Shown: piece after piece, positions 1 to 64,000 of the stretch
How positions within the stretch are numbered: position 1 is the stretch's first letter
How the letters are laid out: each line of letters begins with the position of its first letter
From: an uncultured Methanosarcinales archaeon
Lineage (GTDB): Archaea; Nanobdellota; Nanobdellia; Woesearchaeales; GW2011-AR9
Assembly: GCA_964344285.1 (NCBI GenBank)
Contig: CAYFMM010000004.1
Location: 109,526-173,525 of the forward strand
Reading direction: 5' to 3'
Length of the DNA stretch: 64,000 nucleotides
Notes under the pieces: model-generated
The model's input: only the letters and a program-made list of their open reading frames with translations
Told to the model about the DNA's origin: nothing
Database searches by the model: none
Position numbers and translations under genes: made by a program

Positions 1-1167
1 ATTCAAATTACAGGTGTTGTTCAAGCACGACCTGAAAATCAAGTTAAAGGGCCAGGAACAGGAGAAATTGAACTAAGTGCAACAGAGCTAAAAGTGCTCA
101 AAAAAGTTCCTCCTCTCCCTTTAGAATTAGACGAATCAATTGAATCAAGTGAGGATACAAGATTAACCTATAGGTACATGGATTTAAGAAGAAAAGCAAT
201 GCAAGATTCTTTAATCATGCGTCATAAATTAAATCAAGCGATTAGAGAATTTATGGATAGTAAACAATTTATCGACGTTGAAACTCCGATCCTTGGTAAA
301 TCCACTCCTGAAGGTGCTCGTGATTATATTGTGCCTGCACGAACATTCCCAGGGAAATTCTTTGCACTTCCACAATCTCCACAACTATACAAACAATTAC
401 TCATGGTTGCTGGATTTGATAAATACTTTCAAATTGTAAAATGTATGCGTGACGAAGATTTACGGGCAGATAGACAGCCTGAATTTACACAATTAGATCT
501 TGAAATGTCTTTTGTTGAAGAAGAAGATATCTATGCGTTAATTGAAGAGCTTATGCAATTTGTCTTTAAAAAAGTACTTAATAAAGATATTGAAATCCCA
601 TTTCCAAGAATGAGTTATGCTGATGCAATGTCTAAATATAATTCAGACAAACCAGACACACGTAAAGATACGGGAAAAGAGTTTTCCTTTTTATGGGTGA
701 CCGAATTTCCCATGTTTGAATTTAGTGAAGAGGAAAACAGATTTATGTCTATGCATCATCCCTTTACTTCACCTCATCCAGATGATCTTGACAAACTTCA
801 CACAGATAAAGGAAATGTTCGCTCCAGAGCATACGATCTTGTCTTAAATGGCTTTGAACTTGGTGGTGGTTCCATTAGAATCCATGACAACGAACTACAA
901 CAAGAAATCTTTAAAGCATTAGGCTTTACACCAGAACAAGCAAAACAAGAATTTGGCTTCCTTTTAGACGCATTAAAGTTTGCACCACCGCACGGTGGAC
1001 TTGCATTTGGAATTGACCGTTGGGCAATGATTATGGCAGGCAAAGATAATATTCGAGAAGTAATTGCCTTTCCAAAAAACAAAGATGCAAAAGACTTAAT
1101 GCAAGATGCACCATCTGTAATTGCAGATTCTAAATTAAAAGAAGCAAACATTAAGCTTGACAAATAA
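1..1167 (+). CDS. aspS: Aspartyl-tRNA synthetase, bacterial type, 5'-truncated by the window edge, lacking the GAD insertion domain
   Basis: Frame 1 is open from base 1 (IQITGVVQARPE..TGEIE). Motifs TPILGKSTPEGARDY, LPQSPQLYKQLLM, RDEDLRADRQPEFTQLDLEMSF, GGGSIRIH, PPHGGLAFGIDR. Confidence 0.97.
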   Translation: MQITGVVQARPENQVKGPGTGEIELSATELKVLKKVPPLPLELDESIESSEDTRLTYRYMDLRRKAMQDSLIMRHKLNQAIREFMDSKQFIDVETPILGKSTPEGARDYIVPARTFPGKFFALPQSPQLYKQLLMVAGFDKYFQIVKCMRDEDLRADRQPEFTQLDLEMSFVEEEDIYALIEELMQFVFKKVLNKDIEIPFPRMSYADAMSKYNSDKPDTRKDTGKEFSFLWVTEFPMFEFSEEENRFMSMHHPFTSPHPDDLDKLHTDKGNVRSRAYDLVLNGFELGGGSIRIHDNELQQEIFKALGFTPEQAKQEFGFLLDALKFAPPHGGLAFGIDRWAMIMAGKDNIREVIAFPKNKDAKDLMQDAPSVIADSKLKEANIKLDK

Positions 1168-1201
1168 TTTTTATAGTTTTTTCTTTTCTTTACTTTTCTA
1201 C

Positions 1202-1861
1202 ATGAAATTCAAAAACCAACAAGAACTTTGGGATACAAAATGGGGTAACTTGTATCAAACTAAAAAAAACCCTTCTAAAGAAACAACTTTTGCAAGGGAA
1301 GTTTATTCTTTTCTAAAAAATAAGAACGTTAAGACGATCTTGGATTTGGGTTGTGGGGATGGGGAAGATTCTTTATTTTTTGTAAAACAAGGTCTAATTG
1401 TAACTGCTCTTGATTTTTCTAAAGAAGCGTTAAAACAGCTGCAAAAAACAATTGACTCACAGAGAATTGATAATCTCACGCTTTTACATCAAGACATTAC
1501 ACAGCTTAATCTTAATCAAAAATTTGATGCCATATTTGCAAACTTAAGCCTCCATTATTTTGATGATAAAACAACAACAGCTATTTTTACAAAACTCCAC
1601 AGTTTATTAAATGAAGATGGTTATCTTTTTGTTCGTTGTAAATCAACTAAAGACCCTCTTTATGGCGTTGGTACAGAAATCGAAACTGGTCTCTTTAATA
1701 ATAATGGTAAATTACAACATCTTTTTTCAATAGATTATCTCAAAGAAAAATTAGCTAAATTTGAGCTTATTGAAATTAAAGAAACAGTAGAAGATCATTT
1801 AACCATGGATAAAGGAAACATCAAATCTTACTTTGTGCAAGCAATTGCAAAAAAGAATTAA
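1202..1861 (+). CDS. Class I SAM-dependent methyltransferase
   Basis: ILDLGCGDG motif I, LDFS, FDAIFANLSLHYF. ATG 1202 preferred over the upstream start, which overlaps aspS. Confidence 0.9.
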   Translation: MKFKNQQELWDTKWGNLYQTKKNPSKETTFAREVYSFLKNKNVKTILDLGCGDGEDSLFFVKQGLIVTALDFSKEALKQLQKTIDSQRIDNLTLLHQDITQLNLNQKFDAIFANLSLHYFDDKTTTAIFTKLHSLLNEDGYLFVRCKSTKDPLYGVGTEIETGLFNNNGKLQHLFSIDYLKEKLAKFELIEIKETVEDHLTMDKGNIKSYFVQAIAKKN

Positions 1862-1876
1862 AAAAATAAAAAAAAA

Positions 1877-2758
1877 CTATCTTCTTACTCTTCTATACAC
1901 AATCCAACTAAGTAATGCTACAATTGCATACGGGAAGATGTAGAATACTAAGCTCAATAGTTCATTAAAGCTGTTAACTAACTTTCTTACAAGTTCAGAG
2001 AACTTCACAATTGCAACACCTGCATAACTTGATTGCTTTTCATTCATCTGCACTGAAATTGTTGTGTACTCAATTCTTCTATCTTTGTTTAATAAAGAAT
2101 CTTCTAAATACTTAATTGTTCTTTCTTGAGAAAATAATCTGTCAGTTAAATCTAATTTTTCTTGTAAATTCTCAGCTTCTTCAAATAACTGTTTATATCT
2201 TGCAAGTCTTGCACGTTCTGTTGCTAGTTGATCTTCTAGCCTAATGTAGCTACCAGTAATGTCTTGTGCATTTTCATTAAAATTAGTGACTTCCCCTAAT
2301 TGTTTTACTTGCTCAATAACAGAACTTGCTTTATCTGCTTCAACTTTGATTTGGTAATTCCCACTAAATACTTTATAACCCTCTCTTCCATGTTGATAAG
2401 AATTTTCGCTTGTTAAAATAGAATCAGTTGCATCAACAATATCTTTTAACTCTTGTTCTTTTTCTTTAAACTCACCACGTTTCACTTCTACGCCAACATT
2501 TGCATTTTTTGTAATCCTACGCTCTTCAACGTCAGGTGCAAAATCTTGCTCACCATAAAATGAACTTGTGGCAACTCGTGCAATTGCAGGTTCAGCAAAT
2601 CCTCCCAAATCGTCATATGTTGCACTTTCTTGGTACATAACTTTGTTAAAACTAGTTCCAACTGAATTGCCAGAACTCAAAAAAACAACAATGACTAAAA
2701 CAACTACTAACAACAACCAGTTTTCTTTTATTTTCTTAAATTGATTTTTTAATGTCAT
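1877..2758 (-). CDS. DUF4349-like membrane-anchored protein
   Basis: N-terminal hydrophobic anchor, QDITGSYIRLEDQL coiled coil, C-terminal TM helix, SD GGAGGT upstream. Confidence 0.75.
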   Translation of the reverse strand: MTLKNQFKKIKENWLLLVVVLVIVVFLSSGNSVGTSFNKVMYQESATYDDLGGFAEPAIARVATSSFYGEQDFAPDVEERRITKNANVGVEVKRGEFKEKEQELKDIVDATDSILTSENSYQHGREGYKVFSGNYQIKVEADKASSVIEQVKQLGEVTNFNENAQDITGSYIRLEDQLATERARLARYKQLFEEAENLQEKLDLTDRLFSQERTIKYLEDSLLNKDRRIEYTTISVQMNEKQSSYAGVAIVKFSELVRKLVNSFNELLSLVFYIFPYAIVALLSWIVYRRVRR

Positions 2759-2835
2759 GGTAAAACCTCCATTTGATAATTATACCAAAATAAAGAAGTA
2801 TATAAATGTTCTAAAAGCTTCAAGTTGAGTTGAAA

Positions 2836-3489
2836 CTATTGCTTTTTGAGTTTCTCTCGAATTACTGCAAATACTAGATATAGTATAATCGTAACAGAAC
2901 TCCCAAGTAAAAACCATAATGCAATGTCTGGCTGGCCTGCAACAATATTAGAGCCAACGTTAGAAATCACTTCTGTACTTTCAGTAGCCATCATTGGAGC
3001 AGCCCCTCTTGCAAGATCTGCACTTTTTTCTGCAACCATTGGTGCTGCTTGTATCATGTCAGACTCAATACTTTTGCTAACGGTAAACGTATAATCTTGT
3101 TCAAACACAAACTTAATTACTGCACTAATCCCTACAGCTCCCATAAACACAGGTAAAATTCCTTTTAACTTTTCACGCAAACCAGAAATCTTTTTTGGAG
3201 CAATAATAATGTACTTATTTGCAAGTTTGTAATGGTTAACTTCACGACCTTTTTTACTATAATGAAACTCATCTACAACAATCAGTTTTGCTTCAACAAG
3301 CTTTTGCATATGGTAATGCACAGTTGAAATTGGCATGCCAAGCTCCTTTGCAATACTTGCCTCTGTATCGTGATCTTTTTCAGTTAAATAATTTAGAATT
3401 TTACGACTTGTAGTACTTGTAATTGTTTCTGCTAATTTTTGTGTCTTTGTCTCATTCAAATCTACAAGTAAAAAATTGCTTTTGCTCAT
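2836..3489 (-). CDS. ArsR-type wHTH regulator with two C-terminal TM segments
   Basis: SRKILNYL..EASIAKELGMPISTVHYHMQKLVEAKLI, followed by two hydrophobic helices. Confidence 0.8.
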   Translation of the reverse strand: MSKSNFLLVDLNETKTQKLAETITSTTSRKILNYLTEKDHDTEASIAKELGMPISTVHYHMQKLVEAKLIVVDEFHYSKKGREVNHYKLANKYIIIAPKKISGLREKLKGILPVFMGAVGISAVIKFVFEQDYTFTVSKSIESDMIQAAPMVAEKSADLARGAAPMMATESTEVISNVGSNIVAGQPDIALWFLLGSSVTIILYLVFAVIREKLKKQ

Positions 3490-3548
3490 ACTACTCTAAA
3501 ACAAAACTTCTTATAAATAATTTTGCATAACTTCAAATGGGATTGAAG

Positions 3549-4178
3549 TTAATGCATAGATTTACTATCTGCAAACATTAAACTCAAGTCTGTTGAATAT
3601 CCTTCTGGTAGGCAAAAAAGATATGCTGTTTCTAATTTAGAATCATTCATTAGTTCTTCTCGTACTACTTCCTCTGTACTTTGCATAATCTCTTTCATTT
3701 GAAAATCATCATAGAACATGGAGCTCATCAAACTCGGAATGCCAATGGTTCTTATATTATTTTGCTCAGCAACGTCAAGAACATTTTTTACAGTCTCTTT
3801 TAAAATAGCTAAGTCTGAATATGGTTGGCCACCCTTAACATCCATTGAACAAGAATAAATTAAATTTTGAGCTAACTTCCCATTGTGGCCTTCAATTAAA
3901 TGAGCAGATCTGGAGGGCACTTGAAATGGCAAACCTTCCTTCTCAACTATTCCATATTGCTCTTCAAAGTGAGATGCATATGTGTCAGGAAGATGTAATA
4001 GGTCTTCATTTAAAATTCTCGCTTCCTCTAACATTCTTCCTATAAACGGATCAAACATTGAAACACCAAGGTCAGGCGTCATAGGGATAACTAGGCCTTC
4101 AAGACTGAGGGCAGAGACTGGCCCATTTGATAAGATTATCTTTTTCCCGTTATATTCAAATAATTCTCTTGGCTCCAT
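3549..4178 (-). CDS. Macro-domain-like protein (divergent)
   Basis: LKETVKNVLDVAEQNNIRTIGIPSL resembles the macro-domain C-terminal motif. Confidence 0.55.
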   Translation of the reverse strand: MEPRELFEYNGKKIILSNGPVSALSLEGLVIPMTPDLGVSMFDPFIGRMLEEARILNEDLLHLPDTYASHFEEQYGIVEKEGLPFQVPSRSAHLIEGHNGKLAQNLIYSCSMDVKGGQPYSDLAILKETVKNVLDVAEQNNIRTIGIPSLMSSMFYDDFQMKEIMQSTEEVVREELMNDSKLETAYLFCLPEGYSTDLSLMFADSKSMH

Positions 4179-4228
4179 TTGGTTAAAAATGAGTTTATTT
4201 TTTTATAAAGATTTACTAGAAAAATCAA

Positions 4229-5200
4229 CTAAAAATCAACTGGAAACAGCACATTTCTCACAACAATATATGCAAAAAATAACACAATCAAAATAATTGC
4301 TTCATACTTGCGTAAATCCCTACCTCGCATCAAAAAGAAATACAATAGTCCAGCCGTTGCAATCTTTATTGGAAGGTCATAATATGCAATTACATTTGGG
4401 ATTGTATATGTGGAAATCAATGCACCAAGACCAATTCCAAACAAGGGGTTTGTGATGTTGCTTCCAATTAAAATACCAGCAGAAATATCTTTTTGCTTCT
4501 TAAAAATTGCAATCAAAGAGGTGGTTAATTCTGGCAATCCAGCAGCAACCCCCAATAAAATAACACCAAAAAATGATGCGCTAATTGGAAGTGATTCAAC
4601 TAAAACAGTTGACGCGCCTAACACTTCATCGGCTACAACTGCCATGATAATAAAACATACTAACACTAACAACATTGCAACCCACACGTCTCTTTTTGAT
4701 AAATGGTTTAATGCTTTAACATTTTCTCGAACCTTATTTCTTTTCAAATATAACAAATACGCAATATATGCTAGCAACAATAACCCTCCTTCAAGACGTG
4801 TAATCAACCCTCCTAAAGAAAAAACCCACACTAACAATGCAGCTAAAATTAATGCGCCCATCTCTGTAAACAAATTCTTTTTTACAACAACAACCGTTCC
4901 CAAAATCCCAACTATTGGCAAAATAAAATTCTGTTGAAATATATCGGAGCCAATATTTGTTCCCACAACAAGTGCAGACATTGTATTCAAAAGAGTAATG
5001 TCACGCAAAATAGTAATACTTCCAATCACATGTGTCATAATCTCTGGAATACTTGTGCCAATAGAAAGAACGGTAAGGCCAATAAACGTTCCAGAAACGC
5101 CATAGTGCTTAGCAAGCTCAATTGAATTTTTAATGATCACTTCTGCTAAAAGTAATACAATAATGACACCGATAATTACGATTAAAAATTCAAACAGCAT
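4229..5200 (-). CDS. Na+/Ca2+ antiporter (CaCA, YrbG-like)
   Basis: Two alpha repeats, IGTSIPE..GTNIGSDI and AAGLPELTTS..GILIGSNI; about 10 TM helices. Confidence 0.93.
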   Translation of the reverse strand: MLFEFLIVIIGVIIVLLLAEVIIKNSIELAKHYGVSGTFIGLTVLSIGTSIPEIMTHVIGSITILRDITLLNTMSALVVGTNIGSDIFQQNFILPIVGILGTVVVVKKNLFTEMGALILAALLVWVFSLGGLITRLEGGLLLLAYIAYLLYLKRNKVRENVKALNHLSKRDVWVAMLLVLVCFIIMAVVADEVLGASTVLVESLPISASFFGVILLGVAAGLPELTTSLIAIFKKQKDISAGILIGSNITNPLFGIGLGALISTYTIPNVIAYYDLPIKIATAGLLYFFLMRGRDLRKYEAIILIVLFFAYIVVRNVLFPVDF

Positions 5201-5730
5201 CTAGCAAAGAAAGAATTAAAGATTGATAAATGTAGTGGTTTAATCCCTGTAAGGTCATTAATTAAAGAGGCCAAAGACTTTCGAACTCTTTCTTCTGGTT
5301 CTCCTTTACTTCCTTTAATTACTCTATGGGCCATATTTTGCACTGCTGTGGGGTTAGTTCCTTCATATGCAACTCTTTGTAGTTGTGCATTTGGTGTGTC
5401 ATTAGCCTCCTGAACAGCCAACTCGTATAATCTAACTAACGCATCTCCTAAGTCGTAAGGGTCAGTCTTAGACTCTACTAATCCTCTAACATCAACTTTT
5501 CCTGCATACATATCATCTTCAAGAATAACTCTTCTTAGCTGTGGGTGGTGTCTATAACGATCTCCAGTGGATTCTCCTTGAGAAAAATAACCTCTTACAC
5601 TAGGCCCATCATCTCTTTGAGGTTGTTCTGGGAGAGGTCCTTTCCTCCTTAGCATTGCCTGATGTTCTCTCTCTAAATCTGCTGGAAGTAACCTCTTCAC
5701 ATCATACCTTGCCATCTCTCCTCTCAGCAC
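5182..5730 (-). CDS. Hypothetical protein
   Basis: 182-aa ORF with no recognised motif. Confidence 0.5.
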   Translation of the reverse strand: MLRGEMARYDVKRLLPADLEREHQAMLRRKGPLPEQPQRDDGPSVRGYFSQGESTGDRYRHHPQLRRVILEDDMYAGKVDVRGLVESKTDPYDLGDALVRLYELAVQEANDTPNAQLQRVAYEGTNPTAVQNMAHRVIKGSKGEPEERVRKSLASLINDLTGIKPLHLSIFNSFFARCCLNF

Positions 5731-5809
5731 AATCTTCTTCTTAAACTAAACGACATACATCCCTGGTACGTGGTAAAAAGGACTCAAAAACTATCCATTT
5801 GACCAAAAA

Positions 5810-5817
5810 TTTATAAA
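5810..5817 (+). promoter_or_regulatory. Archaeal TATA box (example of the leaderless-promoter pattern)
   Basis: TTTATAAA 30 nt before ATG 5840, with an A-rich BRE-like segment upstream. Confidence 0.7.
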
Positions 5818-5839
5818 TCTAGCATAAAAAACCACCTTT

Positions 5840-6475
5840 ATGAAAAGCGTAAACCAAGAAGTAGCTCATTTAATTAATCAAGATATCTCATTGCAAAAAT
5901 GCTTAAAACGAGGTATTGTCAACGTACGTGGCCTGGCCCATTACCTTGTTAAAACTTTTAGCTTGCCTTATTCTTTAGATGCAGTGATCTCGGCTGTACG
6001 AAGATATGATGTGGATTCTATCTCTTTACTAACAATGACAGAGGCACAAACTGCATTTGCAAGAATGTCAGTATCCACAAAAGACAACGTAGCAATTATT
6101 ATTCTAAAAGATAAAGCGTTTCAAAAAATCTGTGAAGATTTCTTAGCAGAAAGAATGCTAAAAGAAAACGCACGTATTGTAAAATCAAAAGAAACAATCA
6201 AACTCATTGTAAGTCAAAAAGAGCTTGATAAAAAACTTTCAATTTTTAATAAAGAAAATATTATCGAAATCCGTGAAAATGTTTCTGAGTTACGACTACA
6301 ATTTCCACAAGATGCAAGTAAAATTAAAGGTATAATTGCAAGAGTTGCAAGCGAACTTGCTCTGCGTAATATCAACGTAGAAAACGTAATCTATAGTATG
6401 CCAGATGTACTACTCTATGTTACTGAAAAAAATCTTGTAGAAGCTCACAAATCATTAATGGAAATTAAAGGGTAA
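5840..6475 (+). CDS. ACT-domain-containing protein
   Basis: C-terminal KGIIARVASELALRNINV ACT-like fold; TATA box 30 nt upstream. Confidence 0.7.
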   Translation: MKSVNQEVAHLINQDISLQKCLKRGIVNVRGLAHYLVKTFSLPYSLDAVISAVRRYDVDSISLLTMTEAQTAFARMSVSTKDNVAIIILKDKAFQKICEDFLAERMLKENARIVKSKETIKLIVSQKELDKKLSIFNKENIIEIRENVSELRLQFPQDASKIKGIIARVASELALRNINVENVIYSMPDVLLYVTEKNLVEAHKSLMEIKG

Positions 6476-6528
6476 TTTTTTATTCCATTTTGGGTCTAAT
6501 ACCCCGATGCTCTGTTCCAATGGGATTT

Positions 6529-6990
6529 TTATTTTTCTAATCTTCCAGTCAATGAAGCAATAACATAACCAAGACAATACTTTAATCTCTCTTCTCCCAA
6601 CAGTTGCTCTCCTCTTGAAAGTCGGCCTTTTGAAACTTCATTTAAAGCATCGTTTGCTTCCATTGCTAATGCTTCTATGTCACTTACAGTATATCCGCCA
6701 TAAAGAGCATTAACCCAATCTCCAGGTTTTTCTTGTTCGACATGAAGCCCGACTTCAGCATTGTAAAAGGTCACTACAATCTCAGGTAATTTATCTGGTG
6801 GGATCTCTCCTCTCTCATCATCGTACAAAAAATCTCTAAAATCCCTGTTTGTTCTAGCATACCATCCTAACGCATTGCCTTCAATTGGTACCTTATACAC
6901 TGCATCGGGAATTACTTTATCTTGTTTTCTTAAACCTGAACTTGAAACAACAGGAGAAGCTAGCCCTTCAAAATACGCTCTTTGATCCAT
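6529..6990 (-). CDS. Hypothetical protein
   Basis: Open frame; ATG 6990 is the likely start. Confidence 0.5.
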   Translation of the reverse strand: MDQRAYFEGLASPVVSSSGLRKQDKVIPDAVYKVPIEGNALGWYARTNRDFRDFLYDDERGEIPPDKLPEIVVTFYNAEVGLHVEQEKPGDWVNALYGGYTVSDIEALAMEANDALNEVSKGRLSRGEQLLGEERLKYCLGYVIASLTGRLEK

Positions 6991-7109
6991 ACTTAAAAGA
7001 ATAATTTGCCACTTATTTAAATATTCTGTATCAAAAAACAAAACTGGACTTAAAATCAATTAAATTGACACATCCAAACCTTTTTAATCCCTAAAAACTT
7101 TCTTTTATC

Positions 7110-7955
7110 ATGCAAAACGTTTATTCTGAACAAGAATTACATACAATTATTCTTCCCTTAGCAAAAAAAATCTCAAAACTTTATAAAAAAAACAAAACAG
7201 TAATTATTGCAATTCAAGGAGGCCAAGGCACAGGTAAATCAGTTTTAAGTACATTTCTTAAGGCTTATTTATTTGGAATAGGATACAAAGTACAACGCTT
7301 CTCTATCGACGATTTTTACACTTCTGACAAACATCGCCATGGGCTAAAAAAGAAATACAAAAATAATCCTTTTTACCAAATTTCACGTGGTATGCCTGGC
7401 ACACATCGAGTTACTCTTCTTCACAAAACACTACAAAAAATAAGGAAAGGAAAAAGCTTTGACATCCCAATCTTCGACAAATCAATTCACGAAGCACATG
7501 GTGATATTTTGCCAAATTCCATTCATGTAACTGGAAGGCAGGATTTTATTTTCTTTGAAGGCTGGTGTGTAGGTATGCCAGTGGTTTCTTCAAAGTCTCT
7601 ACAAAATACTTGTAAAAAACATCGCATTAAACTCAAAATATTAGATCCTGAATTAAAGCACCACAAAATAGTTTTGCGCTACCTAAAATCCTATCAAAAA
7701 CTTTGGAAATGTATCGACTATACCATAATGCTTAAGCCAGACTCTGTTAGTTCAATCAAACAGTGGCGTAACCAACAAGAAGAAGAATTAAAACAAAAAA
7801 AAGGACAAGGTATGAGCAAAGAACAAATCAGCAACTTTGTCGAACCGTATTTGCCCTTCACATATCTTTGTTATGATAAAATTAAGCCAAATTTAAGGAT
7901 ATTAATAGATAAAACTCATCGATTTTATAAGTTAGAATCGAAAAATTCTACGTAA
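7110..7955 (+). CDS. P-loop kinase, D-glycerate 3-kinase (GLYK/Tda10)-like
   Basis: IQGGQGTGKS, SIDDFY, RGMPGTH, PIFDKS..GD, FEGWCVG. Confidence 0.75.
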   Translation: MQNVYSEQELHTIILPLAKKISKLYKKNKTVIIAIQGGQGTGKSVLSTFLKAYLFGIGYKVQRFSIDDFYTSDKHRHGLKKKYKNNPFYQISRGMPGTHRVTLLHKTLQKIRKGKSFDIPIFDKSIHEAHGDILPNSIHVTGRQDFIFFEGWCVGMPVVSSKSLQNTCKKHRIKLKILDPELKHHKIVLRYLKSYQKLWKCIDYTIMLKPDSVSSIKQWRNQQEEELKQKKGQGMSKEQISNFVEPYLPFTYLCYDKIKPNLRILIDKTHRFYKLESKNST

Positions 7956-8483
7956 CCATCTTTTCTTTTTAGGTTCTGCAAGTGGTGTTTTAATAGGTTG
8001 TTGTAACTCTTGTAAAAATTCAGTAAATTCTTCATTTAATTCAGTTTTTTTTATTTTATCTAGACATTCTGCAATATTTTTCTGCGTGATCTCAATATCA
8101 TCCAACGCAATGACACACAAAAATCTAAGGTCAATTGAATATACTTTTGGACTCAAGAATGATGAGAAAAATGTTCTTTTCACAGCAACTGCCGCTCTGT
8201 GGGAATCAACTTCAAGTACTTCAAAGAAAAACACTTCTTCGTCACTTTCTAGGAATCTGGATAATTCTTTAATAAATTCTGCATCTTTTCTATCGTGCCC
8301 AAAGTGCCCAGCTTTACCAAAAGCGATCTTTGCTTCATTCTGGGAGATTGCAATCTCATCACCTTTTAAGAGGATAGCACCGTATTTTGCTTCGACTTGT
8401 TTGACGAAAGGTCCTCTACGAGAGAGATAAAATTTCACGCGCCAAATATCATAACTGCCTTTTATTTCGATTTTAATACTCAT
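7932..8483 (-). CDS. Hypothetical protein
   Basis: 183-aa ORF with no recognised motif. Confidence 0.5.
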   Translation of the reverse strand: MSIKIEIKGSYDIWRVKFYLSRRGPFVKQVEAKYGAILLKGDEIAISQNEAKIAFGKAGHFGHDRKDAEFIKELSRFLESDEEVFFFEVLEVDSHRAAVAVKRTFFSSFLSPKVYSIDLRFLCVIALDDIEITQKNIAECLDKIKKTELNEEFTEFLQELQQPIKTPLAEPKKKRWLRRIFRF

Positions 8484-8570
8484 GGAGATACTACTCTTGA
8501 GATCTATTTATGTTTTTCCTCTTCAATACTTTTATATACCTTAAAAATCTTCAAAATACAAAGAGGTTAA

Positions 8571-9530
8571 ATGATGTTACGCTACGATGTACTTTGCATA
8601 GGCTCAGCTACAGTAGATCAATTCCTTGAAATCACACCAAAATTTTCTTCTATCAAACTAGGCGATAAAATTCTTGTAAACAATACTAAAATTCATACTG
8701 GGGGAAGTGCTACAAACGTTGCTGCAACATTTGCAAAATCAAAACTTAAAACTAAAATTTGTACAAAACTAGGAGACGATGAACACGCAGAAATTATTCT
8801 CAAAGAATTAAAAAAAATAAACGTAAAACCAATTGTTACAAACCGCAGCAAAAAAGCAACTGACTACTCAGCTCTAATCTCTTCACCTAAAGACAAAGAT
8901 CGTGTTATCTTCACACATAAAGGAGCATCACAAGACTTACTCTTTAAAGATGTAAACGTAAAAAAACTAAACGCAAAGTGGTTCTATCTTGGCAGTCTTG
9001 TAGGACCTTCTTTTAGCACAGCAAAAAAAATAGCTCAGATTGCAAAAAACAAAAAAATAAATCTTCTTTTCAACCCTTCTCTTTATCTTGCAAAAAAAGC
9101 AAAAACGTATCTTAAACCAATTTTACAGTCTACAACAACTCTAATCCTTAACAAACAAGAAGCACAAGCTCTTCTAAATACAAAAAAAACAAATGAAAAA
9201 CAGCTCCTTGTACAATTGCAAAAACTAGGTCCACAACAAGTAATAATTACCAATGCAGCAAAACCATTTTATGCACTAAACAAGAAGCAAATTTACAAAA
9301 TATTTCCTCCTAAGGTCAAAATAATAAACACTACTGGAGCAGGAGATGCGTTTGCCTCTGGTTTTCTTGCTGCAATCCTCAAAAAACATTCCTTTGCAAA
9401 GGCACTCCAACTTGGACAAGCCAACGCTTCTTCAGTAATCCAAAAACTTGGAGCAAAAAATGGTCTGATTTCAGTACAACAAGCAACACAATTTGCACAA
9501 AAACATAGAATTGAGGTGAAAGAAGTCTAA
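8571..9530 (+). CDS. PfkB-family carbohydrate kinase
   Basis: GGSATNVA and NTTGAGDAFASGF signatures. Confidence 0.93.
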   Translation: MMLRYDVLCIGSATVDQFLEITPKFSSIKLGDKILVNNTKIHTGGSATNVAATFAKSKLKTKICTKLGDDEHAEIILKELKKINVKPIVTNRSKKATDYSALISSPKDKDRVIFTHKGASQDLLFKDVNVKKLNAKWFYLGSLVGPSFSTAKKIAQIAKNKKINLLFNPSLYLAKKAKTYLKPILQSTTTLILNKQEAQALLNTKKTNEKQLLVQLQKLGPQQVIITNAAKPFYALNKKQIYKIFPPKVKIINTTGAGDAFASGFLAAILKKHSFAKALQLGQANASSVIQKLGAKNGLISVQQATQFAQKHRIEVKEV

Positions 9531-10444
9531 TGTTCTCATCAACAAAAAAAATCCTACAAAAAGCACACAAAAACCACTATGCAGTTCCCCATTTTAACAT
9601 CAACAACATGGAAATTCTTCAAGGAGTTGTACAAGCTGCCGTTAAACAAAAATCTCCTCTCATTCTTGCAACATCAGAAGGAGCAATTAAATACGCTGGC
9701 ATGAATTTTCTCTTTAATTTAGCAGAAACTGCCTCAAACGTAACAAAGATTCCTGTTGCCTTACACATCGACCATGGCAGAGACCTTACCGTCATCAAAA
9801 ATGCAATTAAACTTGGCTACTCTTCTGTGATGTATGATGGTTCACATCTTCCGTTCAAAGAAAATATCAAAATAACAAAACGCCTTACAAATCTCGCTCA
9901 TAAAAATGGAGTCTTTGTAGAAGCAGAACTTGGAACAATTGGTGGAAAGGAAGACACTATTGAAGCAAAACAAATTCAATATACAGACCCAGAGCAAGCA
10001 AAAGAATTTGTTGACAACACTGGCTGCGACTTTCTTGCAGTAGCAATTGGTACCTCTCATGGGGCATACAAATTCAAAGGTAAAGCCTATTTACGCCAAG
10101 ATTTACTCAAAAAAATTAAACAAAAAGTCAAAATGCCTTTAGTCTTACATGGCGCAAGTGGCGTGCCTCAACAGGTTGTAAAACAAGCAGAAAAATATGG
10201 AGCCAAACTCTCTGGTGTTTATGGTGTTCCAAATGCACAAATCAAACTTGCAATCAAAAATGGTATTAACAAAATAAACACTGACACAGACTTACGCCTT
10301 GCCTTTGATGCTGCTGTTCGTAAAGTAATCAAAACAAAGCCTAAAGATTTTGATCCCCGTCACATCTTAGGACCTGCTAGAGAAAATATTCAAAAAATTG
10401 CAGAAGAAAGAATTGTAACATTTGGTAGTAAAAATAAAGCATAA
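9530..10444 (+). CDS. fba: Class II fructose-bisphosphate aldolase
   Basis: VALHIDHG, SSVMYDGS, VEAELGTIGG, AIGTSHGAYK, LVLHGASG, KINTDTDLR. Confidence 0.96.
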   Translation: MFSSTKKILQKAHKNHYAVPHFNINNMEILQGVVQAAVKQKSPLILATSEGAIKYAGMNFLFNLAETASNVTKIPVALHIDHGRDLTVIKNAIKLGYSSVMYDGSHLPFKENIKITKRLTNLAHKNGVFVEAELGTIGGKEDTIEAKQIQYTDPEQAKEFVDNTGCDFLAVAIGTSHGAYKFKGKAYLRQDLLKKIKQKVKMPLVLHGASGVPQQVVKQAEKYGAKLSGVYGVPNAQIKLAIKNGINKINTDTDLRLAFDAAVRKVIKTKPKDFDPRHILGPARENIQKIAEERIVTFGSKNKA

Positions 10445-10445
10445 A

Positions 10446-10913
10446 ATGGTAACAAAAAATAACAAAGTCAAACAAATCTTTATTGCCTCGGATCACGGTG
10501 GTTTTAAAGTTAAAGAAAAGCTATTTACTTTTTTATATAAAAAAAAGTACTCTATTGCAGATCTTGGTCCTCATACATTAAATCCACACGATGATTATCC
10601 AGACTATGCAAAAAAAGTAGCACAAAAAGTTGCTAAAGAAAAAAACTCCTTTGGCATTCTTCTTTGCAGAAACGGTCAAGGTATTTGTATGGCAGCAAAT
10701 AAAATTAAAGGGACAAGAGCAGTAACTGGTTTTTCAACAAAAATGATCAAATCCACACGGCAAGATGATGATGCAAATATTCTTTGTCTCCCTTCTGACT
10801 ATTTAACGCTTAGAGAAATCAAAAAAATTGTTACTTTGTGGCTCGAAACGCCTTTTTCTAATCTTGCTCGACACAAAAGAAGAATTGCAAAAGTCAAAAA
10901 ATTACAACAATAA
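10446..10913 (+). CDS. rpiB: Ribose-5-phosphate isomerase B
   Basis: IASDHGGF, DDYPDYA, GILLCRNGQG, ANKIKG, RHKRRI. Confidence 0.95.
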   Translation: MVTKNNKVKQIFIASDHGGFKVKEKLFTFLYKKKYSIADLGPHTLNPHDDYPDYAKKVAQKVAKEKNSFGILLCRNGQGICMAANKIKGTRAVTGFSTKMIKSTRQDDDANILCLPSDYLTLREIKKIVTLWLETPFSNLARHKRRIAKVKKLQQ

Positions 10914-11539
10914 TGGCACAACAAATTTTTCCTTCTGTAATGGCAAAAAATCAAAAAGAACTAAATCAATTGCTCAAAAAATTACACGGAGTTGCAAAGA
11001 CTCTACATCTTGATATCGTGGATGGCAAATTTGCACCCTCTTTTAGTCTACATTTTCCATTTAAACTTTCTAAAAAATTTAATTATAATGCTCACCTCAT
11101 GGTCAAAAAACCAGAAGTGTGGATAACTAAGTATGGGCATAAAGTAAACAAATGTATTGTACAATTAGAAGAAATTAAAGATGTGAAAAAATATCTGGAA
11201 TTTTGCAAACAACATAATAACAAACCCTGCTTTGCACTAAAACCAGAAACAAAAATTGATATGTTAAAGCCTTTTATTAAAAAGATCCATACAATATTAA
11301 TCCTTACAGTAAAACCAGGGTTTTATGGCAGTCCGTATCAAAAAAAGCCACTGCAAAAAATTAAACAACTCAAAAAATTACATCCTAAAATTAAAATTAT
11401 TGTTGATGGACACATGAATCCAACTACAATTCTTGATGCAAAAAAAGCAGGAGCAGATTATTACGTCTCAGGATCTTTTGTCACAAAATCAGATGATTCT
11501 ACAAAAGCAATTAAAGAATTAAAAAAGAAATTGAAGTGA
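10913..11539 (+). CDS. rpe: Ribulose-phosphate 3-epimerase
   Basis: LHLDIVDGKF, AHLMV, LTVKPGFYG, IVDG, VSGS. Confidence 0.93.
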   Translation: MAQQIFPSVMAKNQKELNQLLKKLHGVAKTLHLDIVDGKFAPSFSLHFPFKLSKKFNYNAHLMVKKPEVWITKYGHKVNKCIVQLEEIKDVKKYLEFCKQHNNKPCFALKPETKIDMLKPFIKKIHTILILTVKPGFYGSPYQKKPLQKIKQLKKLHPKIKIIVDGHMNPTTILDAKKAGADYYVSGSFVTKSDDSTKAIKELKKKLK

Positions 11540-11543
11540 GTGT

Positions 11544-12527
11544 TTATTCTTGAAGTTTGTATTTTGCTCTATTATACAAATTTCCTGCGATTCCAGCGAG
11601 ACCACCTAAAATTCCTAGGCCTGTACCATCTCCCTTTACTGCATTGGTAATATTTCCTTCTCCTAAAACTTCTTTTGCGCCGTTATTTAATCCCACGACT
11701 ATATCATTCAATAATCCATAATTTGGTCTTTCAGCTAAAAAGTTTCCTGTAAATGCTCCTGTAATAACACCATAACTTACATTTGCAAAATAATCAAAGA
11801 AATTGAATTTCCCCTCCGTAAATGTATGTGAAAGGTAGGCAGTAGCAGTCCCAAAAGGTACAGTAGCTTCACCAATCCCTTTGACCACATCATCAATCCC
11901 TTCATGTGTTGACTCTGGAGCGAATATTTTTGTCATTACTCCTGCCACTGGCACTAGGGTTTTTGTGGCAAGTCCCGCTGCAACTCCCCAAAGTGCAGAT
12001 TTTTTAATTCTGTCAAAATGTCCTTTACTATCAAAAAATGAATATGTGGCTCCACCTAGTAAACCAAGGGCAGCACCTAATTTTGCATTGCCTGTAAACC
12101 TGTCTAAGACAGTACCTGATAGATTGACTTCTCCATTTAATTCAGCATATGCTTTTTTTAAATCTGGCAGATAATCAGTTTCCATTAATGCAGTTCCAAA
12201 ACCTGCTCCTGCAACTGTTGCTAAAGCTGAATTTATCATAACGCCTAATGGCCCAGCTCCTCTGCCTGAGTTTAAGAATAATGCAACTCCACTCCCAATA
12301 TCTACGGAATGTGCTTGTAAATTTTGAAGCGTACTTAAGGTTGCAGGGTCTGGCAAATTTCCTGAGGCCAGTGATCCTCCTTTATATAAAAACGGTGCTG
12401 CAGCCAAACCCACTCCTACTGCAGTTCCAGTTAATAATGACTTTTTAGCTCCCCAACTACAATTAACTATGTTGTCATATAATTTTTTATGTCCTCCCGA
12501 TTGTAAGTATTCAGATACCATATCCAT
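11544..12527 (-). CDS. Gly/Ala-rich multi-helix membrane protein, unknown function
   Basis: Many GxxxG-type hydrophobic segments. Confidence 0.55.
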   Translation of the reverse strand: MDMVSEYLQSGGHKKLYDNIVNCSWGAKKSLLTGTAVGVGLAAAPFLYKGGSLASGNLPDPATLSTLQNLQAHSVDIGSGVALFLNSGRGAGPLGVMINSALATVAGAGFGTALMETDYLPDLKKAYAELNGEVNLSGTVLDRFTGNAKLGAALGLLGGATYSFFDSKGHFDRIKKSALWGVAAGLATKTLVPVAGVMTKIFAPESTHEGIDDVVKGIGEATVPFGTATAYLSHTFTEGKFNFFDYFANVSYGVITGAFTGNFLAERPNYGLLNDIVVGLNNGAKEVLGEGNITNAVKGDGTGLGILGGLAGIAGNLYNRAKYKLQE

Positions 12528-12632
12528 ACTCAGAATAAACCATATTTATAAACCTTTCCTTTTTCTTCACTAAATAGTAGTTAATCCAAATTAAGCAGAA
12601 ACTCTTAAAAATACGCTTTATAAATAACACTT

Positions 12633-13115
12633 ATGGTAGAATATGAAGAAAAGAAAACTGAAAGTTCAGCAAGTTCATTACTTCACTCAATTAAAGCAGG
12701 AGCTGTTTTGTTAGCCCCTGCTGCAGTTGGTTTTTTACAACCAATGTATATTGAGAATAAGAATATTTTCTACCAAGGTCTATGCACAGCGATCACGCTC
12801 CCTATAGTAACGGCAGCAACATACGCTCTTTCAAGTAAAAAAGGAGCTGCCTGGGCTTTTGCAACCTTTATGGCTGCAGCTGGTTACAGTTACTCAGAGG
12901 GATATTATAAAAAAGATCTTCGCGTAGAAATTCGTAGAATTGAAGATGAAAGTGTAAAAAAACATCCTTACCTTAAAAGGATGGCTGAAGATGCAATTCA
13001 CAAAGAAAAAGAAAATGAGCGTAGAAAGAAAAAATGGAGAAGAGAAAGAGGTCTTAGAGAAGAACCAGAATCACTCACAGATTACATCAATGAATTTAAA
13101 GAAGAATTAAGATAA
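12633..13115 (+). CDS. Hypothetical membrane protein
   Basis: About three hydrophobic segments, then a charged tail. Confidence 0.55.
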   Translation: MVEYEEKKTESSASSLLHSIKAGAVLLAPAAVGFLQPMYIENKNIFYQGLCTAITLPIVTAATYALSSKKGAAWAFATFMAAAGYSYSEGYYKKDLRVEIRRIEDESVKKHPYLKRMAEDAIHKEKENERRKKKWRRERGLREEPESLTDYINEFKEELR

Positions 13116-13147
13116 TCTTTTCCTTAAAAAAAATAACTAAAAATAAA

Positions 13148-13759
13148 ATGGCAAAAAAAACTACAAAAAAGAAATCTGACGTGGCAGCAGTGACTGAAAC
13201 CACTTCAGAAAAAACTGAAAACAAAACCAAAAAAAAGCTTGTAATGGGAATTTTAGCAGGAGAACGTGTAATTACAGAATCTTCTGACGAAGCAAGAGAA
13301 TTCTATAATCAAAGCAGATTTGGTGCAATGGCTGATAATGGCAAAGTTGAACTATCTCTATTAGAAGCACTCTATCTAATGGAAAAAGGAAGATTAACTA
13401 TTAAGAGTGAAGCTGGAAGAAAAGTAACCTTTGAATCCTATGTCAAAAAAGCACGTAAAATTGAACCTAATTTTTGGATTAGATATTCTGTGTTCAAAGA
13501 CATGCGTAACCGTGGATACATTATCAAAACAGCTCTTAAATTCGGAGCAGACTTTAGAGTCTATGACAGGGGTGTAAAACCTGGTGAAGATCACGCACGT
13601 TGGATTGTCTTTCCAGTACATGAAGGAAGTGTGTACACATGGCACGAGTTCTCAGCAAAGAATCGGGTAGCACATTCAACAAAAAAGAAACTTTTGTTAG
13701 GTATTGTAGACGACGAAGGAGATGTGACCTACTACCAAGTTTCTTGGATAAGACCCTAA
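13148..13759 (+). CDS. endA: tRNA-intron (BHB) endonuclease, single catalytic subunit (alpha4-like size)
   Basis: LSLLEALYL, KTALKFGADFRVYDRG..EDHA, NRVAHSTKK (Y/H/K triad), C-terminus WIRP. Confidence 0.96.
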   Translation: MAKKTTKKKSDVAAVTETTSEKTENKTKKKLVMGILAGERVITESSDEAREFYNQSRFGAMADNGKVELSLLEALYLMEKGRLTIKSEAGRKVTFESYVKKARKIEPNFWIRYSVFKDMRNRGYIIKTALKFGADFRVYDRGVKPGEDHARWIVFPVHEGSVYTWHEFSAKNRVAHSTKKKLLLGIVDDEGDVTYYQVSWIRP

Positions 13760-14862
13760 ACAAGAGCCCAAATAACCTTATTTTTGTAACCTTTTTTTAC
13801 AATTTCATTTTCTTGAAATAACCTGTTAAGGTGAGGTGTAACGCCATTCATTGTAAACAAAAGCTCGTTTGCAAAATCTCTAGTAGTTAATTCTCTATAT
13901 TCTAAAAGAGAAAAGATTTTTTGTTCAATCAAAATAGGGTTCCTAGTTCTAAATATTCTAGATTTTGTTTCGATCATCTTTTGTAAATTAAATTTCTTAG
14001 TTGGATGTTTTAATGGAATTAATCTTTTGAAAAAAGGAAGACTTTTAGATCTGACGTTTAATGATACTTTATCTTTTCCTTTTGAGGAAAATATTGAAAT
14101 TTTACCTGTCTCAATATTTAACGTGCACAACAATTCTTTAACTTGTTTCATTAAACTAAGAGAATGGATTGTTAAAACAGCCCCTTTTGAAACTGAGCCA
14201 TCATCATCAAACAAAGCGGCAATAAATGCAGCTTTACACTCAACTGTTGAAGTAAATATTTTTTGAGGGATTCTATTTGGATGTGTAATTTGGAAATCAA
14301 AAACACCTTGAATTATATCTGTGATTACCTTTGGAAACTCAATAATGTATGTTGAATGTGTTTTTCTTTCTCTACTTTCAAATTCTCCAAACATATTCAA
14401 TGAATTGCTAAAATTTTTTCTTAATAGTGCTTCTGAATTAGCATAATATGGGGTATGGTGCCCAGATTGACAACCATCGGCAATAAGATGTCCTATTATA
14501 GAATATAACTTGGGAGTTTCTAGTAATGGTAGTTTTGGTAGATTAACTGGAGTTCCTGCTCTTACTCTAATCTTAATAATCTGTTTTTCAAGCTTTAACT
14601 TTTCTTCTTTACTGATATAAGTGATAATTTTTTTTAATAATTTATTTGGTATATATTGGACATATTCTTTGCCATTTTTCTTGAATTTGGCGCAATGGTA
14701 TTTTCTAAAGCCCTTTGGCTCTTCTTCAATTTCTAAACAAAATTTTCTTCTTGAGCCGAATCTTTTGTACAATCTTTCAAGTAACTTAATTCTAAATTCA
14801 TCCTCAATAAGTACATAAATACTATCTGGAAAATCCCAAATATGCCACTCTCGCAAAGCCAT
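13756..14862 (-). CDS. Free-standing double-motif LAGLIDADG endonuclease with C-terminal HTH-like segment
   Basis: IIGHLIADG and FIAALFDDDG motifs; no intein splicing residues at the ends. Confidence 0.85.
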   Translation of the reverse strand: MALREWHIWDFPDSIYVLIEDEFRIKLLERLYKRFGSRRKFCLEIEEEPKGFRKYHCAKFKKNGKEYVQYIPNKLLKKIITYISKEEKLKLEKQIIKIRVRAGTPVNLPKLPLLETPKLYSIIGHLIADGCQSGHHTPYYANSEALLRKNFSNSLNMFGEFESRERKTHSTYIIEFPKVITDIIQGVFDFQITHPNRIPQKIFTSTVECKAAFIAALFDDDGSVSKGAVLTIHSLSLMKQVKELLCTLNIETGKISIFSSKGKDKVSLNVRSKSLPFFKRLIPLKHPTKKFNLQKMIETKSRIFRTRNPILIEQKIFSLLEYRELTTRDFANELLFTMNGVTPHLNRLFQENEIVKKGYKNKVIWALV

Positions 14863-14977
14863 ACATTTCTATGTTGAAATTAGCTTATATACTTTATCTG
14901 GACTTGACCAGTGGGTTTGTGGTAGCAAACCTCCAGAAATGTTCTATTTCTCGTAGGTGTGTGGTTTTTAGAAATCC

Positions 14978-15841
14978 TTAACTTTGCAGTGCATCCTTAA
15001 TATGTTCATAAGAATTAAGACATCTTAGCGGATCACGCAAAGCAAAGTGATCGCAACCTACAATCCAATTTTGCTGTGCATGCTTTAATTGCACAGCATT
15101 TATTTCTACTAACCCATCTCCTCTTGCATCAATTTCTCCAGCAATTGTATACATCTTCACTTGATCTTCTTTTTCTTGCTTAGAATTTAATTCTTGTAAA
15201 AAAGGATGGTCTTTTGTTAATGACACAAAATCAGTCTGTGGACTTAGCTTTTTAGATACAAAAGAAGAAGACGCAACACTCCCAAGATTATACAAACCTC
15301 CTTTATTTGGAGTTCCAAGCATTACAAGCTTTCGCACATTACCTTCATGTTCTTGAATATAATCTCTTGATACAACACCGCCCATAGAATGTGCAACAAT
15401 ATCAACTTGCTTTGCTCCAGTACAATCTTTAATTTTATCAATAACTTCAGCTAATTTTTCTGCATGCTCTGGAATTTCACTAAAACTGTCTCCTTCAAAA
15501 TAACTTGCCCTAATTACAATTGGTCTTTGTGCGTACACTAACTGTGCACAACTTGTAGCCTCGGTAAAAATCCCCTTGTCTTGATACTTTAAATCAGCTT
15601 CCAAATGTTTTGCAAGTTCTTTCATTGGTTGTTGCGATAAGCTTGGGCTATAACTTGGATTATACCCATGCAATAACACTAAAGGATACGTTTCATTAGG
15701 CGCCTGGATTTGAGGAAGATCTACAGCTTTCTCTACAATCTTGCCAGTTGCAACAGCTGAATAATACTCTGCTGAAAAATACACAAAACCAATAACGAAA
15801 ACAAGTACAATAATTCCAATGGTCCAAAAAATCTTACGCAT
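14978..15841 (-). CDS. Membrane-anchored or secreted alpha/beta hydrolase (lipase-like)
   Basis: VLLHGY, VAHSMGG, MLGTPN, GDGLV, CDH; N-terminal TM helix. Confidence 0.9.
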   Translation of the reverse strand: MRKIFWTIGIIVLVFVIGFVYFSAEYYSAVATGKIVEKAVDLPQIQAPNETYPLVLLHGYNPSYSPSLSQQPMKELAKHLEADLKYQDKGIFTEATSCAQLVYAQRPIVIRASYFEGDSFSEIPEHAEKLAEVIDKIKDCTGAKQVDIVAHSMGGVVSRDYIQEHEGNVRKLVMLGTPNKGGLYNLGSVASSSFVSKKLSPQTDFVSLTKDHPFLQELNSKQEKEDQVKMYTIAGEIDARGDGLVEINAVQLKHAQQNWIVGCDHFALRDPLRCLNSYEHIKDALQS

Positions 15842-15873
15842 AAGTGCATAAATACAAGAATTGTTTATAACTT

Positions 15874-16617
15874 TTATTCACAATTGTCCCAAATAAAATC
15901 AAAAAACTTGCGATATCCATTAGCTAACCTTCTATTCTTCATTACAAATTGAATTGGTTCATCAGGTAATTTTCCTACTTCTCCGCTACTAATAAAAGTT
16001 ACAACATAATCTCCAAAAATATCAATCATCGTTGGTCCGGAATAATTTTGAGGTAAGAATTTGTACGGCTTTCCAACAAACTTCAATATCTCAGGTAATT
16101 GATCTTTGACTTCATAATCAAATATATGTTTAAATTTAATTCCCAATCTTTTTCTCTCTCTTTGAAAATGCGGTAAGAAGTGTTTTAATCTAGGGTCTAA
16201 CCACATCCCCTTTGCTCCAATAAAATACACTGTTTCTTTTTGTTCTAAAATTAATTGCAAATAATTTTTCATCCCTTCAATTCCTTTATACACATATGCT
16301 TCCTCTTTTTCTTCCACTGCCTTGTACTTAGTTTTCATCTCCTTAAGCACTTTCTCAATTTTCTCTTCTTTTTCTTTTAGTAATGCAAGAAGTCTTTCTG
16401 GATTGATTGCCTTAAAATTCTTCTCACCCTTAACAAAAACTTCTGACACTAATCCTTTCTCTAACAACTTAGCTAAAGAATCATAGGAATTTCTGCGATG
16501 GACTTTTGCTTTGAGCGAAATTTTTTGAACAGAAGTTTGCCCTATTTGCAATAACGCTTCATAAACTCGTGCTTCGTTTGGGCTAAGTCCCACTTCGCGT
16601 AGAATTTCTTCGTACAT
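15874..16617 (-). CDS. TrmB-family transcriptional regulator
   Basis: GLSPNEARVYEALL..YDSLAKLLEKGLV wHTH plus C-terminal effector domain. Confidence 0.88.
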   Translation of the reverse strand: MYEEILREVGLSPNEARVYEALLQIGQTSVQKISLKAKVHRRNSYDSLAKLLEKGLVSEVFVKGEKNFKAINPERLLALLKEKEEKIEKVLKEMKTKYKAVEEKEEAYVYKGIEGMKNYLQLILEQKETVYFIGAKGMWLDPRLKHFLPHFQRERKRLGIKFKHIFDYEVKDQLPEILKFVGKPYKFLPQNYSGPTMIDIFGDYVVTFISSGEVGKLPDEPIQFVMKNRRLANGYRKFFDFIWDNCE

Positions 16618-16652
16618 GAAATCTTAACTAACTTTTTACTTTAAGTAATTTT

Positions 16653-16670
16653 TGGTGGTTTTTACCACCA
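16653..16670. promoter_or_regulatory. Perfect 7-bp inverted repeat between the divergent TrmB and symporter genes (candidate operator)
   Basis: TGGTGGT-TTTT-ACCACCA just upstream of TTTTATATT. Confidence 0.55.
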
Positions 16671-16747
16671 CAAGGTTTTATATTGTACGTAGGGTGTGGA
16701 TGTGTTAGAGGTTCTAATAGAGGTAATAACATAGCAGTAGCTCTAAA

Positions 16748-18208
16748 ATGGCATTAATAACACCAACACAAGGATTTGTAATGCTTGGATTATTTGCAAT
16801 AATTATGGTCTCATTAGTGTACTTTTTAACAAAAAAGAGACATCACACAATTGACTTATTTTTAGTTTCAGACAGAAAAGTATCTTGGTTTAGAGGTGCA
16901 TTTAGTATTGCAGTAAGTTGGATTTGGGCGCCTGCAATTTTTATAGCTTCATTGCAAGCCTACACAAAAGGAATTGCAGGTGCATTTTGGTTTATTGCAC
17001 CAAACATCATTTGTTTTTTCATCTTTGCCCCATTAGCAATACGTCTTCGAAGATTAATGCCAAATGGTTACACTCTTCCTGAATTTATTTTAAAACGTTA
17101 TAACAATGACAAAAAAACACACCTTGCCTTTGTGACAGTCTTTTTTGGTTATCAACTTGGAGCAATTATCATCAATTCATTAGCAGGAGGGATATTATTG
17201 CATATTTTAACTGGGATGAATTTTCAATTAGCAGTCTTATCTCTTTCATTAGTAGCACTAATCTATTCTATTGTTAGTGGACTTGAAGCTTCAATCTTAA
17301 CTGATGTTTTACAGATGTTACTAATCCTTGTAACTGCATTTATACTTGTTCCATGGGTCTTAATTAATAGCGGTGGTTTATCTTCAATTTTTGGAGGTTT
17401 AGGGGGAGTTTCTGGCCAATATTCAAATATTTTTAATCCATGGATTGCATTTTCGTTTGGCATTGCAGTGACTTTAAGTCTTTTATCTGGCCCTATTGGA
17501 GATCAGATGTTTTTTCAACGTGGCTTTGCAGTACAAAAAAAACATATCGTAAAAACATTTGTGGTTGGGGGGTTACTTTTTGGGCTTGTACCAATGGCTC
17601 TTAGCTTACTTGGTTTTGTTGCTGCAAATCCAGCGATAAATTCTGCTATTAGAATTACTGACCCACAGATGGTTGGCCCTTTAGTGATCGGCTTTTTCCT
17701 GCCTAAGGCTGCATTAATATTATTTCTCTTTATGGCATTTGCAGGTCTATCTTCTACTCTAGACTCTGCCTACTGTGCAATTAGTTCCTTAGGAACTGTT
17801 GACATCTACAAGAAATATTTTAACAAAAATGCCAATGACAAGAATCTGCTTAGAATTTCTCGTTGGTTTATGATTTACATGGCAATGATTGGGACTGGGA
17901 TTGCATTATTACAACCTAAATTGATTTGGGTATTCTTAATTTATGGGGCTCTAGCTTCTTCAGCATTTTTTCCTACAATCTTTAGCTTATTTTGGGACAG
18001 GCTCAACAGCAATGGTGCTTTTATGGCAATCAGTTTATCTTTAATCATAGGGTTACCTCTCTCTATTTATGCAAACCTTACTGAGAATACAACTTTGATT
18101 GTTGTTTCAGCAATTTTAAGTGTGGGGATAGGACTTTTTGTCAGTCTTATTGCAGGATTTTCTAATAAACAAAGATTTAAATTTGAAATTAAAGAAGATT
18201 CTTCATAA
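16748..18208 (+). CDS. Sodium:solute symporter (SSS; DUR3/PutP-like)
   Basis: SIAVSWIW, GYTLPEFI..RY, ASILTDVLQ, AGLSSTLDS; about 13 TM helices. Confidence 0.9.
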   Translation: MALITPTQGFVMLGLFAIIMVSLVYFLTKKRHHTIDLFLVSDRKVSWFRGAFSIAVSWIWAPAIFIASLQAYTKGIAGAFWFIAPNIICFFIFAPLAIRLRRLMPNGYTLPEFILKRYNNDKKTHLAFVTVFFGYQLGAIIINSLAGGILLHILTGMNFQLAVLSLSLVALIYSIVSGLEASILTDVLQMLLILVTAFILVPWVLINSGGLSSIFGGLGGVSGQYSNIFNPWIAFSFGIAVTLSLLSGPIGDQMFFQRGFAVQKKHIVKTFVVGGLLFGLVPMALSLLGFVAANPAINSAIRITDPQMVGPLVIGFFLPKAALILFLFMAFAGLSSTLDSAYCAISSLGTVDIYKKYFNKNANDKNLLRISRWFMIYMAMIGTGIALLQPKLIWVFLIYGALASSAFFPTIFSLFWDRLNSNGAFMAISLSLIIGLPLSIYANLTENTTLIVVSAILSVGIGLFVSLIAGFSNKQRFKFEIKEDSS

Positions 18209-18262
18209 TCCCACCTTCTACACTTCCACAATCTTAATAAAGCCTAATCTCACATCAAAAAC

Positions 18263-19339
18263 ATGCTCGTACAGGATCAAATTCTCGATTTTATTAAAGA
18301 AACAGGACCAACTCTGCCAGCAAGAGTTGCCAAAGTAATTAAACAGGAACTACTAATCACATCTGCACATCTTGCAGACTTAGTTTCACAACGTAAACTT
18401 GTAGTCTCTAACCTCAAGGTTGGAGCATCTCCTTTATACTACATTACTGGGCAAGAAGAAAAACTTCTTGAATTTGCACAAGGCAACCTTAATCCAAAAG
18501 ACTATGATGTCTTGATGCGTCTTAAAGAGAACAAAGTCTTACGTGAGGAAAGTTTAGAATTACTCCCAAGGGTAGCGCTTAGAAATATGAAAGACTTTGC
18601 AATCCCTTTACAAGTTCGCTTTCAAGGAAAAACAGAAGTCTTTTGGAAATGGCATCTTATCCCAGAACAAGAAGTAAAAGGGATGATTAGTGCAATTTTA
18701 AATCCTCCTCAAAAAACAACTGCTCCTCCCAAAGTTGAGGAATCTTCTACAATTGATATTCCTTCACCAAAAGATATCCCCGAAGAGATACAACAACCAA
18801 AAGAAGAAATTGTGGAATCTTCTACTCCAAAAGAACCTGAATCGTCACCAGAAGTTTCATCTACGCCAGTTGTACAAGAACCAAAAGAAACAAAACAAGA
18901 ATCACAAAAAACATTATCACAGGAAGCACCTGCAAAAGAAAAGCAGCCTGAAGAAACCAAAGAACCAAAAACACCTATCGCTCAAAAACCTAAACCAACA
19001 AAAAAACCTAAAGTAGCTTCTCCAGACAAGCTTGTAACACAAACATCTGAATTTTTGGAGAAGCTCAACATACTCATAACCTCACAAGAAGTAATTAGAA
19101 AAAACTCAGAAGCAAACTTAGTTGTCAAGGTTCCTTCGGTTGTAGGGCAAACAACATATTATTGTAAAACCAAAAGTAAAGCACGTTGTGATGAAAAAGA
19201 TTTATCAGTTGCGTACATGGAAGCACAAATTAAAAAACTACCTTTACTTTTCCTTTATGCAAAAGACATTACTCCAAAAGCAAAAGAGATGCTCAAGTCA
19301 GAAGCATTTGAAAATATCTTAGTTAAAAAAATAGAATAA
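18263..19339 (+). CDS. Hypothetical protein: N-terminal wHTH-like domain, P/E/K-rich linker, C-terminal globular domain
   Basis: GPTLPARVAKVIK..HLADLV; stop codon 1 nt before the fen start. Confidence 0.7.
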   Translation: MLVQDQILDFIKETGPTLPARVAKVIKQELLITSAHLADLVSQRKLVVSNLKVGASPLYYITGQEEKLLEFAQGNLNPKDYDVLMRLKENKVLREESLELLPRVALRNMKDFAIPLQVRFQGKTEVFWKWHLIPEQEVKGMISAILNPPQKTTAPPKVEESSTIDIPSPKDIPEEIQQPKEEIVESSTPKEPESSPEVSSTPVVQEPKETKQESQKTLSQEAPAKEKQPEETKEPKTPIAQKPKPTKKPKVASPDKLVTQTSEFLEKLNILITSQEVIRKNSEANLVVKVPSVVGQTTYYCKTKSKARCDEKDLSVAYMEAQIKKLPLLFLYAKDITPKAKEMLKSEAFENILVKKIE

Positions 19340-19340
19340 A

Positions 19341-20378
19341 ATGGGCTTACAATTTCGTGATATAGTTGTAAAAAAAGAAGTTGCTATCCATGAACTCAAA
19401 GATAAAATTCTTGCAATTGACTCAATGAATCTTTTGTACCAATTTCTAACAACTATTAGGTCAGCAGATGGCTCTGTGCTTACTGATTCTAAAGGTAATG
19501 TGACTTCACACTTAATTGGGCTATTTAGCAGAACAACAACGTTAATGGAATCAGGATTAAAACTAGTTTTTGTTTTTGATGGAAAACCACCTGCAATTAA
19601 ACAAAAAACGTGGGAAAAACGTAAAGAAATCAAAAAAGAAGCATCATTAAAACTACAACAAGCAACTGACGATGGGAACATAGAAGAAATGAAAAAGTTT
19701 GCATCACGAACTTCTGTTCTCACAAAAGAAATGATTGCAGATGCAAAAGCTCTCATTCAGGCTTTAGGACTACCAATCGTTCAAGCACCATCAGAAGGAG
19801 AAGCACAAACTGCATTCATGGTAAAAGAAAAACATGCTTATGCTTCCATTAGTCAAGATTATGACAATCTTATTTTTGGCTGCCCTCTTCTCATTAGAAA
19901 CTTATCCATTGCTGGAAAAAGAAAAAAAACAGGCAAGTTTGGTTATCAAACTGTAAAACCAGAAATGATTCTTCTTGACGACGTTCTAAACAATCTTGAT
20001 ATAAATCAAGACCAACTGATTATTCTTGCAATTTTAGTTGGAACTGATTATAATCCTGGTGGCGTAAAAGGAATTGGTCCCAAGACTGGAATTAAGCTAG
20101 TCAAAGAATACAAAGACAATTATGATAAACTCTTTACAAAAGTAGAATGGAGTACTCATTATCCAGAGTTACAGTGGCAAGAAATTTTTTCAACTATTAA
20201 AGACATTCCAGTTACAAACGACTTTAACTTGGAATGGAAAAGTGTTGATGAAGCACAAGTACAAAAAATTCTCATTGAAAAACATGACTTTACAAAAGAA
20301 AGAGTGGAATCAAAACTTGAAAAGTTGCGTGAACTTAGAGGCAAAGGAACACAAAAAGGTCTTTCTAGTTTTTTTTAA
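19341..20378 (+). CDS. fen: Flap endonuclease 1
   Basis: AIDSMNLLYQFL, VFVFDG, APSEGEAQ, SQDYD, GTDYNPGGVKGIGPK, C-terminal PIP box QKGLSSFF. Confidence 0.98.
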   Translation: MGLQFRDIVVKKEVAIHELKDKILAIDSMNLLYQFLTTIRSADGSVLTDSKGNVTSHLIGLFSRTTTLMESGLKLVFVFDGKPPAIKQKTWEKRKEIKKEASLKLQQATDDGNIEEMKKFASRTSVLTKEMIADAKALIQALGLPIVQAPSEGEAQTAFMVKEKHAYASISQDYDNLIFGCPLLIRNLSIAGKRKKTGKFGYQTVKPEMILLDDVLNNLDINQDQLIILAILVGTDYNPGGVKGIGPKTGIKLVKEYKDNYDKLFTKVEWSTHYPELQWQEIFSTIKDIPVTNDFNLEWKSVDEAQVQKILIEKHDFTKERVESKLEKLRELRGKGTQKGLSSFF

Positions 20379-20386
20379 AGCATTTG

Positions 20387-20593
20387 AAGTTTGGTAAGTG
20401 AGCAGCGCCCATCAGAAACAGAATAGTTTCTGGGGGTTCAAGAAAATGGGAAATTTTCTGAACTAAAAACTTTGTTTTTCTGTTCCAGAAATCCTTGATT
20501 TCTCAGAACCCATCGAGGCGCACGACATTCTAGGCTAAGGTTAATTTAATTGATGTCGTAATGGGCGCCGTGCCCTGCTCACTGGAAAAACTT
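20387..20593. repeat. Structured intergenic element, copy 1 (with 101-nt nested insert)
   Basis: Ends GTGAGCAGCGCCCATC..GAGGCGC and GCGCCGTGCCCTGCTCAC, shared with 49189-49367. Confidence 0.75.
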
Positions 20594-20620
20594 AAGAATA
20601 ATTAAATTGATAGGGATAAA

Positions 20621-21151
20621 ATGGTAAAAATACTTGTTGGATCAAAAAATCCTGTAAAGATAAACTCTGTTAAACAAGCATTCTCCCACTACTTTGGCGA
20701 CGTTGAGGTAGAAGGAAAACAGGTCCCTTCAAATGTGCCAGATCAACCCTTTGAAGAACAAACCTACCAGGGTGCAAAAAATAGAGCACAAAATCTTAAA
20801 ATAGAATTCCCAGACTATGATTTTTATGTTGGCTTAGAAGCAGGAATTAGTAAAACATTCAATAATTACTTCACATATGGGATAATTTACATTCTTGATA
20901 AAAATGGAAAAGAATCTTTTGGCTCCTCTCCACAATACCCTCTCCCTTCTAAAATAATGCAAAAAGTACTTGCAGGTGGCGAATTAGGTCCAGTTATGGC
21001 AGAAATGTTTGCAAAGCACGATATCAAAACTACATCGGGGGCTGTTGGAGTTTTTACAAAAGATGTCGTCTCAAGAACCGATCTCTACGTACCTGGTGTA
21101 ATTATGGCATTAATCTCTTTTTTGAATCCAGAATTGTTCTTTGAAAAATAA
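20621..21151 (+). CDS. yjjX: Inosine/xanthosine triphosphatase (YjjX family)
   Basis: VGSKNPVK, SNVPDQP, GAKNRA, VGLEAG, GAVGVFT, SRTDLY. Confidence 0.92.
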   Translation: MVKILVGSKNPVKINSVKQAFSHYFGDVEVEGKQVPSNVPDQPFEEQTYQGAKNRAQNLKIEFPDYDFYVGLEAGISKTFNNYFTYGIIYILDKNGKESFGSSPQYPLPSKIMQKVLAGGELGPVMAEMFAKHDIKTTSGAVGVFTKDVVSRTDLYVPGVIMALISFLNPELFFEK

Positions 21152-21170
21152 AAAAATAAAAAAAATAAAT

Positions 21171-21896
21171 TTAACAATATTCAACATTTCCTCCTACGTC
21201 TGTTAAGCCAAATACTGAATATGCTTGTACTACTGCGCAGGTAACTTTGTTGTTGCCATAATTGCCTGATACAGACTTAACTATCATCCCGTGATTTGTG
21301 TCAGAAATAATGTTGTTATGGACTTCAGCATTCTGTTCAGCAATAATGTTAAATCCTTTTCCACTTCCAACTCCATCTACGATATTATCTTGTACTGAAG
21401 CCTCTTGTGTATTTGAATTAATCCCCTCAGTAACTTGGTCAAATGTTATGTCCTCTACGATAAGTTCGTATAAAGAATTTACATGTGCACCAAGGTTAAA
21501 GTTTTTAATACTCCCACCATGAATGGTTATTCTGCTTGAAGCTTTATCTCCTGTAGCTTCAATCGCATTTGGTTTTACACCAGGGGCAAAATTTAATGGG
21601 TCTTGATATCTTAATTTGTGTCCGTTAAAATTTAACTCAACATCTCCTTGAACTGGCACGGTGACAACTATGCTTGTAGTGGGTGGTAATGTGACGTTAG
21701 CGGAAGTTACTCTTGGGTTAACAATAATATCTTCTACCAAACAATATTCTCCGCTAGTGGAAATTACTAACTGCTCATTAACAAAATCTGTCTGCGTAAT
21801 CAAGTCCGCATTAGGTCCACATGCAGCTTGTGCAAAACTACCCCAAGCTAGAACTAGTGTTAAACTCAACACCAACAAAAACATTTTTCTTTTCAT
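21171..21896 (-). CDS. Secreted right-handed beta-helix protein
   Basis: Signal peptide; SGEYCLVEDI; Asn/Ile-rich parallel beta-helix-like repeats. Confidence 0.65.
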   Translation of the reverse strand: MKRKMFLLVLSLTLVLAWGSFAQAACGPNADLITQTDFVNEQLVISTSGEYCLVEDIIVNPRVTSANVTLPPTTSIVVTVPVQGDVELNFNGHKLRYQDPLNFAPGVKPNAIEATGDKASSRITIHGGSIKNFNLGAHVNSLYELIVEDITFDQVTEGINSNTQEASVQDNIVDGVGSGKGFNIIAEQNAEVHNNIISDTNHGMIVKSVSGNYGNNKVTCAVVQAYSVFGLTDVGGNVEYC

Positions 21897-22013
21897 TTTA
21901 TTCCTCCTTTCGATACACGAAAATATAGAGATAAAAAGAATAGGGGTTCTTCAAAAAAATAATTATATTTATTTGCCAAAAGCTATATAAAAGTGGTTTT
22001 TCTTTAATAAAAC

Positions 22014-23081
22014 ATGTATCCTCTTGTAACTAAGGATTTTCCCTTAATGGGAGATTTAGTCTCAGCTGCTCAAAAAACATCTATTTATCAATGGACTAGT
22101 AAAGCATTATGTTTGCCAGTTCCAGAAAAAGGGATTTTTTTCAAAGGCTATTTTGCTGATGGCAAAGACTTAGAAGATGCTCGTTCTGAATTTGCGGTTT
22201 TACATGCTGGAAATAACTTAGGCTCCCTTCCAAACTTAGTACATTCGAGTTTAATTCAGACAAATCCAACACAGCTTTCTGACGTGGAGATTTTTGAACC
22301 AATGGTGTGGATTGCTCAAGAATTCGTTCCAAAAGGAGAAAAACCTCTAGAAGAACATGTTAGAGACCTTGCTGGGTTACACGACTCTTTACCTTCGCTC
22401 TTTGACAAATCTTTGCTAAGAGCAAATAGGCCAAGAAGGGGATTAATGCCTCTTTTTCAAAATTCTCCTGAAAGGCTTGATGAAGATGAACCAGTCCCTA
22501 TTGAACTTTGTGTTTTAACAGATCAATGTGACCAAGTAATAAGATTAGATTGGAATGGACTTCTAACCTCAATTTACCAACAACAGCAACAAGATCCTTA
22601 TTGTTCTATTATTAATGGAGATATAAAACCTGAACATCTCCATGATAAAATCATTGATTGGGGTTGTGCTTCTTGGGGTCCAGTTGCAAGAGATGTTGCT
22701 GGCTTAATTCTTTGTACTGATCCAAAAAATACAGAAGATGTAATTAATACTTATCTACAAGCTTCCAGTAAAAAAGAACCGGATTTTGCAGGACACCTTA
22801 GAAAATATGCTCCAGTTTACGCTTTACACCAAGCAGCTTATAATATTCTTTCACGAACTTTAGATCTTGGTGTTAAATCATTAAAAGAATTGGAAGAAAT
22901 CATTGAACTTAACACTTTTGATTGTGCTTACTTAACTTCAAGAGGGTTTAAAATCTATGGTTTTCATGACCTACCTCCAGAGAGGAGAATTCTTCCGAAC
23001 AGTTACTCAAAATACGAGATACAAGACGATGGATCTCTTGTCGCAAAGAATAATAATACACTACCTCAAATCCATATATAG
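22014..23081 (+). CDS. Aminoglycoside-phosphotransferase / kinase-like fold protein
   Basis: NGDIKPEHL..IIDWG..GPVARDVA. Confidence 0.7.
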   Translation: MYPLVTKDFPLMGDLVSAAQKTSIYQWTSKALCLPVPEKGIFFKGYFADGKDLEDARSEFAVLHAGNNLGSLPNLVHSSLIQTNPTQLSDVEIFEPMVWIAQEFVPKGEKPLEEHVRDLAGLHDSLPSLFDKSLLRANRPRRGLMPLFQNSPERLDEDEPVPIELCVLTDQCDQVIRLDWNGLLTSIYQQQQQDPYCSIINGDIKPEHLHDKIIDWGCASWGPVARDVAGLILCTDPKNTEDVINTYLQASSKKEPDFAGHLRKYAPVYALHQAAYNILSRTLDLGVKSLKELEEIIELNTFDCAYLTSRGFKIYGFHDLPPERRILPNSYSKYEIQDDGSLVAKNNNTLPQIHI

Positions 23082-23871
23082 GGAGGAGTTTATTTAATTT
23101 TTCAGAAGTTAGCTCATTTTTAGATCTTTCACTTTCTAACCAATATGTTTGTGCCTTGGAAAAATCAGGTGTAATTAATAATAATGTAATCTCTTTGAAT
23201 TCGTAAAACAAATCTTTTACAAGTCCTTTATGCAAAAGAGTATCTATGCCTTTAGAAAACTTTACAAGATGTGAAGCAATTTTTTCTAGGGTAGTAATAA
23301 TCTCATAATAGTTATACTGTTGCTTTGCTCCAAAATCTTGTTCTGCAGTTGCTCTAATCAAATGGTCTCTGATTTTAATAACTTCTTTTTTCATCTCAAG
23401 CTGCTTAGGATATATGCTTTGTTTTGGATCTTCACAAATTTGAGAGAACATAAAAGAGACACAATGAAGCATTCTTCTCATCAATTTTTCAAATTCAAAT
23501 TTTTCAAGCGATGAGATACATTCAATCTCCACTACTTTATTTTTCATAGAGGTAATAACTAGTCCAGTAAATGAATTAACTGCTCTAAATAATTCTTCTT
23601 CAGGAACTACAAAATTAAAATTCAATTTCAACAAATCAAATCCAGCTTTATAATACGCAGAGATTAAAGTTCTTATGGATTTATAATTGTACTCATTAAT
23701 TTCTGAAATTTCTACTACTTTTCTAGGCTCATTTGTTTGCAACAGAAGGGAATCATCTTTAATCTTAACTAGCACTTCATTACCTGCACTTAAATTTTGA
23801 TCTTTTACCCATTTCGAAGGAACGGTAATCGTTAGCGCATTTTGACCTTGCCGTACTAGTTTTCGTTTCAT
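22948..23871 (-). CDS. AbrB-domain plus PhoU-like regulator
   Basis: MKRKLVRQGQNALTITVPSKWV AbrB N-terminus; SAYYKAGFD; helical remainder. Confidence 0.8.
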   Translation of the reverse strand: MKRKLVRQGQNALTITVPSKWVKDQNLSAGNEVLVKIKDDSLLLQTNEPRKVVEISEINEYNYKSIRTLISAYYKAGFDLLKLNFNFVVPEEELFRAVNSFTGLVITSMKNKVVEIECISSLEKFEFEKLMRRMLHCVSFMFSQICEDPKQSIYPKQLEMKKEVIKIRDHLIRATAEQDFGAKQQYNYYEIITTLEKIASHLVKFSKGIDTLLHKGLVKDLFYEFKEITLLLITPDFSKAQTYWLESERSKNELTSEKLNKLLPIYGFEVVYYYSLRQEIHRLVSRILSNCSEEFSSLEVGHENHRF

Positions 23872-23933
23872 GACCTGAACTGAGTCCACTTTCTTTAATT
23901 GATTTCTACCTTCTGAAATCCATGTTAGAAACT

Positions 23934-24779
23934 CTACTTTCCTCGAAATCCTTTACTTGCCTTCTCACTCCAAAAACTAGGTAAACTATTTTGCACAAAA
24001 CCTCTAAAAGAATCAGCGTAAATATACGTAAGCCCAACAGTTCCTTTTAATTCTTTAAAATCCTCTTTTACTTCTACATAGACTTCTTTAATCTTCTTTC
24101 GCTCAAAATCTTTTTGTAACAATGAGCTTGGTTTTAAAATCAAATAATCAGCTTGCCTAATTGCATTAATCTCTAAATTGCTACTATTTTGTGTGATAAA
24201 AATAACACTCAAATCTTTATGCCGTGCAATTAAAAGTAACTCTGATAATAACTTATTCGGATTACTCATCGCATTACGACTACTAAATGTAATTCCACCT
24301 TCATCAATCAACACCACACTATCATTATGGATGTCTTCAATCTCTTCTACTACTTTAATCCAATCTGGCACTGCCTCTTCTTGAAAACCTAACGCATACA
24401 CTTTTTTATTACCCTTTACTTTAAAATTTTCAAGCAGTCTCATCCCAATCGCGCTCTTGCCAGTTCCTCTAGCTCCCAAAATAATTCCGATGGTGCTAGA
24501 GCTCTTATACAATTTTCTCTCGAAATTTTCAACTTTTCCTTCAATTGCTTTTACAACCTTAAATGCATCATATTCTGCCTCTACTTTTGGCTTTTTCTCC
24601 TGAATTTTTTTCTTCGAACGCTTTTTTTGCACACCCACAATTTTATGTTTTGTCCAATAATAAATTAATTGTACTACAAAAGAAATTGCTTTAATAGGAT
24701 AAAGAATTAAAATTTTAAAAATCCACTTTAACGTTTCCTTAACAATTCGCACAAGCTTCTTTTTAGTTCGCTTTTTCAT
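23934..24779 (-). CDS. Membrane-anchored P-loop ATPase (Zot/HerA-like)
   Basis: ILGARGTGKS Walker A, VVLIDEG Walker B, ARHKDL..FITQ; N-terminal hydrophobic segment. Confidence 0.75.
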   Translation of the reverse strand: MKKRTKKKLVRIVKETLKWIFKILILYPIKAISFVVQLIYYWTKHKIVGVQKKRSKKKIQEKKPKVEAEYDAFKVVKAIEGKVENFERKLYKSSSTIGIILGARGTGKSAIGMRLLENFKVKGNKKVYALGFQEEAVPDWIKVVEEIEDIHNDSVVLIDEGGITFSSRNAMSNPNKLLSELLLIARHKDLSVIFITQNSSNLEINAIRQADYLILKPSSLLQKDFERKKIKEVYVEVKEDFKELKGTVGLTYIYADSFRGFVQNSLPSFWSEKASKGFRGK

Positions 24780-24781
24780 CG

Positions 24782-25384
24782 TTATGCTGCTTTTACTTCA
24801 ATTTCTCTTCTAGGCTTTTGTGCAAGACTTTGATCTATAAGTGCTTGAATGTTTAACATATCTTTTGCTATTTTTTCAAGAAGGAATAAAATATTGGCAG
24901 TAGCTTCTTTGCTTGTGTTCATGTCTTGTTGAAGCACTCTATTAAGCCTAGTTATATATTCTCTGTTTTGGTGTACTGTGGTTTCGATTTCTCTTGAGAT
25001 CTCCTTAGCATTTTCAGTACTAGAAATAACTCTATCCACATTAATAGTCACGTTCTCAGCAGCTTCTTTACAGTCTTGCATAACTGCAAATACATTTCTA
25101 AAATTTCTGTTTCTAAACAATTTTCCAGAAGCATGTTCAGGTAATCTTGTACCTTTCAAAACGCCTCGAAGATTATCTCCTAAAAGTTTTACCTTTCTAT
25201 AAACCACTTGGCTTTGAACTAACAAAGCATCAACTTTTTCTGCATCTAGTACTTTGACGCGACTGCTGGCAAATGTTGCCTTAGTGTATGCATTTAGAGT
25301 AAGAGAAGTCATGTATGGGAATTCCTTGCGGAGCATACCTGCAAATTCCTTTTTGATTTTTCCCAATTCCTCAATAACACCCAT
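24782..25384 (-). CDS. Hypothetical coiled-coil protein
   Basis: Helical ORF, tightly coupled to the ATPase gene. Confidence 0.55.
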   Translation of the reverse strand: MGVIEELGKIKKEFAGMLRKEFPYMTSLTLNAYTKATFASSRVKVLDAEKVDALLVQSQVVYRKVKLLGDNLRGVLKGTRLPEHASGKLFRNRNFRNVFAVMQDCKEAAENVTINVDRVISSTENAKEISREIETTVHQNREYITRLNRVLQQDMNTSKEATANILFLLEKIAKDMLNIQALIDQSLAQKPRREIEVKAA

Positions 25385-25462
25385 ACAAGAAAGAAAATAT
25401 TTCTCCTTTTTAAATGTATATGTTTAGAATTTGCAACTTTTCTAATTTGTCGAGGAGATATC

Positions 25463-25470
25463 TTTAAATA
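25463..25470 (+). promoter_or_regulatory. TATA box of the trm5-like gene
   Basis: TTTAAATA 31 nt before the ATG. Confidence 0.65.
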
Positions 25471-25493
25471 CATTAATTCATCTCCTATAACTC

Positions 25494-26540
25494 ATGCTTG
25501 CAGCTTATACTAAATTAGAACATGCACAACAACTTAAACAAAAACTTCTTGCAAAAAAAGTACTGCATCAAGAATATCTTCCAGTAAAAGAACTTGGTCT
25601 AATCTATTTTCCATTAACCAAAAAAGTAACAGGAATCTCCCCTGCCAAAATTACAACTACAAAATTTACATTTCCTCAAAAACCAAAACCCAAAAGAGTA
25701 GAAGATTTTCTCAAAGGAAAACTAACGCCTAAAGAATTAACTCTTCTTCCAAGATCTCAAGAGCTTGTTGGAAAAATAATGATCCTAGAAGTACCAAAAG
25801 AGCTTCAATCAAAAGAAACACTCATCGCACAAGCATATCTTAAACTAAATCCTCAAATTGAAACAGTTGTTAAAAAAACAGCCATGCACTCAGGAGTATT
25901 TAGAACAAGAAAAGTCAAAATCCTAGCTGGAAAAAAATCAAAAGAAACTATGCATTTTGAAAATGGAATAAAACTTCTTTTACACCTTGAACGAACATAC
26001 TACTCTGCTAGATCTGCAAATGAAAGACTTCGAGTTGCAAAACAAGTCAAAAAAGATGAAAATATTCTTGTAATGTTTTCGGGCGCTGGACCTTATCCTT
26101 TAGTTCTTGCAAAAAATACTCCTGCAAAAAAAATAATTGGCATTGAAATCAACCCTCTTGCACATAGATATGCAATTGATAGTGTTGCCTTAAATAAACT
26201 TGAACATAAAATAATTCTTCAAGAAGGGGACGTCAGACAAATCCTTCCCAAGATAAGAAAAAAATTTCATCGCATTGCAATGCCCCTACCAAAACTTAGC
26301 GAAGAATTCTTAGATGTTGCTCTGCCAAAAGTTCTTCCTAATGGAATAATTCATCTTTACGCTTTTTTAGATGAAAAAGAGATCGTTCCCCATGCAAAAG
26401 AAATCAAAGCCAGCTGTAATAAACTCAAATATGATGTCAAAGTTCTAAGAAGCGTGAAATGTGGTCAATTTTCTCCAGGCACATTTAGAGTATGTTATGA
26501 TCTTAAGGTGATTGGTAAAGTAAGTAGAAATAAAAAATAA
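25494..26540 (+). CDS. trm5: Trm5/Taw2-family tRNA methyltransferase
   Basis: ELVGKIMILEV, YYSARSANERLR, LVMFSGAGPY, IEINP, EGDV, IAMPLP. Trm5 versus Taw2 not resolved. Confidence 0.82.
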   Translation: MLAAYTKLEHAQQLKQKLLAKKVLHQEYLPVKELGLIYFPLTKKVTGISPAKITTTKFTFPQKPKPKRVEDFLKGKLTPKELTLLPRSQELVGKIMILEVPKELQSKETLIAQAYLKLNPQIETVVKKTAMHSGVFRTRKVKILAGKKSKETMHFENGIKLLLHLERTYYSARSANERLRVAKQVKKDENILVMFSGAGPYPLVLAKNTPAKKIIGIEINPLAHRYAIDSVALNKLEHKIILQEGDVRQILPKIRKKFHRIAMPLPKLSEEFLDVALPKVLPNGIIHLYAFLDEKEIVPHAKEIKASCNKLKYDVKVLRSVKCGQFSPGTFRVCYDLKVIGKVSRNKK

Positions 26541-26553
26541 AATAAGAATAAAA

Positions 26554-26901
26554 TTATTCTTGTTTAGGTTCTTCTTCAGCTTGCTCTTCACTTGATTCTT
26601 CTTGAGCAGTCTCCTGTGCAACTGGTTCTTGTGCTTCTTCTTCTTGAGCAGGTTCTTCACTTGCTTCTTCAGAACTCTCTTGAGGAACATCGTCTCTTTC
26701 GCTACCCTTAGCTAAAAGTTGAACATTCTCTGCTTTTAATCCACGTTCTCCTTCTGCAGGTTCGAATGAAACTCTGTCATTATCACGTAAGAATACGCCC
26801 TTAGGCACTGCTGTAAAGTGTACGAAATAATCCTTGCCATCTTCGCCACTAATAAATCCAAATCCTTTTTTTCTGTTAAAAAACTTTACGTCTCCTTCCA
26901 T
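26554..26901 (-). CDS. csp: Cold-shock domain protein with acidic tail
   Basis: GDVKFFNRKKGFGFI (RNP1), DYFVHFTAV (RNP2), then an E/Q/A-rich tail. Confidence 0.95.
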   Translation of the reverse strand: MEGDVKFFNRKKGFGFISGEDGKDYFVHFTAVPKGVFLRDNDRVSFEPAEGERGLKAENVQLLAKGSERDDVPQESSEEASEEPAQEEEAQEPVAQETAQEESSEEQAEEEPKQE

Positions 26902-27174
26902 TTTTACTCTTTTCCTCCAACTCGATGCTCTCTTTCAAGCATCCGTCGTTCTTTTTTAATCCTTTAACCGCTTTCCTTATATAAACTTTACTTTTGATAA
27001 GTGGAAATTTACCTTTAGATTTAAGTATAAAAATTTATAAGTATGCTCATAAATAACAGTCAGGAGACATATCTCAATTGGTGTAATGTGCAATGACGGA
27101 TGTGAACACCCGATGATCCCTTCTGGGAAATGATTAACGGAAGTAACTTCCTAGCACACACAGACTTTTACAAA

Positions 27175-27717
27175 ATGACAACAATTTATATTATCCATGG
27201 CCTACAAGCATCCTCGAAATCTAATTGGATTCCTTGGCTAAAACAAGAATTAGAAAAACTAAACCATACAGTTATAACTCCAGATTTTCCAAATTCAAAT
27301 CAACCACAGCTACAAGAGTGGCTTAATTTCTTCACGCAATATCCTGTAGATGAAAAATCAATTGTCATTGGACATAGTCTTGGAACTGCATTTTTGCTTC
27401 GTTTCTTAGAAGATCACAAGGCAAAAGCAGCATTCTTTGTTGCAGGCGTCCCGGGACCATTACAACACGATGCTGACGCAATTATTAGTACATTCTCTCA
27501 TTATCCATTTAACTGGAAAAAAATTAAACAAAACTGTAAATATCGTTTTGTAATTCACTCAGACAACGACCCCTACATCCCACTAAAACAAGCACAAGGA
27601 CTTTCTCAAAACATAGACTCAGAATTAATTTTAATCAAAGGAGCAAAGCATCTAAATCGAAATGATGGTTATTTAACATTCCCCCTTTTACTTGAAAAAA
27701 TAAGAGAACAAATCTAA
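27175..27717 (+). CDS. RBBP9/YdeN-family alpha/beta hydrolase
   Basis: IIHG..SNWIPWL, IGHSLG, HSDNDPYIP, GAKH. Confidence 0.9.
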   Translation: MTTIYIIHGLQASSKSNWIPWLKQELEKLNHTVITPDFPNSNQPQLQEWLNFFTQYPVDEKSIVIGHSLGTAFLLRFLEDHKAKAAFFVAGVPGPLQHDADAIISTFSHYPFNWKKIKQNCKYRFVIHSDNDPYIPLKQAQGLSQNIDSELILIKGAKHLNRNDGYLTFPLLLEKIREQI

Positions 27718-28052
27718 ACAGAGGCAAACTGTGCTTGCTGAACTTTATTATGGCCTAAATTAACTGTAAGGGGAATACTAATATCTTTTTCTTTATCTTC
27801 AAATTTCATTACAAATGTAATGTAAACATGGTTTGGTTTGTATGCAACTCTCATCGCAGCGTGTTTTAGCTCTGCAAGTTTTTTAATAGAAATATTCAGA
27901 TTCTCAGATGCATTTAGTATCTCAACTCCTGTAATTAAATCATCATGGTCTACATCTATGATAAAATCTCCTACGTCCATTGAATGCTTTACCTTCTTTC
28001 CTGTAGATAAAGTAAGAATATCTTCCTCTCGATTATAATTTATTTCTGCCAT
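27714..28052 (-). CDS. DUF2283-like protein (putative antitoxin)
   Basis: INYNREEDILTL..IIDVD..ITGVEILNAS. Confidence 0.8.
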   Translation of the reverse strand: MAEINYNREEDILTLSTGKKVKHSMDVGDFIIDVDHDDLITGVEILNASENLNISIKKLAELKHAAMRVAYKPNHVYITFVMKFEDKEKDISIPLTVNLGHNKVQQAQFASV

Positions 28053-28342
28053 GTTCTTTGTTTATTCCAGCCTGTAACGATATATAAAACTTTCCTGCTA
28101 ATAATTGCAATAATGATTAACTCATATTTATTACTTAATTTGAACCATAACTTGTATTTCTCTTCATCATTTCTTGCAATTTGCTTTTCAGCCCTTAGCA
28201 ATGCTTTTCCTTTGATTGCTTTAACTACCATTCCTTGATTAATCGGTCTTTTTTGTATTCTCTCAAAGAAATGTTGCTTAAACTTAATTTCCTTTATATC
28301 TATCTGGCTTAAAATGTTTTTGATTCTCTTCAAATCATCCAT
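28040..28342 (-). CDS. DUF4258-like RelE-fold protein (putative toxin)
   Basis: FKQHFFERIQKR..YIVTGW; overlaps the DUF2283 gene. Confidence 0.7.
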   Translation of the reverse strand: MDDLKRIKNILSQIDIKEIKFKQHFFERIQKRPINQGMVVKAIKGKALLRAEKQIARNDEEKYKLWFKLSNKYELIIIAIISRKVLYIVTGWNKQRTWQK

Positions 28343-28441
28343 ATCTAATCTTAACGAAAGGAGAATAAAACTCTATGCTATTTACCAAATATTTGCTATA
28401 TTTCCATAATCTTTTTAATTGGCTCTTACTAGTAAGAATCC

Positions 28442-28909
28442 ATGAAACTCATGACTCTTTGTTACATTCAAAAAGACAACAAAACCCTAATGCTTCATGT
28501 TAACAAACCAGGTTCAATTCATCATGGTCTATACAACGGTTTGGGTGGAAAATTCGAACCAGGAGAAACACCGGAAGAATGTATCAAACGCGAAGTCTTT
28601 GAGGAGAGTGGCCTAACTATCACAAACCCAACACTAAAAGGAAGAATTACCTTTTTTGAAAAGGATGGGCCAAACAACGGTCATGTGTATATCTTTACGG
28701 TAACAGAATATTCTGGTAATTTGATTGATTCTCCAGAAGGGAAACTTAGTTGGATTAAAAATCAAGAATTATTACACTTGCCTACACATCAAGGAGATAA
28801 GATCTTTTTTCCTTGGTTACTTGATCAAGATCCAACTTACAACTTTTTCTCTGCAAAATTTACATATGTCGGTCCAGAACTAAAAGACCACTCAGTAACC
28901 TTCTATTGA
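28442..28909 (+). CDS. NUDIX hydrolase (8-oxo-dGTPase-like)
   Basis: GGKFEPGETPEECIKREVFEESG Nudix box; SPEGKLSW. Confidence 0.92.
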   Translation: MKLMTLCYIQKDNKTLMLHVNKPGSIHHGLYNGLGGKFEPGETPEECIKREVFEESGLTITNPTLKGRITFFEKDGPNNGHVYIFTVTEYSGNLIDSPEGKLSWIKNQELLHLPTHQGDKIFFPWLLDQDPTYNFFSAKFTYVGPELKDHSVTFY

Positions 28910-28916
28910 TTTTTGC

Positions 28917-29651
28917 TTATGTCTTCTTAATCGTTGCAACAATTGCTTTGTGGTCACTGACTCCACCTACTACTTTAACATTCCTTGCAACATAACTTTG
29001 AGTTGTAAAAAGTCCGTCAACAACGTAAGGTAGAGGTCCTGCCCTATGTAGATCTTCATCTAACGTGGTTGTAATCCCTAAAGGGATATTATCCTTATAC
29101 TTAGTAGCAAGCTTTTCAAAAATTTCCTTTCCTCGTGGGGCGTTAAAATCACCACATAACACTAAGCCTTTATCCTCTTGTTCGATTTTATCTAAAATTG
29201 CAAATAGCCTTTTTAGATCCTCGTGCTGTTCATCAGTTACACTTCCATCAGGTGTCCACGTAAAGTGAGTAGTTGCAATTCTAAACTTCTCTTTATTTTT
29301 ACAACAGGTATCGGCAATAATTACAACTCGGTCTTTTGCTCCAGCACGGAGCTCATTGGTCACATCACCATCTCCTTTGTAATATTTACTTATTGCTCTT
29401 AACGGTTGCTTAGAAAAAATAGCAATTCCAACAACACCATCAATTCTATCACGATCAAATTTGTGATAAGGAGCTGTCTTATGTAGCATAGGTGCAAAAA
29501 AATATTCCAACCCAAGTTCCCTAGCCAGCATTAGTGCAGTATCTTCAAACACTTCTTGCATACAAATAACCTCTGCATTAGCCTCTTTGAGAAAATTTTT
29601 CACACGCGAAAGATGGTTATCTCCCTCGATATTAATGGTTATTAATTTCAT
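28917..29651 (-). CDS. Endonuclease/exonuclease/phosphatase family protein
   Basis: ITINI, CMQEV, TTHFTW, CGDFNAP, VDGLF, SDH. Confidence 0.9.
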   Translation of the reverse strand: MKLITINIEGDNHLSRVKNFLKEANAEVICMQEVFEDTALMLARELGLEYFFAPMLHKTAPYHKFDRDRIDGVVGIAIFSKQPLRAISKYYKGDGDVTNELRAGAKDRVVIIADTCCKNKEKFRIATTHFTWTPDGSVTDEQHEDLKRLFAILDKIEQEDKGLVLCGDFNAPRGKEIFEKLATKYKDNIPLGITTTLDEDLHRAGPLPYVVDGLFTTQSYVARNVKVVGGVSDHKAIVATIKKT

Positions 29652-29713
29652 TTTTCTTGATGTTCAAAAGATAATGAAGAATAAAAATAAAATAATTAAA
29701 GTTAACTAAGATT

Positions 29714-30946
29714 TCACCCAAAAAATCCAGGATGCTCGTCTTCTTCTTCCTCTAACTTGATTTTCTCAATCCCTTTAACAAAGTCATCCATTACAACATG
29801 ATCTCGATTATCTCTAATTGCACCAAAACCTGCTTCTGTACACACTGCTCTAAGCTCAGCACCACTAAAATCTTCGGTTAAATCTGCTACCTTAGCTAAA
29901 CTAACTTTTTCCAAACTCATTTTACTTGTATGCACTTTTAGGATTTCTAATCTTCCATTCCTTTCAGGCAAACCAACTTCAATTAATCTGTCTAATCTTC
30001 CTGGTCGTACAATTGCAGGATCTAAAATATCAAGTCTATTAGTTGCACCAATAATTTTTACATCTCCTAACGCTTTAAACCCATCAACTTCTGCAAGTAA
30101 TTGCATAAATGTTCTGTTAACCTCTCGTTCTCCTGAAGTTCCAGTATCCATTCTTGTAGCAGCAAGTGAATCAATTTCATCAATAAATACAACTGCTGGA
30201 GCTTTTTGCCGTGCTAATTCAAAAATATCTTTTACTAACTTTGCACCTTCTCCAATAAACTTTTGCACTAACTCAGAACCTACCACTTGAATAAAAGTTG
30301 CATTTGTGCTATGTGCTACTGCCTTTGCAAGTAATGTTTTCCCTGTTCCTGGGGGACCATATAATAATACTCCTTTTGGCGGGGAAATTCCAACTTTCTC
30401 AAACAACTTTGGTTTTTTTAGTGGTAATTCAATAACTTCTTTGACTTCTTGGATTTCTCTTTTTAATCCTCCAATCTCCTTCCAACTCTCTTGGGGTTTT
30501 GCAATAATCACATATTTCTCAACATCATAATTACTTGCTAAGCTTACTTTTCTTACCACATTAAGTGATTTTTGATCAACAAGCACACTATCTCCTGCTT
30601 CCATGTCCGATACGTCTTGTGCGATGTTACAATAAAATTTATTTCCATTCGGTAATTTAATTACAGCTTTGTCTTCATGGACACTTACAACATCAGCTAC
30701 AAGCAAAGCTGGTTTTTTCAAATCCTCTAACTCATTACTTGCACGATTAAACATCTCTTTAAGCATCATGCCCTCTTCTTGTAATCTTCCAACAGTTTGA
30801 GATATGATCTTGTTTTCTTCTTGTAACTTTTCCATTTCATCAACTAAAGAATCAAAATCCTTTTCATCTTTATTTTCAGAATCTTGTCCATACGGTTGGA
30901 ATGTCTGTGAGTACACAACTTTCTTTGTTAAGTCATCTTTTGCCAT
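29714..30946 (-). CDS. pan: Proteasome-activating nucleotidase
   Basis: Coiled coil plus OB domain; [33 protein letters not shown]-terminus GFFG. Confidence 0.97.
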
Positions 30947-31037
30947 TCTGATGCATTTTTCTTTGTTCTTTTTAAACTTTCTTCCTCATTCCTTCTTCCC
31001 AATCAAAAATAGATCAAAAAACAATTCAAAAAGATAA

Positions 31038-31285
31038 TTTTCTCGTCATAGAAAAAGACGACTTTTTTTTACAAAAAGTTTCTAAAGGGTGTAGAAATAT
31101 TCTAAAAAAGTAAAAAAAAATCTCAAATATTTTCTTTCAACTTTTTTTTTAAAATAAAACTAAAAACACAAAAAGTAAACCAGAAAACTTTTTCATTTTT
31201 TTTCAAATATCATTTTTCTCGTCGTTAATTTATAACTTTTTTCACTTTTTTAAAAAATAAAAAACATGAAACCATTTTTCTCGTC
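31038..31285. repeat. Three direct copies of TTTTCTCGTC in a ~415-bp AT-rich intergenic region
   Basis: Copies at 31038-31047, 31214-31223 and 31276-31285; the last two extend to CATTTTTCTCGTC. Confidence 0.65.
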
Positions 31286-31362
31286 AGAAAAATTTGTTGT
31301 CTTTCCGATACCTTTAAAAAGGCAAACTGCTTTTCTTTGACCACACACTAAAGAGGTGACTA

Positions 31363-31791
31363 ATGATGGCTAAAAAAGTTGTAAGAAAAGCCGCTCCTAA
31401 GAAAAAAGCTGTGAAAAGAGCACCTGCAAAAAAGAAGGTAGCAGCTAAGAAAAAGGTAGTGGCAAAGAAGAAAGTCGCAACAAGAAAGAAGGTGGCTACA
31501 CGTAAAAAAGCAGCTGTTAAGAAAAAGGCTCCTGCAAAGAAAAAAGCAGCAGCAAAAAAGAAACCAGCAGCAAAGAAAAAAGTAGCAGCTAAAAAGAAAC
31601 CAGCGGCAAAGAAAAAAGCTCCTGCAAAGAAAAAAGCGGCAGCAAAAAAGAAAGTAGCAAAGAAAAAAGTTGTTAAGAAAAAGGCAGTTGCAAAGAAAAG
31701 AACAGCAGCAAAAAAGAAAACTGCAGCAAAGAAAAAAGCACCAGCTAAAAAGAAAGTAGCTAAGAAAAAAACAACTAAGAAAAGAAGATAA
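31363..31791 (+). CDS. Histone H1-like / Hc2-like Lys-Ala-rich protein
   Basis: Almost entirely KKK/A/P/V/T repeats (PAKKKAAAKKK); SD GAGGTG; mixed synonymous codons. Confidence 0.85.
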   Translation: MMAKKVVRKAAPKKKAVKRAPAKKKVAAKKKVVAKKKVATRKKVATRKKAAVKKKAPAKKKAAAKKKPAAKKKVAAKKKPAAKKKAPAKKKAAAKKKVAKKKVVKKKAVAKKRTAAKKKTAAKKKAPAKKKVAKKKTTKKRR

Positions 31792-31835
31792 TTATTTTAT
31801 TTTTTTTCTCTTTTCCAATTTCTCAAATATTTTAA

Positions 31836-32090
31836 ATCATAAAAATCAAGAAAAATTTTTGGTAAGCACTTACCCCCACCATGAATGGTGGGGTTTGATC
31901 AGTGCTTACATAAGAATTTTTATGATACAAAGAGAACCAAGTTCTCTTGTACAAAAGGGAAACCTTTTACGTACAAGAAACCCAACTGCTATCCCATTCA
32001 TCTCCAATACTAAAGCATGGAGTTTCCGAGAAATGTTTCATTTCTGGAACTAAAAATCTAGGGATTTTTCTGTTTCTGGGTTTCTTTGTA
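31836..32090. other. Dense hairpin cluster between convergent genes
   Basis: Stems ATCATAAAAAT/ATTTTTATGAT, GTAAGCACT/AGTGCTTAC, CCCCACCA/TGGTGGGG, AGAGAAC/GTTCTCT, AAAAGG-GAAA-CCTTTT, AAGAAACCCA/TGGGTTTCTT. Confidence 0.65.
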
Positions 32091-32094
32091 TAAA

Positions 32095-34029
32095 TTAGAG
32101 TAAGTTATACACTCCGTTAATAAATAACTGTACTTTTCCCCAAAAATATTCTGCCTTTGCTCTGACTATAACTTCTTGTTCTGTTTCATACATCTCTCCA
32201 TTGTCATCTTCCCATCTTGCAATTACTTTGAACTTACTCTTACTTGCAAGAGGAACATCCCGTAACACCACGTTAATCTCTTGATCTTCTTGCAAGGACT
32301 CAATTGTCCAAGAATTTTCCATTCCCATTCCTTTCATTATGATTACAACATGTTTTGGTTGGATAAATGAATCCTTTGTAACATCTAAAGAAACTTCAAA
32401 TGCTTCTCCTAAATTAACAACGTCAGGAGCTTTAACATCTAACACAACTATTGGCACATCTCCTACTTTATGCTGTATGCTAGTTGTTTTTCTAAATTCT
32501 TTATTTTCCAAGCTAGCAACAATATTTTTCCAGCCTGCGCTTGTTTCCAATTCATATTCTTGTTTTACTTTCTCATTAATTCCAATATCTCTGATCATAC
32601 ATTCATCTGCAATACAAAGTTCAACATCTTTAAGCACTTTGTTTTCAAAGTTCTCAACATTACAACTTACAATCACACCATTTCCCTCTTTTTCCTGTGT
32701 AAAGCATTCTAACTCCACGTTCTGGAAATTTTTTTCATCTCCGTTTACTGCCAATGCTTCAATCTCTGCTAAACTAAACTTTTGTTCTCCAGCTATTGCT
32801 CTAAATTTATCTTGTGCGCTAAGATTACGTTCAGAGTAAACAGTGACTGGAAATGTATATGAAAATCCCTTTTCTAATGTGCTAGGAACATAAATTACCC
32901 AATCAGTTTCCTTTTCTTCATCAGGTCCAAATAGTAATGTTCTTCTATTATTTCCAATAATCTCTAATTCTGTTGGAACTGCAAGTTTTAAAGTAGTAGT
33001 TGTATAATAATTAACATTATTTTTTGCCTTTACTCGAATTAAATTATAACTCCCTACGTCAATGGTATCTCCTACTATCTCAGCCGAAATAGAGATTGGA
33101 TCTTGAACAGTAACTCCTATCTCTTTTACTACAACATCTAAGTCCAAAGGGCTAGTCTCAATTCTTACACCTCGTGCAAGCCACTCATATCTTGTGTCTG
33201 CATCACTTGGATCAAACCCATCTCGTAATTTGATGTGTGAAACGTCAACATATCCATATTGGCCAAATGTAATATCAAAGCTTACCCAACCAATCTCTGG
33301 AAAATACACCTCTGCCCAACCATGTGCTTGCCAAGGTTCGTCAAATAGCTCAGAATTAGTGTAACTAACTCCTTTAACAAACCTTGCTGGGATCCCTAAA
33401 GATCTTGCCATTGCAATAAAAAGTGAGGTCATCTCATCACACACACCTTGTCTATTTTCAAGAACCCAACTTGCACTCTGCGACGCCTCAGCAGTAAGTG
33501 TATTCAAATCATATTCGACATTTTGATCTACCCAAGAAGCTAGATTAAATGCAACCTTAAACAAATCATCTTCGCCTTCTGCCAGCTCTGCTGCCATTTT
33601 TCTAATAGCAGGATTACTAGAATCAATCTTTTCTGTTGGAGCTAAATAGTCTTCAAAGCCCGTGATCTCTTTTATTGGATATGCAATCTTACGTCGCACT
33701 TCTTTTTGTACATTTTGTGTTTCAATTAGTGCTGTATATCCAAAATCTTTTTCTCCTAAATATCGGCCCTTCCATTCAAACAACAAAATATCTTCTTTTA
33801 ATTTTCCTTCGTGATCTATTTTTTTAATACTCTGTCTAAAATCTTCCTCTGGATATAATAGTAGCTCAGCTTGCACTAATTCCACTCTTGCATTATTTTC
33901 TTCTGCTATCAGCTCAAAGTTCCCAGCAGTTGTAATCTCAAGCAATAAAGAATCTGCAGAATACAAACTTTCAGCAACAACAAAACCACTTAATAAAATA
34001 ATTAAAATCACAACTGAATATAATCTCAT
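32095..34029 (-). CDS. Secreted transglutaminase-like domain protein
   Basis: Signal peptide; GVCDEMTSLFIAMARSLGIPAR, HGWAEVY, FDIT (C-H-D triad). Confidence 0.9.
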   Translation of the reverse strand: MRLYSVVILIILLSGFVVAESLYSADSLLLEITTAGNFELIAEENNARVELVQAELLLYPEEDFRQSIKKIDHEGKLKEDILLFEWKGRYLGEKDFGYTALIETQNVQKEVRRKIAYPIKEITGFEDYLAPTEKIDSSNPAIRKMAAELAEGEDDLFKVAFNLASWVDQNVEYDLNTLTAEASQSASWVLENRQGVCDEMTSLFIAMARSLGIPARFVKGVSYTNSELFDEPWQAHGWAEVYFPEIGWVSFDITFGQYGYVDVSHIKLRDGFDPSDADTRYEWLARGVRIETSPLDLDVVVKEIGVTVQDPISISAEIVGDTIDVGSYNLIRVKAKNNVNYYTTTTLKLAVPTELEIIGNNRRTLLFGPDEEKETDWVIYVPSTLEKGFSYTFPVTVYSERNLSAQDKFRAIAGEQKFSLAEIEALAVNGDEKNFQNVELECFTQEKEGNGVIVSCNVENFENKVLKDVELCIADECMIRDIGINEKVKQEYELETSAGWKNIVASLENKEFRKTTSIQHKVGDVPIVVLDVKAPDVVNLGEAFEVSLDVTKDSFIQPKHVVIIMKGMGMENSWTIESLQEDQEINVVLRDVPLASKSKFKVIARWEDDNGEMYETEQEVIVRAKAEYFWGKVQLFINGVYNLL

Positions 34030-34117
34030 ACAAAAAAAGAAAATTTTGAGAGTTATAAAGTTTATCTCTAACTAGCCATACATAAACCTTAAATATCTAA
34101 ATTCACTTCTTTTTACT

Positions 34118-34588
34118 ATGAAAAAAGCCTTGGCATTGATAGATGGAACTAGAAATAGTGCTCTTGCACTCTATTCCATGCGTTATCGCTTTGATGTTAT
34201 TGCAATTCATTTCTTTGAAAAACAAGTTGATAGAAAATACTTTACACAACTAGCCCAAACAATGGGGGCAGTAAAATTATACCTTGTTCCTCTAAAGCAA
34301 CCATTTTCTTTTCAAACAAACCTCAAAAAAATAGAAAAAATTGCACAACAAGAAACAGCAGATGTAATTATTACAGGAAAACATGTTACGGAAATGGATA
34401 GCACAACACTACAAGCAATACAACAAGAAGACTCATCAACACAACTACAAATTATTCGTGCAATAATGCCTAGAACTGAAAAAGAGCTCAAAAACCTTGA
34501 AAAAGAATCTGGCTTTGCAAAAATAAAACCAACACAACCTCAAAGCTTAAATAGCGAGCAGGTAATTGAATTAGAAGATACAAGGTGA
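34118..34588 (+). CDS. Degenerate adenine-nucleotide alpha-hydrolase (ThiI-catalytic-like) protein
   Basis: KALALIDGTRNSALA lies where ThiI-type enzymes have LLSGGxDS; DVIITGK; TATA box 30 nt upstream. Confidence 0.5.
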   Translation: MKKALALIDGTRNSALALYSMRYRFDVIAIHFFEKQVDRKYFTQLAQTMGAVKLYLVPLKQPFSFQTNLKKIEKIAQQETADVIITGKHVTEMDSTTLQAIQQEDSSTQLQIIRAIMPRTEKELKNLEKESGFAKIKPTQPQSLNSEQVIELEDTR

Positions 34589-34691
34589 ATTTTTACTTTT
34601 TCTACTTTCAGCTTAAAGAAATTTTATAAAGAAGTTAGTTTTTCTCTTACTCACAAAAGGCAAAAACTACAAAGCCTTGTTGGAGGTAGCA

Positions 34692-36109
34692 ATGTTAAGG
34701 CTGTACAACACATTAACAAGAAAAAAAGAACCATTTAAACCGTTGAAAAAAGATTCCGTGGGCTTATATACATGCGGGCCAAACAAAGTCTTGTAAGAGA
34801 TTTTGGGCATGCCGTCTACAATTACGCACACATTGGAAATCTTAGAACTTATATTTTTGAGGATATTCTCAAAAGAACACTTCTACTAAATAAATTTCCA
34901 GTAAAACACGTGATGAACATCACCGATGTTGGTCATTTAACCTCAGATGCTGACTCTGGTGAAGATAAAATGCTTAAAGGAGCAAAACGTGAGAAAAAAA
35001 CAGTCTGGGAAATTGCAGAATTTTATACAGATGCGTTCAAACAAGACCTACGAAAACTAAATATCATTAAACCAACGCATTGGTGTAAAGCAACAGATTA
35101 CATTCGTGAACAAGTTGCAATGATTGAGCAATTAGAAAAAAAAGGTTTTACCTACGCTGCTGGTGGCAATGTTTACTTTGACACATCAAAATTAGATGAT
35201 TATGGCAAACTAGCAAGGCTCGATAGAACAAAAGAGGGAAAAGCAAGAGTTGAAAAAGACAAAAACAAAAAAAACCCACACGACTTTGTGCTTTGGTTTA
35301 CAAAATCAAAATTTCAAGATCAAGAAATGAAATGGCAATCTCCATTTGGAGTCGGCTATCCAGGATGGCATTTAGAATGTTCTGCCATGGCAACAAAATT
35401 TCTCGGTGAACAGTTTGACATTCACTGTGGGGGGATAGATCACATTCCAGTACATCACACTAATGAAATTGCACAATCTGAGGCAACAATCGGAAAAAAA
35501 CCATGGGTAAATATCTGGATGCATGGAGAATTTTTAGTTATTGGTAAAGGCGAGAAGATGGCAAAGTCAGGAAATAATTTTTTGACAATCAAAGTTTTAG
35601 AAGAAAATGATTTTTCCGCACTCGATTATAGATACTTTTGCCTTGGAACTCATTATCGAAATCCACTTATGTTTAGTTGGGACGCACTAAAAGGTGCACA
35701 AAACGCTCGTAAAAAACTACACGATAAAATCCTTGAAATCCAAGATAAACAAGGTCCAAATCACAAAGAAACAGTAAACATTTACGCCCGTCGCTTTGCA
35801 AACGAAATTAACGATGACTTAAACACATCAAAAGCTCTTGCAACACTCTGGGAAATGTTAAAAGATGATAATTTATCCAATAAAGACAAATACTTACTGG
35901 CTTTAGAATTCGACAAAGTTCTTGGACTAGACCTTGGTAACATAAAACCATTAAAAGTCCCTGCAGCTGTAATTAAGCTAGCACAAGAACGTGACGTTGC
36001 TAGAAAAAACAAAGATTGGAAAAAATCAGATGAGCTACGCGATAAAATCGCTACTAAAGGATTTATTGTTGAAGATGGAAAGGATGGATTTGAGATAAAA
36101 GGAAAATGA
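34692..36109 (+). CDS. cysS: Cysteinyl-tRNA synthetase, interrupted: exon 1 34692-34782, exon 2 34812-36109
   Basis: SD GGAGG, then [24 protein letters not shown]. Resumes in another frame with [52 protein letters not shown]. Confidence 0.95.
34783..34811 (+). other. Putative 29-nt bulge-helix-bulge intron in cysS mRNA
   Basis: Bulges AAA (34781-83) and TGC (34810-12); central helix GGCC/GGCA; stem CAAAGTCTT/GAGATTTTG with GTAA loop. Excision restores codon ACC (Thr). Confidence 0.82.
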
Positions 36110-36111
36110 GT

Positions 36112-36762
36112 TCAAAACTCTAACTCAGCCCAATTTTTTAGGTCTTCACTTCCAGAAGAATATTCAGATTCAATGCCTTTTCTCTTCAAGAACCTATGGA
36201 AACCTCTAAGTGCATCTTGTCCTGCCCATGATGCATTGCCTAAACAAAAACCTTCTAGCCCTTCTGTCTTGGCACGCCTATAAAGTGCTTCGAACATTCG
36301 ACTTGAAAGTCCTTCCTTCCTATGATTCTCGTATACAAAAAGTCCACCAACTGAAACAAAGCTATTCCATGGTTCTCCACTTACAAAGCCAACGAGCTCA
36401 TGACCTTTCAAAGCACCATAATGTAAATCTCCAGATCTTGCATCTCCTACTGTTGTGGAGCCTCCTCCAACTTCCTGTGCGAGCTTGTATGCAATGCCAG
36501 AAGGGACTTTGTCAATCTCTTTAATTTCTATAGATGTAGCTTCTTTACTCTCTTTGATTTGTTGTAATAATTCTTGCGCTTGTTCTGTAGTGTATTTTTC
36601 AGAAACCTTTAAATTCATTTTTTCAGCGTCTTCATAGCCCCAACTTCCATATCCATGAATGTGGTGATTTAATTTATCTTTAAATTCATCTGGTCCTAAT
36701 TTTCCTTCTAATACTTCAATAATTGGCCTTTGCTGTAAAATAAAATTTAATTCTGTAAACAT
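36112..36762 (-). CDS. GNAT-family acetyltransferase
   Basis: VGGLFVYENHRKEGLSSRMF motif A. Confidence 0.75.
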   Translation of the reverse strand: MFTELNFILQQRPIIEVLEGKLGPDEFKDKLNHHIHGYGSWGYEDAEKMNLKVSEKYTTEQAQELLQQIKESKEATSIEIKEIDKVPSGIAYKLAQEVGGGSTTVGDARSGDLHYGALKGHELVGFVSGEPWNSFVSVGGLFVYENHRKEGLSSRMFEALYRRAKTEGLEGFCLGNASWAGQDALRGFHRFLKRKGIESEYSSGSEDLKNWAELEF

Positions 36763-36943
36763 TCCTTCTCTCCAAACACCTTCTCTTAATTTTCTTTAAT
36801 TTTTTATAAATTTAATCTTGAAAAATACTTTACTTCTCAAAACTCTCTTTAAACAATCAAACAAAACTATTTTCTAATAAACATCTGTTAACAAAAATTA
36901 TATAAGACAAAACTACATTCATAAACTATTAAAAGGTGATATT

Positions 36944-37582
36944 ATGAAAAAGATTTTTTTACCCTTACTTTTACTCTCAGTACTTTTTATTGCAGCATGC
37001 ACAACACAACAAGAAGTGCAAATGCAAGAGCAACACATGGAAGAATCAATGGAAGTCATGGAAGAAAAGATAGATGCAATGCAAGAAAAAAATGAAGAAG
37101 AAATGCAAGAAACAACAGAAAAACCAACATCTTCAGATAATAACCTTCCTCTTTGGATGACAGCGCAGCTCACAGACGTTAATACTCAAGAGACATTTAT
37201 AATAGAGGAAATTGCACAAGAAAAACCAGTTCTACTTGAAAGCTTTGCAGTATGGTGTCCTAAATGTACATCACAACAAAAAGAAACAAAAGCACTTCAC
37301 GAAGAAATCGGTGACACTGTACATTCCATTGCACTTAACACTGATCCAAACGAGGACGCAGCAAAAGTAATTGAACATACTCAGCGTTTTGGCTTTGATT
37401 GGACCTATGCAATCTCGCCTAAAGAAGTAACACAAAACCTTATTGATGAATTTGGGGTTGGTATTGTAAACGCACCGGCTGTTCCCATGGTTTTAATTTG
37501 CTCACCAACGCAGTCAAGAATGCTTAGTCGTGGTGTAAAGTCAGTAGATAAACTCAAAGCAGAAATCAAGGCAGGGTGTTAA
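36944..37582 (+). CDS. Thioredoxin-like (TlpA-type) lipoprotein
   Basis: Lipobox IAAC, FAVWCPKC, APAVP. Confidence 0.85.
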   Translation: MKKIFLPLLLLSVLFIAACTTQQEVQMQEQHMEESMEVMEEKIDAMQEKNEEEMQETTEKPTSSDNNLPLWMTAQLTDVNTQETFIIEEIAQEKPVLLESFAVWCPKCTSQQKETKALHEEIGDTVHSIALNTDPNEDAAKVIEHTQRFGFDWTYAISPKEVTQNLIDEFGVGIVNAPAVPMVLICSPTQSRMLSRGVKSVDKLKAEIKAGC

Positions 37583-37583
37583 A

Positions 37584-38261
37584 ATGGTAAGCATGCTTGT
37601 TAATTTTTGGTTATCCTTTCTTGCAGGACTCTTTGCTCCACTGGGCGCAGTCTGTGTTTTACCGTTGTATCCTGGGTTTCTTTCATATTTAGCAAGCAAA
37701 ACATCTACAGATAGTTCTAAGAAAACAATTATCATGTATGGTGTAATTGTTGTACTTGGCGTTCTCTCCTCTATGCTTTTAATTGGGCTAATCTTTTCAA
37801 CAATTCTTAAAGCATCACTCACAAAAGCAATTGGCATTATCTCACCGATTGCCTTTGGCATTTTAGCAATCATTAGTCTACTCTTAATCTTTAATGTAGA
37901 CATCACTCGTTTTTTACCAAAACTAAACGCACCAGTTCTTAAAAATCCTTACTTTAGTGCGTATGTCTTTGGATTTTTATTTGGTGCAATTGTACTTCCT
38001 TGCAATCCAGCATCACTCGCAGTTTTATTTGCAGTAAGCACATCAACAGTTAGCTTCATTACAAATTTCATCAACTTTATGCTTTTTGGCTTAGGGATGG
38101 GGCTACCTCTCTTGATTTTAGCATTCATCTCTGCAGCTAAAAGTCAACAAGTGATTGGCTTTTTAACAAAACAAAAAAGATTAATTAATCTAATTGCAGG
38201 AATCATAATGCTTGGTATTTCAATATATTACCTTGTATTTGTATTTCGCATCTTTGGGTGA
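37584..38261 (+). CDS. ccdA: CcdA/DsbD transmembrane electron-transfer protein
   Basis: AVCVLPLYPGFLSY and LPCN; six TM helices. Confidence 0.88.
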   Translation: MVSMLVNFWLSFLAGLFAPLGAVCVLPLYPGFLSYLASKTSTDSSKKTIIMYGVIVVLGVLSSMLLIGLIFSTILKASLTKAIGIISPIAFGILAIISLLLIFNVDITRFLPKLNAPVLKNPYFSAYVFGFLFGAIVLPCNPASLAVLFAVSTSTVSFITNFINFMLFGLGMGLPLLILAFISAAKSQQVIGFLTKQKRLINLIAGIIMLGISIYYLVFVFRIFG

Positions 38262-39346
38262 AAAAAATGAAAAAAAAGAATTATTTATTATTTACAACAA
38301 TTGCAATTGTTTTGCTTTTTGTAGTCAGTTGCCAAACACCACAACATACTGATGATGCTACACAAGACAATCCACCTACAACAGAATCTGACACACCAAC
38401 TGATTTTGAGCAAAACCCAGGTGCAACACCTCTTTTAGATGGAGAGATTCAAACAACTAGCGATGGCACAAAATATATTGTAAATCCAAATGAGATTCTC
38501 TCTGGAGGTCCTCCAAAAGGAGGCATTGGTTTTGATCGAGGAATTCCTGCTTTGGCAGAAAAAAACATTGACTTTGTGACGGTACAAGTTGCAGATAAGT
38601 GGATACAAGACCAAGAATTAGTACTTGCATTACAATATGATGGCGTAAAAAGAGTATATCCTCTGCAAATTTTAGTCTTTCATGAAATTGTTAACGATGA
38701 AATTAATGGTCTACCAATTTTAATTACCTATTGCCCACTCTGCGGTTCAGGCATTGCCTATGAACGCACAATTGAACTAAATGGGCAAAAAGTTGCAACA
38801 CGCTTTGGAACGTCAGGCAAACTCTATAACTCTAACTTAGTAATGTATGATGAATCAACAGACACTTATTGGCAACAAATTGATGGTAAAGCAATTGTTG
38901 GCAAGCTTACAGGTCAAGAACTCAACAAAATATCTATTGACACTGTTGCTTGGCGCGATTGGAAAAAAGCTCATCCGGAATCTGAAGTGTTATCACAGAA
39001 AACAGGTATGAATCGCCCATATGGAAATGACCCTTACCCAGGATACTATGAAAACTCATTTCTCTTTTTTCCGGTAGACAATGAAGATAATTCAATTCAC
39101 CCTAAAACAGTAATCTTTGGCACTGAAGTTGGCGGTGTGTACAAAGCATATCGAGAGGAAGATTTGCTTGAAACTCCTATCATTAAAGATGTGGTCAATG
39201 ACGTTAATATTGTTGTGGAGCGAGGAGATGATGGTGTTGTAAAAATTATAAATCAGCAGACAGGGGAAGAAATTGTCAAAGAACGCGACTTTTGGTTCGC
39301 TTGGTATGCATTTCATCCTAATACGCAATTATATGGTGCACAATGA
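38258..39346 (+). CDS. DUF3179-family lipoprotein
   Basis: Lipobox VVSC, SGGPPK..GIPA, ITYCPLCGS, SGKLYNSNLVMYD..T.TYW.Q, FWFAWYAFHP. Confidence 0.88.
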   Translation: MKKMKKKNYLLFTTIAIVLLFVVSCQTPQHTDDATQDNPPTTESDTPTDFEQNPGATPLLDGEIQTTSDGTKYIVNPNEILSGGPPKGGIGFDRGIPALAEKNIDFVTVQVADKWIQDQELVLALQYDGVKRVYPLQILVFHEIVNDEINGLPILITYCPLCGSGIAYERTIELNGQKVATRFGTSGKLYNSNLVMYDESTDTYWQQIDGKAIVGKLTGQELNKISIDTVAWRDWKKAHPESEVLSQKTGMNRPYGNDPYPGYYENSFLFFPVDNEDNSIHPKTVIFGTEVGGVYKAYREEDLLETPIIKDVVNDVNIVVERGDDGVVKIINQQTGEEIVKERDFWFAWYAFHPNTQLYGAQ

Positions 39347-39531
39347 AATATCCTTTGCATACCAAGTGTCACGAACGTAACGAGGTGGAGTGACTTTGAC
39401 GCGTGGTACGCTTTCCACCCTAATACACAACTCTATCAACAAACTAATCAACAATAAGTGCCACGTGTCCCGAATGATAATGAGGATATGCGTGGTATGC
39501 ATTTCACCCTAACACTAAAATATATGGCTGA
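39299..39531 (+). repeat. Three diverged copies of the DUF3179 3' end (AWYAFHPNT.[LI]Y) separated by hairpins
   Basis: Copies start at 39299, 39401 and 39490; differences are mostly synonymous. Confidence 0.85.
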
Positions 39532-39575
39532 GCCCTTTCAAAAGACTTAAATAATCTCTTGTACTATCTGTGAAT

Positions 39576-39878
39576 ATGTTAACTAAAGAAAAAATTATAC
39601 ACAAAATTGAACAAAATAAAGATAAAATAAAATCTTTTGGTGTAACTAAATTAATTTTGTTTGGCTCTTATGTTCACGGGACACAAAAAGAAAATAGTGA
39701 TATTGATTTATTAGTAGAATTTGACGATGGGAGGGGTTTATTTAATGATTATGTTCATCTACTTCATTTGTTGGAAGATTTATTCAAGAAAAAAATTGAT
39801 TTAGGTGAAGAGAAATTATTGAGAGAAGAATTAAAGCCTTATATCTTAGGGGGAGAAAAAATTGAAGCGAAGATTTGA
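39576..39878 (+). CDS. Minimal nucleotidyltransferase (MNT antitoxin)
   Basis: LFGSYVHG..SDIDLLVEF; TATA box 30 nt upstream of this ATG. Confidence 0.92.
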   Translation: MLTKEKIIHKIEQNKDKIKSFGVTKLILFGSYVHGTQKENSDIDLLVEFDDGRGLFNDYVHLLHLLEDLFKKKIDLGEEKLLREELKPYILGGEKIEAKI

Positions 39879-40209
39879 TTTATACCTTAAAGATGTTCTT
39901 AACGCCATAGAAAATGTTAAAGAGTACATTGGAGATCTTGATGTTGAAGATGTTTTAAAGGACCGTTTAAGAACCGACGCTATTCTACGTAATCTTGAGA
40001 TTATAGGTGAAGCTGTATCGCAACTACCAAAAGAAATCAAAGAAAAATATAAAGAAATCCCTTGGAGGGATATTAAGGATTTTAGAAACGTAGTTGCACA
40101 CCGCTATTGGAAGATTAATTTGGCTAGAATAGTTGATATTATTGAAAACAAACTGGATTCTCTTAAACAGAAAGTAGAGAACATTCTTATTAAAGAAAAA
40201 GATGCCTAA
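39862..40209 (+). CDS. HEPN (DUF86) ribonuclease toxin
   Basis: DAILRNLEIIGEA, IPWRDIKDFRNVVAHRY (RX4H). Confidence 0.93.
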   Translation: MKRRFDLYLKDVLNAIENVKEYIGDLDVEDVLKDRLRTDAILRNLEIIGEAVSQLPKEIKEKYKEIPWRDIKDFRNVVAHRYWKINLARIVDIIENKLDSLKQKVENILIKEKDA

Positions 40210-40831
40210 ACAAAAAATCAATAAAAATCATTTTAGAGTTGCAATCTTTGGTTCAGCAAGAACTAAACGCAATGACCCAGAATACAAAAAAATTGAAAAA
40301 TTAGCACAACTGATTGCAGAAGAAAACATTGATGTTGTAACAGGAGGAGGGCCAGGTCTAATGGATGCTGCAAGTCGTGGTCATCACAAAGGTAGAAAAA
40401 AAGGTAATCATGCTCACTCACTAGGTCTTACAATTAAACTTCCTCACGAGCAACATGATGGATATCATTTAGATGTCAAAGAAGACTTTGCAAAATTTTC
40501 AGGAAGATTAGATAAATTTATGCAACTCTCAAATGTGGTGGTTGTAGCTCCCGGTGGAATTGGCACAATTTTAGAATTTTTCTACACTTGGCAACTTATT
40601 CAAGTCAAACAAACCTGTGAAATCCCAATTATTATGGTGGGGTCAATGTGGAAAGGACTAATTGACTGGGTAAAAAAACAACCCTTAAGAAAAAAACTTC
40701 TCAACAAAGAAGATTTAAAGACAATTTACTTTACAAACACAAACGCACAAGCAATGAAAATTATTATGGAAGCAAAAAAGAGCTTTGAATCTGGTGAGCA
40801 TGTTTGCAGGAATATTGAAAAGTACAAGTAA
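40202..40831 (+). CDS. LOG-family protein (YgdH/PpnN-like)
   Basis: FGSAR, TGGGPGLM, PGGIGTILE. Confidence 0.9.
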   Translation: MPKQKINKNHFRVAIFGSARTKRNDPEYKKIEKLAQLIAEENIDVVTGGGPGLMDAASRGHHKGRKKGNHAHSLGLTIKLPHEQHDGYHLDVKEDFAKFSGRLDKFMQLSNVVVVAPGGIGTILEFFYTWQLIQVKQTCEIPIIMVGSMWKGLIDWVKKQPLRKKLLNKEDLKTIYFTNTNAQAMKIIMEAKKSFESGEHVCRNIEKYK

Positions 40832-41027
40832 GAATTTTTAAAAGAGAGTAATTTTGGTTATGTCACGTCGGTACATTTATGCTTAAGTGAAACTATTCTC
40901 TTTTTCTTATCTTGTCTTTAGCCTGGCTACCTATTGCCTCCCAGGTGCAAGAAGTACAATATTTTTGATAATATACTGCCCTTTTAGTGTTAACACAAAT
41001 TAAGAATTAAAAAAAAATAAGAAAAAT

Positions 41028-41585
41028 TTATCTTTTCTTTTTCTTTGTAGCCTTTTTAGCAGGTTTCTTTTTTGTTGTTACTCTCTTCTTCGCTGCCTTC
41101 TTTTTCACTACTTTTTTCTTTGTAGCCGCCTTTTTCTTTGCAGGAGCTTTCTTTTTGGTAACTTTCTTCTTGCTTGTAGCCTTCTTTGCTGGTTTCTTTT
41201 TTGCTGCTGCTTTTTTCTTCACAGGTTTTTTTGCAACCTTCTTAACTGCTTTCTTTTTAGCGGGAGCCTTTTTCTTCGCTGTTGCTTTCTTCTTTGTAGC
41301 CACTTTTTTTGCAGTCTTTTTCACAACAACTTTTTTTGTAGGCTTAGCAACCTTTTTAGTGCCAACTGCCTCTTGTAATGCTTTAGGGTCAAATCCTACT
41401 AAAATTTTATCTTTAACCTCAATTACTGGAACGCCCATCTGTCCTGACTTTTCAATCATTGCATCTCGCGCCTTTACATCAACAGAAACATCATACTCCT
41501 TAAACGCAACATTGTTCTTTTTCAAAAACTCCTTTGTTTTAGCACACCATGGGCATGTTGGTGTAGTATATATTTTAATTGCCAT
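41028..41585 (-). CDS. Glutaredoxin (NrdH/YruB-like, CPWC) fused to a histone-H1-like Lys/Ala tail
   Basis: IYTTPTCPWC..SGQMGVPVI..VGFD, then about 110 aa of KKPAKK-type repeats. Confidence 0.88.
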   Translation of the reverse strand: MAIKIYTTPTCPWCAKTKEFLKKNNVAFKEYDVSVDVKARDAMIEKSGQMGVPVIEVKDKILVGFDPKALQEAVGTKKVAKPTKKVVVKKTAKKVATKKKATAKKKAPAKKKAVKKVAKKPVKKKAAAKKKPAKKATSKKKVTKKKAPAKKKAATKKKVVKKKAAKKRVTTKKKPAKKATKKKKR

Positions 41586-41743
41586 TTCTAATCACCTTCT
41601 TTTTTAATTAAACTATAATCACAATATTATTTGATTTATCTTAACCATACTTTCTAAATTTATAACTCTTTTGTTTTTCTTTGAACCCTACAAACAAAAA
41701 TTTATTAACTCCAACTTGTACTCTTTACAAAAAGAGGTTATCC

Positions 41744-43201
41744 ATGACAAAAAACTTAACTAACAAAAAGAAAAATTCTCTATCTCGTAATTCTAAAACT
41801 ACAAAAAAACCAAAACAATATGACGTAATAGTTATCGGTTCAGGTGGCGGCACAAAAATTGCATCACCTGCCTATCAACTAGGAAAAAAAGTAGCAATCA
41901 TTGAAGAAGCAAAATTAGGTGGGACTTGTCTTAACCGAGGTTGTATTCCTTCTAAAATGCTAATCCATCCAGCAAATGTTGCAACAATTATCAAAGATGC
42001 AAAAAAATTTAACATCAATGCAACATTTAGTTCAGCAGACATACAAAAACTTCTCAAACGAATTAACAAAGAGACAGATGGTGATTCTAAAAGTATTGAA
42101 ACATGGTATAAATCCCGTAAAAACTTTGGATATTACCATGGACACGCAGAATTTATTTCAGATAAAATAATCAAAGTAAATAATCAACTTCTCACTGCAA
42201 AAAAAATCTTTATTGCTACTGGTGCAAGACCTTTTGTTCCTCCAATCCCAGGACTAAAAGAGACTCCATTTATGACAAGCACACAAGCTCTAAGAAGTAG
42301 AACACTTCCTAAAAAGCTCCTTGTAATCGGAGGCGGATATATTGCGTGTGAGCTAGGCTACGCTTACTCAGCTTTGGGCTCAGAAGTTCACTGGTTGGTA
42401 CGAGACAAAGCTCTCCTTCGAAGAGAAGACGCTCAAGTTAGTCAAACTTTTACCAAAATCTTTGCTAAAAACCATAAAGTTCACTTTAACACAAATACTA
42501 CAAACGTATCTTACAACAAAAAAACAAAACAATTCACATTAACTCTAGAAACAACAAAGGGCAATCAAAAAATAAAGAAAAGACTAGTTGGTGATGCTCT
42601 TTTAGTTGCAACTGGAGTAAAACCAAATTCTGAGCTGCTTGGATTAGAAAACACTTCTATTAAAACTAATAAACGCGGTTTTATTAAAGCAAATTCTTAT
42701 CTTCAAACAACAGTAAAAGATGTCTATGCTCTTGGTGATGTTGTTGGCAATTACATGTTTCGCCATTCTGTAAACTTTGAAGGAGAATATCTTTTTAACG
42801 AACATTACTATAAAAAAGGAAAAATTACACCCATCAAATATCCTCCAATTCCTCATGCGGTTTTTACACACCCCGAAATTGCTGGTGTTGGTCTAACTGA
42901 AGAACAACTTCAAGAGAAAAAAATTCCTTATGTGGTTGGATTTAATCCTTACAAAAAAAGTGCGATGGGATCAGCTAGGCTTAGCAAAGATGAATTTGTC
43001 AAATTATTATTCCATAAAAAAACAAGAAAACTTCTTGGTGCACATATCTTGGGTGAAGAAGCGTCTAACATGGTTCATCTTTTAATTTATGCAATAACCA
43101 ATGGTGCAACAGCTGATAGCTTACTTAACATGATTTATATTCATCCAGCCCTGCCAGAAATTGTACGAAATGCGGTAAGAAATGCAATGGAAGAATTTTA
43201 A
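41744..43201 (+). CDS. Flavoprotein disulfide reductase (dihydrolipoamide dehydrogenase / mycothione reductase family)
   Basis: GSGGG, GGTCLNRGCIPSK, IGGGYIACE, YALGD, HPALPE; SD GAGGT. Confidence 0.9.
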   Translation: MTKNLTNKKKNSLSRNSKTTKKPKQYDVIVIGSGGGTKIASPAYQLGKKVAIIEEAKLGGTCLNRGCIPSKMLIHPANVATIIKDAKKFNINATFSSADIQKLLKRINKETDGDSKSIETWYKSRKNFGYYHGHAEFISDKIIKVNNQLLTAKKIFIATGARPFVPPIPGLKETPFMTSTQALRSRTLPKKLLVIGGGYIACELGYAYSALGSEVHWLVRDKALLRREDAQVSQTFTKIFAKNHKVHFNTNTTNVSYNKKTKQFTLTLETTKGNQKIKKRLVGDALLVATGVKPNSELLGLENTSIKTNKRGFIKANSYLQTTVKDVYALGDVVGNYMFRHSVNFEGEYLFNEHYYKKGKITPIKYPPIPHAVFTHPEIAGVGLTEEQLQEKKIPYVVGFNPYKKSAMGSARLSKDEFVKLLFHKKTRKLLGAHILGEEASNMVHLLIYAITNGATADSLLNMIYIHPALPEIVRNAVRNAMEEF

Positions 43202-43498
43202 AGGTCATTTTTCTTAACAATTGTTGTAATTATTTGCATTAGGTATTCTAATGGGTCTCCCTCAATTTCACGTAGTGAAGTTTTTCTGTGTCCTTCTTCT
43301 GGTCTAGCAAATAATCTTTTGGGTGCCATCTGTAAACTCAACACTACTGCCATAACTATCTCCGCTTGGACATGTGCCCCTACAATAAACGTATTCAACC
43401 GAAACTCCAGCATATTCTCTAGTCCCATCTAATAACCCTTGATATAATTCATCATTACCAGGACAACTTTCACATACTAAAACTTGTAATTTACTCAT
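43198..43498 (-). pseudogene. Probable frameshifted Cys-motif protein (thioredoxin-like ferredoxin?)
   Basis: VLVCESC..YCRGTC ORF stops at 43304. Removing one A from the run at 43317-43320 joins it to the 43198 frame, giving 99 aa. Confidence 0.45.
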
Positions 43499-43552
43499 AA
43501 AACAAAAACTAATCTGTTCCATTAAAAACTTTATGACAAAAAATAAAGAAAA

Positions 43553-43786
43553 TTAATAACTATAAGAACACCAACATTGCCCTTGATTGATCTCTTCATT
43601 AAATTCACACAATGCTTCTCCTTTTGGAATATTTGGATTTTCATGATAGCAATTTACGTTCTTACAATCCTTGTCTTCCAAACACAAACTGCCCTCTTCT
43701 GCGACATAATCCTTGTTAAACAAGCATCCACTTAGTAAAAATAAACTTGTAATTAAAACAACTCCAATCAGTAATTTAGTTTTCAT
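43553..43786 (-). CDS. Small Cys-rich lipoprotein
   Basis: MKTKLLIGVVLITSLFLLSGC lipobox, then six more Cys residues. Confidence 0.7.
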   Translation of the reverse strand: MKTKLLIGVVLITSLFLLSGCLFNKDYVAEEGSLCLEDKDCKNVNCYHENPNIPKGEALCEFNEEINQGQCWCSYSY

Positions 43787-43787
43787 T

Positions 43788-44027
43788 TTACAAATTCTCC
43801 TCAATATATGCAATGATATCTGCAGACTCACCGATCCACTTGCCATCGATATTAATGACTGGCACAGTTCCAACACCGCTCTTCTCTGCAATCTCTTTTC
43901 GTTGTACATCTTCCCTATCGTGGGAAACATTCACTTTTTCATACTCAAGTCCCTTTGCATCTAAAACACTTCTCACTCTTGCACAAAAGGGACACGTTTC
44001 AAATTGATATAATATTATCGTTGCCAT
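43788..44027 (-). CDS. Glutaredoxin-like protein
   Basis: LYQFETCPFC..GTVPVI..WIGESADII. Confidence 0.92.
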   Translation of the reverse strand: MATIILYQFETCPFCARVRSVLDAKGLEYEKVNVSHDREDVQRKEIAEKSGVGTVPVINIDGKWIGESADIIAYIEENL

Positions 44028-44099
44028 AAAATTACAAAAGATTAAGTCTATATAAGGATTATGAAAATGTTTTTAAATTGAAAATACTTCATAATTATT

Positions 44100-44366
44100 A
44101 TGACATCACTTGAAAAAATTAAAAATGAGATTACAAAAATACAACAACGAAACGAGCGTGTGGAATTGGATAAAGCATGGGAAACAAGTGTCACACGAAA
44201 AATACTTGTTGCAGTTTTAACGTATTTTGTAGTGGTGCTCTTTTTTTATGGAGCGGGTTTACCAAAACCGTTTTTAAACTCCCTTGTGCCTACAACAGGG
44301 TTCATACTTTCTACGCTCTCTTTGCCTTTTTTTAAACGAATCTGGGAAAAATACAAGAAAAAATAA
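44100..44366 (+). CDS. Small membrane protein, unknown function
   Basis: RVELDKAWETS..; two hydrophobic segments. Confidence 0.65.
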   Translation: MTSLEKIKNEITKIQQRNERVELDKAWETSVTRKILVAVLTYFVVVLFFYGAGLPKPFLNSLVPTTGFILSTLSLPFFKRIWEKYKKK

Positions 44367-44377
44367 AAAAACTAAAC

Positions 44378-44764
44378 TTAGTTTTCTTTAACTGCTACTG
44401 CTCCAGGACCACTGAAATACACACTAACAAGCCCGGTGATTGCTAAGATGTGGAACAACAAGTTAATCATGCCCATCGGTTGACTTAAGTTTGGAATAAC
44501 CATCATTACCGTTGCAACAACCATAATTACAATTAGTGGCCAAACAGTGTATTTTGTTTTCCATCCAGCAAGTAATGCTGCACCAAAGACAATTTCTGCA
44601 AGAAGCACAATCCACGTAAGACCCGCTCCAATCATGCCTGCAAGCATATGTCCGCCTCCAAGCATTCCAAATAACTTATCGAGGCCTGGGATTACAAATA
44701 GTAAACCTAGTCCTAAACGTAATACAGATGGTGCATACGCCCGACAATCACATTTTTCTTTCAT
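44378..44764 (-). CDS. DoxX-family membrane protein
   Basis: LRLGLGLLF..G.DK, EIVFGAALLAG, GPGAVAV. Confidence 0.88.
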   Translation of the reverse strand: MKEKCDCRAYAPSVLRLGLGLLFVIPGLDKLFGMLGGGHMLAGMIGAGLTWIVLLAEIVFGAALLAGWKTKYTVWPLIVIMVVATVMMVIPNLSQPMGMINLLFHILAITGLVSVYFSGPGAVAVKEN

Positions 44765-44934
44765 TTTCTTTTTCCTCCTTAAACTAAATGATTTTGTAGT
44801 GAAAAGCACCTTGTGCAAACCACTCTAACTAACAAAACACTTCCCAACAACTAAATATGTATCTTATTATCATTCAAACAAAATTTTGATAAACAAGAAT
44901 AAATTTTATATAAGCTCAGACAAAAAATAACATT

Positions 44935-45576
44935 ATGGGATACACAGTCATTGCTCCAGTAGGGGATAATTTAGATGCCCTTTTTGTGGGTATGAAGGAA
45001 TTTGCAACAGAACAAGTTTACTTAATTACGCCAAGTAACAACCTACGCAAAGCAAAAAAACTAGAAAAAAAACTTCAAATATTTTCAATTCCAGTAATCA
45101 TCAAAGAAATGAAAGAAGGTCTTATGGAATCTATGTTCTACCAATTTGGTAAGATCTGTGAATCACACTCTGAAGAAGAAATCATTGTAAACGTTGCAAC
45201 AGGAGACAGACTTAGTTCATGTGCAGCACTAAGTGCAGCATTTGCAAACGGTCTAAAAGCATTTGGGATAATGGGTGGTAAACCAATGCTTCTGCCTATC
45301 ATGAAACTTTCGTATTACAATGAGCTTACTGATAGCAAATTTAAAATTCTCACAAATCTTGTAAAAGAAGATTATACTTCACTAAAAGACTTAAGTAAAG
45401 CAACAGGGCTCTCTATCTCTTTACTTTCTTACCATCTTAATGGAACACTTAAATATAAAGGATTGCTTAACCTGCGTTTAGTAGAAGTAAAAGAGCAAAA
45501 CAAAAACTTGCTTGTAAAACTCTCTGATTTGGGTAGTCTATTACTCAAGGGATATATTAGTTGTGAGAAAAAATAA
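44935..45576 (+). CDS. DUF6293/HFX_2341-like regulator (CARF-like Rossmann domain plus wHTH)
   Basis: VIAPVG..VYLIT..IVNVATGDR, then SLKDLSKATGLSISLLSYHL. Confidence 0.7.
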   Translation: MGYTVIAPVGDNLDALFVGMKEFATEQVYLITPSNNLRKAKKLEKKLQIFSIPVIIKEMKEGLMESMFYQFGKICESHSEEEIIVNVATGDRLSSCAALSAAFANGLKAFGIMGGKPMLLPIMKLSYYNELTDSKFKILTNLVKEDYTSLKDLSKATGLSISLLSYHLNGTLKYKGLLNLRLVEVKEQNKNLLVKLSDLGSLLLKGYISCEKK

Positions 45577-45636
45577 GACATAACAAAAATTAAAGACAAC
45601 AAAATCTTTATTAACTCTTATCACTTCCTTTACTCT

Positions 45637-46527
45637 ATGAAAAAGGCAAAGATGTCGTGGGTTGTACTTTTGTTTATGGTTCTTGGGATAATTGGGATCA
45701 TTACTTCTGGTTACTTATTAAAAAGTCACTTAGACACATCAGCAGCAGGTTCTTTTTGTGATATCACAGAAGCTGCATCTTGTTCAATTGTAAACTCAAG
45801 TTCTTTTTCTAAACTCCTTGGTGTGCCAGTGGCAGCCCTAGGGATATTGTGGTTTGTATTCTTCATGGTTTTAATGGCAAGACAATGTTCAATGCACAAA
45901 AACAAAACAGTACAAGAAAAAGTCAATAATGTAAAAGCACTCTTTTTATGGAACCTACTTGGTTTAATTTCGGTAATTTATCTTATTATTGGAGAAATTA
46001 TCATCCGAGCAATCTGCCCACTATGCACAATCGTACATATAATTATCTTACTTGCGCTAGTGTATTCTTTTATTGAATATAAAAAACTTACAACTAAAGA
46101 CAAAAAATACTCTTTAACATTTTTTAAACAATACAAAACTCTCCTCTTCATCTTTGTAATCCTTACAATCGCAACATTCGTTTTTTTCAATCTTCCAGAA
46201 AAAGAAACTCAAGATTATACTGAATTGACGCAATGTGTAACTGACAATGGAGTTAGCATGTATGGTTCTTTTAGGTGTGCTATATGTACAAAAACAAGAG
46301 CAATGCTTGGAGATGCATTTGAAAATATTAACGAGATAGAATGTCATCCACAAGGAGAAAACGCACAAACAGAACTATGTCTTTCAAAAGGAATTGAGGC
46401 GACTCCTACCTGGATTTTAGAACCTAACGGGCCAAATGGAGAAGAACTCAAACGGCATGTTGGCTTTCTTACAGTAGAAGAACTAGCTGATTTTGCAGGT
46501 TGTCAAGACACACTTGATACAAAATAA
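45637..46527 (+). CDS. VKOR fused to a thioredoxin-like domain
   Basis: FCDI..SCSIVNSS..LLGVPVA, ICPLC, then MYGSFRCAIC..IECHP..TPTW. Confidence 0.92.
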   Translation: MKKAKMSWVVLLFMVLGIIGIITSGYLLKSHLDTSAAGSFCDITEAASCSIVNSSSFSKLLGVPVAALGILWFVFFMVLMARQCSMHKNKTVQEKVNNVKALFLWNLLGLISVIYLIIGEIIIRAICPLCTIVHIIILLALVYSFIEYKKLTTKDKKYSLTFFKQYKTLLFIFVILTIATFVFFNLPEKETQDYTELTQCVTDNGVSMYGSFRCAICTKTRAMLGDAFENINEIECHPQGENAQTELCLSKGIEATPTWILEPNGPNGEELKRHVGFLTVEELADFAGCQDTLDTK

Positions 46528-46532
46528 TTACA

Positions 46533-47249
46533 ATGACGTTACCACAAGGATTAACAATCCCTATCTTGGTTGGAGCAGCACTTCTTGACAGTATCAACCC
46601 TTGTGTGTTTGGTGTGTTAATCTTTCTTATTGCCTTTATGACAAAACTCTACAAAAGCCCAGGGAGAATGCTTTTAGCAGGAGCAATTTATACAATTGTT
46701 GTTTATCTTACATACTTTTTTATTGGTGTAGGATTCCTTAAGTTTACGGTCTCTTTTGGCTTCTCTCAGATAGTGTACTGGATTGCAGCAATTATTGCTA
46801 TTATTGCAGGGCTTTTAGAAGTTAAAGACTTCTTTTGGTACGGAAAAGGATTCAGTTTACAAATGGTCCCTGGAGCTGCTCAAAGAATTAAGATGTACAC
46901 ACAACGTCTTAAAAAAATTCATAGCAAAAATCCAAGCCTAAGTTATCTTGCAGCTGGTTTACTTGGGATTTTTGTTGTACTTGTAGAGCTTCCCTGTACT
47001 GGTGCTCCCTATTTGGCTGTTCTTGCAATCCTTGGTCAGGGTAATTACACTGAAGGAATCCCCTTACTCTTGCTTTATAATCTTATTTTTATCCTTCCAT
47101 TATTCATTATCATTGTAGTAGCATACTTTGGAAAGTCCTCTAAAAAACTTGAAGCATGGCGTAAAAAGCACCGTGGTGTGATGCGACTTGCAACTGGATT
47201 ATTCCTTATTGCGCTTGGGGCATTTATGCTTTATTACATTACTGTGTGA
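46533..47249 (+). CDS. CcdA-like transmembrane thiol-disulfide protein
   Basis: DSINPCVF and VELPCTGAPY. Confidence 0.85.
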   Translation: MTLPQGLTIPILVGAALLDSINPCVFGVLIFLIAFMTKLYKSPGRMLLAGAIYTIVVYLTYFFIGVGFLKFTVSFGFSQIVYWIAAIIAIIAGLLEVKDFFWYGKGFSLQMVPGAAQRIKMYTQRLKKIHSKNPSLSYLAAGLLGIFVVLVELPCTGAPYLAVLAILGQGNYTEGIPLLLLYNLIFILPLFIIIVVAYFGKSSKKLEAWRKKHRGVMRLATGLFLIALGAFMLYYITV

Positions 47250-47267
47250 AATAAATTGAGGTACATA

Positions 47268-47402
47268 ATGGCAAAAAAAACAACTAAAAAATCAACAACA
47301 AAAACTAAATTAAAAACAACCGCCAAAAAAGTAGCAAAGAAAACAACTAAAAAACCTGCAAAAAAAGTTATTAAGAATAAGGGCGTCTGTGAATTTTGTT
47401 AA
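47268..47402 (+). CDS. 44-aa Lys/Thr-rich microprotein ending in CEFC (not in ORF track)
   Basis: SD GAGGT; MAKKTTKKSTTKTKLKTTAKKVAKKTTKKPAKKVIKNKGVCEFC*. Confidence 0.75.
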   Translation: MAKKTTKKSTTKTKLKTTAKKVAKKTTKKPAKKVIKNKGVCEFC

Positions 47403-47517
47403 TTTTTTCTTTTCTTCTTCTCTTTTCCAAAACTTTAATAAACATAAAAATCATTCTGCTCGTAAAGAGGTTAGAAAATAGCTATTGTTTAAACCTCTTC
47501 TATAAAGAGGTGGACAA

Positions 47518-47841
47518 ATGGCAAAAAAATCTTCTATTACAAAAGCTCCAGTAAAAAGAGCAAAAAAAACAGCACGAAAAGTAACAAAGAAAATTTCTAA
47601 AAAAGCTAAGCCGTCCTTAGTTGGAAGAGCAACAAAAACAGCACAAAAAGTTTCTAAAGATCTAAAGAAATATCAAGATAAAGCACACAAAGAGTTAGCA
47701 AAAGCAAAAAAGAGCTTTATCAAGCATGAAAAAGAGATAATAGCATATGCAAAAAAAAATCCTGAAAAAGCACTTGCCATTGCAGCAGGTTTAGGTGTAG
47801 CGATGGCATCTGTTGCCGCATTACTCAAAAAGAGAAAATAA
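47518..47841 (+). CDS. Lys-rich protein with ElaB/YqjD (DUF883)-like C-terminus
   Basis: YAKKNPEKALAIAAGLG..LLKKRK tail anchor; SD GAGGTGG. Confidence 0.65.
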   Translation: MAKKSSITKAPVKRAKKTARKVTKKISKKAKPSLVGRATKTAQKVSKDLKKYQDKAHKELAKAKKSFIKHEKEIIAYAKKNPEKALAIAAGLGVAMASVAALLKKRK

Positions 47842-47842
47842 A

Positions 47843-48208
47843 ATGGCAAAGAAAAAACAACGATCTACTAAATCTGAGAAAAAAACAAGACAAAAAGTAG
47901 ATTCTGTAGCTAATTACATTGACTTTTTTTCTCAATTAATCACGGACTACATTGACCAACGCTACAAAATCCGTCATAAAGTAGAAGAAGTTAAACTTGG
48001 CGTACTACGTGCACTCTTTGCATTCAAGCGAGAGTTTATGCGAACAATTGTTGAAGCTGTACTGATTCTAACTGGAATACTCTCTTTAATTGTAGGTGTG
48101 GTTTTACTTTTACGAAAAGTACTTCCTATAGAATACATCTTCCTAGGCTATGGTTTTTTAATTACAATCATTGTACTACTGCAGATGAAAACAAAGCCTC
48201 AAATTTAA
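47843..48208 (+). CDS. Two-TM membrane protein (YqjE/holin-X-like position)
   Basis: Two C-terminal hydrophobic helices; starts 1 nt after the DUF883-like gene. Confidence 0.55.
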   Translation: MAKKKQRSTKSEKKTRQKVDSVANYIDFFSQLITDYIDQRYKIRHKVEEVKLGVLRALFAFKREFMRTIVEAVLILTGILSLIVGVVLLLRKVLPIEYIFLGYGFLITIIVLLQMKTKPQI

Positions 48209-48233
48209 TGTAATAACTGTTAAAATAGTCAAG

Positions 48234-49184
48234 ATGAAAAAACTAAACTCAGTAAAAGAACTGCAATTTATGGCAGATGTGATTAGGGAAGATATCATTA
48301 CTTCTTTAGTTCACGCAAAATCAGGCCACTCTGCAGGTCCTTTGGGCTTAGCAGATATCTTTACTGCACTCTATTTCAATGTACTCAAACACAATCCTAA
48401 AAAACCAAAATGGGTACAACGAGATTATTTTATTCTTTCTAACGGCCATGTTTGTCCTGTACTTTATGCAACAATGGCAAATGCAGGCTATTTCCCTAAA
48501 AAAGAACTTCTGACTCTAAGAAAACTTGGCACAAGGTTGCAGGGTCATCCTCACAGAGCAGCACTTGCTGGACTTGAAACAACCTCTGGTCCACTTGGCT
48601 CTGGTCTATCTCAAGCAGCAGGTATGGCATTAGGCTTTAAAATGGATAAAAAGTCAAATCTTGTCTTTTGTATGCTTGGAGATGGTGAGCAAGATGAAGG
48701 TAACCATTGGGAGGCAGTAATGTTTGCTGCAAAAAACAAACTCAATAATATTATTGCAATAACTGATCGAAACTATATTCAAATTGATGGAGATACTGAA
48801 GATGTTATGCCTTTAGATCCACTTGATGAAAAATACAAATCATTTAATTGGGATGTTATTACGATTGATGGCAATAATATGAAACAAATCCTTACAGCAT
48901 TACAAAAAGCACGCGGCAATACAAAAAAGAGAAAAAAACCACTTATGATTATTGCAAACACAGTTCCTGGAAAAGGAGTTGCATTTATGGAAAATGACTA
49001 CCGTTGGCATGGAGCTCCTCCTGGAGGAAATAAAACTGAGAGGTCTCCAGAAAAAGAAGATCAAGCAAGTGTAGCACTTGCACAAATTCATGCTCAAGAA
49101 GTAAACGAACGTGGAGACTGGATCTTGCTACATCAAAAATATAAGCCACTTCACTTATTTGAAAAAAAGAAAAATAAAAAATGA
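48234..49184 (+). CDS. tktA: Transketolase, N-terminal subunit
   Basis: SGHSAG, DYFILSNGH, LQGHP, GPLGSGLSQA, LGDGEQDEG..WEA (TPP binding). Confidence 0.95.
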   Translation: MKKLNSVKELQFMADVIREDIITSLVHAKSGHSAGPLGLADIFTALYFNVLKHNPKKPKWVQRDYFILSNGHVCPVLYATMANAGYFPKKELLTLRKLGTRLQGHPHRAALAGLETTSGPLGSGLSQAAGMALGFKMDKKSNLVFCMLGDGEQDEGNHWEAVMFAAKNKLNNIIAITDRNYIQIDGDTEDVMPLDPLDEKYKSFNWDVITIDGNNMKQILTALQKARGNTKKRKKPLMIIANTVPGKGVAFMENDYRWHGAPPGGNKTERSPEKEDQASVALAQIHAQEVNERGDWILLHQKYKPLHLFEKKKNKK

Positions 49185-49188
49185 GGAT

Positions 49189-49367
49189 GTATTAAGTTAA
49201 GTGGGTGAGCAGTGCCCATCGAGGTGCATTGCGTGCCAGATAAAAATTAAGTAAGAAGACGTAATAAGAGGCACATAAAATAAAACAATGAGTTTATTTT
49301 AGTGCTAAAAACTAATCGTTGTTAGTTTTTATGCACCGTGCCCTGCTCACAGGAACGAACTTAATAC
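49189..49367. repeat. Structured intergenic element, copy 2
   Basis: GTATTAAGTT/AACTTAATAC outer stem; GTGAGCAGTGCCCATCGAGGTGCA..TGCACCGTGCCCTGCTCAC. Confidence 0.75.
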
Positions 49368-49382
49368 AAAAACATAATCAAA

Positions 49383-50366
49383 ATGAACTTACAACAACTC
49401 AAAAAATTAAATGCAAAGCTAAATCTAAACTTCTTTAGACAGGCAGTTCCTACCAGAAATGGGTATGGTGAAGCGCTAGTTGATATTGGAAAAAGAAACA
49501 AAAATGTTGTAGTTCTTTGTGCAGACTTAGCAGAATCTACAAGAGTACATCACTTTCGTAAAAAATTCCCTAAGCGCTACATAGAAATGGGTGTGGCAGA
49601 ACAAAACCTTGTTACTGTTGCCTCAGGCCTTGCAGCTGTTGGCAAAATTCCCTTTGCTTCATCCTATGCTGCTTTTTGTCCAGGAAGATGTTGGGAGCAA
49701 ATTAGAACAACTATCTGCTATAACGATCAAAATGTAAAAGTCGTTGGAGCACATGCAGGAATTTCTGTAGGCCCAGACGGTGCGACACATCAAGCCTTAG
49801 AAGATATTGCAATTATGCGCTCTCTTCCTAATATGATCGTAGTTGTTCCTGCAGATTATGAACAAACTAAAAAAGCAACTAAAGCCATTGCCTCATTCAA
49901 AGGCCCATCTTATCTTAGGCTTGCAAGAGAAAAAACTCCACAGATGACAACTGCTAAAACTCCATTTACAATAGGAAAGGCTCAAATCCTTAAAGATGGT
50001 TCAGACATTGCTCTAATTGCAGCAGGCCCTCCTCTTTATGAATGCTTAGCTGCAGCACATAAACTTCAAGAAAAAGGAATTAATGCCATGGTTATTAACT
50101 GTCATACAATAAAACCATTAGACAAAAAAACAATTTTAATGGCAGCAAAAAAATGTAAAAAAATTATCACAGTTGAAGAAGCACAAATCACAGGAGGGCT
50201 CGGTGGAGCAATCTCTGAATTTCTTGCAGAAAATCACCCCACAAAACTTCAAAGAATAGGAGTAAAAGACCATTATGGGGAATCTGGAAGTCCAAATGAA
50301 CTTCTTACAAAATTTGGTTTTAGTGCTGATAACATCTACAAACAAGCAGTAAAATTATGTAAATAA
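49383..50366 (+). CDS. tktB: Transketolase, C-terminal subunit
   Basis: TRNGYG, CADLAEST, EMGVAEQNL, GPDGATHQALEDIA, HTIKPLD. Confidence 0.95.
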   Translation: MNLQQLKKLNAKLNLNFFRQAVPTRNGYGEALVDIGKRNKNVVVLCADLAESTRVHHFRKKFPKRYIEMGVAEQNLVTVASGLAAVGKIPFASSYAAFCPGRCWEQIRTTICYNDQNVKVVGAHAGISVGPDGATHQALEDIAIMRSLPNMIVVVPADYEQTKKATKAIASFKGPSYLRLAREKTPQMTTAKTPFTIGKAQILKDGSDIALIAAGPPLYECLAAAHKLQEKGINAMVINCHTIKPLDKKTILMAAKKCKKIITVEEAQITGGLGGAISEFLAENHPTKLQRIGVKDHYGESGSPNELLTKFGFSADNIYKQAVKLCK

Positions 50367-50383
50367 ATTCTAAGGTGGTTACA

Positions 50384-50473
50384 ATGAAAGAATGTATTAC
50401 GTGTGGTGAAGAAATGAAACAAATAGAATCCTGTGCCTCTTGCAAATCTTGTGCTGTGTGTTGTGGATGTTAG
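50384..50473 (+). CDS. 29-aa microprotein with 8 Cys (not in ORF track)
   Basis: SD-like AGGTGG; MKECITCGEEMKQIESCASCKSCAVCCGC*. Confidence 0.7.
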   Translation: MKECITCGEEMKQIESCASCKSCAVCCGC

Positions 50474-51138
50474 ACTTGAAGTATTCTCTTGTTTGGCACT
50501 GTTAGTTTACCATTTCTTCCTTTCTGATAATTATCTGGTTTTTCTAAAGCATGTAATAGGGCTGAATCGTTCTTTTGAATCCTTTTTGCGTAAGTTTTTG
50601 GTAATTCTCTTTTTTCATCTTCAAAATCTTTTCTTGCTTCTTTAGACTTAAGCTTAGCTACCCCTTGTGTTATTAATACCCCTCCAGCTAAAACAACTCC
50701 ATGTAATATTGATCTAGAAATAGTTGTTGCATCAAAAGCCTCGCTTGCAACATATGCAAGACCTTCTCCTGTTATTACTCCAAGTGCACCTAAGCCATAT
50801 GTCCCTTTATTATTAACAATAATTGCTCCTGATTCAACTCTTCTATATCTCTCAAGAAAATCATTAGCACTACTCTTGGACATAAACCAAATGTGTGAAT
50901 ATTTAGTTTCTTCATCATCTAAAAAACTACCTCGTTTAAACAAATTAACGCCGTGGCTTCCCTCCCTTACATAAACTCCTTGATCTTCATGATACTCATA
51001 ATTAAAAAGCAACATATCAAGATTTCCTTCATTGTCTGTGGTTAAACTTCCTTGATTTCTTAATTGATTAACCAAATAATCTCTGCCTCTAGAATTAGAA
51101 CCTTCTTCAATCTGACCTCTAGGAATTGCGCCTCTCAT
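50470..51138 (-). CDS. Hypothetical membrane protein
   Basis: Two glycine-rich hydrophobic helices. Confidence 0.55.
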   Translation of the reverse strand: MRGAIPRGQIEEGSNSRGRDYLVNQLRNQGSLTTDNEGNLDMLLFNYEYHEDQGVYVREGSHGVNLFKRGSFLDDEETKYSHIWFMSKSSANDFLERYRRVESGAIIVNNKGTYGLGALGVITGEGLAYVASEAFDATTISRSILHGVVLAGGVLITQGVAKLKSKEARKDFEDEKRELPKTYAKRIQKNDSALLHALEKPDNYQKGRNGKLTVPNKRILQV

Positions 51139-51227
51139 GTGTTTTATAATCTTTTAATTCATTTAAACCTTATGACTAAAATATGACTAAAAAATTTCAA
51201 TTTCCCCTTGAACAATAGTAACTAATC

Positions 51228-51235
51228 TTTAAATA
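51228..51235 (+). promoter_or_regulatory. TATA box of the hydroxyacid dehydrogenase gene
   Basis: TTTAAATA 29 nt before the ATG. Confidence 0.65.
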
Positions 51236-51256
51236 CACCAAAACTCTAAATCAAGT

Positions 51257-52252
51257 ATGGCAATTACAAAATCAAAACCCAAAGTCTTTGTTACACGAAA
51301 TATTCCGGGAGATGCAATCTCTCGCTTAAAGAAAAAATACACTGTAAGAGTTTACCCCAAAGATCAAGTTATTTCAAGAAATGAACTGATTAAAGGAGTA
51401 AAATGGTGTGATGCACTTCTTAGTCTGCTCACAGAAAAAATTGATAAAAAAATAATTGATATAAATCCTAACCTAAAAGTAATCTCTAACTACGCAGTGG
51501 GTTTTAACAACATTGATGTAAAATATGCCACACAAAAAGGTATTCCTGTCTGTAACACACCAAGTCAAGAAGTAGTTGATGCTGTTGCAGAGCACACTTT
51601 TGCACTTCTCTTAGCACTATCTAAACGTATGCATGAAGGAGAAATCCATGTTAGAAAACGTAAATGGAAAGGTTGGGCTCCAAGTTATCTTTTAGGAACA
51701 CAGGTAATTGGCAAAACTATTGGTATCGTAGGACTAGGAAAAATTGGCTCAGGTGTTGCAGAACGTGCAGCACATGGTATGGGTATGAAAGTGATCTATT
51801 ATGATGTTGTTGCAAACAAACAATTTGAAAAAAAATACAAAGCTAAAAGAGTGCCACTAAACACATTACTCAAACAAGCAGACTTTGTAACACTACACGT
51901 ACCGTTACTCAAATCAACCAAGCATTTACTTAGTGCCAAAGAGTTTAAGCTAATGAAAAAAACTGCATTTTTAATCAACACATCTCGAGGCCCGGTAGTA
52001 GATGAAAAAGCGTTAGTTAAAGCATTAAAGAGCAAACAAATTGCTGGAGCAGGGCTAGATGTTCACGAAACAGAACCAAGTAAAAACTATCCTCTTCATA
52101 AATTAGACAACTGCATTCTCACGCCTCACGTTGCCTCTGCAACAGTAGAAGTCAGACAAGCTATGGGGCGAGATGCAGCAGATAGTATAATTGCAATACT
52201 TTCTGGTAAAAAATCTAAGAAAACGGTTAATCCCGAAGTGTATAAAAGGTAA
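51257..52252 (+). CDS. D-2-hydroxyacid dehydrogenase (D-glycerate dehydrogenase / glyoxylate reductase-like)
   Basis: NYAVGFNNID, GIVGLGKIG, LHVPL, INTSRGPVVDE, GLDVHETE, LTPHVAS. Confidence 0.93.
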   Translation: MAITKSKPKVFVTRNIPGDAISRLKKKYTVRVYPKDQVISRNELIKGVKWCDALLSLLTEKIDKKIIDINPNLKVISNYAVGFNNIDVKYATQKGIPVCNTPSQEVVDAVAEHTFALLLALSKRMHEGEIHVRKRKWKGWAPSYLLGTQVIGKTIGIVGLGKIGSGVAERAAHGMGMKVIYYDVVANKQFEKKYKAKRVPLNTLLKQADFVTLHVPLLKSTKHLLSAKEFKLMKKTAFLINTSRGPVVDEKALVKALKSKQIAGAGLDVHETEPSKNYPLHKLDNCILTPHVASATVEVRQAMGRDAADSIIAILSGKKSKKTVNPEVYKR

Positions 52253-52293
52253 AAAGAAAATAATTTTTTATTTCATTTCTATTGTCCATGTGC

Positions 52294-52704
52294 TTACTCT
52301 TCAACAATAATCTTTCCCTCAATTCCATGTCCAACAGTCCAAAAATCATATGCACCAGGTTCATCAAATTCTTTAACATAACTTTGTTTATACTCAATTA
52401 GGCCACTATTTGTTAACTTCACGTTCTTCTTAAATACTAACGTAACAATCTGTTTGGTTGGGTTGTCATTAATAAAACGCACACTCTCTCCTACTTTGAC
52501 TCTAATTTCATACTTATCAAATCCTTCTTCTCCAAGGACTCTAACTTCATCATTATTTACAATGTTTGGCGCTATTTTCTCCTGAGCTACTTTGTCATGT
52601 TCTTCAATAGTCTCATTGCTCTGCTCTTCAGTTTGGCATCCTAATACCAAAACTGACAAGATAATCATGGTTGCAAAAAATATGTGTTTAATTCTCATTT
52701 TCAC
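52294..52704 (-). CDS. Cupredoxin-fold lipoprotein lacking the type-1 Cu cysteine
   Basis: Lipobox VLGC; VKVGESVRFIN..FDEPGAYDFWTVGHGIEGKIIVE. Confidence 0.65.
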   Translation of the reverse strand: MKMRIKHIFFATMIILSVLVLGCQTEEQSNETIEEHDKVAQEKIAPNIVNNDEVRVLGEEGFDKYEIRVKVGESVRFINDNPTKQIVTLVFKKNVKLTNSGLIEYKQSYVKEFDEPGAYDFWTVGHGIEGKIIVEE

Positions 52705-52716
52705 TCTTAAAATAAA

Positions 52717-53412
52717 CTACTTCTTTAAATTTCTTCCTCTCTTTATTTGCCCCTTTATGAGTTTTTTAATACTTTTTGGGATTACACATAGATTACTAAA
52801 GATAAAATCAGCTTCTAAATCTTCCTTTAAATTTTCAGCAGTATGTTTTTTTCCTAACAACAACACTTTCATCTTTAATCTCTTAGTTGCAACGACATCT
52901 GAATGTGCATCACCAATATAAATCACCTCAGATCTCTTTACACCATGCTTGTTAAGAACATGTTCTAAATTTGCAATTTTACTTGTAGGCCCTCCTAAAA
53001 TTTCATCAAAATACTTTGCAACACCACAATGTTTTGCTACTTTTTTAACCTCTTTTGTATTTTCCAAAGATAACAAAAACAAAAATTTCACTTGACTCCG
53101 TAACTCTTTTACAATATTTGTACATTGAAACAATGGGCAACTTGCTAATCCTTTGGCATAATGCACTCCAAAATGATCTGCCACCATGTTCAATTCTTTT
53201 TTACTTGGTTTTCTTTTCAAAAAATGCTCAAATAACTTTTTTACTTTCTCGTCACGATTAAGTCCCTTGCCAATCATCTCTTCATACGCTTTTTTTACGC
53301 CACGCTTAACATTGAACTTCTCTTTAAAGACTTCTGCCATCTGTTTGCCTTTCTTATCTTCAGACATAATCAATGTGCCGTCAAAATCAAACCCAACTGC
53401 TTTAATTACCAT
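52717..53412 (-). CDS. HAD-superfamily hydrolase
   Basis: GFDFDGTL motif I, K motif III, YIGDAHSD motif IV. Confidence 0.9.
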   Translation of the reverse strand: MVIKAVGFDFDGTLIMSEDKKGKQMAEVFKEKFNVKRGVKKAYEEMIGKGLNRDEKVKKLFEHFLKRKPSKKELNMVADHFGVHYAKGLASCPLFQCTNIVKELRSQVKFLFLLSLENTKEVKKVAKHCGVAKYFDEILGGPTSKIANLEHVLNKHGVKRSEVIYIGDAHSDVVATKRLKMKVLLLGKKHTAENLKEDLEADFIFSNLCVIPKSIKKLIKGQIKRGRNLKK

Positions 53413-53413
53413 T

Positions 53414-54097
53414 TTACACCCACTTGCTTATGATAAAAATTGTATAAATTGTAAATCCCAATACAAAATACATAATTTTCCCTTTTCTTCCATATGGGAT
53501 GTGGTGTCTTGTTACTGTAAACAATAAAACTCCTGTAACCAAGCCCACCAACGCAAACTCAAACCATAGTGGGACTGTCCATGGAATTAAAGATGCAATT
53601 ACCGCACCTATAAATGTAGAACTAGAAAATAAAATCATTCTTCCCTTAGACTTATGGGGCGTAGTTGGCAAATTACTTGCTAGCGTATATGCAATAATTG
53701 ATACAAAGAAAAATGTTCCATTAACTAAGTTTTGTTGAATAAATAAAATAAAAATAAACCCCAGGATTAAATGATACACATAATAAAAAATACTTTCTTC
53801 TAATGACAATAATTTTACTAATTCGTGGCTCTTTGTATGTTTGTAAATTTCTTTTTCAGCCACATGATGGCTGATAAATCCAAATAGTAATGTTAAAAAT
53901 AAAAATTTGTTAATTGCGAATGCAGCTTCTGTAAACGTAGGTAATAATTCTAACAAAATGTATGTAATTGAAATCCCTGCAGAAAAAGATACGATCTTAT
54001 TGTAATATCCTCTCTTTTTTAATCGCAAACTCTTACTAAAATACTCTACAACACCTACCATTAACGCCATAAATAGCGCCAGAGTTACTTCTACCAT
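53414..54097 (-). CDS. Multi-TM membrane protein (ZIP-like?)
   Basis: SFSAGISITYILLELLP; about seven TM helices. Confidence 0.6.
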   Translation of the reverse strand: MVEVTLALFMALMVGVVEYFSKSLRLKKRGYYNKIVSFSAGISITYILLELLPTFTEAAFAINKFLFLTLLFGFISHHVAEKEIYKHTKSHELVKLLSLEESIFYYVYHLILGFIFILFIQQNLVNGTFFFVSIIAYTLASNLPTTPHKSKGRMILFSSSTFIGAVIASLIPWTVPLWFEFALVGLVTGVLLFTVTRHHIPYGRKGKIMYFVLGFTIYTIFIISKWV

Positions 54098-54178
54098 CCA
54101 ACTAAGTATATGATGTAAGTTTAAGAATGTTTTGTTATACTAATTTAATATTAATAAAATAAAAAGAGAAAAAGAAAA

Positions 54179-54340
54179 TTATTTTTTCTTACCCATAATT
54201 CTAAACATGGTTGTTCCACACTTAGGGCATTCGCCTTTCATAGCGCTTCTTTTCACGCCGCCCTTTCCATTCATGGTAACTTCTTTACCATTCTTCATCT
54301 CTTGTTTTGCTTTACATTTAACACAATATGCTTCAGTCAT
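54179..54340 (-). CDS. DUF5679-like zinc-ribbon microprotein
   Basis: AYCVKCKAK..KGECPKCGTTMFRI; SD GAGGTG. Confidence 0.85.
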   Translation of the reverse strand: MTEAYCVKCKAKQEMKNGKEVTMNGKGGVKRSAMKGECPKCGTTMFRIMGKKK

Positions 54341-54476
54341 TATTAGACACCTCAATAGTATTTTAAGAACGAATATCACGCCCTCTGTTTGATCTAAGAC
54401 AATCTGGACTTAAAAACCTTTCGTAACTTTGAACCTAAATAAGCGTAACTTGGTCTGTTTTACTACTAATTAGAAC

Positions 54477-57005
54477 TCACTTATTAATCCCGATCTTTAC
54501 CTTCAATTTCTCACTTTCCAATTCACTCTTACCAGAAAACACAACTTCATTTGTGTTCAACACGGCTTGTAAATCTCCAACAGCTTCCTTTAACTCGTTC
54601 TCTTTTCCTTCAACTATAACTTGCCTTAGTTCTTCTTTTAACGACCATTGCTGTGCAGACTTATATCTTCGAACCGTATTAATCACATCAACAACTAAGT
54701 CTCCAGTTTTTTCTGTATTCTCATTAACTAGTCTGCTTTCAACTTCAGGCCAAGCACTAATATGGATGCTCTTTTGACCTTTTGCAAAATAAATTTGGAA
54801 TATCTCTTCAGTAATATACGGCATAAATGGAGCAAATAGCTTTAACAGCACATCTAATGTATAAGACAATGCAACCTGTGCACTCCTTTTACTAGCAGCC
54901 CCTCTTTTATCAGGATTGTATAATCTGTCTTTTACAATTTCTAAATATTGGTCACAAAACACTTGCCAGAAAAATTTCTCAACTTCTGCTTTAGCTTTTG
55001 AATATTCATACTTCTCAAAACTCGCACTACATACTTCAACTAATTTTTGCAACCTGCTCAATAGCCATTGATCCATAACTTCAATAACATCTTTTTTACT
55101 ATCTCCACTTGCAAACTCATAATCTCCTAAATGCATTAGACTAAACTTAGATGCATTCCATAACTTATTGACTAACTTTTGACCTGTAACTAAATCTTTC
55201 TCTTGAAAGGGTAAATCACTCCCTAACTTAGAACTTGCAGACCAAAAGCGAAGTGCATCTGCACTATACTTTTCAATCATTACTTGCGGAGCAATCACAT
55301 TGCCTTTAGACTTAGACATTTTCTTTCCTCTTGGATCAAGTGCCCAACCAGAAATTGTCACATCTTTCCAAGGATTTACTCCATATAACAACCTTGTTTT
55401 AGCCAGTGTATAAAATAACCAGAAATTAATAATGTCGTGTGCTTGTGGGCGCAGACTCATTGGAAATAACTTTTTTCTAACTTTCTCGTCCTTAACCAAT
55501 TCTGTAGATAATAAAGGAGTACTTCCAGATGTAAACCATGTATCAAAAACATCTTTTTCCCCAATTAATTCAATCTCTTTTGCAACACTTTTAGGACGAT
55601 CTTTTGTTGGATCAATTGGCAACTCATCAACCTCTGCAAAATACGCTTTTCCTTGCTTGTCATACCACACAGGAATTGGAATTCCATAATGTCTTTGCCG
55701 TGAAAATCCCCAATCCCAGTTTAGGCCATTAATCCAATTGTCTAATCGCTCTTTCATAAACTCAGGGTGCCACTTCAATTCTTTTGCAGCCTGTAAAAAT
55801 TCCCCCTTTTTATCCATGTATGTAACATACCATTGACTTGAAATAATAAACTCAACTTCAACGCCTGAACGCTCACCAACCTTAACGGTATTTTCAATAT
55901 TTTCTTTTCGAACTAAATCTTTACTTTCCTCAAGTGCAACAATAATCTCTTTACGAGCTTCTGCTGCCAATTTTCCTTCATACTCTTGTGCCTTTGAGTT
56001 CATTTTCCCATCAGCTTCAATAATCTCAATAGGATCAATCTTATGTCTTTGAGCCCATTCCACATCCTCAACTCCTCCATAAGTACAATAATATACGATT
56101 CCAGTTCCAAAATCAGCTTTAACTAATTCATCATGGCTAATTTCTACCTCATTTCCAGACATTGCAATTTTAGCTTTTTTCCCAATCAAGTCCTTGCCTT
56201 TTAATTCTGCAACAACCTTATACTCAGAAAATTTCTCTTTATGTGTTGCTTTTCCAGTAATCCAATACTCTTTATCTTTTACAACCTCTAACTTAACATA
56301 CTCTCCATTTTCCTCGACACTCATTCCTACACATGCAAATAACATTTCAGGTCTTGTAGTGGCATAAATCATATACGCACTATCTCCAAAATTAGAATCT
56401 AACAACTTTGCTTTTACATAACTAAGAACTGTCTTTTGCTTTTTATCTTCAAGCTCTGCTTGTGCAATTGCAGTTTGAAATTGTCGGTCCCACATCACAG
56501 GTCCTCTCCTTCGCTCAACAAGTCCTTTTTTTGCAAGTTCTAAAAATGTTCTTTGAGATATCTTTCGTGAATGGTCATCAATCGTAGAATACGCAAGTGA
56601 AAAATCACAACTCATTCCAATTTGCTTCCAATCTGCAATAAACGTTTTGCGCTCCTCTTCTAAAAACTCAAGACAAATTCTAATTGCCTCGTCCCGTGGA
56701 ATCTTTCGCAAATTAACACCTTTGCTCTTCTGTACTAATTTCTCTGTTGCAAGCCCATTGTCATCAGTACCAAATGGATAAAATACACTAAACCCTTTCA
56801 TCCTCTTGTAACGCGCAATAAAATCTTGTTGTGAATATGACAACGCATGCCCTAAGTGCATTTTTCCTGAAACTGTAGGCGGTGGAGTATCGATGGAAAA
56901 AACCTCTTTGTTAGAATCTACAAACTTATATGTACTTTGATCTTCCCAGTATTTTTGCCATTTACTCTCAACTTCTTGTGCGTTGTATTTATTTGCTAAT
57001 TCCAT
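54477..57005 (-). CDS. valS: Valyl-tRNA synthetase (archaeal type)
   Basis: IDTPPPTVSGKMHLGH, GTDDNGL, WDWGFSRQR, RPQAHDII..W, KMSKS. Confidence 0.97.
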   Translation of the reverse strand: MELANKYNAQEVESKWQKYWEDQSTYKFVDSNKEVFSIDTPPPTVSGKMHLGHALSYSQQDFIARYKRMKGFSVFYPFGTDDNGLATEKLVQKSKGVNLRKIPRDEAIRICLEFLEEERKTFIADWKQIGMSCDFSLAYSTIDDHSRKISQRTFLELAKKGLVERRRGPVMWDRQFQTAIAQAELEDKKQKTVLSYVKAKLLDSNFGDSAYMIYATTRPEMLFACVGMSVEENGEYVKLEVVKDKEYWITGKATHKEKFSEYKVVAELKGKDLIGKKAKIAMSGNEVEISHDELVKADFGTGIVYYCTYGGVEDVEWAQRHKIDPIEIIEADGKMNSKAQEYEGKLAAEARKEIIVALEESKDLVRKENIENTVKVGERSGVEVEFIISSQWYVTYMDKKGEFLQAAKELKWHPEFMKERLDNWINGLNWDWGFSRQRHYGIPIPVWYDKQGKAYFAEVDELPIDPTKDRPKSVAKEIELIGEKDVFDTWFTSGSTPLLSTELVKDEKVRKKLFPMSLRPQAHDIINFWLFYTLAKTRLLYGVNPWKDVTISGWALDPRGKKMSKSKGNVIAPQVMIEKYSADALRFWSASSKLGSDLPFQEKDLVTGQKLVNKLWNASKFSLMHLGDYEFASGDSKKDVIEVMDQWLLSRLQKLVEVCSASFEKYEYSKAKAEVEKFFWQVFCDQYLEIVKDRLYNPDKRGAASKRSAQVALSYTLDVLLKLFAPFMPYITEEIFQIYFAKGQKSIHISAWPEVESRLVNENTEKTGDLVVDVINTVRRYKSAQQWSLKEELRQVIVEGKENELKEAVGDLQAVLNTNEVVFSGKSELESEKLKVKIGINK

Positions 57006-57097
57006 TACTCTTAAGTGGAGTAGCTAGTTCTTTAAAAATGTAATTGCTCTTGAGCTTTAGAAATAGTTTTAAACGATTGCATTTTACTAAATATAGT

Positions 57098-57760
57098 ATG
57101 GGGGATCTTAAAAATTTAGGTAACATAAAAACAGCTAAAAGAAGTAAAGTTGATCAAGAACTTTATGAGTTTATGGTGCTTAGGGAATTAGCAGAATTAG
57201 CTAAAAAGGTGGCAGAAAAAGTAACTGAATTATATCCTCTAGATGATTTTGAACCTCTCAAAATTAAAGAGATCTTGAGCTCTGCTCAAAGTTTGCATAC
57301 TCAGCTAAGTTATCTTCTTACCTTCTTAAAAAAGAAAAATCGAGAACTATATCAAGCATTAGCAAAAACAACTGCACTTGAGCAATGGAAAGCAAAACAT
57401 AATCCTAATTTAAATGAAAATTTAGCTTTAGTTCACAAATATAATGCAAAACTAAAGCAAATTCTTCTTCAAGAAGATTCTTTAGGGGAAAAATTAACAA
57501 CACTAGGACAAGATCTCAAGAGGGTCTTATTAGGAATTCAATCGGTTATTGAAGGAGGAGATTCTTCCTTAGTCCAAGTTAATCTCGAAAAGTTGTTGGA
57601 AGATTGCATCTATTTGAGTGGAGAACTAGAGCTACTTACCTCTGACTTTAACTTGGAACATGAAATAACTCAGGATTTAGAGAAGACTTATCCCAAATTT
57701 ACTTTCTTTAGTGACAGAATTAAAGGTTTTCTAAAGAAACTTGAAAAAAAAAAGAAATAG
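57098..57760 (+). CDS. Hypothetical helical protein
   Basis: Leu/Glu/Lys-rich ORF. Confidence 0.5.
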   Translation: MGDLKNLGNIKTAKRSKVDQELYEFMVLRELAELAKKVAEKVTELYPLDDFEPLKIKEILSSAQSLHTQLSYLLTFLKKKNRELYQALAKTTALEQWKAKHNPNLNENLALVHKYNAKLKQILLQEDSLGEKLTTLGQDLKRVLLGIQSVIEGGDSSLVQVNLEKLLEDCIYLSGELELLTSDFNLEHEITQDLEKTYPKFTFFSDRIKGFLKKLEKKKK

Positions 57761-57811
57761 GGTTTTTATTAACCCACAAACATATAAATACTAAATTCTT
57801 CCTCCAATCAA

Positions 57812-58798
57812 ATGGCGTGGCTCAATTACGCAATTATTGTTGTACTCTTACTTTTTTCAGGCTTATTTTCAGGTCTTACTCTAGGACTCATGGGCCTTGA
57901 TGTCTTTCAGCTCAAAAGAAAAGCACGGCTTGGAAGTAGGAGTGCTCAAAAGATCTATCCTCTTAGAAAAAAAGGAAACCAGCTTCTAACAACTCTTTTA
58001 GTTGGAAATGTCCTTGTAAATTCAATTCTTGCCATCTTCTTAGGCTCAATTACATTTGGGGTCTTGGCAGGAATTCTCTCTACAGGTTTAATTGTAATCT
58101 TTGGTGAGATTATTCCTCAAGCAGCCTTTTCAAGACACGCTCTTCGCTATGGTGCAAAATTGACTTGGTTGGTTCGCATGTTCTATGTCGTTCTTTACCC
58201 AATCTCAAAACCTATTGCCATGCTACTTGATTTCTTTTTAGGGGGTGAGCTTCCAACAACTTACTCTAAAGGAGAACTTAATCTCATCTTACAAGAGCAA
58301 AAAGAATCTAAAAAATCAGAACTCTCAAATCATGATGTAGAAATATTGCAACGCGGCCTAGTCTTTGCAGACAGAAAAGTAAAAGACGTTATGACTCCTT
58401 TACAAAACACATACCATCTCTTTGTAAATGATGTTCTTGACAGAACCAAGCTAGCTGACATTCATAAACAAGGGCACTCTAGAATTCCTGTCTTCGGATT
58501 AGACAAGAAAAAAGTAATTGGCCTACTTTACACTAAAGACTTACTCACCATTAATCCTTCACAACGAATCTTAGTCAAGCAAGTAATGCGTAAGACTGTG
58601 CACTCCATTAGGGATTCAGACACTTTAGAAAAAGTTCTCAAGCATTTCAAACAACGAAAACTACACCTTTTTATTGTTTTAAACCATAAAAAACAAGTCT
58701 CTGGAATCGTCACTTTAGAAGATGTCCTTGAAGAGATTGTAGGCGAGATCATGGACGAGTATGACTTAGTTATGGATATGCGTAATATGAAAAAATAA
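57812..58798 (+). CDS. CNNM/CorB-family protein (DUF21 plus CBS pair)
   Basis: SGLFSGLTLGL, LLVGNVLVN, FGEIIPQ, HSRIPV, GIVTLEDVLEEIVGEI. Confidence 0.93.
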   Translation: MAWLNYAIIVVLLLFSGLFSGLTLGLMGLDVFQLKRKARLGSRSAQKIYPLRKKGNQLLTTLLVGNVLVNSILAIFLGSITFGVLAGILSTGLIVIFGEIIPQAAFSRHALRYGAKLTWLVRMFYVVLYPISKPIAMLLDFFLGGELPTTYSKGELNLILQEQKESKKSELSNHDVEILQRGLVFADRKVKDVMTPLQNTYHLFVNDVLDRTKLADIHKQGHSRIPVFGLDKKKVIGLLYTKDLLTINPSQRILVKQVMRKTVHSIRDSDTLEKVLKHFKQRKLHLFIVLNHKKQVSGIVTLEDVLEEIVGEIMDEYDLVMDMRNMKK

Positions 58799-58864
58799 TA
58801 ATCAACTCTAACCTTGCTTTTCCATTACAATCTTTCTTATAAATTAGAATTCTCTTACAAAGCT

Positions 58865-59068
58865 ATGATTCAATACTACCGAAAAAAACTCTTTGCACTT
58901 CTTATCATCTTACTCTTTACGTTCTCACTTCTCTTTTTAGTAACTATTCTCAACCCCAATTTCAACTTCATTGAATTTGGCCTACCTTCCTACATTGAAA
59001 ATTATACTATTGCTTTTTTCTCTTTTATCGCAATCTTATTTGTACTGTATGAAATGAAAAGGTTGTAA
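58865..59068 (+). CDS. Small two-TM membrane protein
   Basis: Two hydrophobic helices. Confidence 0.5.
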   Translation: MIQYYRKKLFALLIILLFTFSLLFLVTILNPNFNFIEFGLPSYIENYTIAFFSFIAILFVLYEMKRL

Positions 59069-59191
59069 AGTATATATTTGGTATAGGCGTCTAACTTATA
59101 TACTATTGGTTTTAATTTTTCTATTGAAAACAAATGACTATTTTACAAAACATTTTTAAAAAAATACGCATTATTACGTTAAAGTTCGTAG

Positions 59192-59413
59192 GTGTTCGAA
59201 TTGGTAACTAAAGATGATTTGTTTATTACAAAACATGCATTTGATAAAATGATTATTGAAGGCATTTCAGTAGAACAAATTTGTCAAGCTTTAGAAAAAG
59301 GGTCTCGTTTTACTCAAACTGAAGGTTACTTAAGTATTTACACCTATTTTTCCGTAGCTTGGAAAAAATTCAAAAATAAATACAAAATAAAAACTGTATT
59401 CCTCAACAAATAA
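59192..59413 (+). CDS. DUF4258-like protein (putative toxin)
   Basis: ITKHAFDKM..ISVEQI..IKTVF. Confidence 0.7.
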   Translation: MFELVTKDDLFITKHAFDKMIIEGISVEQICQALEKGSRFTQTEGYLSIYTYFSVAWKKFKNKYKIKTVFLNK

Positions 59414-59414
59414 A

Positions 59415-59750
59415 ATGGAAGCCTGCCCTGAGTGTGAAACCGGAAAACTACAAAAAAAGAAAACAGATTATATCCTTTTAGGTCAAAATCTGGGCTCTTT
59501 TGATGCTTTAATCTGCAGTAAGTGTGATGAAAAGATTTTTACTGGCGAAGCATTAACCCTTATTGAAAAAAAAGCAAAGCAAAAAGGTCTTTGGGGTCTT
59601 TCAGCAAGGACAAAAATTGGAACTTCTGGTAATGCATTAGATGTCAAATTACCTAAAGCAATTGTTGACTTTTTAAAGCTAAAAAAAGGTCAAGAAGTAT
59701 TAATAGAACCAATCAATGAAAAGGAATTCCGCGTTGATATTGTGGGTTAA
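59415..59750 (+). CDS. YgiT/MqsA-type zinc finger plus AbrB domain (putative antitoxin)
   Basis: CPECETG..CSKCDE, then KIGTSGNALDVKLPKAI. Confidence 0.8.
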   Translation: MEACPECETGKLQKKKTDYILLGQNLGSFDALICSKCDEKIFTGEALTLIEKKAKQKGLWGLSARTKIGTSGNALDVKLPKAIVDFLKLKKGQEVLIEPINEKEFRVDIVG

Positions 59751-59799
59751 CCTCCTTACCACCACAAACCTTTAATACTTCCAATCTTCAAAAAATTCT

Positions 59800-60996
59800 A
59801 TGTCATTATTCACTCTAAAATACGCTCCTCAAAATGAACAAGAAGTCTTTGGGCAGCAAAAAGCAGTACAAGAACTAAAACAATACGTTACAACCTACAA
59901 ACAACAAAAACAAAAAGCAGCTCTATTAGTGGGTCCGATTGGTGTTGGAAAAACAGCATCAGTTTATGCACTAGCAAAACAGCTTAATTATGACATTCTA
60001 GAGATTAACTCCTCAGACCTTCGAAACGCTGATTCAATCTCAACATTTCTTGGCTCAGCTCTTGGACAACAATCACTTTTTTTCAAACCAAAAATAATTC
60101 TAGTTGATGAAGTTGATAACATCTCTGGGGTAAAAGACCGTGGCTGCATTCCTGCTCTTATCAAAGCAATAGATAAATCTGCCTTTCCAGTAATTCTTAC
60201 TGCAAACGATATTGAAGACTCAAAATTCAAAGCAATCAAAAAAGCAACAAAACAAATTGCATATCATAAATTAGACCACAGGACTATTGCAAATCTCCTT
60301 CAAACAATTTGTACAAAAGAACAAATCAAAGTCGAAGAAAAAGCGCTAAACTCTCTTGCAAGGCAGGCCGACGGAGATGCAAGAGCAGCTCTTCTTGACT
60401 TGCACATCTGCGCTGCAAAAAAGAAATTAGAATACTCTGATGTAATCTCTTTATCAGATAGAAAAAGAACAGAATCCATTAAAAACGCACTTATGCTTAT
60501 TTTCAAATCTTCTTCTGTACAAAATGCTCTTCCTGCCTTAGATGACGTTGATGTTGACTTAGATCACATCATCTTTTGGATCGATAATAACTTACCAAAA
60601 GAATATACTGCTCCAAAAGCCTTAGCCAAAGCTTACGAACACTTAGCACGAGCAGACGTCTTTCGCGGCAGAGTTAAAAGAAGACAACATTGGCGTTTTT
60701 TAGTATACATTAACAATCTACTAACAGCTGGAATTTCCTCTGCAAAAAAAGAGCGCAACCCTGCATTTGTAAACTACATGCCAACAATGCGCCTACTTCG
60801 AATTTGGCAATCAAATATCAAAAATGCTAAGAAAAAAGAAATTGCAAAAAAATTAGCTATTCACCTGCACACTTCATCCAAAACAGCAATGAGACATATC
60901 CCCTATCTACAATCAATCATCAAACATGGCAATACACAACAAATTGCACACGATTTAGATCTAACTGATGACGAAGTAGATTGGCTAATGAAGTGA
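59800..60996 (+). CDS. rfcL: Replication factor C large subunit
   Basis: KYAP, GPIGVGKT, LEINSSD.R, LVDEVD, DGDARAA, WIDNN, LARADVF..W. Confidence 0.93.
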   Translation: MSLFTLKYAPQNEQEVFGQQKAVQELKQYVTTYKQQKQKAALLVGPIGVGKTASVYALAKQLNYDILEINSSDLRNADSISTFLGSALGQQSLFFKPKIILVDEVDNISGVKDRGCIPALIKAIDKSAFPVILTANDIEDSKFKAIKKATKQIAYHKLDHRTIANLLQTICTKEQIKVEEKALNSLARQADGDARAALLDLHICAAKKKLEYSDVISLSDRKRTESIKNALMLIFKSSSVQNALPALDDVDVDLDHIIFWIDNNLPKEYTAPKALAKAYEHLARADVFRGRVKRRQHWRFLVYINNLLTAGISSAKKERNPAFVNYMPTMRLLRIWQSNIKNAKKKEIAKKLAIHLHTSSKTAMRHIPYLQSIIKHGNTQQIAHDLDLTDDEVDWLMK

Positions 60997-61698
60997 TCTA
61001 CTTTTGAATGCTTCAACTTTCCTAGTTAAAAGTTCAACTGATTCGGGTATATGGATCTTCCTGCCATGCATGTAACTTCTCTCTTTAATTGTCCTTTGAT
61101 CTCCTCTCAAGACTTGTTCTGGAAAGACTTTTTTCATAACTCTTTTTTCTTCTTCACTCATGGTGTCTGGCATATTAGCCCCATACTTTATTATCTGTTG
61201 TAGCCAACATACACTAAGCAATATTTTCCATTCCACTTCTTGTTTTCTTCCAGCAAACATAAATGCGGTATCTGTTGTAGCACTAAATTTCGGGTTGTAT
61301 TCTTGCAATGCTTTCTCAATATTTTTAACAATCCATTTCTTGTATCCTTGGATGTCTCCTCTAACTTTAACTTCGTGTAGTGAGGTGCTTTTCATATCAG
61401 CAACACAAAGAACGCTTGCAATGAATCTCTCATTATCTAATGGTCGAATTTCATATCCTTCTTTGCCAAATCTTGGCTTGCCTTTTCCATTGAGCACATA
61501 TTTTTGAGCTAATGTAGCTCCCTGGACTACATATCCTAAGACCACATTTTCTTCCAAATTACCATAGCTTTTAGGCCCATTAAATTCTCCTTGTTTATTT
61601 CTAAAACATTCAGTGAGGTCAGTTGGCCTTGCATCTATTACTAAGCCTCTATATCTTTCTTTAAATGATTCTAATTCTACTTCTAACCTATTCGTCAT
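60985..61698 (-). CDS. Hypothetical protein
   Basis: Open frame with no recognised motif. Confidence 0.5.
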   Translation of the reverse strand: MTNRLEVELESFKERYRGLVIDARPTDLTECFRNKQGEFNGPKSYGNLEENVVLGYVVQGATLAQKYVLNGKGKPRFGKEGYEIRPLDNERFIASVLCVADMKSTSLHEVKVRGDIQGYKKWIVKNIEKALQEYNPKFSATTDTAFMFAGRKQEVEWKILLSVCWLQQIIKYGANMPDTMSEEEKRVMKKVFPEQVLRGDQRTIKERSYMHGRKIHIPESVELLTRKVEAFKSRSLH

Positions 61699-61796
61699 AA
61701 CTAAATAGTAGCAAGACAACTTATTATAAAATTCACTCTCGATATTTCCTTAAAAAACAAAAATATTATATAAAATAATTAAAATAATAGTAAAAC

Positions 61797-62774
61797 ATGC
61801 TTAAATTAGACAAAAAAGATGCAAAAATTCTCTTCGAATTAGATAAAAATTCACGTCAATCAATCAATCAAATTGCGAAAAAAACAAAACTTAGTCGTGA
61901 TGTAGTCAACTATAGAATTAAGCAACTAGAACAAAAGCAAATTATCAAAAATTATGTTACAATCGTAGACTTTACTAAATTTGGCTTTCAAATAATTCGC
62001 TTGTACTTAAAACTTCAAAACACTACTCCCGAAATTGAAACAAAAATAATTCATTATTTAACAAAACAACAAAATACATTTACAGTCTATAAAATTGACG
62101 GAAGATACGACATTGCAGTTGGGTATTTAGCAAAAGACGTTATTACATACCAAACTTTCTACGCATCATTTCTCAAAAAATTCCGTCGCTATATTGCTGA
62201 AAAAAACTTTTCAATATTTCAAGACTATGTTCATTATACTAGAAATTACCTAACGCAAAAAAAGAAATACGACTCGACAACAATCTCAACTGGCAGCCAT
62301 AAAACGTACAACTATGATACAAAAGACGTACAACTTCTCAACCTCATTAAAGAAGATGCAAGAATCTCTCTTTTAGAACTTGCAAAAAAACTTAAGATGA
62401 CAGCAACTGGTGTAAAATATAAATTAAAAAACCTTGAACAAAAGAAAGTAATTGTTGCCTACAAACTTCTTTTAGACACACAAAAACTAGGAAACCAATA
62501 TTTCAAAGTTGATTTAGAGCTTGAAGATATCTCCATTCTTCCTGCACTACAACAATTCATATTACAACATCCCAATGTGATTTATAGAAACATTACTATT
62601 GGAGGCTCAGACTTTGAATTTGACTGTGAGCTGCCCTCTCAACAAGATTTTTATGTTCTCATTAACCAACTCAAAACATTATTTGCCGAAAAAATCCGTC
62701 ACTATTTCTACTACAAAGCCTTACAAATCTACAAATACTCCTACTTTCCAGAACATTTCCCACAAAAACCTTAA
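61797..62774 (+). CDS. Tandem (double) Lrp/AsnC regulator
   Basis: Two HTH-RAM units: LDKKDAKIL..NSRQS..IAK and YDTKDVQLL..DARIS..LAK. Confidence 0.9.
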   Translation: MLKLDKKDAKILFELDKNSRQSINQIAKKTKLSRDVVNYRIKQLEQKQIIKNYVTIVDFTKFGFQIIRLYLKLQNTTPEIETKIIHYLTKQQNTFTVYKIDGRYDIAVGYLAKDVITYQTFYASFLKKFRRYIAEKNFSIFQDYVHYTRNYLTQKKKYDSTTISTGSHKTYNYDTKDVQLLNLIKEDARISLLELAKKLKMTATGVKYKLKNLEQKKVIVAYKLLLDTQKLGNQYFKVDLELEDISILPALQQFILQHPNVIYRNITIGGSDFEFDCELPSQQDFYVLINQLKTLFAEKIRHYFYYKALQIYKYSYFPEHFPQKP

Positions 62775-62800
62775 TAAACCCATTCTAATCTTACCTCCTT

Positions 62801-64000
62801 ATGTCACATACAGCACAAGAATTAGCATCCTTTTTGAAAAAGAAAGGTTTTATTTATCCTTCCAGCGAAATTTATGGTGGTCTCTCAGGGTTTTATGATT
62901 ACGGGCACTTAGGGACAAAATTAAAACACAATTTTGAGAACGCATGGAGATCTTACTTCTTAGCTTTACATAGAAATTTTCATGAGATTGAAACTGCAAA
63001 TATTATGCACAATAATGTTTTCAAAGCTTCAGGGCACCTAGACAATTTCATGGATCCAATTGCAAAATGTAGTAAATGTGATCACAGCGAAAGAGCAGAC
63101 CATCTTGTTGAGGCTGCTGTTGGTAAACGTGTTGAAGAATTATCTAACGAAGAACTAACACAACTTATTCAAGAAAATAATCTCACTTGTCCTACTTGTA
63201 AATCACCTTATAATCCTGTAAGTACAGTAAATATGATGTTTCCTGTTGACACAGGCGTAGGAAAAGTACAACGTGCATATCTTCGTCCAGAAACAGCACA
63301 ATCTCCCTATGTGAATTTCAAATTACAATACGAACTCCTCAGAAAAAAATTACCGTTAGGTCTAGCACTTATCGGAAGAGCATACAGAAACGAAATTTCC
63401 CCTCGGAACTTAACCTTACGACAACGTGAGTTTACGCAAGCAGAATTACAAATATTCTTTAACCCTGCAACAATTAACAAACATCCTCACTTTGATACAA
63501 TTAAAGACTACGCACTTAGAACACTGCTTGTTGAAAATAGAGACGAAAATAGCGTTGTCGAAAAAACTGCACAACAACTAGTTGACAGTGGTCTTCCAGA
63601 ATTTTATGTCTATCATCTAGCAATAATTCAAAAATTCTATTTAGATATCCTAAAACTTCCTAAAGAAAAATTCAGACTCTATCAATTAAATGATAAAGAA
63701 AAAGCGTTTTACAATAAATACCATTTTGATCTTGAAGTAGACGTACATGATCACGGCTACATTGAAGTGGGTGGACTACATTACAGAACTGATCATGACT
63801 TAAAAGGTCATCAAGAAGTATCTAAAGAAAAAATGGAGATTTTTGATGAACCAAGTGGCACAAAGTTCATCCCTCACGTACTTGAGCTAAGCTTTGGTGT
63901 TGACAGAAATGTATATGCTTTACTTGATTTAAATTATAACGAGGATAAAGAGCGAGGTAATGTTGTACTACATCTTGCAAACAAACTTACTCCTTTTTTC
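62801..64000 (+). CDS. glyS: Glycyl-tRNA synthetase (alpha2, archaeal/eukaryote type), 3'-truncated by the window edge (not in ORF track)
   Basis: Translated by hand: SEIYGGLSGFYDYG, ASGHLDNFMDP, YLRPETAQ, GRAYRNEISPR, REFTQAELQ, ELSFGVDR. Confidence 0.96.
   Translation, partial: MSHTAQELASFLKKKGFIYPSSEIYGGLSGFYDYGHLGTKLKHNFENAWRSYFLALHRNFHEIETANIMHNNVFKASGHLDNFMDPIAKCSKCDHSERADHLVEAAVGKRVEELSNEELTQLIQENNLTCPTCKSPYNPVSTVNMMFPVDTGVGKVQRAYLRPETAQSPYVNFKLQYELLRKKLPLGLALIGRAYRNEISPRNLTLRQREFTQAELQIFFNPATINKHPHFDTIKDYALRTLLVENRDENSVVEKTAQQLVDSGLPEFYVYHLAIIQKFYLDILKLPKEKFRLYQLNDKEKAFYNKYHFDLEVDVHDHGYIEVGGLHYRTDHDLKGHQEVSKEKMEIFDEPSGTKFIPHVLELSFGVDRNVYALLDLNYNEDKERGNVVLHLANKLTPFF

Follow-up and report, generated by a model that had tools for sequence, protein, structure and literature searches.

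A putative bulge-helix-bulge mini-intron in the cysteinyl-tRNA synthetase gene of Woesearchaeota and related archaea

How a complete cysteinyl-tRNA synthetase (CysRS) could be produced from a cysS gene whose reading frame is broken within its active-site motif is the question raised by a 64,000-nucleotide stretch of DNA (the window) from an uncultured Woesearchaeota-like archaeon. On the plus strand, to which all features below belong, a Shine-Dalgarno-like GGAGGT, read from the sequence (34682-34687), lies 4 nt 5' of an ATG at 34692, and the frame opened by this ATG reads ...YTCGP before running into a TAA at 34794-34796. The remaining CysRS is found in a different frame, within a long open reading frame (ORF) of 445 aa (34772-36109). 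Start, stop and frame break had been placed at the same coordinates in a preliminary description of the locus, which proposed that a 29-nt intron is removed from the mRNA. Deletion of positions 34783-34811 (ACAAAGTCTTGTAAGAGATTTTGGGCATG, 29 nt) indeed creates an ACC codon and gives a colinear 462-aa CysRS with the invariant CGPTVY..HIGN restored, as that description had anticipated. Accordingly divided, the gene would consist of exon 1 (34692-34782; 30 codons and base 1 of the Thr31 codon), a putative mini-intron holding the in-frame TAA (34783-34811), and exon 2 (34812-36109), which extends from the last 2 bases of the Thr31 codon to the stop codon and encodes KMAKS.

The 462-aa product aligned with solved CysRS structures without a gap over the junction (3sp1, E 5e-128), and its alignment with 122 homologues is likewise gapless there; the N-terminal segment encoded by exon 1 is alignable in 122 of 123 homologues. 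Scored against the Pfam profile PF01406, the protein gains positions 2-15 through the deletion, and its score rises from 281 to 305 bits. The 445-aa ORF does without these positions and takes its first 14 residues from the insert; the preliminary description had warned that a start at 34772 would lose the first Rossmann strand. Every uninterrupted cysS homologue lacks the insert. No CysRS of the spliced form was found in the protein collection, where the best full-identity match was the 445-aa ORF, alone in its cluster, and a 40-aa query taken from the N-terminus of this intron-encoded ORF matched only short pieces of normal CysRS N-termini.

The transcript around the insert was predicted to adopt a complete bulge-helix-bulge (BHB) motif (34774-34815), based on the predicted fold and on pair counts across variants. 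An outer helix connects 34774-34776(77) with 34812(13)-34815, a central helix connects 34777-34780 with 34806-34809 (G34777.A34809 and three Watson-Crick pairs), and the predicted cuts 34782|34783 and 34811|34812 fall in a 5' bulge AAA (34781-34783) and a 3' bulge UGC (34810-34812), respectively, with an inner intron hairpin (34784-34805) composed of a 9-bp stem, including 2 G.U pairs, and a GUAA loop. RNAfold returned the 9-bp stem with its GUAA loop, the AAA bulge, the GCC/GGC central pairs and the outer helix at -15.5 kcal/mol; this single-sequence fold alone is only modestly above chance (z -2.1, with 8 of 200 shuffles folding equally well). In the minimum-energy drawing, G34777 pairs with C34812; the central helix is then 3 bp long, the outer helix 4 bp, and one bulge reads AUG. 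Cut canonically, this structure would lose 28 nt. This drawing and the one proposed earlier, in which G34777 faces A34809 as a mismatch within a central helix of 4 bp, are equally conserved, the bases concerned being all invariant; the A opposite G34777 is present in all seven interrupted genes described below. The proposed fold was recovered in part (the 9-bp stem, GUAA loop, AAA bulge and GCC/GGC pairs), but instead of four regular base pairs the central helix has three Watson-Crick pairs and an invariant G.A. Two further suggestions did not survive comparison. Conservation does not extend to the GNRA loop, which is replaced by UAAUU, UUCG or 6-nt loops in other variants, and a competing CATGC/GCATG helix, suggested as a possible regulator of splicing, was rejected as a switch since its second pair is broken in three of five sequences, with zero covariation; the pairing left there involves bases that the Cys codon and the BHB hold fixed in any case. 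Loose BHB motifs are frequent in the window (1484 on the plus strand, lengths 12-150), and simple arithmetic from this count puts the chance of a BHB at one given pair of cut sites at about 2e-4, or about 1e-6 if a 9-bp inner stem is included.

The decisive support for an intron is comparative: the same codon is interrupted in six other genes, with covariation. These inserts, 29 or 31 nt long, occur at the identical codon in six other Woesearchaeota/Nanoarchaeia cysS genes (L002, L010/L014, L011, L012/L015, L023 and L024), all with intact exons and derived from different samples and assemblers (JGI, ENA, NCBI and Logan data), and the same window insert was found again in an independent assembly (L001). 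The source sites include the sample behind ERR2281801, JGI 3300076214, 3300025317 and 3300009374, and the Hainich groundwater (ERZ1292640). Five sequence types of insert (29 or 31 nt) share one common BHB fold. Exon 1 is kept in frame in all seven interrupted genes and is conserved at the protein level despite a nucleotide identity of about 60%, with CysRS identity ranging from 42 to 70% among five genes compared pairwise (window included). Spliced products computed for the six relatives are full length (456-472 aa) in five, the start codon of L024 being not resolved.

Relatives with a 29-nt insert were retrieved with a degenerate pattern anchored in the exons across a fixed gap of 29 N, which is blind to 31-nt variants by design. 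Six other pattern matches (L007-9, L013 and L016-17) were chance hits in uninterrupted genes, two of them from MAGs labelled bacterial; among five N-terminally short matches examined, L022 was short due to a contig end, and L025 and L026 proved to be uninterrupted, their starts having been mis-called; P0090 was a further case of this kind. The intron hairpin ARAGTCTTGTAAGAGATTTTGG, searched for as an exact string, gave no match in metagenome_contigs or genome_contigs. Covariance model R1, built from five sequences, recovered the 31-nt variants L023 and L024, which had been left out of its building (55 and 45 bits), and matched only the flanks of uninterrupted cysS. No second copy of the intron was found in the window, either by the covariance model or by a search within 3 mismatches.

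In alignment A3 (seven sequences), which is the source of the best covariation numbers and was fitted to the structure of the model, pairing holds in 91.1% of pair cells, and covariation scores 0.310 vs 0.202 for shuffles; 0 of 500 shuffles were as high in either measure. Five pairs of A3 carry compensatory changes, with 8 cells changed on both sides, most of them contributed by three sequences of this small sample, and sliding the pairing partners, as a control, abolishes the signal. Compensatory changes across variants affect four pairs of the inner hairpin, and the exon-intron pair G34778-C34808 is replaced by A-U in L012 and L024. Minimum-energy folding gives the BHB architecture (hBHBh') for the window, L002, L010, L011 and L023. 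L012 retains the central helix and hairpin in a weak fold (z -0.4; outer-helix pair probability <=0.26), and the minimum-energy fold of L024 departs from the architecture, although its model alignment does fit.

Across the sequences compared, synonymous exon sites are fixed in the way that the predicted BHB demands. The Thr at the junction is encoded by ACC in 7/7 interrupted genes vs 0/7 uninterrupted relatives (Fisher p = 0.0006), and the Pro by CCA in 7/7 vs 3/7. Thr31 itself is invariant in 123/123 sequences (5 spliced products and 118 homologues). Because the last intron base varies between A and G, only one register, with cuts at 34782|34783 and 34811|34812 between bulge bases 2 and 3, yields Thr in all seven genes, and a one-base shift of the register leads to Ala or Asn, or to different residues in L010 and L011. 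Cleavage between the second and third bulge residues is documented for the cbf5 intron (PMC2738675), so that the rule applied in the preliminary description, a cut after the second bulge base, matches both the precedent and the codon.

The window also encodes a tRNA-splicing endonuclease, EndA (203 aa, 13148-13759; Pfam PF02778, 1e-16, and PF01974, 8e-29). It contains N-terminal and catalytic domains, aligns over its full length with the homotetrameric EndA of M. jannaschii (1a79, E 1e-36) and also with the catalytic subunit of N. equitans (3iey_A), and looks like the single-subunit homotetramer type. RtcB was not found among the 64 window ORFs of at least 120 aa that were scanned; an RtcB-type ligase is expected in archaea generally. 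ARAGORN and Rfam detected no tRNA or other known RNA in the 64-kb window, so that it offers no same-genome tRNA intron for comparison.

The following pathway is proposed. In the primary transcript, exon GCGGGCC (Cys-Gly-Pro codons) would base-pair both with the intron's 3' end and with the initial bases of exon 2, and the resulting fold would present two 3-nt bulges flanking a short central helix, with the 9-bp intron hairpin on top. EndA would cut at A34782|A34783 and G34811|C34812, and an RtcB-type ligase would then join the exons into an A-CC codon (Thr31) and an mRNA for the 462-aa CysRS. Unspliced mRNA would give a peptide of 34 residues only, because the intron holds an in-frame stop. 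It is thus very probable, judging from the sequences, that the cysS coding sequence holds a BHB intron that is cut by EndA and joined by RtcB to give full CysRS; this core reading had been put forward at the outset and is strongly supported by the comparative evidence. We infer both the action of EndA and RtcB on the cysS transcript and the role of spliced cysS as the only route of the organism to Cys-tRNA.

The type of intron is out of step with the divergence of the host gene. The introns of L010 and L011 are identical at 28/29 positions in genes whose CysRS proteins are only 46% identical, the window and L002 share 28/29 positions at 70% protein identity, and the window and L010 share only about 75% of the intron at 56% protein identity. 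Over about 30 codons surrounding the site, synonymous-codon identity is elevated solely for the two pairs sharing an intron type (p = 0.013 and 0.037), with p > 0.25 in the remaining eight pairs. This pattern resembles the transfer of an intron together with short exon flanks (co-conversion), by which a 29-nt BHB intron without a protein product of its own would spread in a homing-like manner. Another idea is that a conserved recognition element may couple CysRS synthesis to tRNA-splicing capacity. That the mini-intron is a laterally spreading element, or is under sequence-specific selection, is a tentative idea that we consider rather unlikely.

Among other explanations for the insert, its removal from RNA independently of EndA and RtcB, by another hairpin nuclease or as a mobile mini-element with an incidental BHB-like fold, is improbable. 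Such an agent would be compatible with an intron sequence conserved beyond the needs of the fold (the 28/29 identity between genes 46% and 70% identical) and with a central helix that is not a clean 4 bp; however, all elements of an EndA substrate are conserved (two 3-nt bulges, an exon-intron central helix and flanking helices), the canonical cut sites are the sole working junction, an EndA is encoded in the window, and 29-31 nt lies in the range of 11-175 nt reported for tRNA introns (PMC2738675). No self-splicing intron family was matched, Rfam returning nothing for the whole window with the E limit relaxed to 0.1, and a group I or group II intron was rejected on this ground and on that of size (29-31 nt vs a catalytic core of hundreds of nucleotides). 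One ORF-joining BHB candidate elsewhere in the window (62907-62969), checked among many chance matches of the scan, was also rejected, as it lies within an uninterrupted GlyRS gene.

Translational recoding could in principle restore the frame, through a +1 frameshift or a ribosome hop from GGG (34776-34778) to a repeated GGG (34805-34807). In the window, L002, L010, L011 and L023, a GGG does occur 29 or 31 nt 3' of the exon GGG in the exon-2 frame, and in the first two of these this frame crosses the insert without a stop. The repeat is, however, a by-product of the self-complementary GGCC central helix and is missing from L012 and L024, where the exon reads GGA and the intron GGU. Hopping would put His-Ala or His-Thr in place of Pro30-Thr31 (conserved in 117/123 and 123/123 sequences), and read-through after a frameshift would add about 10 residues into the strand-to-HIGN motif. 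L010 and L011 have a stop in the exon-2 frame, and in L012 the exon-1, exon-2 and third frames all have stops in the insert or its immediate flanks, leaving no translational path across it. Recoding, which accounts for neither the hairpin covariation nor the fixed ACC codon, is therefore very unlikely.

Equally hard to credit is a shorter enzyme started at the internal ATG (34772), with exon 1 being a separate small peptide or untranslated. Gene callers do output precisely the 445-aa ORF (P0001 and P0118), but this ORF has the N-terminal defects described above and is not conserved: L010 and L011 stop in that frame within the intron, and in L012 it is closed until the last intron codon, and gene callers place the L012 start 64 residues further downstream (403 aa). 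In-frame conservation of exon 1 in seven genes also speaks against an internal start. A broken gene (misassembly, sequencing error or a recent pseudogene, with Cys-tRNA supplied by another gene or a host) is extremely unlikely. Split genes are indeed frequent in the reduced genomes of DPANN archaea, such events (325 in 208 complete Nanobdellota genomes) were treated as assembly frameshifts in a 2026 survey, and the inspection covered 64 kb of the genome. Against this stand the identical insert in a second assembly, homologous inserts in six other lineages that interrupt the same codon and leave both exons intact and conserved (42-70% identity in the five genes compared), and the protein-level conservation of exon 1 at about 60% nucleotide identity; structure covariation and codon constraint would not be expected in junk.

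The preferred reading, an EndA-spliced intron, has a precedent in the cbf5 pre-mRNA of Aeropyrum, Sulfolobales and Desulfurococcales (Crenarchaeota), whose splicing was demonstrated by cDNA and in vitro cleavage (Yokobori 2009, PMC2738675). Both introns are short, of BHB type and located in the coding sequence of an RNA-related housekeeping gene; in both, predicted cuts between bulge residues 2 and 3 give the correct junction, the fold is somewhat relaxed, and distribution in related lineages is patchy, implying gain and loss. Watanabe (2002) and Yoshinari (2006) reportedly described the cbf5 intron as well. The present case is nevertheless not a crenarchaeal intron of the cbf5 type: the host gene, cysS, encodes a class I aminoacyl-tRNA synthetase, the organisms are DPANN Woesearchaeota/Nanoarchaeia rather than TACK archaea, the EndA is homotetramer-like rather than the heterotetramer proposed to have enabled mRNA introns, and splicing is deduced here but was shown experimentally for cbf5.

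Archaeal tRNA introns, which Marck and Grosjean (2003) are said to have divided into canonical and non-canonical forms (hBHBh', hBH and HBh'), share with the cysS insert an outer helix, a central helix between the 5' exon and the intron 3' end, two 3-nt bulges, an inner helix, the size range (29-31 within 11-175 nt) and the predicted enzymes. Differences are that the cysS host is an mRNA without a tRNA body and that an invariant G.A replaces the fourth Watson-Crick pair. In eukaryotes, IRE1/RtcB splicing of HAC1/XBP1 is likewise a protein-only excision of a small frame-changing mRNA intron followed by tRNA-ligase joining; these introns are flanked by stem-loops and their removal alters the frame of the product, as in cysS, whereas the endonuclease is IRE1, the recognized elements are twin 7-nt loops, and splicing is regulated by ER stress. 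In Haloferax volcanii, a BHB in the HVO_1309 mRNA is cut by the tRNA-splicing endonuclease (Schwarz 2020, PMC7714728; PMC10485636). This is again an mRNA BHB in an archaeon with a non-heteromeric EndA, and mRNA substrates are hence not confined to Crenarchaeota; however, the HVO_1309 intron lies in the 5' UTR and leaves the frame uninterrupted, whereas that of cysS splits the active-site motif, making splicing obligatory for the protein.

Only two archaeal genes are known whose mRNAs are spliced by the endonuclease, cbf5 within its coding sequence in part of the Crenarchaeota and HVO_1309 within its 5' UTR in Haloferax, and a 2023 review considered that further such introns probably remain to be found (PMC10485636). 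In the literature searched, no cysS or DPANN mRNA intron was reported, in agreement with the preliminary description, which had cited cbf5 as precedent and knew of no cysS case; Tocchini-Valentini (2011) might list other mRNA BHB candidates. If true, the cysS insert would be only the second intron known within an archaeal coding sequence, the first coding-sequence intron in DPANN and the first in an aminoacyl-tRNA synthetase. Gene callers shorten the interrupted cysS to 403-445 aa, and surveys count such genes as frameshifts or pseudogenes, so that estimates of completeness and metabolic inferences for DPANN genomes may be biased; a structure-aware scan of "split genes" could uncover further cases. 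Homotetrameric EndA is generally portrayed as acting strictly on canonical BHBs (PMC5829648). Because the EndA of the window looks homotetrameric, the cysS intron would challenge the idea that mRNA introns required a relaxed heterotetrameric endonuclease, and in these archaea the production of a tRNA-charging enzyme would hang on a tRNA-maturing enzyme.

The window has a GC content of 34% and encodes archaeal proteins such as FEN1/XPG, RFC, TrmB, Trm5/TYW2, a proteasome-type AAA ATPase and the tRNA-splicing endonuclease EndA. The nearest relatives of its cysteinyl-tRNA synthetase (CysRS, about 71%) are proteins labelled Candidatus Woesearchaeota, Nanoarchaeota or 'archaeon GW2011_AR9', which places the host in the Woesearchaeota/Nanoarchaeia group of DPANN archaea. 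The cysS gene starts at ATG 34692 (+) downstream of GGAGGT, and this frame reads 34 residues before the stop codon TAA at 34794-34796, while the rest of CysRS lies in a different frame within a 445-aa ORF (34772-36109, +). When 34783-34811 (29 nt), proposed in the preliminary description to be a bulge-helix-bulge (BHB) intron, were deleted in silico, a codon ACC and a colinear 462-aa CysRS were obtained, which confirms the interruption and its coordinates. Solved CysRS structures (3sp1, E 5e-128) align with the spliced product from its residue 2 onwards, ungapped across the junction, and the product covers positions 2-300 of Pfam PF01406, compared with only 16-300 for the 445-aa ORF.

The identical insert was found in an independent Logan assembly (ERR2281801), and the orthologue on a syntenic JGI contig (L002, 70% protein identity) carries it with one change, A34786 to G, by which an A-U pair becomes G.U. 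A degenerate search using the exon codons as anchors with a 29-N gap between them detected three more genes: L010 (the same as MAG L014, Cand. Nanoarchaeia), L011, and L012 (the same as MAG L015, Cand. Woesearchaeota). Checking relatives of L012 with short N-termini added two 31-nt inserts in the same codon (L023 and L024). In silico splicing of all seven genes gave full-length CysRS (456-472 aa) for six, the start codon of L024 not being resolved. In a neighbour-joining tree of five interrupted genes (42-70% protein identity) and 118 uninterrupted homologues, the window gene and L002 fell among uninterrupted Woesearchaeal genes, and L010, L011 and L012 branched outside them; in the closest uninterrupted relatives, precisely the insert nucleotides are missing. 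An assembly artefact or a dying gene was ruled out by the identical insert in the second assembly and the same-codon inserts in six other cysS genes. In public annotation, interrupted cysS genes (P0154 for L012, P0186 for L023, P0187 for L024, and P0163 for L022, a locus cut by its contig end) are called 50-64 residues late, at 403-413 aa, and the window's own 445-aa call contains intron-encoded residues; CysRS entries for these lineages are thus systematically truncated in databases.

The exon codons around the site are fixed at synonymous positions as the BHB requires. The Thr codon is ACC in all seven interrupted genes, its final C pairing with G34776, and ACT or ACA in all seven uninterrupted relatives (p = 0.0006), and the Pro codon is CCA, whose A is the first bulge base, in 7/7 versus 3/7. 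In the central helix, the pair by which the last base of the Gly codon joins exon to intron is G-C in five genes and A-U in the other two. Thr31 is invariant in 123/123 sequences (five spliced products and 118 homologues), and the last intron base varies (G, G, A, G, G, G, G), so any register that left it in the exon would encode Thr in a single gene and Ala in the other six; Thr is obtained in every gene only with cuts at 34782|34783 and 34811|34812. If four positions separate the bulges, these predicted cuts lie between the second and third residues of each bulge, as the EndA substrate rule states, cbf5 included (PMC2738675), and the cut register first proposed is therefore supported by the protein sequence. 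The fourth central-helix position in this register is an invariant G.A (7/7), which the enzyme may or may not read as a pair.

RNAfold of 34768-34821 (-15.5 kcal/mol, z -2.1) returned the overall architecture previously described: an outer and a short central helix, two 3-nt bulges, one of them AAA, and a 9-bp hairpin closed by a GUAA loop. G34777 was not placed opposite A34809, as the earlier 4-bp central helix with G.A and UGC bulge had it; in the minimum-energy fold its partner is C34812, which shortens the central helix to 3 bp, makes the bulge AUG and brings the outer helix to 4 bp. Taken alone, this predicted fold is weak evidence. A loose BHB scan of the window gave 1484 hits for the + strand against 3679 for the - strand, which yields about 2.5 times more chance folds since it is G+T-rich. 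GC skew is negative in all 4-kb bins (cumulative -2.03), and no skew switch or sign of an origin or terminus was seen within 1-64000. By arithmetic from the loose scan, the chance of a BHB at one given cut-site pair is ~2e-4, or ~1e-6 with a 9-bp inner stem.

The seven inserts represent five sequence types with five loops (GUAA, UAAUU, UUUAGG, GCUAUA and UUCG); a GNRA loop is thus not conserved among them. An ungapped five-sequence alignment had 85-91% of pair cells paired and compensatory changes at five pairs, and the covariance model built from it recovered both 31-nt variants at 55 and 45 bits, matching only the exon flanks of uninterrupted cysS. In the seven-sequence alignment, a small sample fitted to the structure of that model, 91.1% of cells were paired and covariation was 0.310 versus 0.202 in shuffled alignments (each reached by 0/500 shuffles), with compensatory changes in eight cells (1/500); when the partner columns were shifted by one to three positions, pairing fell to 27-59%. 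The competing CATGC/GCATG helix, earlier suggested as a splicing switch, does occur in the window, but three of five sequences disrupt its second pair and it shows no covariation; this regulatory addition was rejected as unsupported.

In the window, ribosome hopping from GGG to GGG across the insert would bring the reading frame back, at the price of turning Pro-Thr into His-Ala; the repeat is simply a product of the self-complementary GGCC helix and is missing from L012 and L024. Together with frameshifting through the insert and a conserved internal start for a shorter CysRS, hopping is excluded for the family by the stops in all three frames of L012, inside the insert or its immediate flanks, and by the closed exon-2 frame of L010 and L011.

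With regard to splicing machinery, the product of endA (13148-13759) is a tRNA-intron endonuclease of 203 aa in which both Pfam domains are present. Because it aligns over its full length to the homotetrameric M. jannaschii enzyme (1a79, E 1e-36) and does not have the 6-residue insert of the N. equitans catalytic subunit, it is probably a simple alpha4-type enzyme, though a second subunit may be encoded elsewhere in the genome. No RtcB was found within the 64-kb window. A 367-aa ORF with a LAGLIDADG_3 homing-endonuclease-like domain (13756-14862, -; E 8e-9) faces endA tail to tail, with a 4-nt overlap at the endA stop codon, and a faint LAGLIDADG_3 ORF lies immediately 3' of the uninterrupted cysS of another Woesearchaeal contig (L026). 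Each of the two may stand free, be the remnant of an intein or have a link to intron mobility.

Upstream of cysS is a ThiI/ATP-pyrophosphatase-like ORF (34118-34588, +) of 156 aa, which has 203 aa in L002 and 183+ aa in L021, a further cysS locus; the window copy may be truncated. Thiol/disulfide genes are densely clustered downstream (36944-47249): redoxin/AhpC-like (36944, kept beside cysS in L002, L020 and L021), DsbD_TM (37584), DUF3179 (38258), glutaredoxin (41028), pyridine-nucleotide-disulfide oxidoreductase (41681), DoxX (44378), VKOR (45637) and a second DsbD-like gene (46533). Three more aminoacyl-tRNA synthetase genes, none apparently interrupted, are a class II Asp/Asn/Lys-type near the window start (94-1167, +), an 842-aa class I Val/Ile/Leu-type (54477-57005, -) and an ORF that is GlyRS-like by its N-terminal sequence and continues past the window end (62802-64000, +). 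Five stretches lacking any ORF of 120 aa or more (58799-59799, 39347-40201, 27718-28441, 26541-27129 and 47250-47812), 0.56-1.0 kb each, are unusually long for a compact genome. No tRNA or Rfam match was obtained in the whole window, even at E up to 0.1.

In the literature searched, only two archaeal endonuclease-dependent mRNA introns are named, that of crenarchaeal cbf5, inside the coding sequence, and that of HVO_1309 of Haloferax, in the 5' UTR (PMC7714728, PMC10485636, PMC5829648). No report of mRNA introns in cysS, DPANN or Woesearchaeota was found there, some older work lying outside it, in agreement with the earlier statement that no cysS case was known. A 2026 survey of 208 complete Nanobdellota genomes took split genes as assembly frameshifts, with BHB introns in mRNA unmentioned.

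The reading of the cysS insert as a BHB intron, with predicted splicing, is supported by the seven-gene comparison and by the presence of an endA gene in the window. Conservation of the intron far exceeds that of the gene around it, and intron type does not follow how far the hosts have diverged: 28/29 intron bases are identical between the window and L002 (67% gene nucleotide identity) and between L010 and L011 (61%; protein 46%). Synonymous-codon identity near the site (codons 11-41) is raised only in these two pairs, which share intron type (16/24 vs 125/275 elsewhere, p = 0.037; 19/23 vs 98/173, p = 0.013), values that would fail a ten-test correction, and not in the other eight pairs (p > 0.25). 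This could mean lateral spread of the intron with short exon flanks (co-conversion), or a type- or sequence-specific constraint.

Follow-up and report, generated by a model that had tools for sequence, protein, structure and literature searches.

The window, i.e. the whole 64-kb stretch of DNA analysed here, is AT-rich (GC ~34%) and belongs to a DPANN archaeon. Its DUF3179 gene (38258..39346, + strand; Pfam PF11376, E=2.9e-86; start placed at 38267 by the gene callers) is the last member of an operon with the order Trx-like protein, CcdA (DsbD_TM), DUF3179. The product has a lipobox-like N-terminus (LLFVVSC) and a CPLC redox motif, and its best named homologues come from Pacearchaeota, Woesearchaeota and Nanoarchaeota (DPANN). 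In some prokaryotes DUF3179 proteins are known as selenoproteins (PMC9312934). The final codons of the window gene read FWFAWYAFHPNTQLYGAQ, followed by the stop. Among the matches listed, 120/120 homologues end with FWFAWYAFHPxTxLY and a short variable tail; the AWYAFHPNTxxY motif is a genuine C-terminus of the DUF3179 family. Downstream lies a type II TA pair, MNT/HepT (39570-40209), whose identity was confirmed by Pfam, and between the gene body and this pair the end of the DUF3179 gene is found not once but three times.

The three AWYAFHPNTxxY copies are located at 39299-39336, 39401-39438 and 39490-39527, the second and the third being 74% and 84% identical to the first. The original prediction had described them as three versions of AWYAFHPNT(Q/K)(L/I)Y with mainly third-position changes, and this description proved correct: the degenerate coding pattern TGGTAYGCNTTYCAYCCNAAYAC has three matches in 64 kb (0.01 expected), exactly at the copies, and the pairwise differences by codon position are [1,0,7], [2,0,4] and [2,0,6]. 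Copy 1 (39299..39346, + strand; AWYAFHPNTQLYGAQ with a TGA stop) is the end in current use, copy 2 (39401..39457, + strand; AWYAFHPNTQLYQQTNQQ with TAA) is a displaced end that is in frame with the DUF3179 gene across a single TGA stop, and copy 3 (39490..39531, + strand; AWYAFHPNTKIYG with TGA) is the most distal one, without an arm or core 3' of it. Logan assemblies of ERR2281800 and ERR2281801 show 0 mismatches to the window across the array, and three runs from a wider query yielded one 156-nt contig, which lies downstream of the array. The Logan contig L002 stops exactly where copy 3 ends.

The sequence between the copies has a constant anatomy, both in the window and in the related arrays described below. 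Any two consecutive copies are invariably separated by a stop codon, a spacer of 0–17 nt, an arm of ~9–14 nt that is complementary to GCNTGGTAYGC at the start of a copy, and a core of 20–30 nt that abuts the next copy. Across genomes the core has the consensus (T)CCCGAAYG..RTGAGGATAT, with a short variable hairpin in the middle, and the last copy in the arrays is followed by neither arm nor core. The repeating unit can be written as gene end with stop, arm complementary to the start of its own copy, and core, after which the next copy begins. The motifs GCRTACCANG and CNTGGTAYGC of the two pairing arms are present in 17/17 aligned units.

In the window, arm 1 (TGCATACCAAG, 39356..39366, + strand) is an 11/11 reverse complement of the start of copy 1 (39300-39310); with copy 2 it makes just 8 Watson-Crick and one G.U of 12 pairs, and the minimum-free-energy fold joins it to copy 1. 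Core 1 (39367..39400, + strand) is an atypical long variant, TGTCACGAACGTAACGAGG followed by TGGAGTGACTTTGAC, with the inner stem GTCAC/GTGAC. It also contains a GACTTT stretch that resembles the DF codons of the DUF3179 gene itself. A broader likeness of the core to the upstream VKERDFWF codons (GTC..GAACG) is suggestive in the first half only and was noticed post hoc, and we do not rely on it. Arm 2 (GTGCCACGTGTC, 39458..39469, + strand) pairs with GACGCGTGGTAC at the start of copy 2 through 10 Watson-Crick and two G.U pairs, and core 2 (TCCCGAATGATAATGAGGATAT, 39468..39489, + strand) is of the consensus type. A covariance model built from the units (R1) matches unit 1 at 39351-39414 with 44 bits and unit 2 at 39450-39503 with 69 bits (E=8e-16; hairpin z = -3.2). 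Both arms thus lie where they had been predicted. The shared core that had been predicted with them does exist, but its two versions in the window are a 1-nt indel apart, so that an ungapped pattern matches once, and the part conserved across genomes is the consensus given above.

The register of the unit follows from the arms. In units whose neighbouring copies are not the same, the better fit of the arm is to the preceding copy in seven cases, with both copies fitting equally in one, while the next copy is slightly better in a single case, which is unit 2 of the window (7+2 vs 7+3 pairs). Over 13 units, arm and preceding (own) copy are paired at 87.2% with a covariation score of 0.31, a value that 0/500 shuffles reach, compared to 80.1% and a score of 0.18, reached by 45/500 shuffles, for arm and next copy. 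The synonymous sites GCN and TAY are paired with the preceding copy in 13/13 and 12/13 units. Because the arm both fits and covaries with the preceding copy, the heritable unit comprises copy, stop, arm and core. The original prediction had each arm form a hairpin with the copy that follows; such a hairpin does fold and its inner helix covaries (see below), but the arm itself covaries with the copy that precedes it.

The arm, the core and the start of the next copy form a compact hairpin of ~54 nt, composed of a ~13-bp outer stem, a 2-nt 3' bulge, a CC/GG step, a CGA/GA internal loop and, at the tip, a mini-helix of 2–3 bp closed by a loop of variable length (at least 3 nt). Over 17 units 92.8% of the cells are paired, against 20–48% in slid controls, and seven pairs of the hairpin show two-sided changes, which 0/500 shuffles reach; all pairs of the inner helix covary (4/4, e.g. 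AC/GU, AU/AU, GAU/AUC). The folding z-score lies between -2.5 and -5.6 in 7/9 folded hairpins, the exceptions being unit 1 of the window and unit 1 of L014. The frequent G.U pairs indicate that the hairpin works on the sense strand of the gene, either as RNA or as single-stranded DNA. Rfam 15 gave no match at the gathering score in the window, and matches with E<=10 at the locus itself were at chance level. By hand check, the sequence did not fit a hammerhead, a K-turn, a bulge-helix-bulge intron or a C/D-box. An archaeal SECIS element was also considered and rejected: the array-bearing genes all keep CPLC with Cys and have no in-frame UGA, and the covariation favours the mini-helix flanked by CGA/GA instead of the SECIS pairing.

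Arrays of the same kind recur in other genomes. A scan of GTDB (one genome per species) for two gene ends 60–90 nt apart returned seven loci, all of DPANN type; the record title reads "uncultured Methanosarcinales" for 4/7 of them. A scan of metagenomes for a core end joined to a copy returned nine further contigs with tandem copies behind DUF3179. After removal of duplicates, the arrays represent ~12 DPANN lineages and have a period of 76–102 nt, the number of copies ranging from 2 to at least 5; both scans demanded coding-type patterns, so decayed copies are under-sampled in this set. The DUF3179 proteins of the array hosts are mutually 50–73% identical and the cores are near-identical, TCCCGAACGAAGTGAGGATAT being found in both L013 and L025. 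No whole near-identical unit is common to two lineages; what is conserved is the core and the coding part, which fits long-term selection on the core as well as recent transfer. Comparison of all ORFs around 16 loci (all-vs-all) identified the Trx/CcdA/DUF3179 operon as the sole gene content that they have in common. Single-copy relatives lack arm and core: this is the case for P0007, P0092 and P0010, whose downstream sequence was scanned, and P0053 has a short downstream gap with no core (regex scan only). In the window and in ~197 kb of related loci, all matches of the covariance model are units at the ends of DUF3179 genes.

The copies diverged in the manner of coding sequence. In the five codons that lie outside the search patterns, to which the test was restricted as the first six codons are forced to be coding-type, 40/70 differences fall at third positions (p=4e-5). 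The amino-acid changes occur at positions that also vary among real homologues, and the distal tails (ELYEVK, TLYEK, SVYGVESLA and others), which extend 1–9 residues beyond the conserved Y and form no domain, resemble genuine termini of the family. Since decay in place would have loaded codon positions 1 and 2, the copies diverged while they were functional ends, either in other lineages or earlier in the same lineage. Translation of the distal copies in their present position was considered and rejected: they have no conserved start, and an in-frame location behind TGA is seen in the window only, the frames in other arrays being different. The original prediction of scars left by repeated site-specific integration or exchange, with copies taken from homologues, is supported in outline, as the copies are coding-constrained former gene ends.

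The order of events can be read from L012, where the distal copy and msrB (SelR/MsrB) overlap, the stop of the former and the ATG of the latter sharing the sequence ATGA. This is a typical native operon junction, and the distal copy of L012 is therefore the original end, ahead of which the unit was inserted. By analogy, copy 3 of the window is probably the native gene end. The same polarity is seen in the arms, which are perfect in proximal positions (11/11 in the window) and decayed in distal ones, and in L014, whose array ends in a decayed fourth copy; in L010 and L013 it is the distal, not the proximal copy that has residues in common with the nearest relatives, which lends weak support to this polarity. 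Insertion is accompanied by other processes. L024 and L022 (from one sample) contain at least five almost identical 95-nt units and their contigs break inside the array, the array of L014 has the pattern A-B-A'-B', and in L010 and L015 adjacent heads are 35/35 identical while the tails are unrelated. Thus, arrays also grow and are homogenized via duplication and conversion, and the heads of L010 and L015 show that gene conversion or unequal crossover also shapes them.

We searched the neighbourhood of the arrays for an enzyme that could move the units. Pfam and PHROGs searches with 56 window ORFs (>=90 aa, 12.6–57 kb) were carried out, and no integrase, recombinase, transposase, HUH enzyme or reverse transcriptase (RT) was found with Pfam among these ORFs; nor do the ORFs around the 16 loci include a recombinase common to the arrays. 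The linked integrase or HUH enzyme sought in the original prediction was accordingly not recovered. A weak "Zot" match (23934-24779) was dismissed as a generic P-loop ATPase without phage context. On viral contigs, neither a core joined to a copy nor tandem copies nor the core alone gave a true match: the matches in L035 and L036 are coincidences in coding sequence and that in L037 is one 18-mer hairpin at chance level. BLAST against phages and plasmids returned no match, and no free or excised form of the unit was found in the sequence searches. The MNT/HepT pair, which had been proposed to be mobile cargo, does follow the window array immediately, but it is specific to the window lineage, the neighbours of the other arrays are unrelated and the end of L012 overlaps msrB; we conclude that it is not cargo of the units.

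A possible lead to a factor acting in trans comes from L019. A 91-nt palindromic element directly after its array is present at 140–900x coverage, compared to ~10–20x for its flanks (four marine metagenome runs), and is found with many different flanks and also in tandem forms. A second copy of this element occurs in L010, and all stems covary between the two. Its interior reads CGAG-hairpin-CGAGTAGGATAT, and the DUF3179 unit cores of the L010/L019 genome read CGAG-hairpin-CGAGGATAT, whereas those of other genomes have CGAA..GTGAGGATAT; a rough estimate from base composition puts the chance of such a match between core and repeat in that locus at ~3e-4. This similarity hints at a core module common to the units and to dispersed hairpin repeats, and hence at a common factor that may act on both in trans. 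The window contains no dispersed repeat family.

In our opinion, to which we attach about an even chance of being right, these arrays arise because an ORF-less cassette has been inserted time after time immediately ahead of the AWYA codons, each time providing a new gene end, with block duplication as a complement. Units of 76–102 nt would be inserted repeatedly at one point, the FWF|AWYA junction, each bringing a replacement end (AWYAFHPxTxLY, a short tail and a stop), a spacer, a 9–14 nt arm and a structured core. Insertion would leave the protein intact and shift the previous end downstream, so that the most distal copy would be the native end and the proximal unit the youngest; arrays would grow further through tandem or block duplication, and units could also move between lineages. 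Were a unit excised as a circle, its core would abut its own head, for which reason the arm would have to match that head, as is observed; within the array the same arm would pair, less perfectly, with the head that follows. A ~90-bp double-stranded circle is implausible, as it is too small for ordinary integrases, and we therefore infer that the hairpin (arm, core and start of a copy) could serve on single-stranded nucleic acid as the substrate of an enzyme provided in trans. More tentatively, and with a probability that we place well below even, the units may represent a new class of minimal site-specific mobile DNA: an ORF-less cassette of ~90 nt with a target-copying hairpin, which homes to the last codons of DUF3179, is kept because it provides a working replacement end and is mobilized in trans by a putative DPANN enzyme acting on single-stranded hairpins. 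Related hairpin modules may populate other DPANN intergenic regions. The lack of a linked enzyme and of an excised, viral or plasmid form in our searches, together with the restriction of the units to one gene, counts against the cassette.

A cis-acting RNA element in the 3'-UTR of the DUF3179 mRNA, with no need for a dedicated mobility enzyme, is the main alternative, which we regard as possible, though on the unlikely side. The arm would pair with the last codons of the ORF or with the next copy, the core would act in 3'-end stability, termination or protein binding, the arrays would result from hairpin-stimulated slippage and unequal crossover, and the diverged copies from out-of-register recombination with foreign alleles that carry arrays. 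The preference of the G.U pairs for the transcribed sense strand and the RNA-like covariation of the inner helix agree with this, as do the covariation between arm and in-gene copy at synonymous sites, which a selected mRNA stem would produce, the conservation of the core in units that are otherwise saturated, the clear cases of tandem and block duplication with homogenized heads, and the failure to find a linked recombinase. It is harder to reconcile with the extent of the copies, since the hairpin arm needs 11–14 nt of a copy and at least 36 nt stay coding-like; close relatives manage without the element, the insertion in L012 breaks the ATGA coupling to msrB, which is hardly beneficial, and homologous recombination would be inefficient at 50–73% protein identity.

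The remaining explanations are considerably less probable. We consider it improbable that the copies are scars of large integrase-bearing plasmids or viruses that targeted the 3' end of DUF3179 and whose bodies were later deleted: 3'-end direct repeats with the native end displaced are a classic signature of integration, and in the window a TA pair adjoins the array, but every unit in ~12 lineages measures 76–102 nt, there is no integrase remnant or cargo between the copies, no further copy is present in the 64 kb, no attP-like combination of core and copy was found on viral, phage or plasmid DNA, and repeated exact loss of the body down to the same ~50-nt remnant is implausible. Still less credible are swappable C-terminal cassettes that diversify the protein (tips of the Rhs/CdiA type or a DGR-type region), the second option of the original prediction, which we reject in view of the tails of 1–9 residues that form no domain and have no immunity-like partner. 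It is true that these tails differ and that the downstream partial copies start at a conserved motif, which could guide recombination; direct repeats, however, allow deletion only, the ORFs searched include no reverse transcriptase and the differences show no specificity for adenines. An assembly artefact, in which alleles of different strains were collapsed into a false tandem, is barely credible, even though L002 ends exactly with copy 3 and L022 and L024 break inside arrays. The array is identical from end to end in two independent assemblies, 16 loci from different studies, including unrelated MAGs and metagenomes, show this architecture together with specific non-coding arms and cores, and alleles would not carry along conserved non-coding hairpins. 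The chimeric assembly that had been named as a refutation is thus excluded as far as the assemblies show.

The structure is real and recurrent, and it is so far undescribed: in the literature that we searched on DUF3179, DPANN integration sites, MITEs and archaeal integrons we found no description of it. If the units are mobile, they would be among the smallest site-specific elements known, and a hairpin that mimics the target plus a spare gene end would be all that a cassette requires to persist; this would be relevant to archaeal single-strand recombination of the integron or IMEX type and to gene flow between DPANN lineages, about whose mobilome little is known. As an mRNA element, by contrast, they would constitute a new conserved structured RNA of ~54 nt, covarying, without an Rfam family and tied to a thiol-redox operon. 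On either reading, the stacked coding-like fragments are liable to mislead gene callers and assemblers, given that contigs break within the arrays, and the arrays keep an ordered record of former alleles that can be used for tracing the history of recombination.

Among known systems, orphan Rhs/CdiA modules resemble the arrays in that partial 3' copies starting from a conserved motif are stacked behind a full gene; they differ in that the DUF3179 tails comprise just 1–9 residues, with no domain or immunity gene, and in that conserved non-coding hairpins lie between the copies. A diversity-generating retroelement (DGR) was rejected, as the Pfam scans revealed no RT and the differences (T/C, A/T and A/G at third codon positions) are not confined to adenine, and so was a CRISPR array, since the "spacers" share homology with one another and the "repeats" are coding ends that have diverged. 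REP, BIME and MITE elements are similar in size (~90 nt) and as GC-rich mini-hairpins in an AT-rich genome, found in tandem clusters just after a stop codon, and a related palindromic repeat of high copy number, itself dispersed in many copies, adjoins the L019 array. The DUF3179 units, on the other hand, are confined to a single locus in each genome (the window contains no others) instead of being dispersed, they include the coding end of a gene, and it is the target gene that determines the sequence of their stem.

Some integrative elements insert at the 3' end of a gene and restore it from their attP; they can accrete in tandem and may leave integrase-less CIMEs, e.g. at the 3' end of fda in Streptococcus. 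As in these elements, the gene end is present as direct repeats, the native end is displaced downstream, serial events stack and the element supplies a synonymously different but functional end. Unlike them, the DUF3179 units have no integrase, kb-scale body or cargo, so that the whole "element" is equivalent to an att-like region; only the arm and core (~35–55 nt) lie between the copies in every unit, and a covarying conserved hairpin stands in place of arm-type protein sites. In CTX-phi and other IMEX, the attP is a hairpin, which forms by folding of the single-stranded genome and mimics the double-stranded target. The parallel is that the stem reproduces the target and that integration would be irreversible, stack and regenerate a usable target; the difference is that the target of the DUF3179 units is a protein-coding end instead of dif, and that there are no phage genes.

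Archaeal integrons and CALINs have been reported for DPANN/Nanoarchaeota (PMC9668308). The DUF3179 units lack the RYYYAAC / GTTRRRY core sites of integrons and contain no ORF, only the last 14–19 codons of a gene; with 76–102 nt they are no longer than a typical attC alone (57–141 nt), and their insertion point lies inside a coding sequence, with one target gene known. There is no intI near the array (ORFs >=90 aa, 12.6–57 kb), which is also the case in CALINs and is therefore not excluding by itself. Like integrons, the DUF3179 arrays are serial, built at one insertion point and able to lack a linked integrase, and at the end of each unit there is an imperfect hairpin with extrahelical bases, a terminal loop of variable length and a strand bias. 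In both systems this hairpin would be completed, within the array, by the bases with which the next unit begins and, after excision, by those at the start of its own unit.

Copy 2 of the 3' end of the DUF3179 gene (39401–39457) lies in the same frame as the gene itself (38258–39346, plus strand), with a single TGA as the only stop in the frame between them (39344–39457); read-through of this TGA would lengthen the protein by 37 residues, in which the C-terminal motif is repeated. Since the frames vary among the other arrays, the in-frame position of copy 2 is probably a coincidence. At the distal end of the array, the matching contig from one of two independent Logan assemblies (L002) ends at position 39530, one base short of the end of copy 3 (39531) and just ahead of a toxin-antitoxin pair. 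This stop could reflect strain heterogeneity at the junction, or merely low coverage.

The toxin-antitoxin pair, MNT (NTP_transf_2) and HepT (HEPN), lies directly downstream of copy 3 (39570–40209) and consists of two overlapping genes, the end of the pair in turn overlapping the start of a LOG/SLOG-family gene (40202–40831). No MNT/HepT pair was found beside any other array. The region 36944–47249 is a dense thiol-redox neighbourhood, with genes for a Trx-like lipoprotein, CcdA, DUF3179 (CPLC), glutaredoxin, a pyridine-nucleotide disulfide oxidoreductase, DoxX, VKOR and a second DsbD-like membrane protein. Long repeats in the window come for the most part from two genes (31363–31791 and 41028–41585) with long Lys/Ala-rich (AKKK-type) repeats of an 18-nt period, one of which is fused to the C-terminus of glutaredoxin. 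Elsewhere in the window, a tRNA-intron endonuclease gene (13148–13759) adjoins, on the opposite strand, a LAGLIDADG_3-domain ORF of 368 aa (13756–14862). A P-loop ATPase (23934–24779) has a weak match to Pfam 'Zot' (25.6 bits); its PHROGs matches are generic, the neighbouring ORFs belong to no family, and no phage context was found around it.

Among the other loci with DUF3179 arrays, L014 carries copies in the order A-B-A'-B' (L014:6955–7240). Copies 1 and 3 are nearly identical, and copy 3 is followed by two consecutive cores and then by a fourth copy with a deletion, which has ACACTTCGGTT in common with copy 2; this array is a block duplication that subsequently decayed. At L016 (minus strand) the DUF3179 frame is disrupted upstream of the CPLC motif and contains many in-frame stops, and the array behind it is intact; the broken gene is either a pseudogene or the product of an assembly frameshift. 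An intergenic promoter region of L022, 8.7 kb from its array, contains a core-like orphan hairpin (GGTCCGAACGAAAGTGAGGA, with CCGAGCCGAAGGCGAG before it; L022:5575–5635), which scores weakly with the covariance model of the array units (15.6 bits, E=0.2). Other small repeats occur around a TATAACATCGCGC..TGTTAT hairpin (L022:7090–7125 and 9445–9500). The orphan hairpin may be due to chance, or may belong to a related dispersed family.

In the genome represented by L010 and L019, the last copy of the array is followed after 8 nt by a 91-nt palindromic element (L019:7590–7681, minus strand; also L010:~80–175), of which a second copy is present at L010:6040–6125. It has no match in Rfam or in viral contigs. 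The outer stems are A/T-rich and the interior is GC-rich, comprising in order GGCCAGGCGAG, a hairpin, CGAGTAGGAT, a hairpin and GTCCGTCTGTGCC; between the two copies, every stem shows covariation. In four marine metagenome runs the element is covered 140–900x, compared with ~10–20x in its flanks, and occurs with numerous differing flanks and in tandem joints. Its CGAG-hairpin-CGAG..GGATAT motif resembles the unit core of the same genome.

Follow-up and report, generated by a model that had tools for sequence, protein, structure and literature searches.

The locus at 41028-43201 raises two questions: what a long polycationic tail does on a small redoxin, and whether the flavoprotein disulfide reductase (FDR) encoded divergently beside it is that redoxin's reductase. 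It lies in a window of 64,000 nucleotides, the whole stretch of DNA that we analyzed, from a metagenome-assembled, 1.29-Mb, 94%-complete genome of a DPANN archaeon with ~1425 ORFs. A first-pass annotation read the pair as a nucleic-acid-tethered redoxin with its own reductase. As a whole, this interpretation is partly supported. The features are:

41028-41585, minus strand: redoxin ORF, 185 aa, a glutaredoxin-like domain followed by the tail
41361..41585, minus strand: glutaredoxin-like redoxin domain of the Cp9/YruB type, aa 1-75, with TPTC11PWC14 and the cis-Pro motif GVPV
41028..41360, minus strand: polycationic tail and stop codon, aa 76-185, net charge +58
41586..41743, no strand: 158-bp intergenic region between the divergent redoxin and reductase genes, holding both ribosome-binding sites
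41744..43201, plus strand: class-I flavoprotein disulfide reductase, 485 aa, with C62-x4-C67, the HPALPE dyad, VRDKALLRRED and a 24-aa basic N-terminal extension
43788..44027, minus strand: class-I-like glutaredoxin with CPFC and TVP motifs, 79 aa, Pfam GST_N_3 and Glutaredoxin
31363..31791, plus strand: stand-alone H1-like K/A/P protein, 142 aa, of the same composition as the redoxin tail (context only)

The N-terminal domain of the redoxin is well defined. Residues 3-60 match the Pfam Glutaredoxin profile (E 1.7e-19), and the protein scores 96.2 bits against TIGR02196 (GlrX_YruB), above the cut-off of 88.55, which places it in this family. AlphaFold predicts a glutaredoxin fold (beta-alpha-beta-alpha-beta-beta-alpha) for residues 1-74 with pLDDT >90; the active site, T-P-T-C11-P-W-C14, is a CxxC dithiol on this fold, and the closest PDB entries are the small Grx/Trx-like redoxins 7c10 and 3zij. 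Inspection finds CPWC, GVPV and VGFDP instead of the class I glutaredoxin motifs CPYC, TVP and GG-x-DD, and the Grx3 models fall under their cut-offs (54.7 vs 90 and 48.6 vs 129). The length is unusual: 185 residues through the tail, compared with 76-95 in orthologues and the single domain of ~75-80 residues that defines TIGR02196. The protein is best explained as an ordinary Cp9/YruB-type small dithiol redoxin that would act as a thioredoxin-like protein-disulfide reductase, a reading to which, jointly with the mechanism proposed below, we give somewhat better than even chances. Cp9 (YruB), of the Cp34-Cp9-Cp20 system, likewise belongs to TIGR02196 and has a ~75-aa Grx-fold domain with a CPxC dithiol. 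A passage in PMC3720550, citing Reynolds, Meyer & Poole 2002, places its gene in Clostridium pasteurianum between the TrxR-like cp34 and the peroxiredoxin gene cp20. Cp9 is a single domain of 75-80 residues, whereas the window redoxin adds a 110-aa polycationic tail and is adjoined by neither a TrxR-like nor a peroxiredoxin gene.

The tail consists of 56 K, 22 A, 12 V, 11 T, 6 P, 2 R and 1 S, with no acidic residue; since lysine makes up 8% of residues genome-wide, this composition is far from chance. The A/P/V/T residues are regularly spaced, and AlphaFold predicts coil or disorder (pLDDT 50-57). AAG accounts for 50% of the tail lysine codons, compared with 23% across the genome. Such enrichment speaks for a translated poly-Lys tract rather than slippage on A-runs, and for selection on the tail coding sequence. 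The tail scores 19.6 bits against HC2 (PF07382; cut-off 40) and 24.1 bits against the Burkholderia H1-like family (NF038053; cut-off 80), so the likeness is one of low-complexity composition and not of family membership. What it shares with Hc2, the Burkholderia proteins and AlgP is composition, the AKKKAPAKKK repeat style, disorder and very high positive charge. Actinobacterial HupB/MDP1 tails are also of the H1-like K/A/P repeat type. Bacterial proteins of this kind are nucleoid or granule proteins, not enzymes, whereas here the tail sits on a redoxin. On the strength of its charge, the tail probably tethers the redoxin electrostatically and non-specifically to nucleic acid. K/A/P tails such as that of AlgP can target polyphosphate besides DNA (PMC9239181).

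A CPWC glutaredoxin with an H1-like lysine tail of ~110 residues, as first annotated, is thus borne out by the ORF, the Pfam and TIGR02196 matches and the tail composition. The remark that no characterised example of such a fusion was known also stands: the literature yielded no description of a glutaredoxin-H1 fusion, nor of lysine-rich tails in DPANN. The nearest analogy we found is PfnPrx (MCP1), the nuclear peroxiredoxin of Plasmodium falciparum, a thioredoxin-fold thiol enzyme whose C-terminal region is likewise rich in lysine and highly positive. Its genome-wide association with chromatin was shown by ChIP-seq, and the authors likened the tail to H1 C-termini (PMC3064226). PfnPrx is a eukaryotic peroxiredoxin with an acidic middle region, whereas the window protein is a Grx-like redoxin; the two tails are alike in composition only, and the evidence for PfnPrx concerns chromatin association rather than binding of the tail to DNA in vitro.

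The tail is specific to one lineage or genome. Among 29 family orthologues, 24 are tail-less and five carry 14-41 aa; order-wide, none of 130 redoxin matches in 251 genomes has a long tail. Long open frames (138-165 aa) in three genomes of the order were rejected as tails, being read-through of upstream non-coding sequence. The first-pass annotation had staked its reading on conservation of the tail, and the survey went against it. Short K/R tails do occur in public homologues, C-terminal in P0001-P0011 and N-terminal in P0010, P0060 and P0064; basic extensions were gained repeatedly and independently at either terminus in the redoxin family. The neighbours of these tailed homologues vary (malic enzyme, nitroreductase, VKOR), and neither FDR nor TrxR was found in their neighbourhoods. 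One orthologue, in G021, ends at the same junction with a short basic stub ('...ALGTVVKKK', compared with '...AVGTKKVAKPTKK' here). We suggest that such a stub ('GT..KKK') was expanded in one lineage into a 110-residue disordered polycation. A tandem-repeat scan (TRF) returned a single 18-bp unit in 1.9 copies; the only repeat signal comes from a stretch of ~138 nt that was duplicated internally at an older date (copies 72% identical). Recent copying from another tail gene was considered and rejected: the tail DNA, compared with the genome by BLASTN, gave only compositional matches of ~70%, to the 142-aa H1-like gene, to the tail of TFE and to a 156-aa protein.

The same type of tail decorates functionally unrelated proteins of this genome. 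H1-like K/A/P tails occur in 16 of the ~1425 ORFs, the redoxin and 15 others; the carriers include TFE, topoisomerase I, a candidate nucleoid protein, KaiC-like ATPases and the metabolic enzyme NAD(P)HX dehydratase, and domains on them include TFIIE_alpha, Carb_kinase and KaiC. No Pfam family matched the stand-alone 142-aa protein. This distribution raises the question whether the redoxin tail has a role at all. It could be a near-neutral low-complexity expansion with at most a solubility or 'entropic bristle' effect, one of many to which this lineage, with its AT-rich and lysine-rich genome, would tend. The restriction to one genome, the variable length in relatives (0-41 aa), the internal duplication and the presence of like compositions on unrelated proteins are what such an expansion would produce. 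However, regular spacing, AAG enrichment and the complete lack of acidic residues over 110 aa are harder to reconcile with drift, as are the repeated acquisition of basic extensions at either terminus and the fact that several carriers (TFE, topoisomerase I) handle DNA. We consider near-neutrality possible but improbable.

We asked if the neighbouring FDR belongs with the redoxin. Its ORF is listed as 41681-43201 on the plus strand; the likely start is the ATG at 41744, after a GAGGT Shine-Dalgarno sequence, and GAAGGTGAT is the ribosome-binding site for the redoxin. The two start codons are thus 158 bp apart in a divergent, head-to-head arrangement. The protein has the general features of a class-I FDR: the FAD/NAD(P)H and dimerisation domains (Pfam Pyr_redox_2 and Pyr_redox_dim), a CxxxxC redox motif (C62-L-N-R-G-C67) and a C-terminal His-Glu dyad (HPALPE). 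The C-terminus (...RNAVRNAMEEF) is free of cysteine, so there is no C-terminal Cys-Cys or Cys-Sec redox centre, and the score against the high-molecular-weight TrxR/TGR model TIGR01438 is far below cut-off (175 vs 476). As a rule, class-I FDRs that lack this centre act on small disulfides, not on proteins.

In the reading of the first-pass annotation, the glutaredoxin would be held at the nucleoid by its tail and have the FDR as its dedicated NAD(P)H reductase, the two forming a self-contained DNA redox module. The shared 158-bp region invites this idea, as do the loose synteny in five relatives, where 2.4-10 kb separate redoxin and FDR on one contig (G001, G012, G016, G010, G032), and the short basic N-terminal extension of the FDR, which, like the tail, is confined to this genome. 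In G017, estimated to be 100% complete, TrxR is absent and the redoxin is kept, with the FDR as the only Pyr_redox_2 protein. Comparative evidence points the other way. Among 61 relatives, FDR occurs in 20, the redoxin in 52 and TrxR in 60; direct redoxin-FDR adjacency is found at none of the 20 FDR loci of relatives, only in this genome, and the redoxin is kept in 21 of the 37 family genomes that have no FDR. The FDR has no C-terminal redox centre, its orthologues cluster with gshA and gshB, and the tail is not conserved. In four relatives (G008, G056, G052, G040) the redoxin gene is instead translationally coupled to a gene for a 301-aa TrxR-like protein, a flavoprotein operon that resembles the coupling of Cp9 with cp34. 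The redoxins of these operons are more distant orthologues (39-55% identity), and their TrxR-like paralogue is absent from the genome studied here. We therefore find the claim that the redoxin has its own reductase unsupported, given the unique adjacency, the unequal occurrence, the TrxR-like operons and the glutathione clusters, and we regard a self-contained module as unlikely. Some functional link, for example via glutathione, is possible because of the shared intergenic region and the loose synteny. To judge from family and synteny, the reductant of the redoxin is most likely the low-molecular-weight NADPH thioredoxin reductase of this genome (C5:40076-40993). The adjoining FDR is most likely a separate glutathione-recycling enzyme, which makes the arrangement a curiosity and not a new paired system.

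The polycation might instead dock the redoxin on anionic membrane next to CcdA/DsbD-type and VKOR proteins, where it would serve as cytoplasmic donor for an extracytoplasmic thiol-disulfide system. Genes for CcdA-like, DUF3179, VKOR-Trx and DoxX proteins occur within 4-5 kb, the tailed homologues P0003 and P0004 directly adjoin VKOR and DsbD-like genes, and in G001 VKOR, Trx-like and CcdA-like genes stand between redoxin and FDR. However, the tail has no amphipathic or lipid-anchoring element, and tails of this type are also carried by soluble proteins that bind DNA or stand alone as an H1-like protein. We give this reading little credence.

Database names imply that the FDR is a dihydrolipoamide dehydrogenase (E3). 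Its best NCBIfam model is indeed PRK06292.2-2 'dihydrolipoyl dehydrogenase' (NF004944), and many E3 enzymes in the PDB match it with E values of 1e-60 to 1e-71. Every NCBIfam equivalog is under its cut-off, however, including this one (585 bits vs 619) and TIGR01350 (362 vs 408.8). Aligned at the cofactor fingerprint, VRDKALLRRED of the FDR corresponds to GRSQRLLRHLD of mycothione reductase, while the Thermus E3 reads LEYMDRILPTMD; at the end of the second beta-strand of the dinucleotide fold the FDR has Arg where the Thermus enzyme has Glu. The R..R fingerprint therefore predicts an NADPH-type and not an NAD-type cofactor. No lipoyl domain (PF00364), GcvH (PF01597) or lipoate ligase (PF03099, LplA/LipB) was found in the 94%-complete genome, whereas control genomes were positive, which argues against an E3; true E3s beside E1, E2, LipA or LplA in G044, G051, G037 and G021 are only 29-34% identical to the FDR. 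An E3 of an undetected complex was rejected on these absences and the fingerprint, and a true dihydrolipoamide dehydrogenase, whether orphaned or acting on host-derived lipoylated substrates, is very improbable. Doubt on this point had already been voiced in the first-pass annotation and proved justified by the missing lipoylation machinery, the E3 scores and the fingerprint.

What, then, does the FDR reduce? The best PDB match is mycothione reductase 8qcj (268 bits). With this enzyme and canonical glutathione reductase (GR) the FDR shares class-I architecture, CxxxxC, HPAL(P/A)E and the NADPH-type R..R. It differs from both families in falling below their equivalog cut-offs (385 vs 501 for mycothione reductase; for GR, 314.5 vs 480 with NF004776 and 259 vs 556 with TIGR01421). 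Mycothiol is not known in archaea (PMC7278568). Orthologues annotated as Lpd form a widespread clade in Omnitrophota, Chlamydiota, Kiritimatiellales, Leptospira and Woesearchaeota. Those of Omnitrophota, 52-59% identical, lie within gshA-gshB-grx-bolA-grx4 clusters. Across 70 orthologous FDR loci, gshA (recognised by PF08886, 417 bits) is found within 6 kb at 24, gshB at 20, CPYC Grx at 17, BolA at 17 and Grx4 at 13; E1, E2, LplA and LipA are found within that distance at none. A literature search on Omnitrophota glutathione yielded no description of an FDR in these clusters. Leptospira shows GR activity but has no gene annotated as GR; the best candidate put forward is an FDR gene close to its gsh/grx cluster (PMC10294975). 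The orthology of this gene, LIMLP_08950, to the window FDR is inferred from gene order only; the Leptospira idonii orthologue is 49% identical. The Leptospira and Omnitrophota FDRs are known from sequence and gene context.

The NADPH-type fingerprint and the association with glutathione genes are those of a glutathione reductase. We suggest that the FDR is most likely a non-canonical glutathione reductase, or a reductase of a closely analogous disulfide, because it combines this fingerprint with orthologues, at 52-59% identity in bacteria, in glutathione gene clusters. That it scores below every canonical GR model counts against this assignment. The CPFC Grx, which shares 32% identity with the CPYC Grx of the Omnitrophota cluster, is probably the likelier functional partner of the FDR, via glutathione; at the closest orthologous FDR locus (G015) a CPFC-type Grx is the sole Grx adjoining the FDR. 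The genome also encodes two BolA-Grx4 pairs. Whereas the Omnitrophota orthologues lie beside gshA and gshB, the archaeon has neither: no GCS2 and, by tblastn, no PF08886-type GshA or GshB (E. coli-type GshA, PF04262, was outside the search), so scavenged glutathione would be needed.

The least probable explanation is an artefact of assembly or sequencing that joined a redoxin gene of normal length (78 aa) to a separate H1-like gene. Low-complexity repeats in a metagenome-assembled genome are prone to misassembly, but the ORF reads through without a break, has a single ribosome-binding site and is followed, beyond its stop codon, by an oligo-T tract. Orthologues such as that of G021 have short basic stubs at this junction, and independent assemblies contain homologues with tails of 23-45 aa. 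None of 29 relatives has a K-rich, H1-like gene downstream of its redoxin gene, on which ground fusion with a conserved downstream H1-like gene was also rejected.

Based on these observations, we favour, by a modest degree of belief, a reading in which the lineage-specific tail on a Cp9/YruB-type redoxin would enrich this protein on nucleic acid through non-specific electrostatic tethering. The redoxin would be recharged by the low-molecular-weight NADPH TrxR, as in Cp34/Cp9 and in the redoxin-TrxR-like operons of relatives. The FDR, an NADPH-type member of an Lpd/Mtr-like clade, would be neither a dedicated redoxin partner nor a lipoamide dehydrogenase; it most likely reduces glutathione disulfide, or something closely analogous, on behalf of the CPFC Grx and the two BolA-Grx4 pairs, with glutathione scavenged, as the genome has no gshA or gshB. 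A more far-reaching version, which we think doubtful, is that the tail holds an active Cp9-type redoxin on the chromosome or RNA for disulfide repair and peroxide defence at the nucleoid, with the FDR, as a non-canonical glutathione reductase whose clade is wrongly called 'dihydrolipoyl dehydrogenase', feeding it through host-derived glutathione that the archaeon is unable to synthesise. If true, it would be an archaeal counterpart, in an ultrasmall DPANN archaeon, of the chromatin-bound Plasmodium peroxiredoxin.

By itself the redoxin-tail fusion is minor: it elaborates, in a single genome, a small redoxin of a common kind. It is one instance of a more general trend for proteins of various sorts to acquire polycationic H1-like tails. 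Should these tails be functional, the 16 ORFs, which range from TFE to a metabolic dehydratase, would be a compact set in which to study tail roles in a genome of ~1 Mb. The reductase clade is the more useful by-product. Because it occurs in glutathione gene clusters and carries an NADPH fingerprint, this Lpd-annotated clade is a concrete candidate for the 'missing' glutathione reductase of Leptospira, and the combination of FDR, Grx and BolA-Grx4 with neither gshA nor gshB suggests that a DPANN archaeon recycles scavenged glutathione.

The open reading frame at 41028–41585 (-) encodes a protein of 185 residues, the redoxin. Upstream of its ATG lies a ribosome-binding site, GAAGGTGAT; past the stop codon there is an oligo-T tract. 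The protein has two regions:

aa 1–75 (-): glutaredoxin-fold domain; Pfam Glutaredoxin, E 1.7e-19; NCBIfam TIGR02196 'GlrX_YruB', 96.2 bits (cut-off 88.55 bits)
aa 76–185 (-): polycationic tail; 56 K, 22 A, 12 V, 11 T, 6 P, 2 R, 1 S, no acidic residue

In an AlphaFold2 model based on an alignment of 21 homologues, the Grx fold is confident (pLDDT >90 for aa 1–74) and the tail is unstructured (pLDDT 50–57). The net charge of the tail is +58; for reference, lysine makes up 8% of long ORFs genome-wide. AAG accounts for 50% of lysine codons in the tail versus 23% genome-wide, which, given that poly(A) tracts are prone to slippage, we read as selection on a sequence that is really translated. The active site is TPTC-P-W-C. 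The redoxin scores below the cut-offs of the Grx3 models, and none of the glutathione-site motifs of class I glutaredoxins (CPYC, TVP, GG-x-DD) was found in its sequence. TIGR02196 is the family to which Cp9 (YruB) of Clostridium pasteurianum belongs. According to PMC3720550, which cites Reynolds et al. 2002, the cp9 gene is flanked by the TrxR-like cp34 and the peroxiredoxin cp20; together, Cp34, Cp9 and Cp20 make up a peroxide-reducing chain.

The first-pass annotation had described a CPWC glutaredoxin with a lysine-rich tail of ~110 aa, head-to-head with a CxxxxC flavoprotein reductase. This description agrees with the 185-aa ORF, its domain matches and tail composition, and with the C62-LNRG-C67 motif of the divergent flavoprotein disulfide reductase (FDR), the two start codons being 158 bp apart. 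That annotation knew of no characterised example of the fusion; likewise, our literature search found no description of a glutaredoxin-H1 fusion. Among thiol enzymes tethered by a polycation, functionally the nearest is Plasmodium PfnPrx, a chromatin-bound peroxiredoxin (PMC3064226); its C-terminus is rich in lysine and its association with chromatin is genome-wide. A large public group of proteins (P0013–P0047, ~173 aa) joins a YruB-type domain to a C-terminal PDZ domain, a different and far more widespread fusion. Glutaredoxin-like paralogue no. 5 of the window's own genome (CEWC; C3:145324–145605, fetched as L013:1495–1779) has an acidic tail, KAEDAKSDAKEEEEN, opposite in charge to that of the redoxin.

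The tail is not a conserved feature. Among the best matches from 29 same-family genomes (52–66% identical), 24 stop 0–11 residues past the domain and five have basic tails of 14–41 aa; absence from most orthologues is what the first-pass annotation had named as telling against its nucleic-acid-tethered redoxin. Even sampling of the order (251 genomes) gave 130 redoxin matches (E ≤ 1e-20), with open frames of 75–118 aa except three (138–165 aa). Frames of 158 and 165 aa were rejected as tails, the excess in the fetched DNA being upstream non-coding; no redoxin frame came out of the DNA retrieved for the third, of 138 aa. The closest homologues in a collection of 5.8 billion proteins (102–324 aa) have K/R tails of only 23–45 aa, one of them N-terminal. 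Among 149 representatives of the nearest clusters at 50% identity, 12 have basic extensions of at least 15 aa, eight C-terminal and four N-terminal, indicating that short basic extensions arose repeatedly on this redoxin. Such recurrence at either end would suit a charge-based role better than a folded domain, and among the redoxin sequences compared the 110-aa length is unique to this genome. The tail seems to have grown out of a short stub, as judged from '...ALGTVVKKK*' in the relative G021 beside '...AVGTKKVAKPTKK...' in the window; within the tail lies an old duplication of ~138 nt (72% identity). Recent copying from another gene was rejected because the likeness to other tails is ~70% and compositional. 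The joining of the redoxin to an H1-like gene behind it was rejected too, as no such gene follows the redoxin in 29 relatives. Scores below the cut-offs of the HC2 and Burkholderia H1-like models place the tail outside these families.

We also asked how widespread such segments are in this genome (1.29 Mb, 14 contigs, ~94% complete). Segments that are K/R-rich, acid-free, A/P/V/T-spaced and at least 30 aa long occur in 16 of ~1425 non-overlapping ORFs; the redoxin is therefore one member of a genome-wide set. Members include:

window 31363–31791: stand-alone H1-like protein, 142 aa, nearly all (A/V/P)KKK repeats, tail-like in composition; no Pfam family matched
this genome: 156-aa protein, duplicated small module plus 96-aa tail
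C5:109852–110733: TFE (TFIIE_alpha), 108-aa K/A/T tail
C1:16364–18703: putative topoisomerase I, 779 aa, 38-aa tail; identity taken from N-terminal sequence only
this genome: two KaiC-like ATPases, tails at the N-terminus
C1:275835–276815 and C1:280955–281935: NAD(P)HX dehydratase, two identical copies, 42-aa tail each

The identical dehydratase copies, 5 kb apart, point to a ~5-kb repeat. The TFIIE-alpha-type TFE and an HFX_2341-like regulator, also encoded, mark the genome as archaeal. Because several tail carriers handle DNA, nucleic acid is favoured as the tail target; at +58, the tail would anchor the redoxin to polyanions, DNA or RNA being the likeliest in such a very small cell. Alternative targets would be polyphosphate, as for AlgP (PMC9239181), or anionic lipids near CcdA and VKOR. 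Ordinary enzymes, at least two, also carry such tails, and this speaks against the fusion being a special device for redox control at the nucleoid. The FDR itself begins with a 24-aa basic extension, MTKNLTNKKKNSLSRNSKTTKKPK (41744–41818), ahead of the FAD-binding GxGxxG. Its orthologues begin at M-K-x-(Y/F)-D and alignment starts only at residue 16–28, so it is in this genome alone that both divergent genes acquired basic extensions.

Is the FDR the redoxin's own reductase, as first proposed? The two genes share the 158-bp divergent region, and lie on one contig, 2.4–10 kb apart, in five relatives (G001, G012, G016, G010 and G032). However, they are immediately adjacent at none of the 20 FDR loci of other relatives, 21 of 37 family genomes have the redoxin and lack the FDR, and the conserved partners differ: genes like thioredoxin reductase (TrxR) for the redoxin, glutathione genes for the FDR. 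Class-I reductases of this type that lack a C-terminal redox centre generally have small disulfides as substrates, which also counts against a dedicated pair. In four genomes of the order, from four families, a redoxin orthologue of 78–86 aa (39–55% identity) directly precedes the gene of a TrxR-like flavoprotein (301 aa, CxxC motif); the two are coupled in translation, any gap or overlap being ≤5 nt. In five further genomes the genes are 1.1–2.5 kb apart. Of 61 relatives, all of them MAGs, 60 have a low-molecular-weight TrxR, as does this genome (306 aa, CATC and HRRD motifs). TrxR with NADPH would thus reduce the redoxin, which would in turn reduce protein disulfides or a peroxiredoxin. Favouring the pair, the same-family genome G017 (estimated 100% complete) keeps the redoxin (62% identical) and lacks any homologue of TrxR at E ≤ 1e-40, its sole Pyr_redox_2 protein being the Lpd/Mtr-like FDR; the cause would be either a gap in the MAG or replacement of TrxR by the FDR in that lineage. 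In the closest-but-one relative, TrxR (G001:C10:31959–32844) is split by one TAG into two frames (residues 1–145 and 155–306), which could mean a pseudogene or a faulty assembly.

We conclude that the head-to-head layout is a loose thiol-redox neighbourhood, with CcdA, DUF3179, DoxX and VKOR-Trx genes nearby; an indirect link between redoxin and FDR via glutathione is possible. Two short-tailed redoxin homologues, P0003 and P0004 (L090:5001–6376; L092:3358–5342), adjoin VKOR and DsbD-like (SfLAP) membrane genes, echoing the CcdA and VKOR genes here. Also in the window, at 39570–40831, a nucleotidyltransferase (102 aa) and HEPN/DUF86-like (115 aa) pair in overlapping frames runs into a LOG/SLOG-family gene (40202–40831) with an 8-bp overlap.

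The listed start of the FDR ORF is a TTG at 41681 (+); an ATG at 41744, preceded by GAGGT, is the likelier one. From there to 43201 it encodes a 485-aa class-I flavoprotein disulfide reductase with a C-terminal HPALPE. Its score falls below every NCBIfam equivalog cut-off (best, Lpd, 585 versus 619), and among proteins of solved structure mycothione reductase 8qcj matches best (268 bits). Where the second strand of the NAD(P)H fold ends, VRDKALLRRED aligns with GRSQRLLRHLD of NADPH-dependent mycothione reductase, in contrast to LEYMDRILPTMD of the NAD-dependent Thermus dihydrolipoamide dehydrogenase (E3). A lipoamide dehydrogenase was rejected on this NADPH-type fingerprint and the sub-cut-off score, and because lipoyl domain, GcvH and LplA/LipB are absent from this genome (the same searches were positive in 13–14 control genomes) and true E3s, adjoining E1, E2, LipA or LplA genes in some relatives, are only 29–34% identical.

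A scan of 185,579 species genomes gave 70 orthologous FDR loci:

Woesearchaeota: few loci, the closest, 59–61% identical
Omnitrophota, including MAGs labelled Planctomycetales: most loci, 52–59%
Chlamydiota: 51–54%
Leptospira: 49%
Kiritimatiellales: 47–49%

Identities of 50–60% across these groups suggest cross-domain transfer. Within 6 kb of the FDR orthologue we found:

gshA (PF08886, 417 bits): 24/70 loci
gshB (GSH-S_N + GSH-S_ATP): 20/70
CPYC glutaredoxin: 17/70
BolA: 17/70
CGFS Grx4: 13/70
E1, E2, LplA or LipA: 0/70

The typical order is FDR, transporter, gshA, gshB, grx, bolA, grx4, as in a conserved glutathione island of Omnitrophota MAGs (L102:5977–12252, L117:4576–10800, L126:1642–5400), where the FDR is annotated Lpd. 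From this gene context, the clade is probably a non-canonical glutathione reductase (GR) misnamed dihydrolipoyl dehydrogenase in databases. Leptospira has GR activity without an annotated GR gene, the best candidate being an ORF near the gsh/grx cluster (PMC10294975); judging by gene order, this is probably the FDR orthologue.

On its other side, the FDR neighbours a CPFC glutaredoxin of 79 aa that contains the TVP motif (43788–44027), a pairing also seen at the closest orthologous locus (G015). The genome has two BolA-Grx4 (CGFS) pairs (C2:117057–117620, C12:2182–2612), 53–58% identical to Omnitrophota ones. Searches of it for PF08886-type gshA, for gshB and for GCS2 found none. The simplest reading of these sequences is that the FDR is a non-canonical NADPH glutathione-disulfide reductase that would recycle glutathione not made by the cell, reducing GSSG for the CPFC glutaredoxin and the Grx4-BolA proteins. 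The use and recycling half of glutathione metabolism is present and no synthesis half was found, consistent with scavenging from a host. We consider the FDR clade a more useful lead than the fusion of redoxin and tail.

Follow-up and report, generated by a model that had tools for sequence, protein, structure and literature searches.

The window, by which we mean the whole 64-kb stretch of Woesearchaeal DNA that was analysed (positions 1-64000; GC 0.34), contains two structured loci that are very probably copies of a non-autonomous, MITE-like foldback DNA transposon of groundwater Woesearchaeota/Nanoarchaeia. The best reading is that the element is a genomic parasite and not a riboswitch or ribozyme. 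Every testable feature that defines a MITE was found, with the exception of an identified parent IS. We found no description of this MITE family, which appears to be previously undescribed.

The initial annotation reported two structured copies with shared ends, and the coordinates and motifs of both were confirmed. Copy A is located at 49185-49371 (+) and copy B at approximately 20379-20602 (+). When up to three mismatches are allowed, the 5' motif GTGAGCAGYGCCCATC has sites in the window at 20398 and 49205 only (chance mean 0.18) and the 3' motif GCRCCGTGCCCTGCTCAC at 20565 and 49333 only (0 in 100 shuffles). Both copies have the AAGTT/AACTT outer pairing and the GGAA block, and the GGYGC/GCRCC stem covaries as described, with T-A in copy A and C-G in copy B. 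At a GC content of 0.37-0.47 against 0.34 for the window, the element stands out as GC-rich from its AT-rich surroundings. The window has no tRNA or tmRNA (ARAGORN), no rRNA and no match to any Rfam family (0 hits at gathering thresholds), in agreement with the earlier failure to recognize a known riboswitch or ribozyme. A covariance model was built, as had been suggested, and gave no third copy in the window and no further one in approximately 860 kb of other loci. The genes flanking the two copies are as follows:

48234-49184, gene for the N-terminal half of transketolase, 5' of copy A
49383-50366, gene for the C-terminal half of transketolase, 3' of copy A
19341-20378, FEN1/XPG nuclease gene, 5' of copy B
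20621-21151, DUF84 NTPase gene, 3' of copy B

These coordinates bear out the observation that both copies lie between co-oriented genes and that copy A parts the two transketolase halves; the distances given from the copies to the start codons (15 and 27 nt) were also correct. Two other statements had to be revised. The interiors were said to differ completely, but both copies have a homologous 7-bp hairpin directly after GGYGC, each with a 24-nt AT-rich loop. The unpaired segment CCCATCGA was said to be invariant, but other family members have CCAATGGA, CCCATTGA or CCCTGACGTAGTCGA. Within the window the first Y (in AGYGCC) shifts in step with the other two variable positions, but this does not hold for the rest of the family.

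An exact 20-mer from the 3' end was searched in 185,579 species genomes. This gave two true homologues, both in DPANN archaea: L003, in a Hainich aquifer MAG of the Nanoarchaeota, and L004, in Woesearchaeota CG10_45_16. Six other hits were chance matches in GC-rich bacteria. A looser pattern run over metagenomes re-found the L003 and L004 sites and added a further copy, L009. Viral contigs gave only chance hits in three end-motif scans, and blastn against plasmids gave no match to the element. Judged by its transketolase and FEN1 homologues, the window organism belongs to the Woesearchaeota/Nanoarchaeia, and these proteins are only 74-79% identical to their nearest relatives. The family looks low-copy and old, and not like a recent burst.

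The anatomy of the family was derived from five full copies (A, B, L003, L004 and L009) and a few partial variants. The element is approximately 120-225 nt in length (133 nt in L009) and each end is an imperfect inverted repeat of approximately 35-45 bp, made up of a terminal block, a spacer, an inner block and a few further matching bases. The 14-bp terminal block GTACGTATTWAGTT pairs with AACTWAATACGTAC, and the TIR extends over 14 bp in L004 and L009, 12 of 14 positions in L003, 10 bp in copy A and 5 bp in copy B. In the first internal loop the 5' strand reads AAGTGG and the 3' strand NGGAA(N1-3) (spacer 6-8 nt). There is then an invariant inner helix of 8 bp (GTGAGCAG/CTGCTCAC), another asymmetric loop in which YGCCC..TCGA faces GTGCC, and a 5-bp helix that occurs as GGTGC/GCACC, GGCGC/GCGCC or GCCAC/GTGGC. 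Stacked on the 5-bp helix is a central hairpin with a 6-8-bp stem and an 11-24-nt AT-rich loop, the anatomy of the five full copies giving 7-8 bp and 21-24 nt, and the stems differ in all five copies (ATTGCGT, ACGACAT, ACGGCATC, ATGGTGAC and ATAACGCA, each with its complement). Subfamily inserts are found at two fixed points, with two 5' hairpins in copy B and L004 and two 3' hairpins in copy A. The 5' loop of L009 is 8 nt longer and the core of L003 is partly decayed (GTGAGCtG, GCCaATgGA). Copy A is arranged as follows:

49176-49184 (+), possible degraded left TSD AAAAAATGA, in which the gene for the N-terminal transketolase half has its stop codon
49185-49198 (+), left TIR GGATGTATTAAGTT, the inner 10 nt of which pair with 49358-49367
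49199-49204 (+), asymmetric left-end spacer AAGTGG, the same in L004 and L009 and AAGTGA in L003
49205-49222 (+), inner block GTGAGCAG then TGCCCATCGA, with GTGAGCAG pairing with 49343-49350
49223-49227 (+), 5' arm of the short helix, GGTGC, pairing with GCACC at 49333-49337
49228-49265 (+), central hairpin ATTGCGT, 24-nt AT-rich loop, ACGTAAT, its pairing conserved and its sequence fast-evolving
49266-49332 (+), 67-nt insert specific to copy A on the 3' side, with two more hairpins, unique and non-repeat
49333-49357 (+), right inner end GCACC, GTGCC, CTGCTCAC, AGGAACG
49358-49371 (+), right TIR AACTTAATACAAAA, with the outer 4 nt diverged

The outer helix of copy A is 10 bp (49189-49198 with 49358-49367), and the outer 4 nt of the left TIR have diverged from the family consensus GTAC, which is taken from L004 and L009. 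The right flank ACATAATCA (49372-49380) is identical to AAAAAATGA at six of nine positions, which is not significant in AT-rich DNA. The sequence AAAATGA flanks copy A on both sides, the right one being at 49380-49386. The central-hairpin loops of copy A and L003 have an identical 12-mer, AAAAATTAAGTA (49240-49251; L003 2171-2182), despite their different stems, and this 12-mer resembles the element's own terminal ATTAAGTTAAG. Copy B has the following parts:

20379-20397 (+), degraded left end, in which only AAGTT (20387-20391) still pairs, with AACTT (20589-20593); spacer TGGTAA
20398-20413 (+), inner block GTGAGCAG then CGCCCATC
20414-20511 (+), subfamily insert with two hairpins, AGAAAC..GTTTCT and GGGTTC..GAACCC
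20512-20564 (+), ATCGA, GGCGC, central hairpin and linker AATGG
20522-20559 (+), central hairpin ACGACAT/ATGTCGT with a 24-nt loop
20565-20602 (+), right end GCGCC, GTGCC, CTGCTCAC, TGGAAA, AACTT and degraded terminus

The insert in copy B is 98 nt long and on the 5' side; L004 has the same architecture, with GGGTCC..GGACCC. It is bracketed by the direct repeat CCCATC (20408-20413 and 20509-20514), and L004 has CCCA at both places. This repeat could be the mark of a duplication or insertion inside copy B, or mere stem sequence. The inserts of copies A and B have no match to other repeats.

The evidence for mobility comes firstly from the flanks. The L004 copy, GTACGTATTTAGTT...AACTAAATACATAC, is flanked on both sides by CTCCTAGA(G), and the L009 copy, GTACGTATTAAGTT...AACTTAATACGTAC, is flanked on both sides by CTCATTAC(G). 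Both are exact TSDs of 8 bp, or 9 bp with the shared G. Such direct repeats, exact and of different sequence, are the signature of a staggered-cut insertion. No TSD is recognizable in the flanks of L003, copy A (where the best match is 6/9) or copy B. Several TSDs or flanks start with CT (CTCATTACG, CTCCTAGAG, CTTAACAAT and CTTTTATGG, at L004 5827/6005, L009 52/184 and metagenome contig ends), which hints at a weak target-site preference.

The empty-site comparison proposed earlier was carried out at the transketolase junction. In four relatives (L086, L087, L088 and the P0007 contig), whose proteins are 75-79% identical to those of the window, the element is missing and the genes for the two halves share a 4-nt overlap (ATGA). 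In the window the two halves are separated by a 198-nt spacer that holds copy A. The overlap in all four relatives shows that this spacer is an insertion. For copy B, the gene order downstream of FEN1 is not conserved in relatives, so a direct empty-site comparison is not available; a second assembly of the window organism has the same insert at this locus. A population-level empty site for the L004 copy was not seen among the groundwater metagenome contigs.

The repetitive nature of the element was tested by aligning groundwater metagenome contigs to the L004 locus (runs X4 and X6). In X4 the depth rises from 22.7 to 175.6 at the left terminus (5827) and falls from 111.6 to 24.1 just past the right terminus (6005). 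The excess is approximately 8-fold and is bounded exactly by the ends of the element, with the central hairpin region at single-copy depth. At the termini the contigs break off and run into many different flanks, and at least eight contigs have other flanks and interiors (X4, X6), including the hairpins ATAAGC..GCTTAT and ATGGCGCA..TGCGCC and the L009-type loop TGACGNAGTCGA. Several of these are at host-genome depth, suggesting that there are further copies in that genome. The parts of copy A with relatives in X4 are 49189-49233 and 49336-49368 only.

The five copies are in five unrelated gene contexts and show three kinds of orientation. Copies A and B are sense between co-oriented genes, L003 is antisense between two minus-strand genes, L004 is between convergent genes and L009 is divergent from its neighbour. 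The copies (124-224 nt) have no coding capacity, their longest ATG-started ORFs being 13-54 aa.

These data bear directly on the proposal that the element is a cis-acting regulatory or catalytic RNA (a riboswitch, ribozyme or protein-binding leader) for the gene 15-27 nt downstream. Conserved unpaired bases do adjoin covarying stems, and both window copies are sense and just upstream of start codons. However, the downstream genes are unrelated (the C-terminal half of transketolase, an NTPase, no gene in one case and, in another, an opposite-strand aminopeptidase), orientation is not conserved and four relatives lack the element at the orthologous transketolase junction. TIRs and TSDs are present, and the element is a multi-copy repeat. 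There was no Rfam hit even at E<10, where copies A and B, L003 and L009 gave only noise (E of about 1 or above), and hammerhead, twister, K-turn, H/ACA and bulge-helix-bulge motifs are absent on reading. The empty site and the variable gene context largely refute a cis-acting RNA, which we consider extremely improbable, and the catalytic, ligand or protein site that had been suggested before the start codons is contradicted by the TIRs, TSDs, empty site, repeat structure and mixed orientation.

A range of known elements was also compared by eye with the five aligned copies. Hammerhead, twister and hairpin-ribozyme cores, the K-turn, H/ACA and C/D boxes, 5S rRNA, SRP RNA, RNase P RNA and archaeal origin boxes do not fit. 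A bulge-helix-bulge intron would have 3-nt bulges 4 bp apart, and the internal loops here are 6 against 6-8 nt and 10 against 5 nt. The GA/GA arrangement of a K-turn (tandem G-A pairs beside a 3-nt bulge) is absent. In H/ACA sRNA the ACA is expected 14-15 nt from the pocket; here it overlaps a stem, and copy B has ACT in its place. A cis-regulatory leader would be expected to keep its position and orientation upstream of homologous genes, and this was not seen.

The secondary structure was assessed in a trimmed alignment of the five copies, in which 88.9% of cells are paired and 13 of the 35 pairs change on both sides. In 500 shuffles the observed percentage paired was never reached, nor was the covariation score, and 13 double-changed pairs were reached once; in slid-register controls the pairing signal collapses. 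All five copies fold far better than shuffled sequence (z = -3.9 to -6.8). The z-scores, and covariation in excess of the shuffles, therefore show that the structure is real. Helix 2 (the GTGAGCAG helix) is 97.5% paired and invariant, whereas three of five pairs in helix 3 (the 5-bp helix) and six of eight in helix 4 (the central hairpin) change on both sides across the family. The plus and minus strands fold equally well in the five copies (-57.6/-52.5, -73.2/-71.9, -41.4/-51.2, -63.2/-65.9 and -51.8/-51.2 kcal/mol), so the pairs are not proof that RNA is the selected molecule. The outer helix has two mismatches, both A-C on the plus strand and not G-U; with the equal folding of the strands, this means that nothing points to one transcribed strand. 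Complementary changes are in fact expected in a foldback transposon, because the paired regions are the arms of an imperfect palindrome of nearly the whole length.

The main rival to the MITE reading accepts that the element is mobile and adds that its asymmetric core and central hairpin are selected as a single-stranded fold, as RNA or ssDNA. We regard this as unlikely. The bacterial foldback repeats ERIC, Correia and bcr1 show similar compensatory changes and act in transcripts. Such a fold could be an mRNA stability or processing module, or could serve the element's own propagation, as has been proposed for those repeats. The pairing statistics and their controls are in its favour, as is the 6-8-bp central stem, which is kept with differing sequence in the five copies and three metagenome variants. 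Additionally, copy B has 51 unchanged core positions despite its diverged outer ends, each window copy sits within a same-strand gene pair and is likely to be transcribed, and compensatory changes are documented in transcribed MITE-like repeats (PMC3184786). Against it, the five copies show no preferred orientation, the two strands are equal in folding, the outer-helix mismatches are A-C and not G-U, and the core of L003 decays too. Part of the invariance of the 3' core is an artefact of the search, in which this core served as the pattern. Template switching can also keep inverted repeats complementary without selection.

Rather more doubtful is the idea that the element is the mobile carrier of a functional single-stranded fold, its conserved asymmetric core displaying a hairpin that is free in sequence and differs from copy to copy. 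If transcribed, such a carrier would be a processing or stability module or a protein- or guide-like RNA, which would serve the element itself or have been exapted by these very small genomes. The central-hairpin sequences were read against the target duplications with a guide-target relationship in mind, and none matched, which counts against such a relationship.

The conserved structure, variable hairpin sequence, conserved asymmetric unpaired bases and imperfect palindrome of whole length would also suit a structure-specific recombination or transposition substrate handled as ssDNA, like integron attC or REPIN/RAYT. This is very improbable. The 8-9-bp TSDs and TIRs point to a staggered double-strand cut, there is no integrase, RAYT or HUH gene nearby, the copies are single and dispersed and not in cassette arrays, and on reading the attC core sites (RYYYAAC / GTTRRRY) are unmatched in copy B. 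REPIN/RAYT and attC share with the element imperfect palindromes, structure conserved above sequence and asymmetric unpaired bases, but they move as single strands without 8-9-bp duplications and are found with a RAYT gene, or with an integrase and arrays of cassettes; nothing of the kind was seen here. When attC was tried as a candidate, copy B fitted neither core site, copy A had no R'' and a left end (GTTAAGT) that fits only R', and the flanks were housekeeping genes. REPIN/RAYT was rejected with duplications present and no RAYT gene nearby.

MITEs are known in archaea from Sulfolobus (SM1-SM4) and haloarchaea. A census found a high density of MITEs, 105 per Mb, in a Woesearchaeal genome (PMC11602168). 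Like prokaryotic MITEs, the element is small, non-coding and intergenic, has TIRs and short TSDs, and occurs as dispersed copies with different flanks and with presence or absence at orthologous sites. In contrast to them, it has no known parent IS, is low-copy and has an interior that differs in each copy, where burst copies would be near-identical; its ends are bipartite and asymmetric and its central hairpin is conserved in structure. Close parallels in form are ERIC, Correia (CREE), RUP and Bacillus bcr1, foldback MITE-like repeats of 100-160 bp that are often co-transcribed with their neighbours, and in bcr1 compensatory changes keep the fold (PMC3184786). The foldback form, the size variants arising from inserts at fixed internal points and the compensatory changes are common to these repeats and the element. 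The repeats differ in being bacterial, in having TA or 5-bp duplications and in their unrelated sequences; RNA effects have been measured for them (RNase E/RNase III cleavage, promoters). IS66 family members have terminal repeats starting GTAAGCG and 8-bp duplications (PMC11946415). The element resembles them in its 8-bp TSD and in ends starting GTA, but the agreement stops after the first three bases and a transposase of the IS66 type was not seen, and kinship with IS66 is only a lead. Finally, the covarying helices flanking conserved internal loops and the GC-rich island are reminiscent of structured ncRNAs in Rfam, but the element matches no model and is mobile, multi-copy, independent of orientation and absent from orthologous sites.

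Taken together, the data argue for the MITE reading. We infer the type of transposase and its supply in trans from the TIRs and TSDs. The enzyme would bind both bipartite ends and excise the element (cut-and-paste), and insertion at a staggered 8-9-bp cut followed by repair would yield the flanking direct repeats. Copy A went in where the stop and start codons of the split transketolase genes overlapped (ATGA), and broke an ancestral translational coupling; both transketolase ORFs are still intact. Copy B would have inserted downstream of the FEN1 gene. Both window copies are presumably read through within their operons, and they are probably old and immobile because their termini are degraded and there is no clear duplication. 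The covarying stems are the two foldback arms, and the conserved loop bases the places where the left and right ends differ.

Some observations count against the MITE reading. No transposase gene was found beside any copy, and the window has no autonomous element with these ends and no third terminal repeat. The window copies lack a clear TSD and have degraded termini, and the family is low-copy and old-looking. The pairing of the central hairpin is perfect while its sequence turns over, each copy having its own version even within one community, and complementarity has been kept through many double changes, which double-stranded cut-and-paste does not obviously need. The inner core of copy B is intact although its termini have decayed. 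This turnover and the intact core of copy B remain unexplained by a purely double-stranded mechanism. The initial annotation had named as a refutation of its reading a MITE of a known IS with no RNA-level constraint; the MITE part of this was borne out, while the parent IS and the absence of a single-strand constraint were not.

In addition to the two copies, the window has three lysine-rich ORFs and a set of repeated gene-end fragments. The ORF at 31363-31791 (+) encodes 142 aa that are nearly all lysine/alanine/valine/proline repeats (AKKKVAAKKK...), in approximately 15 tandem 18-nt units, and its product looks like a histone-H1-like basic protein. At 41028-41585 (-), an N-terminal part of approximately 75 aa with a CPWC motif is fused to a long tail rich in lysine and alanine, whose repeats are of the type seen at 31363-31791; by eye, the N-terminal part looks like a glutaredoxin/thioredoxin fold. 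The third lysine-rich ORF is at 47518-47841. In the region 39299-39527, the last 13 or so codons of the ORF 38258-39346 (FAWYAFHPNTQLYG) recur twice, as DAWYAFHPNTQLYQ and YAWYAFHPNTKIYG, approximately 90-100 nt apart, past the stop codon and in other reading frames.

In summary, a conserved, covarying, GC-rich structure in a DPANN genome is very probably the footprint of a transposon and not a new ribozyme or riboswitch, which is a caution for the discovery of RNA motifs in AT-rich, reduced genomes. The contrast between fixed ends and a hairpin kept in structure but free in sequence raises the question of whether a single-strand fold is something that such elements require or supply; if the element were a carrier of such a fold, it would be the first structured RNA family described as spread by transposition in DPANN archaea. 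Copy A gives a dated example of an insertion that uncouples the overlapping stop and start of a split transketolase operon with neither gene destroyed. The two copies and their relatives also document a MITE-like family in the Woesearchaeota, whose mobile elements are barely described.
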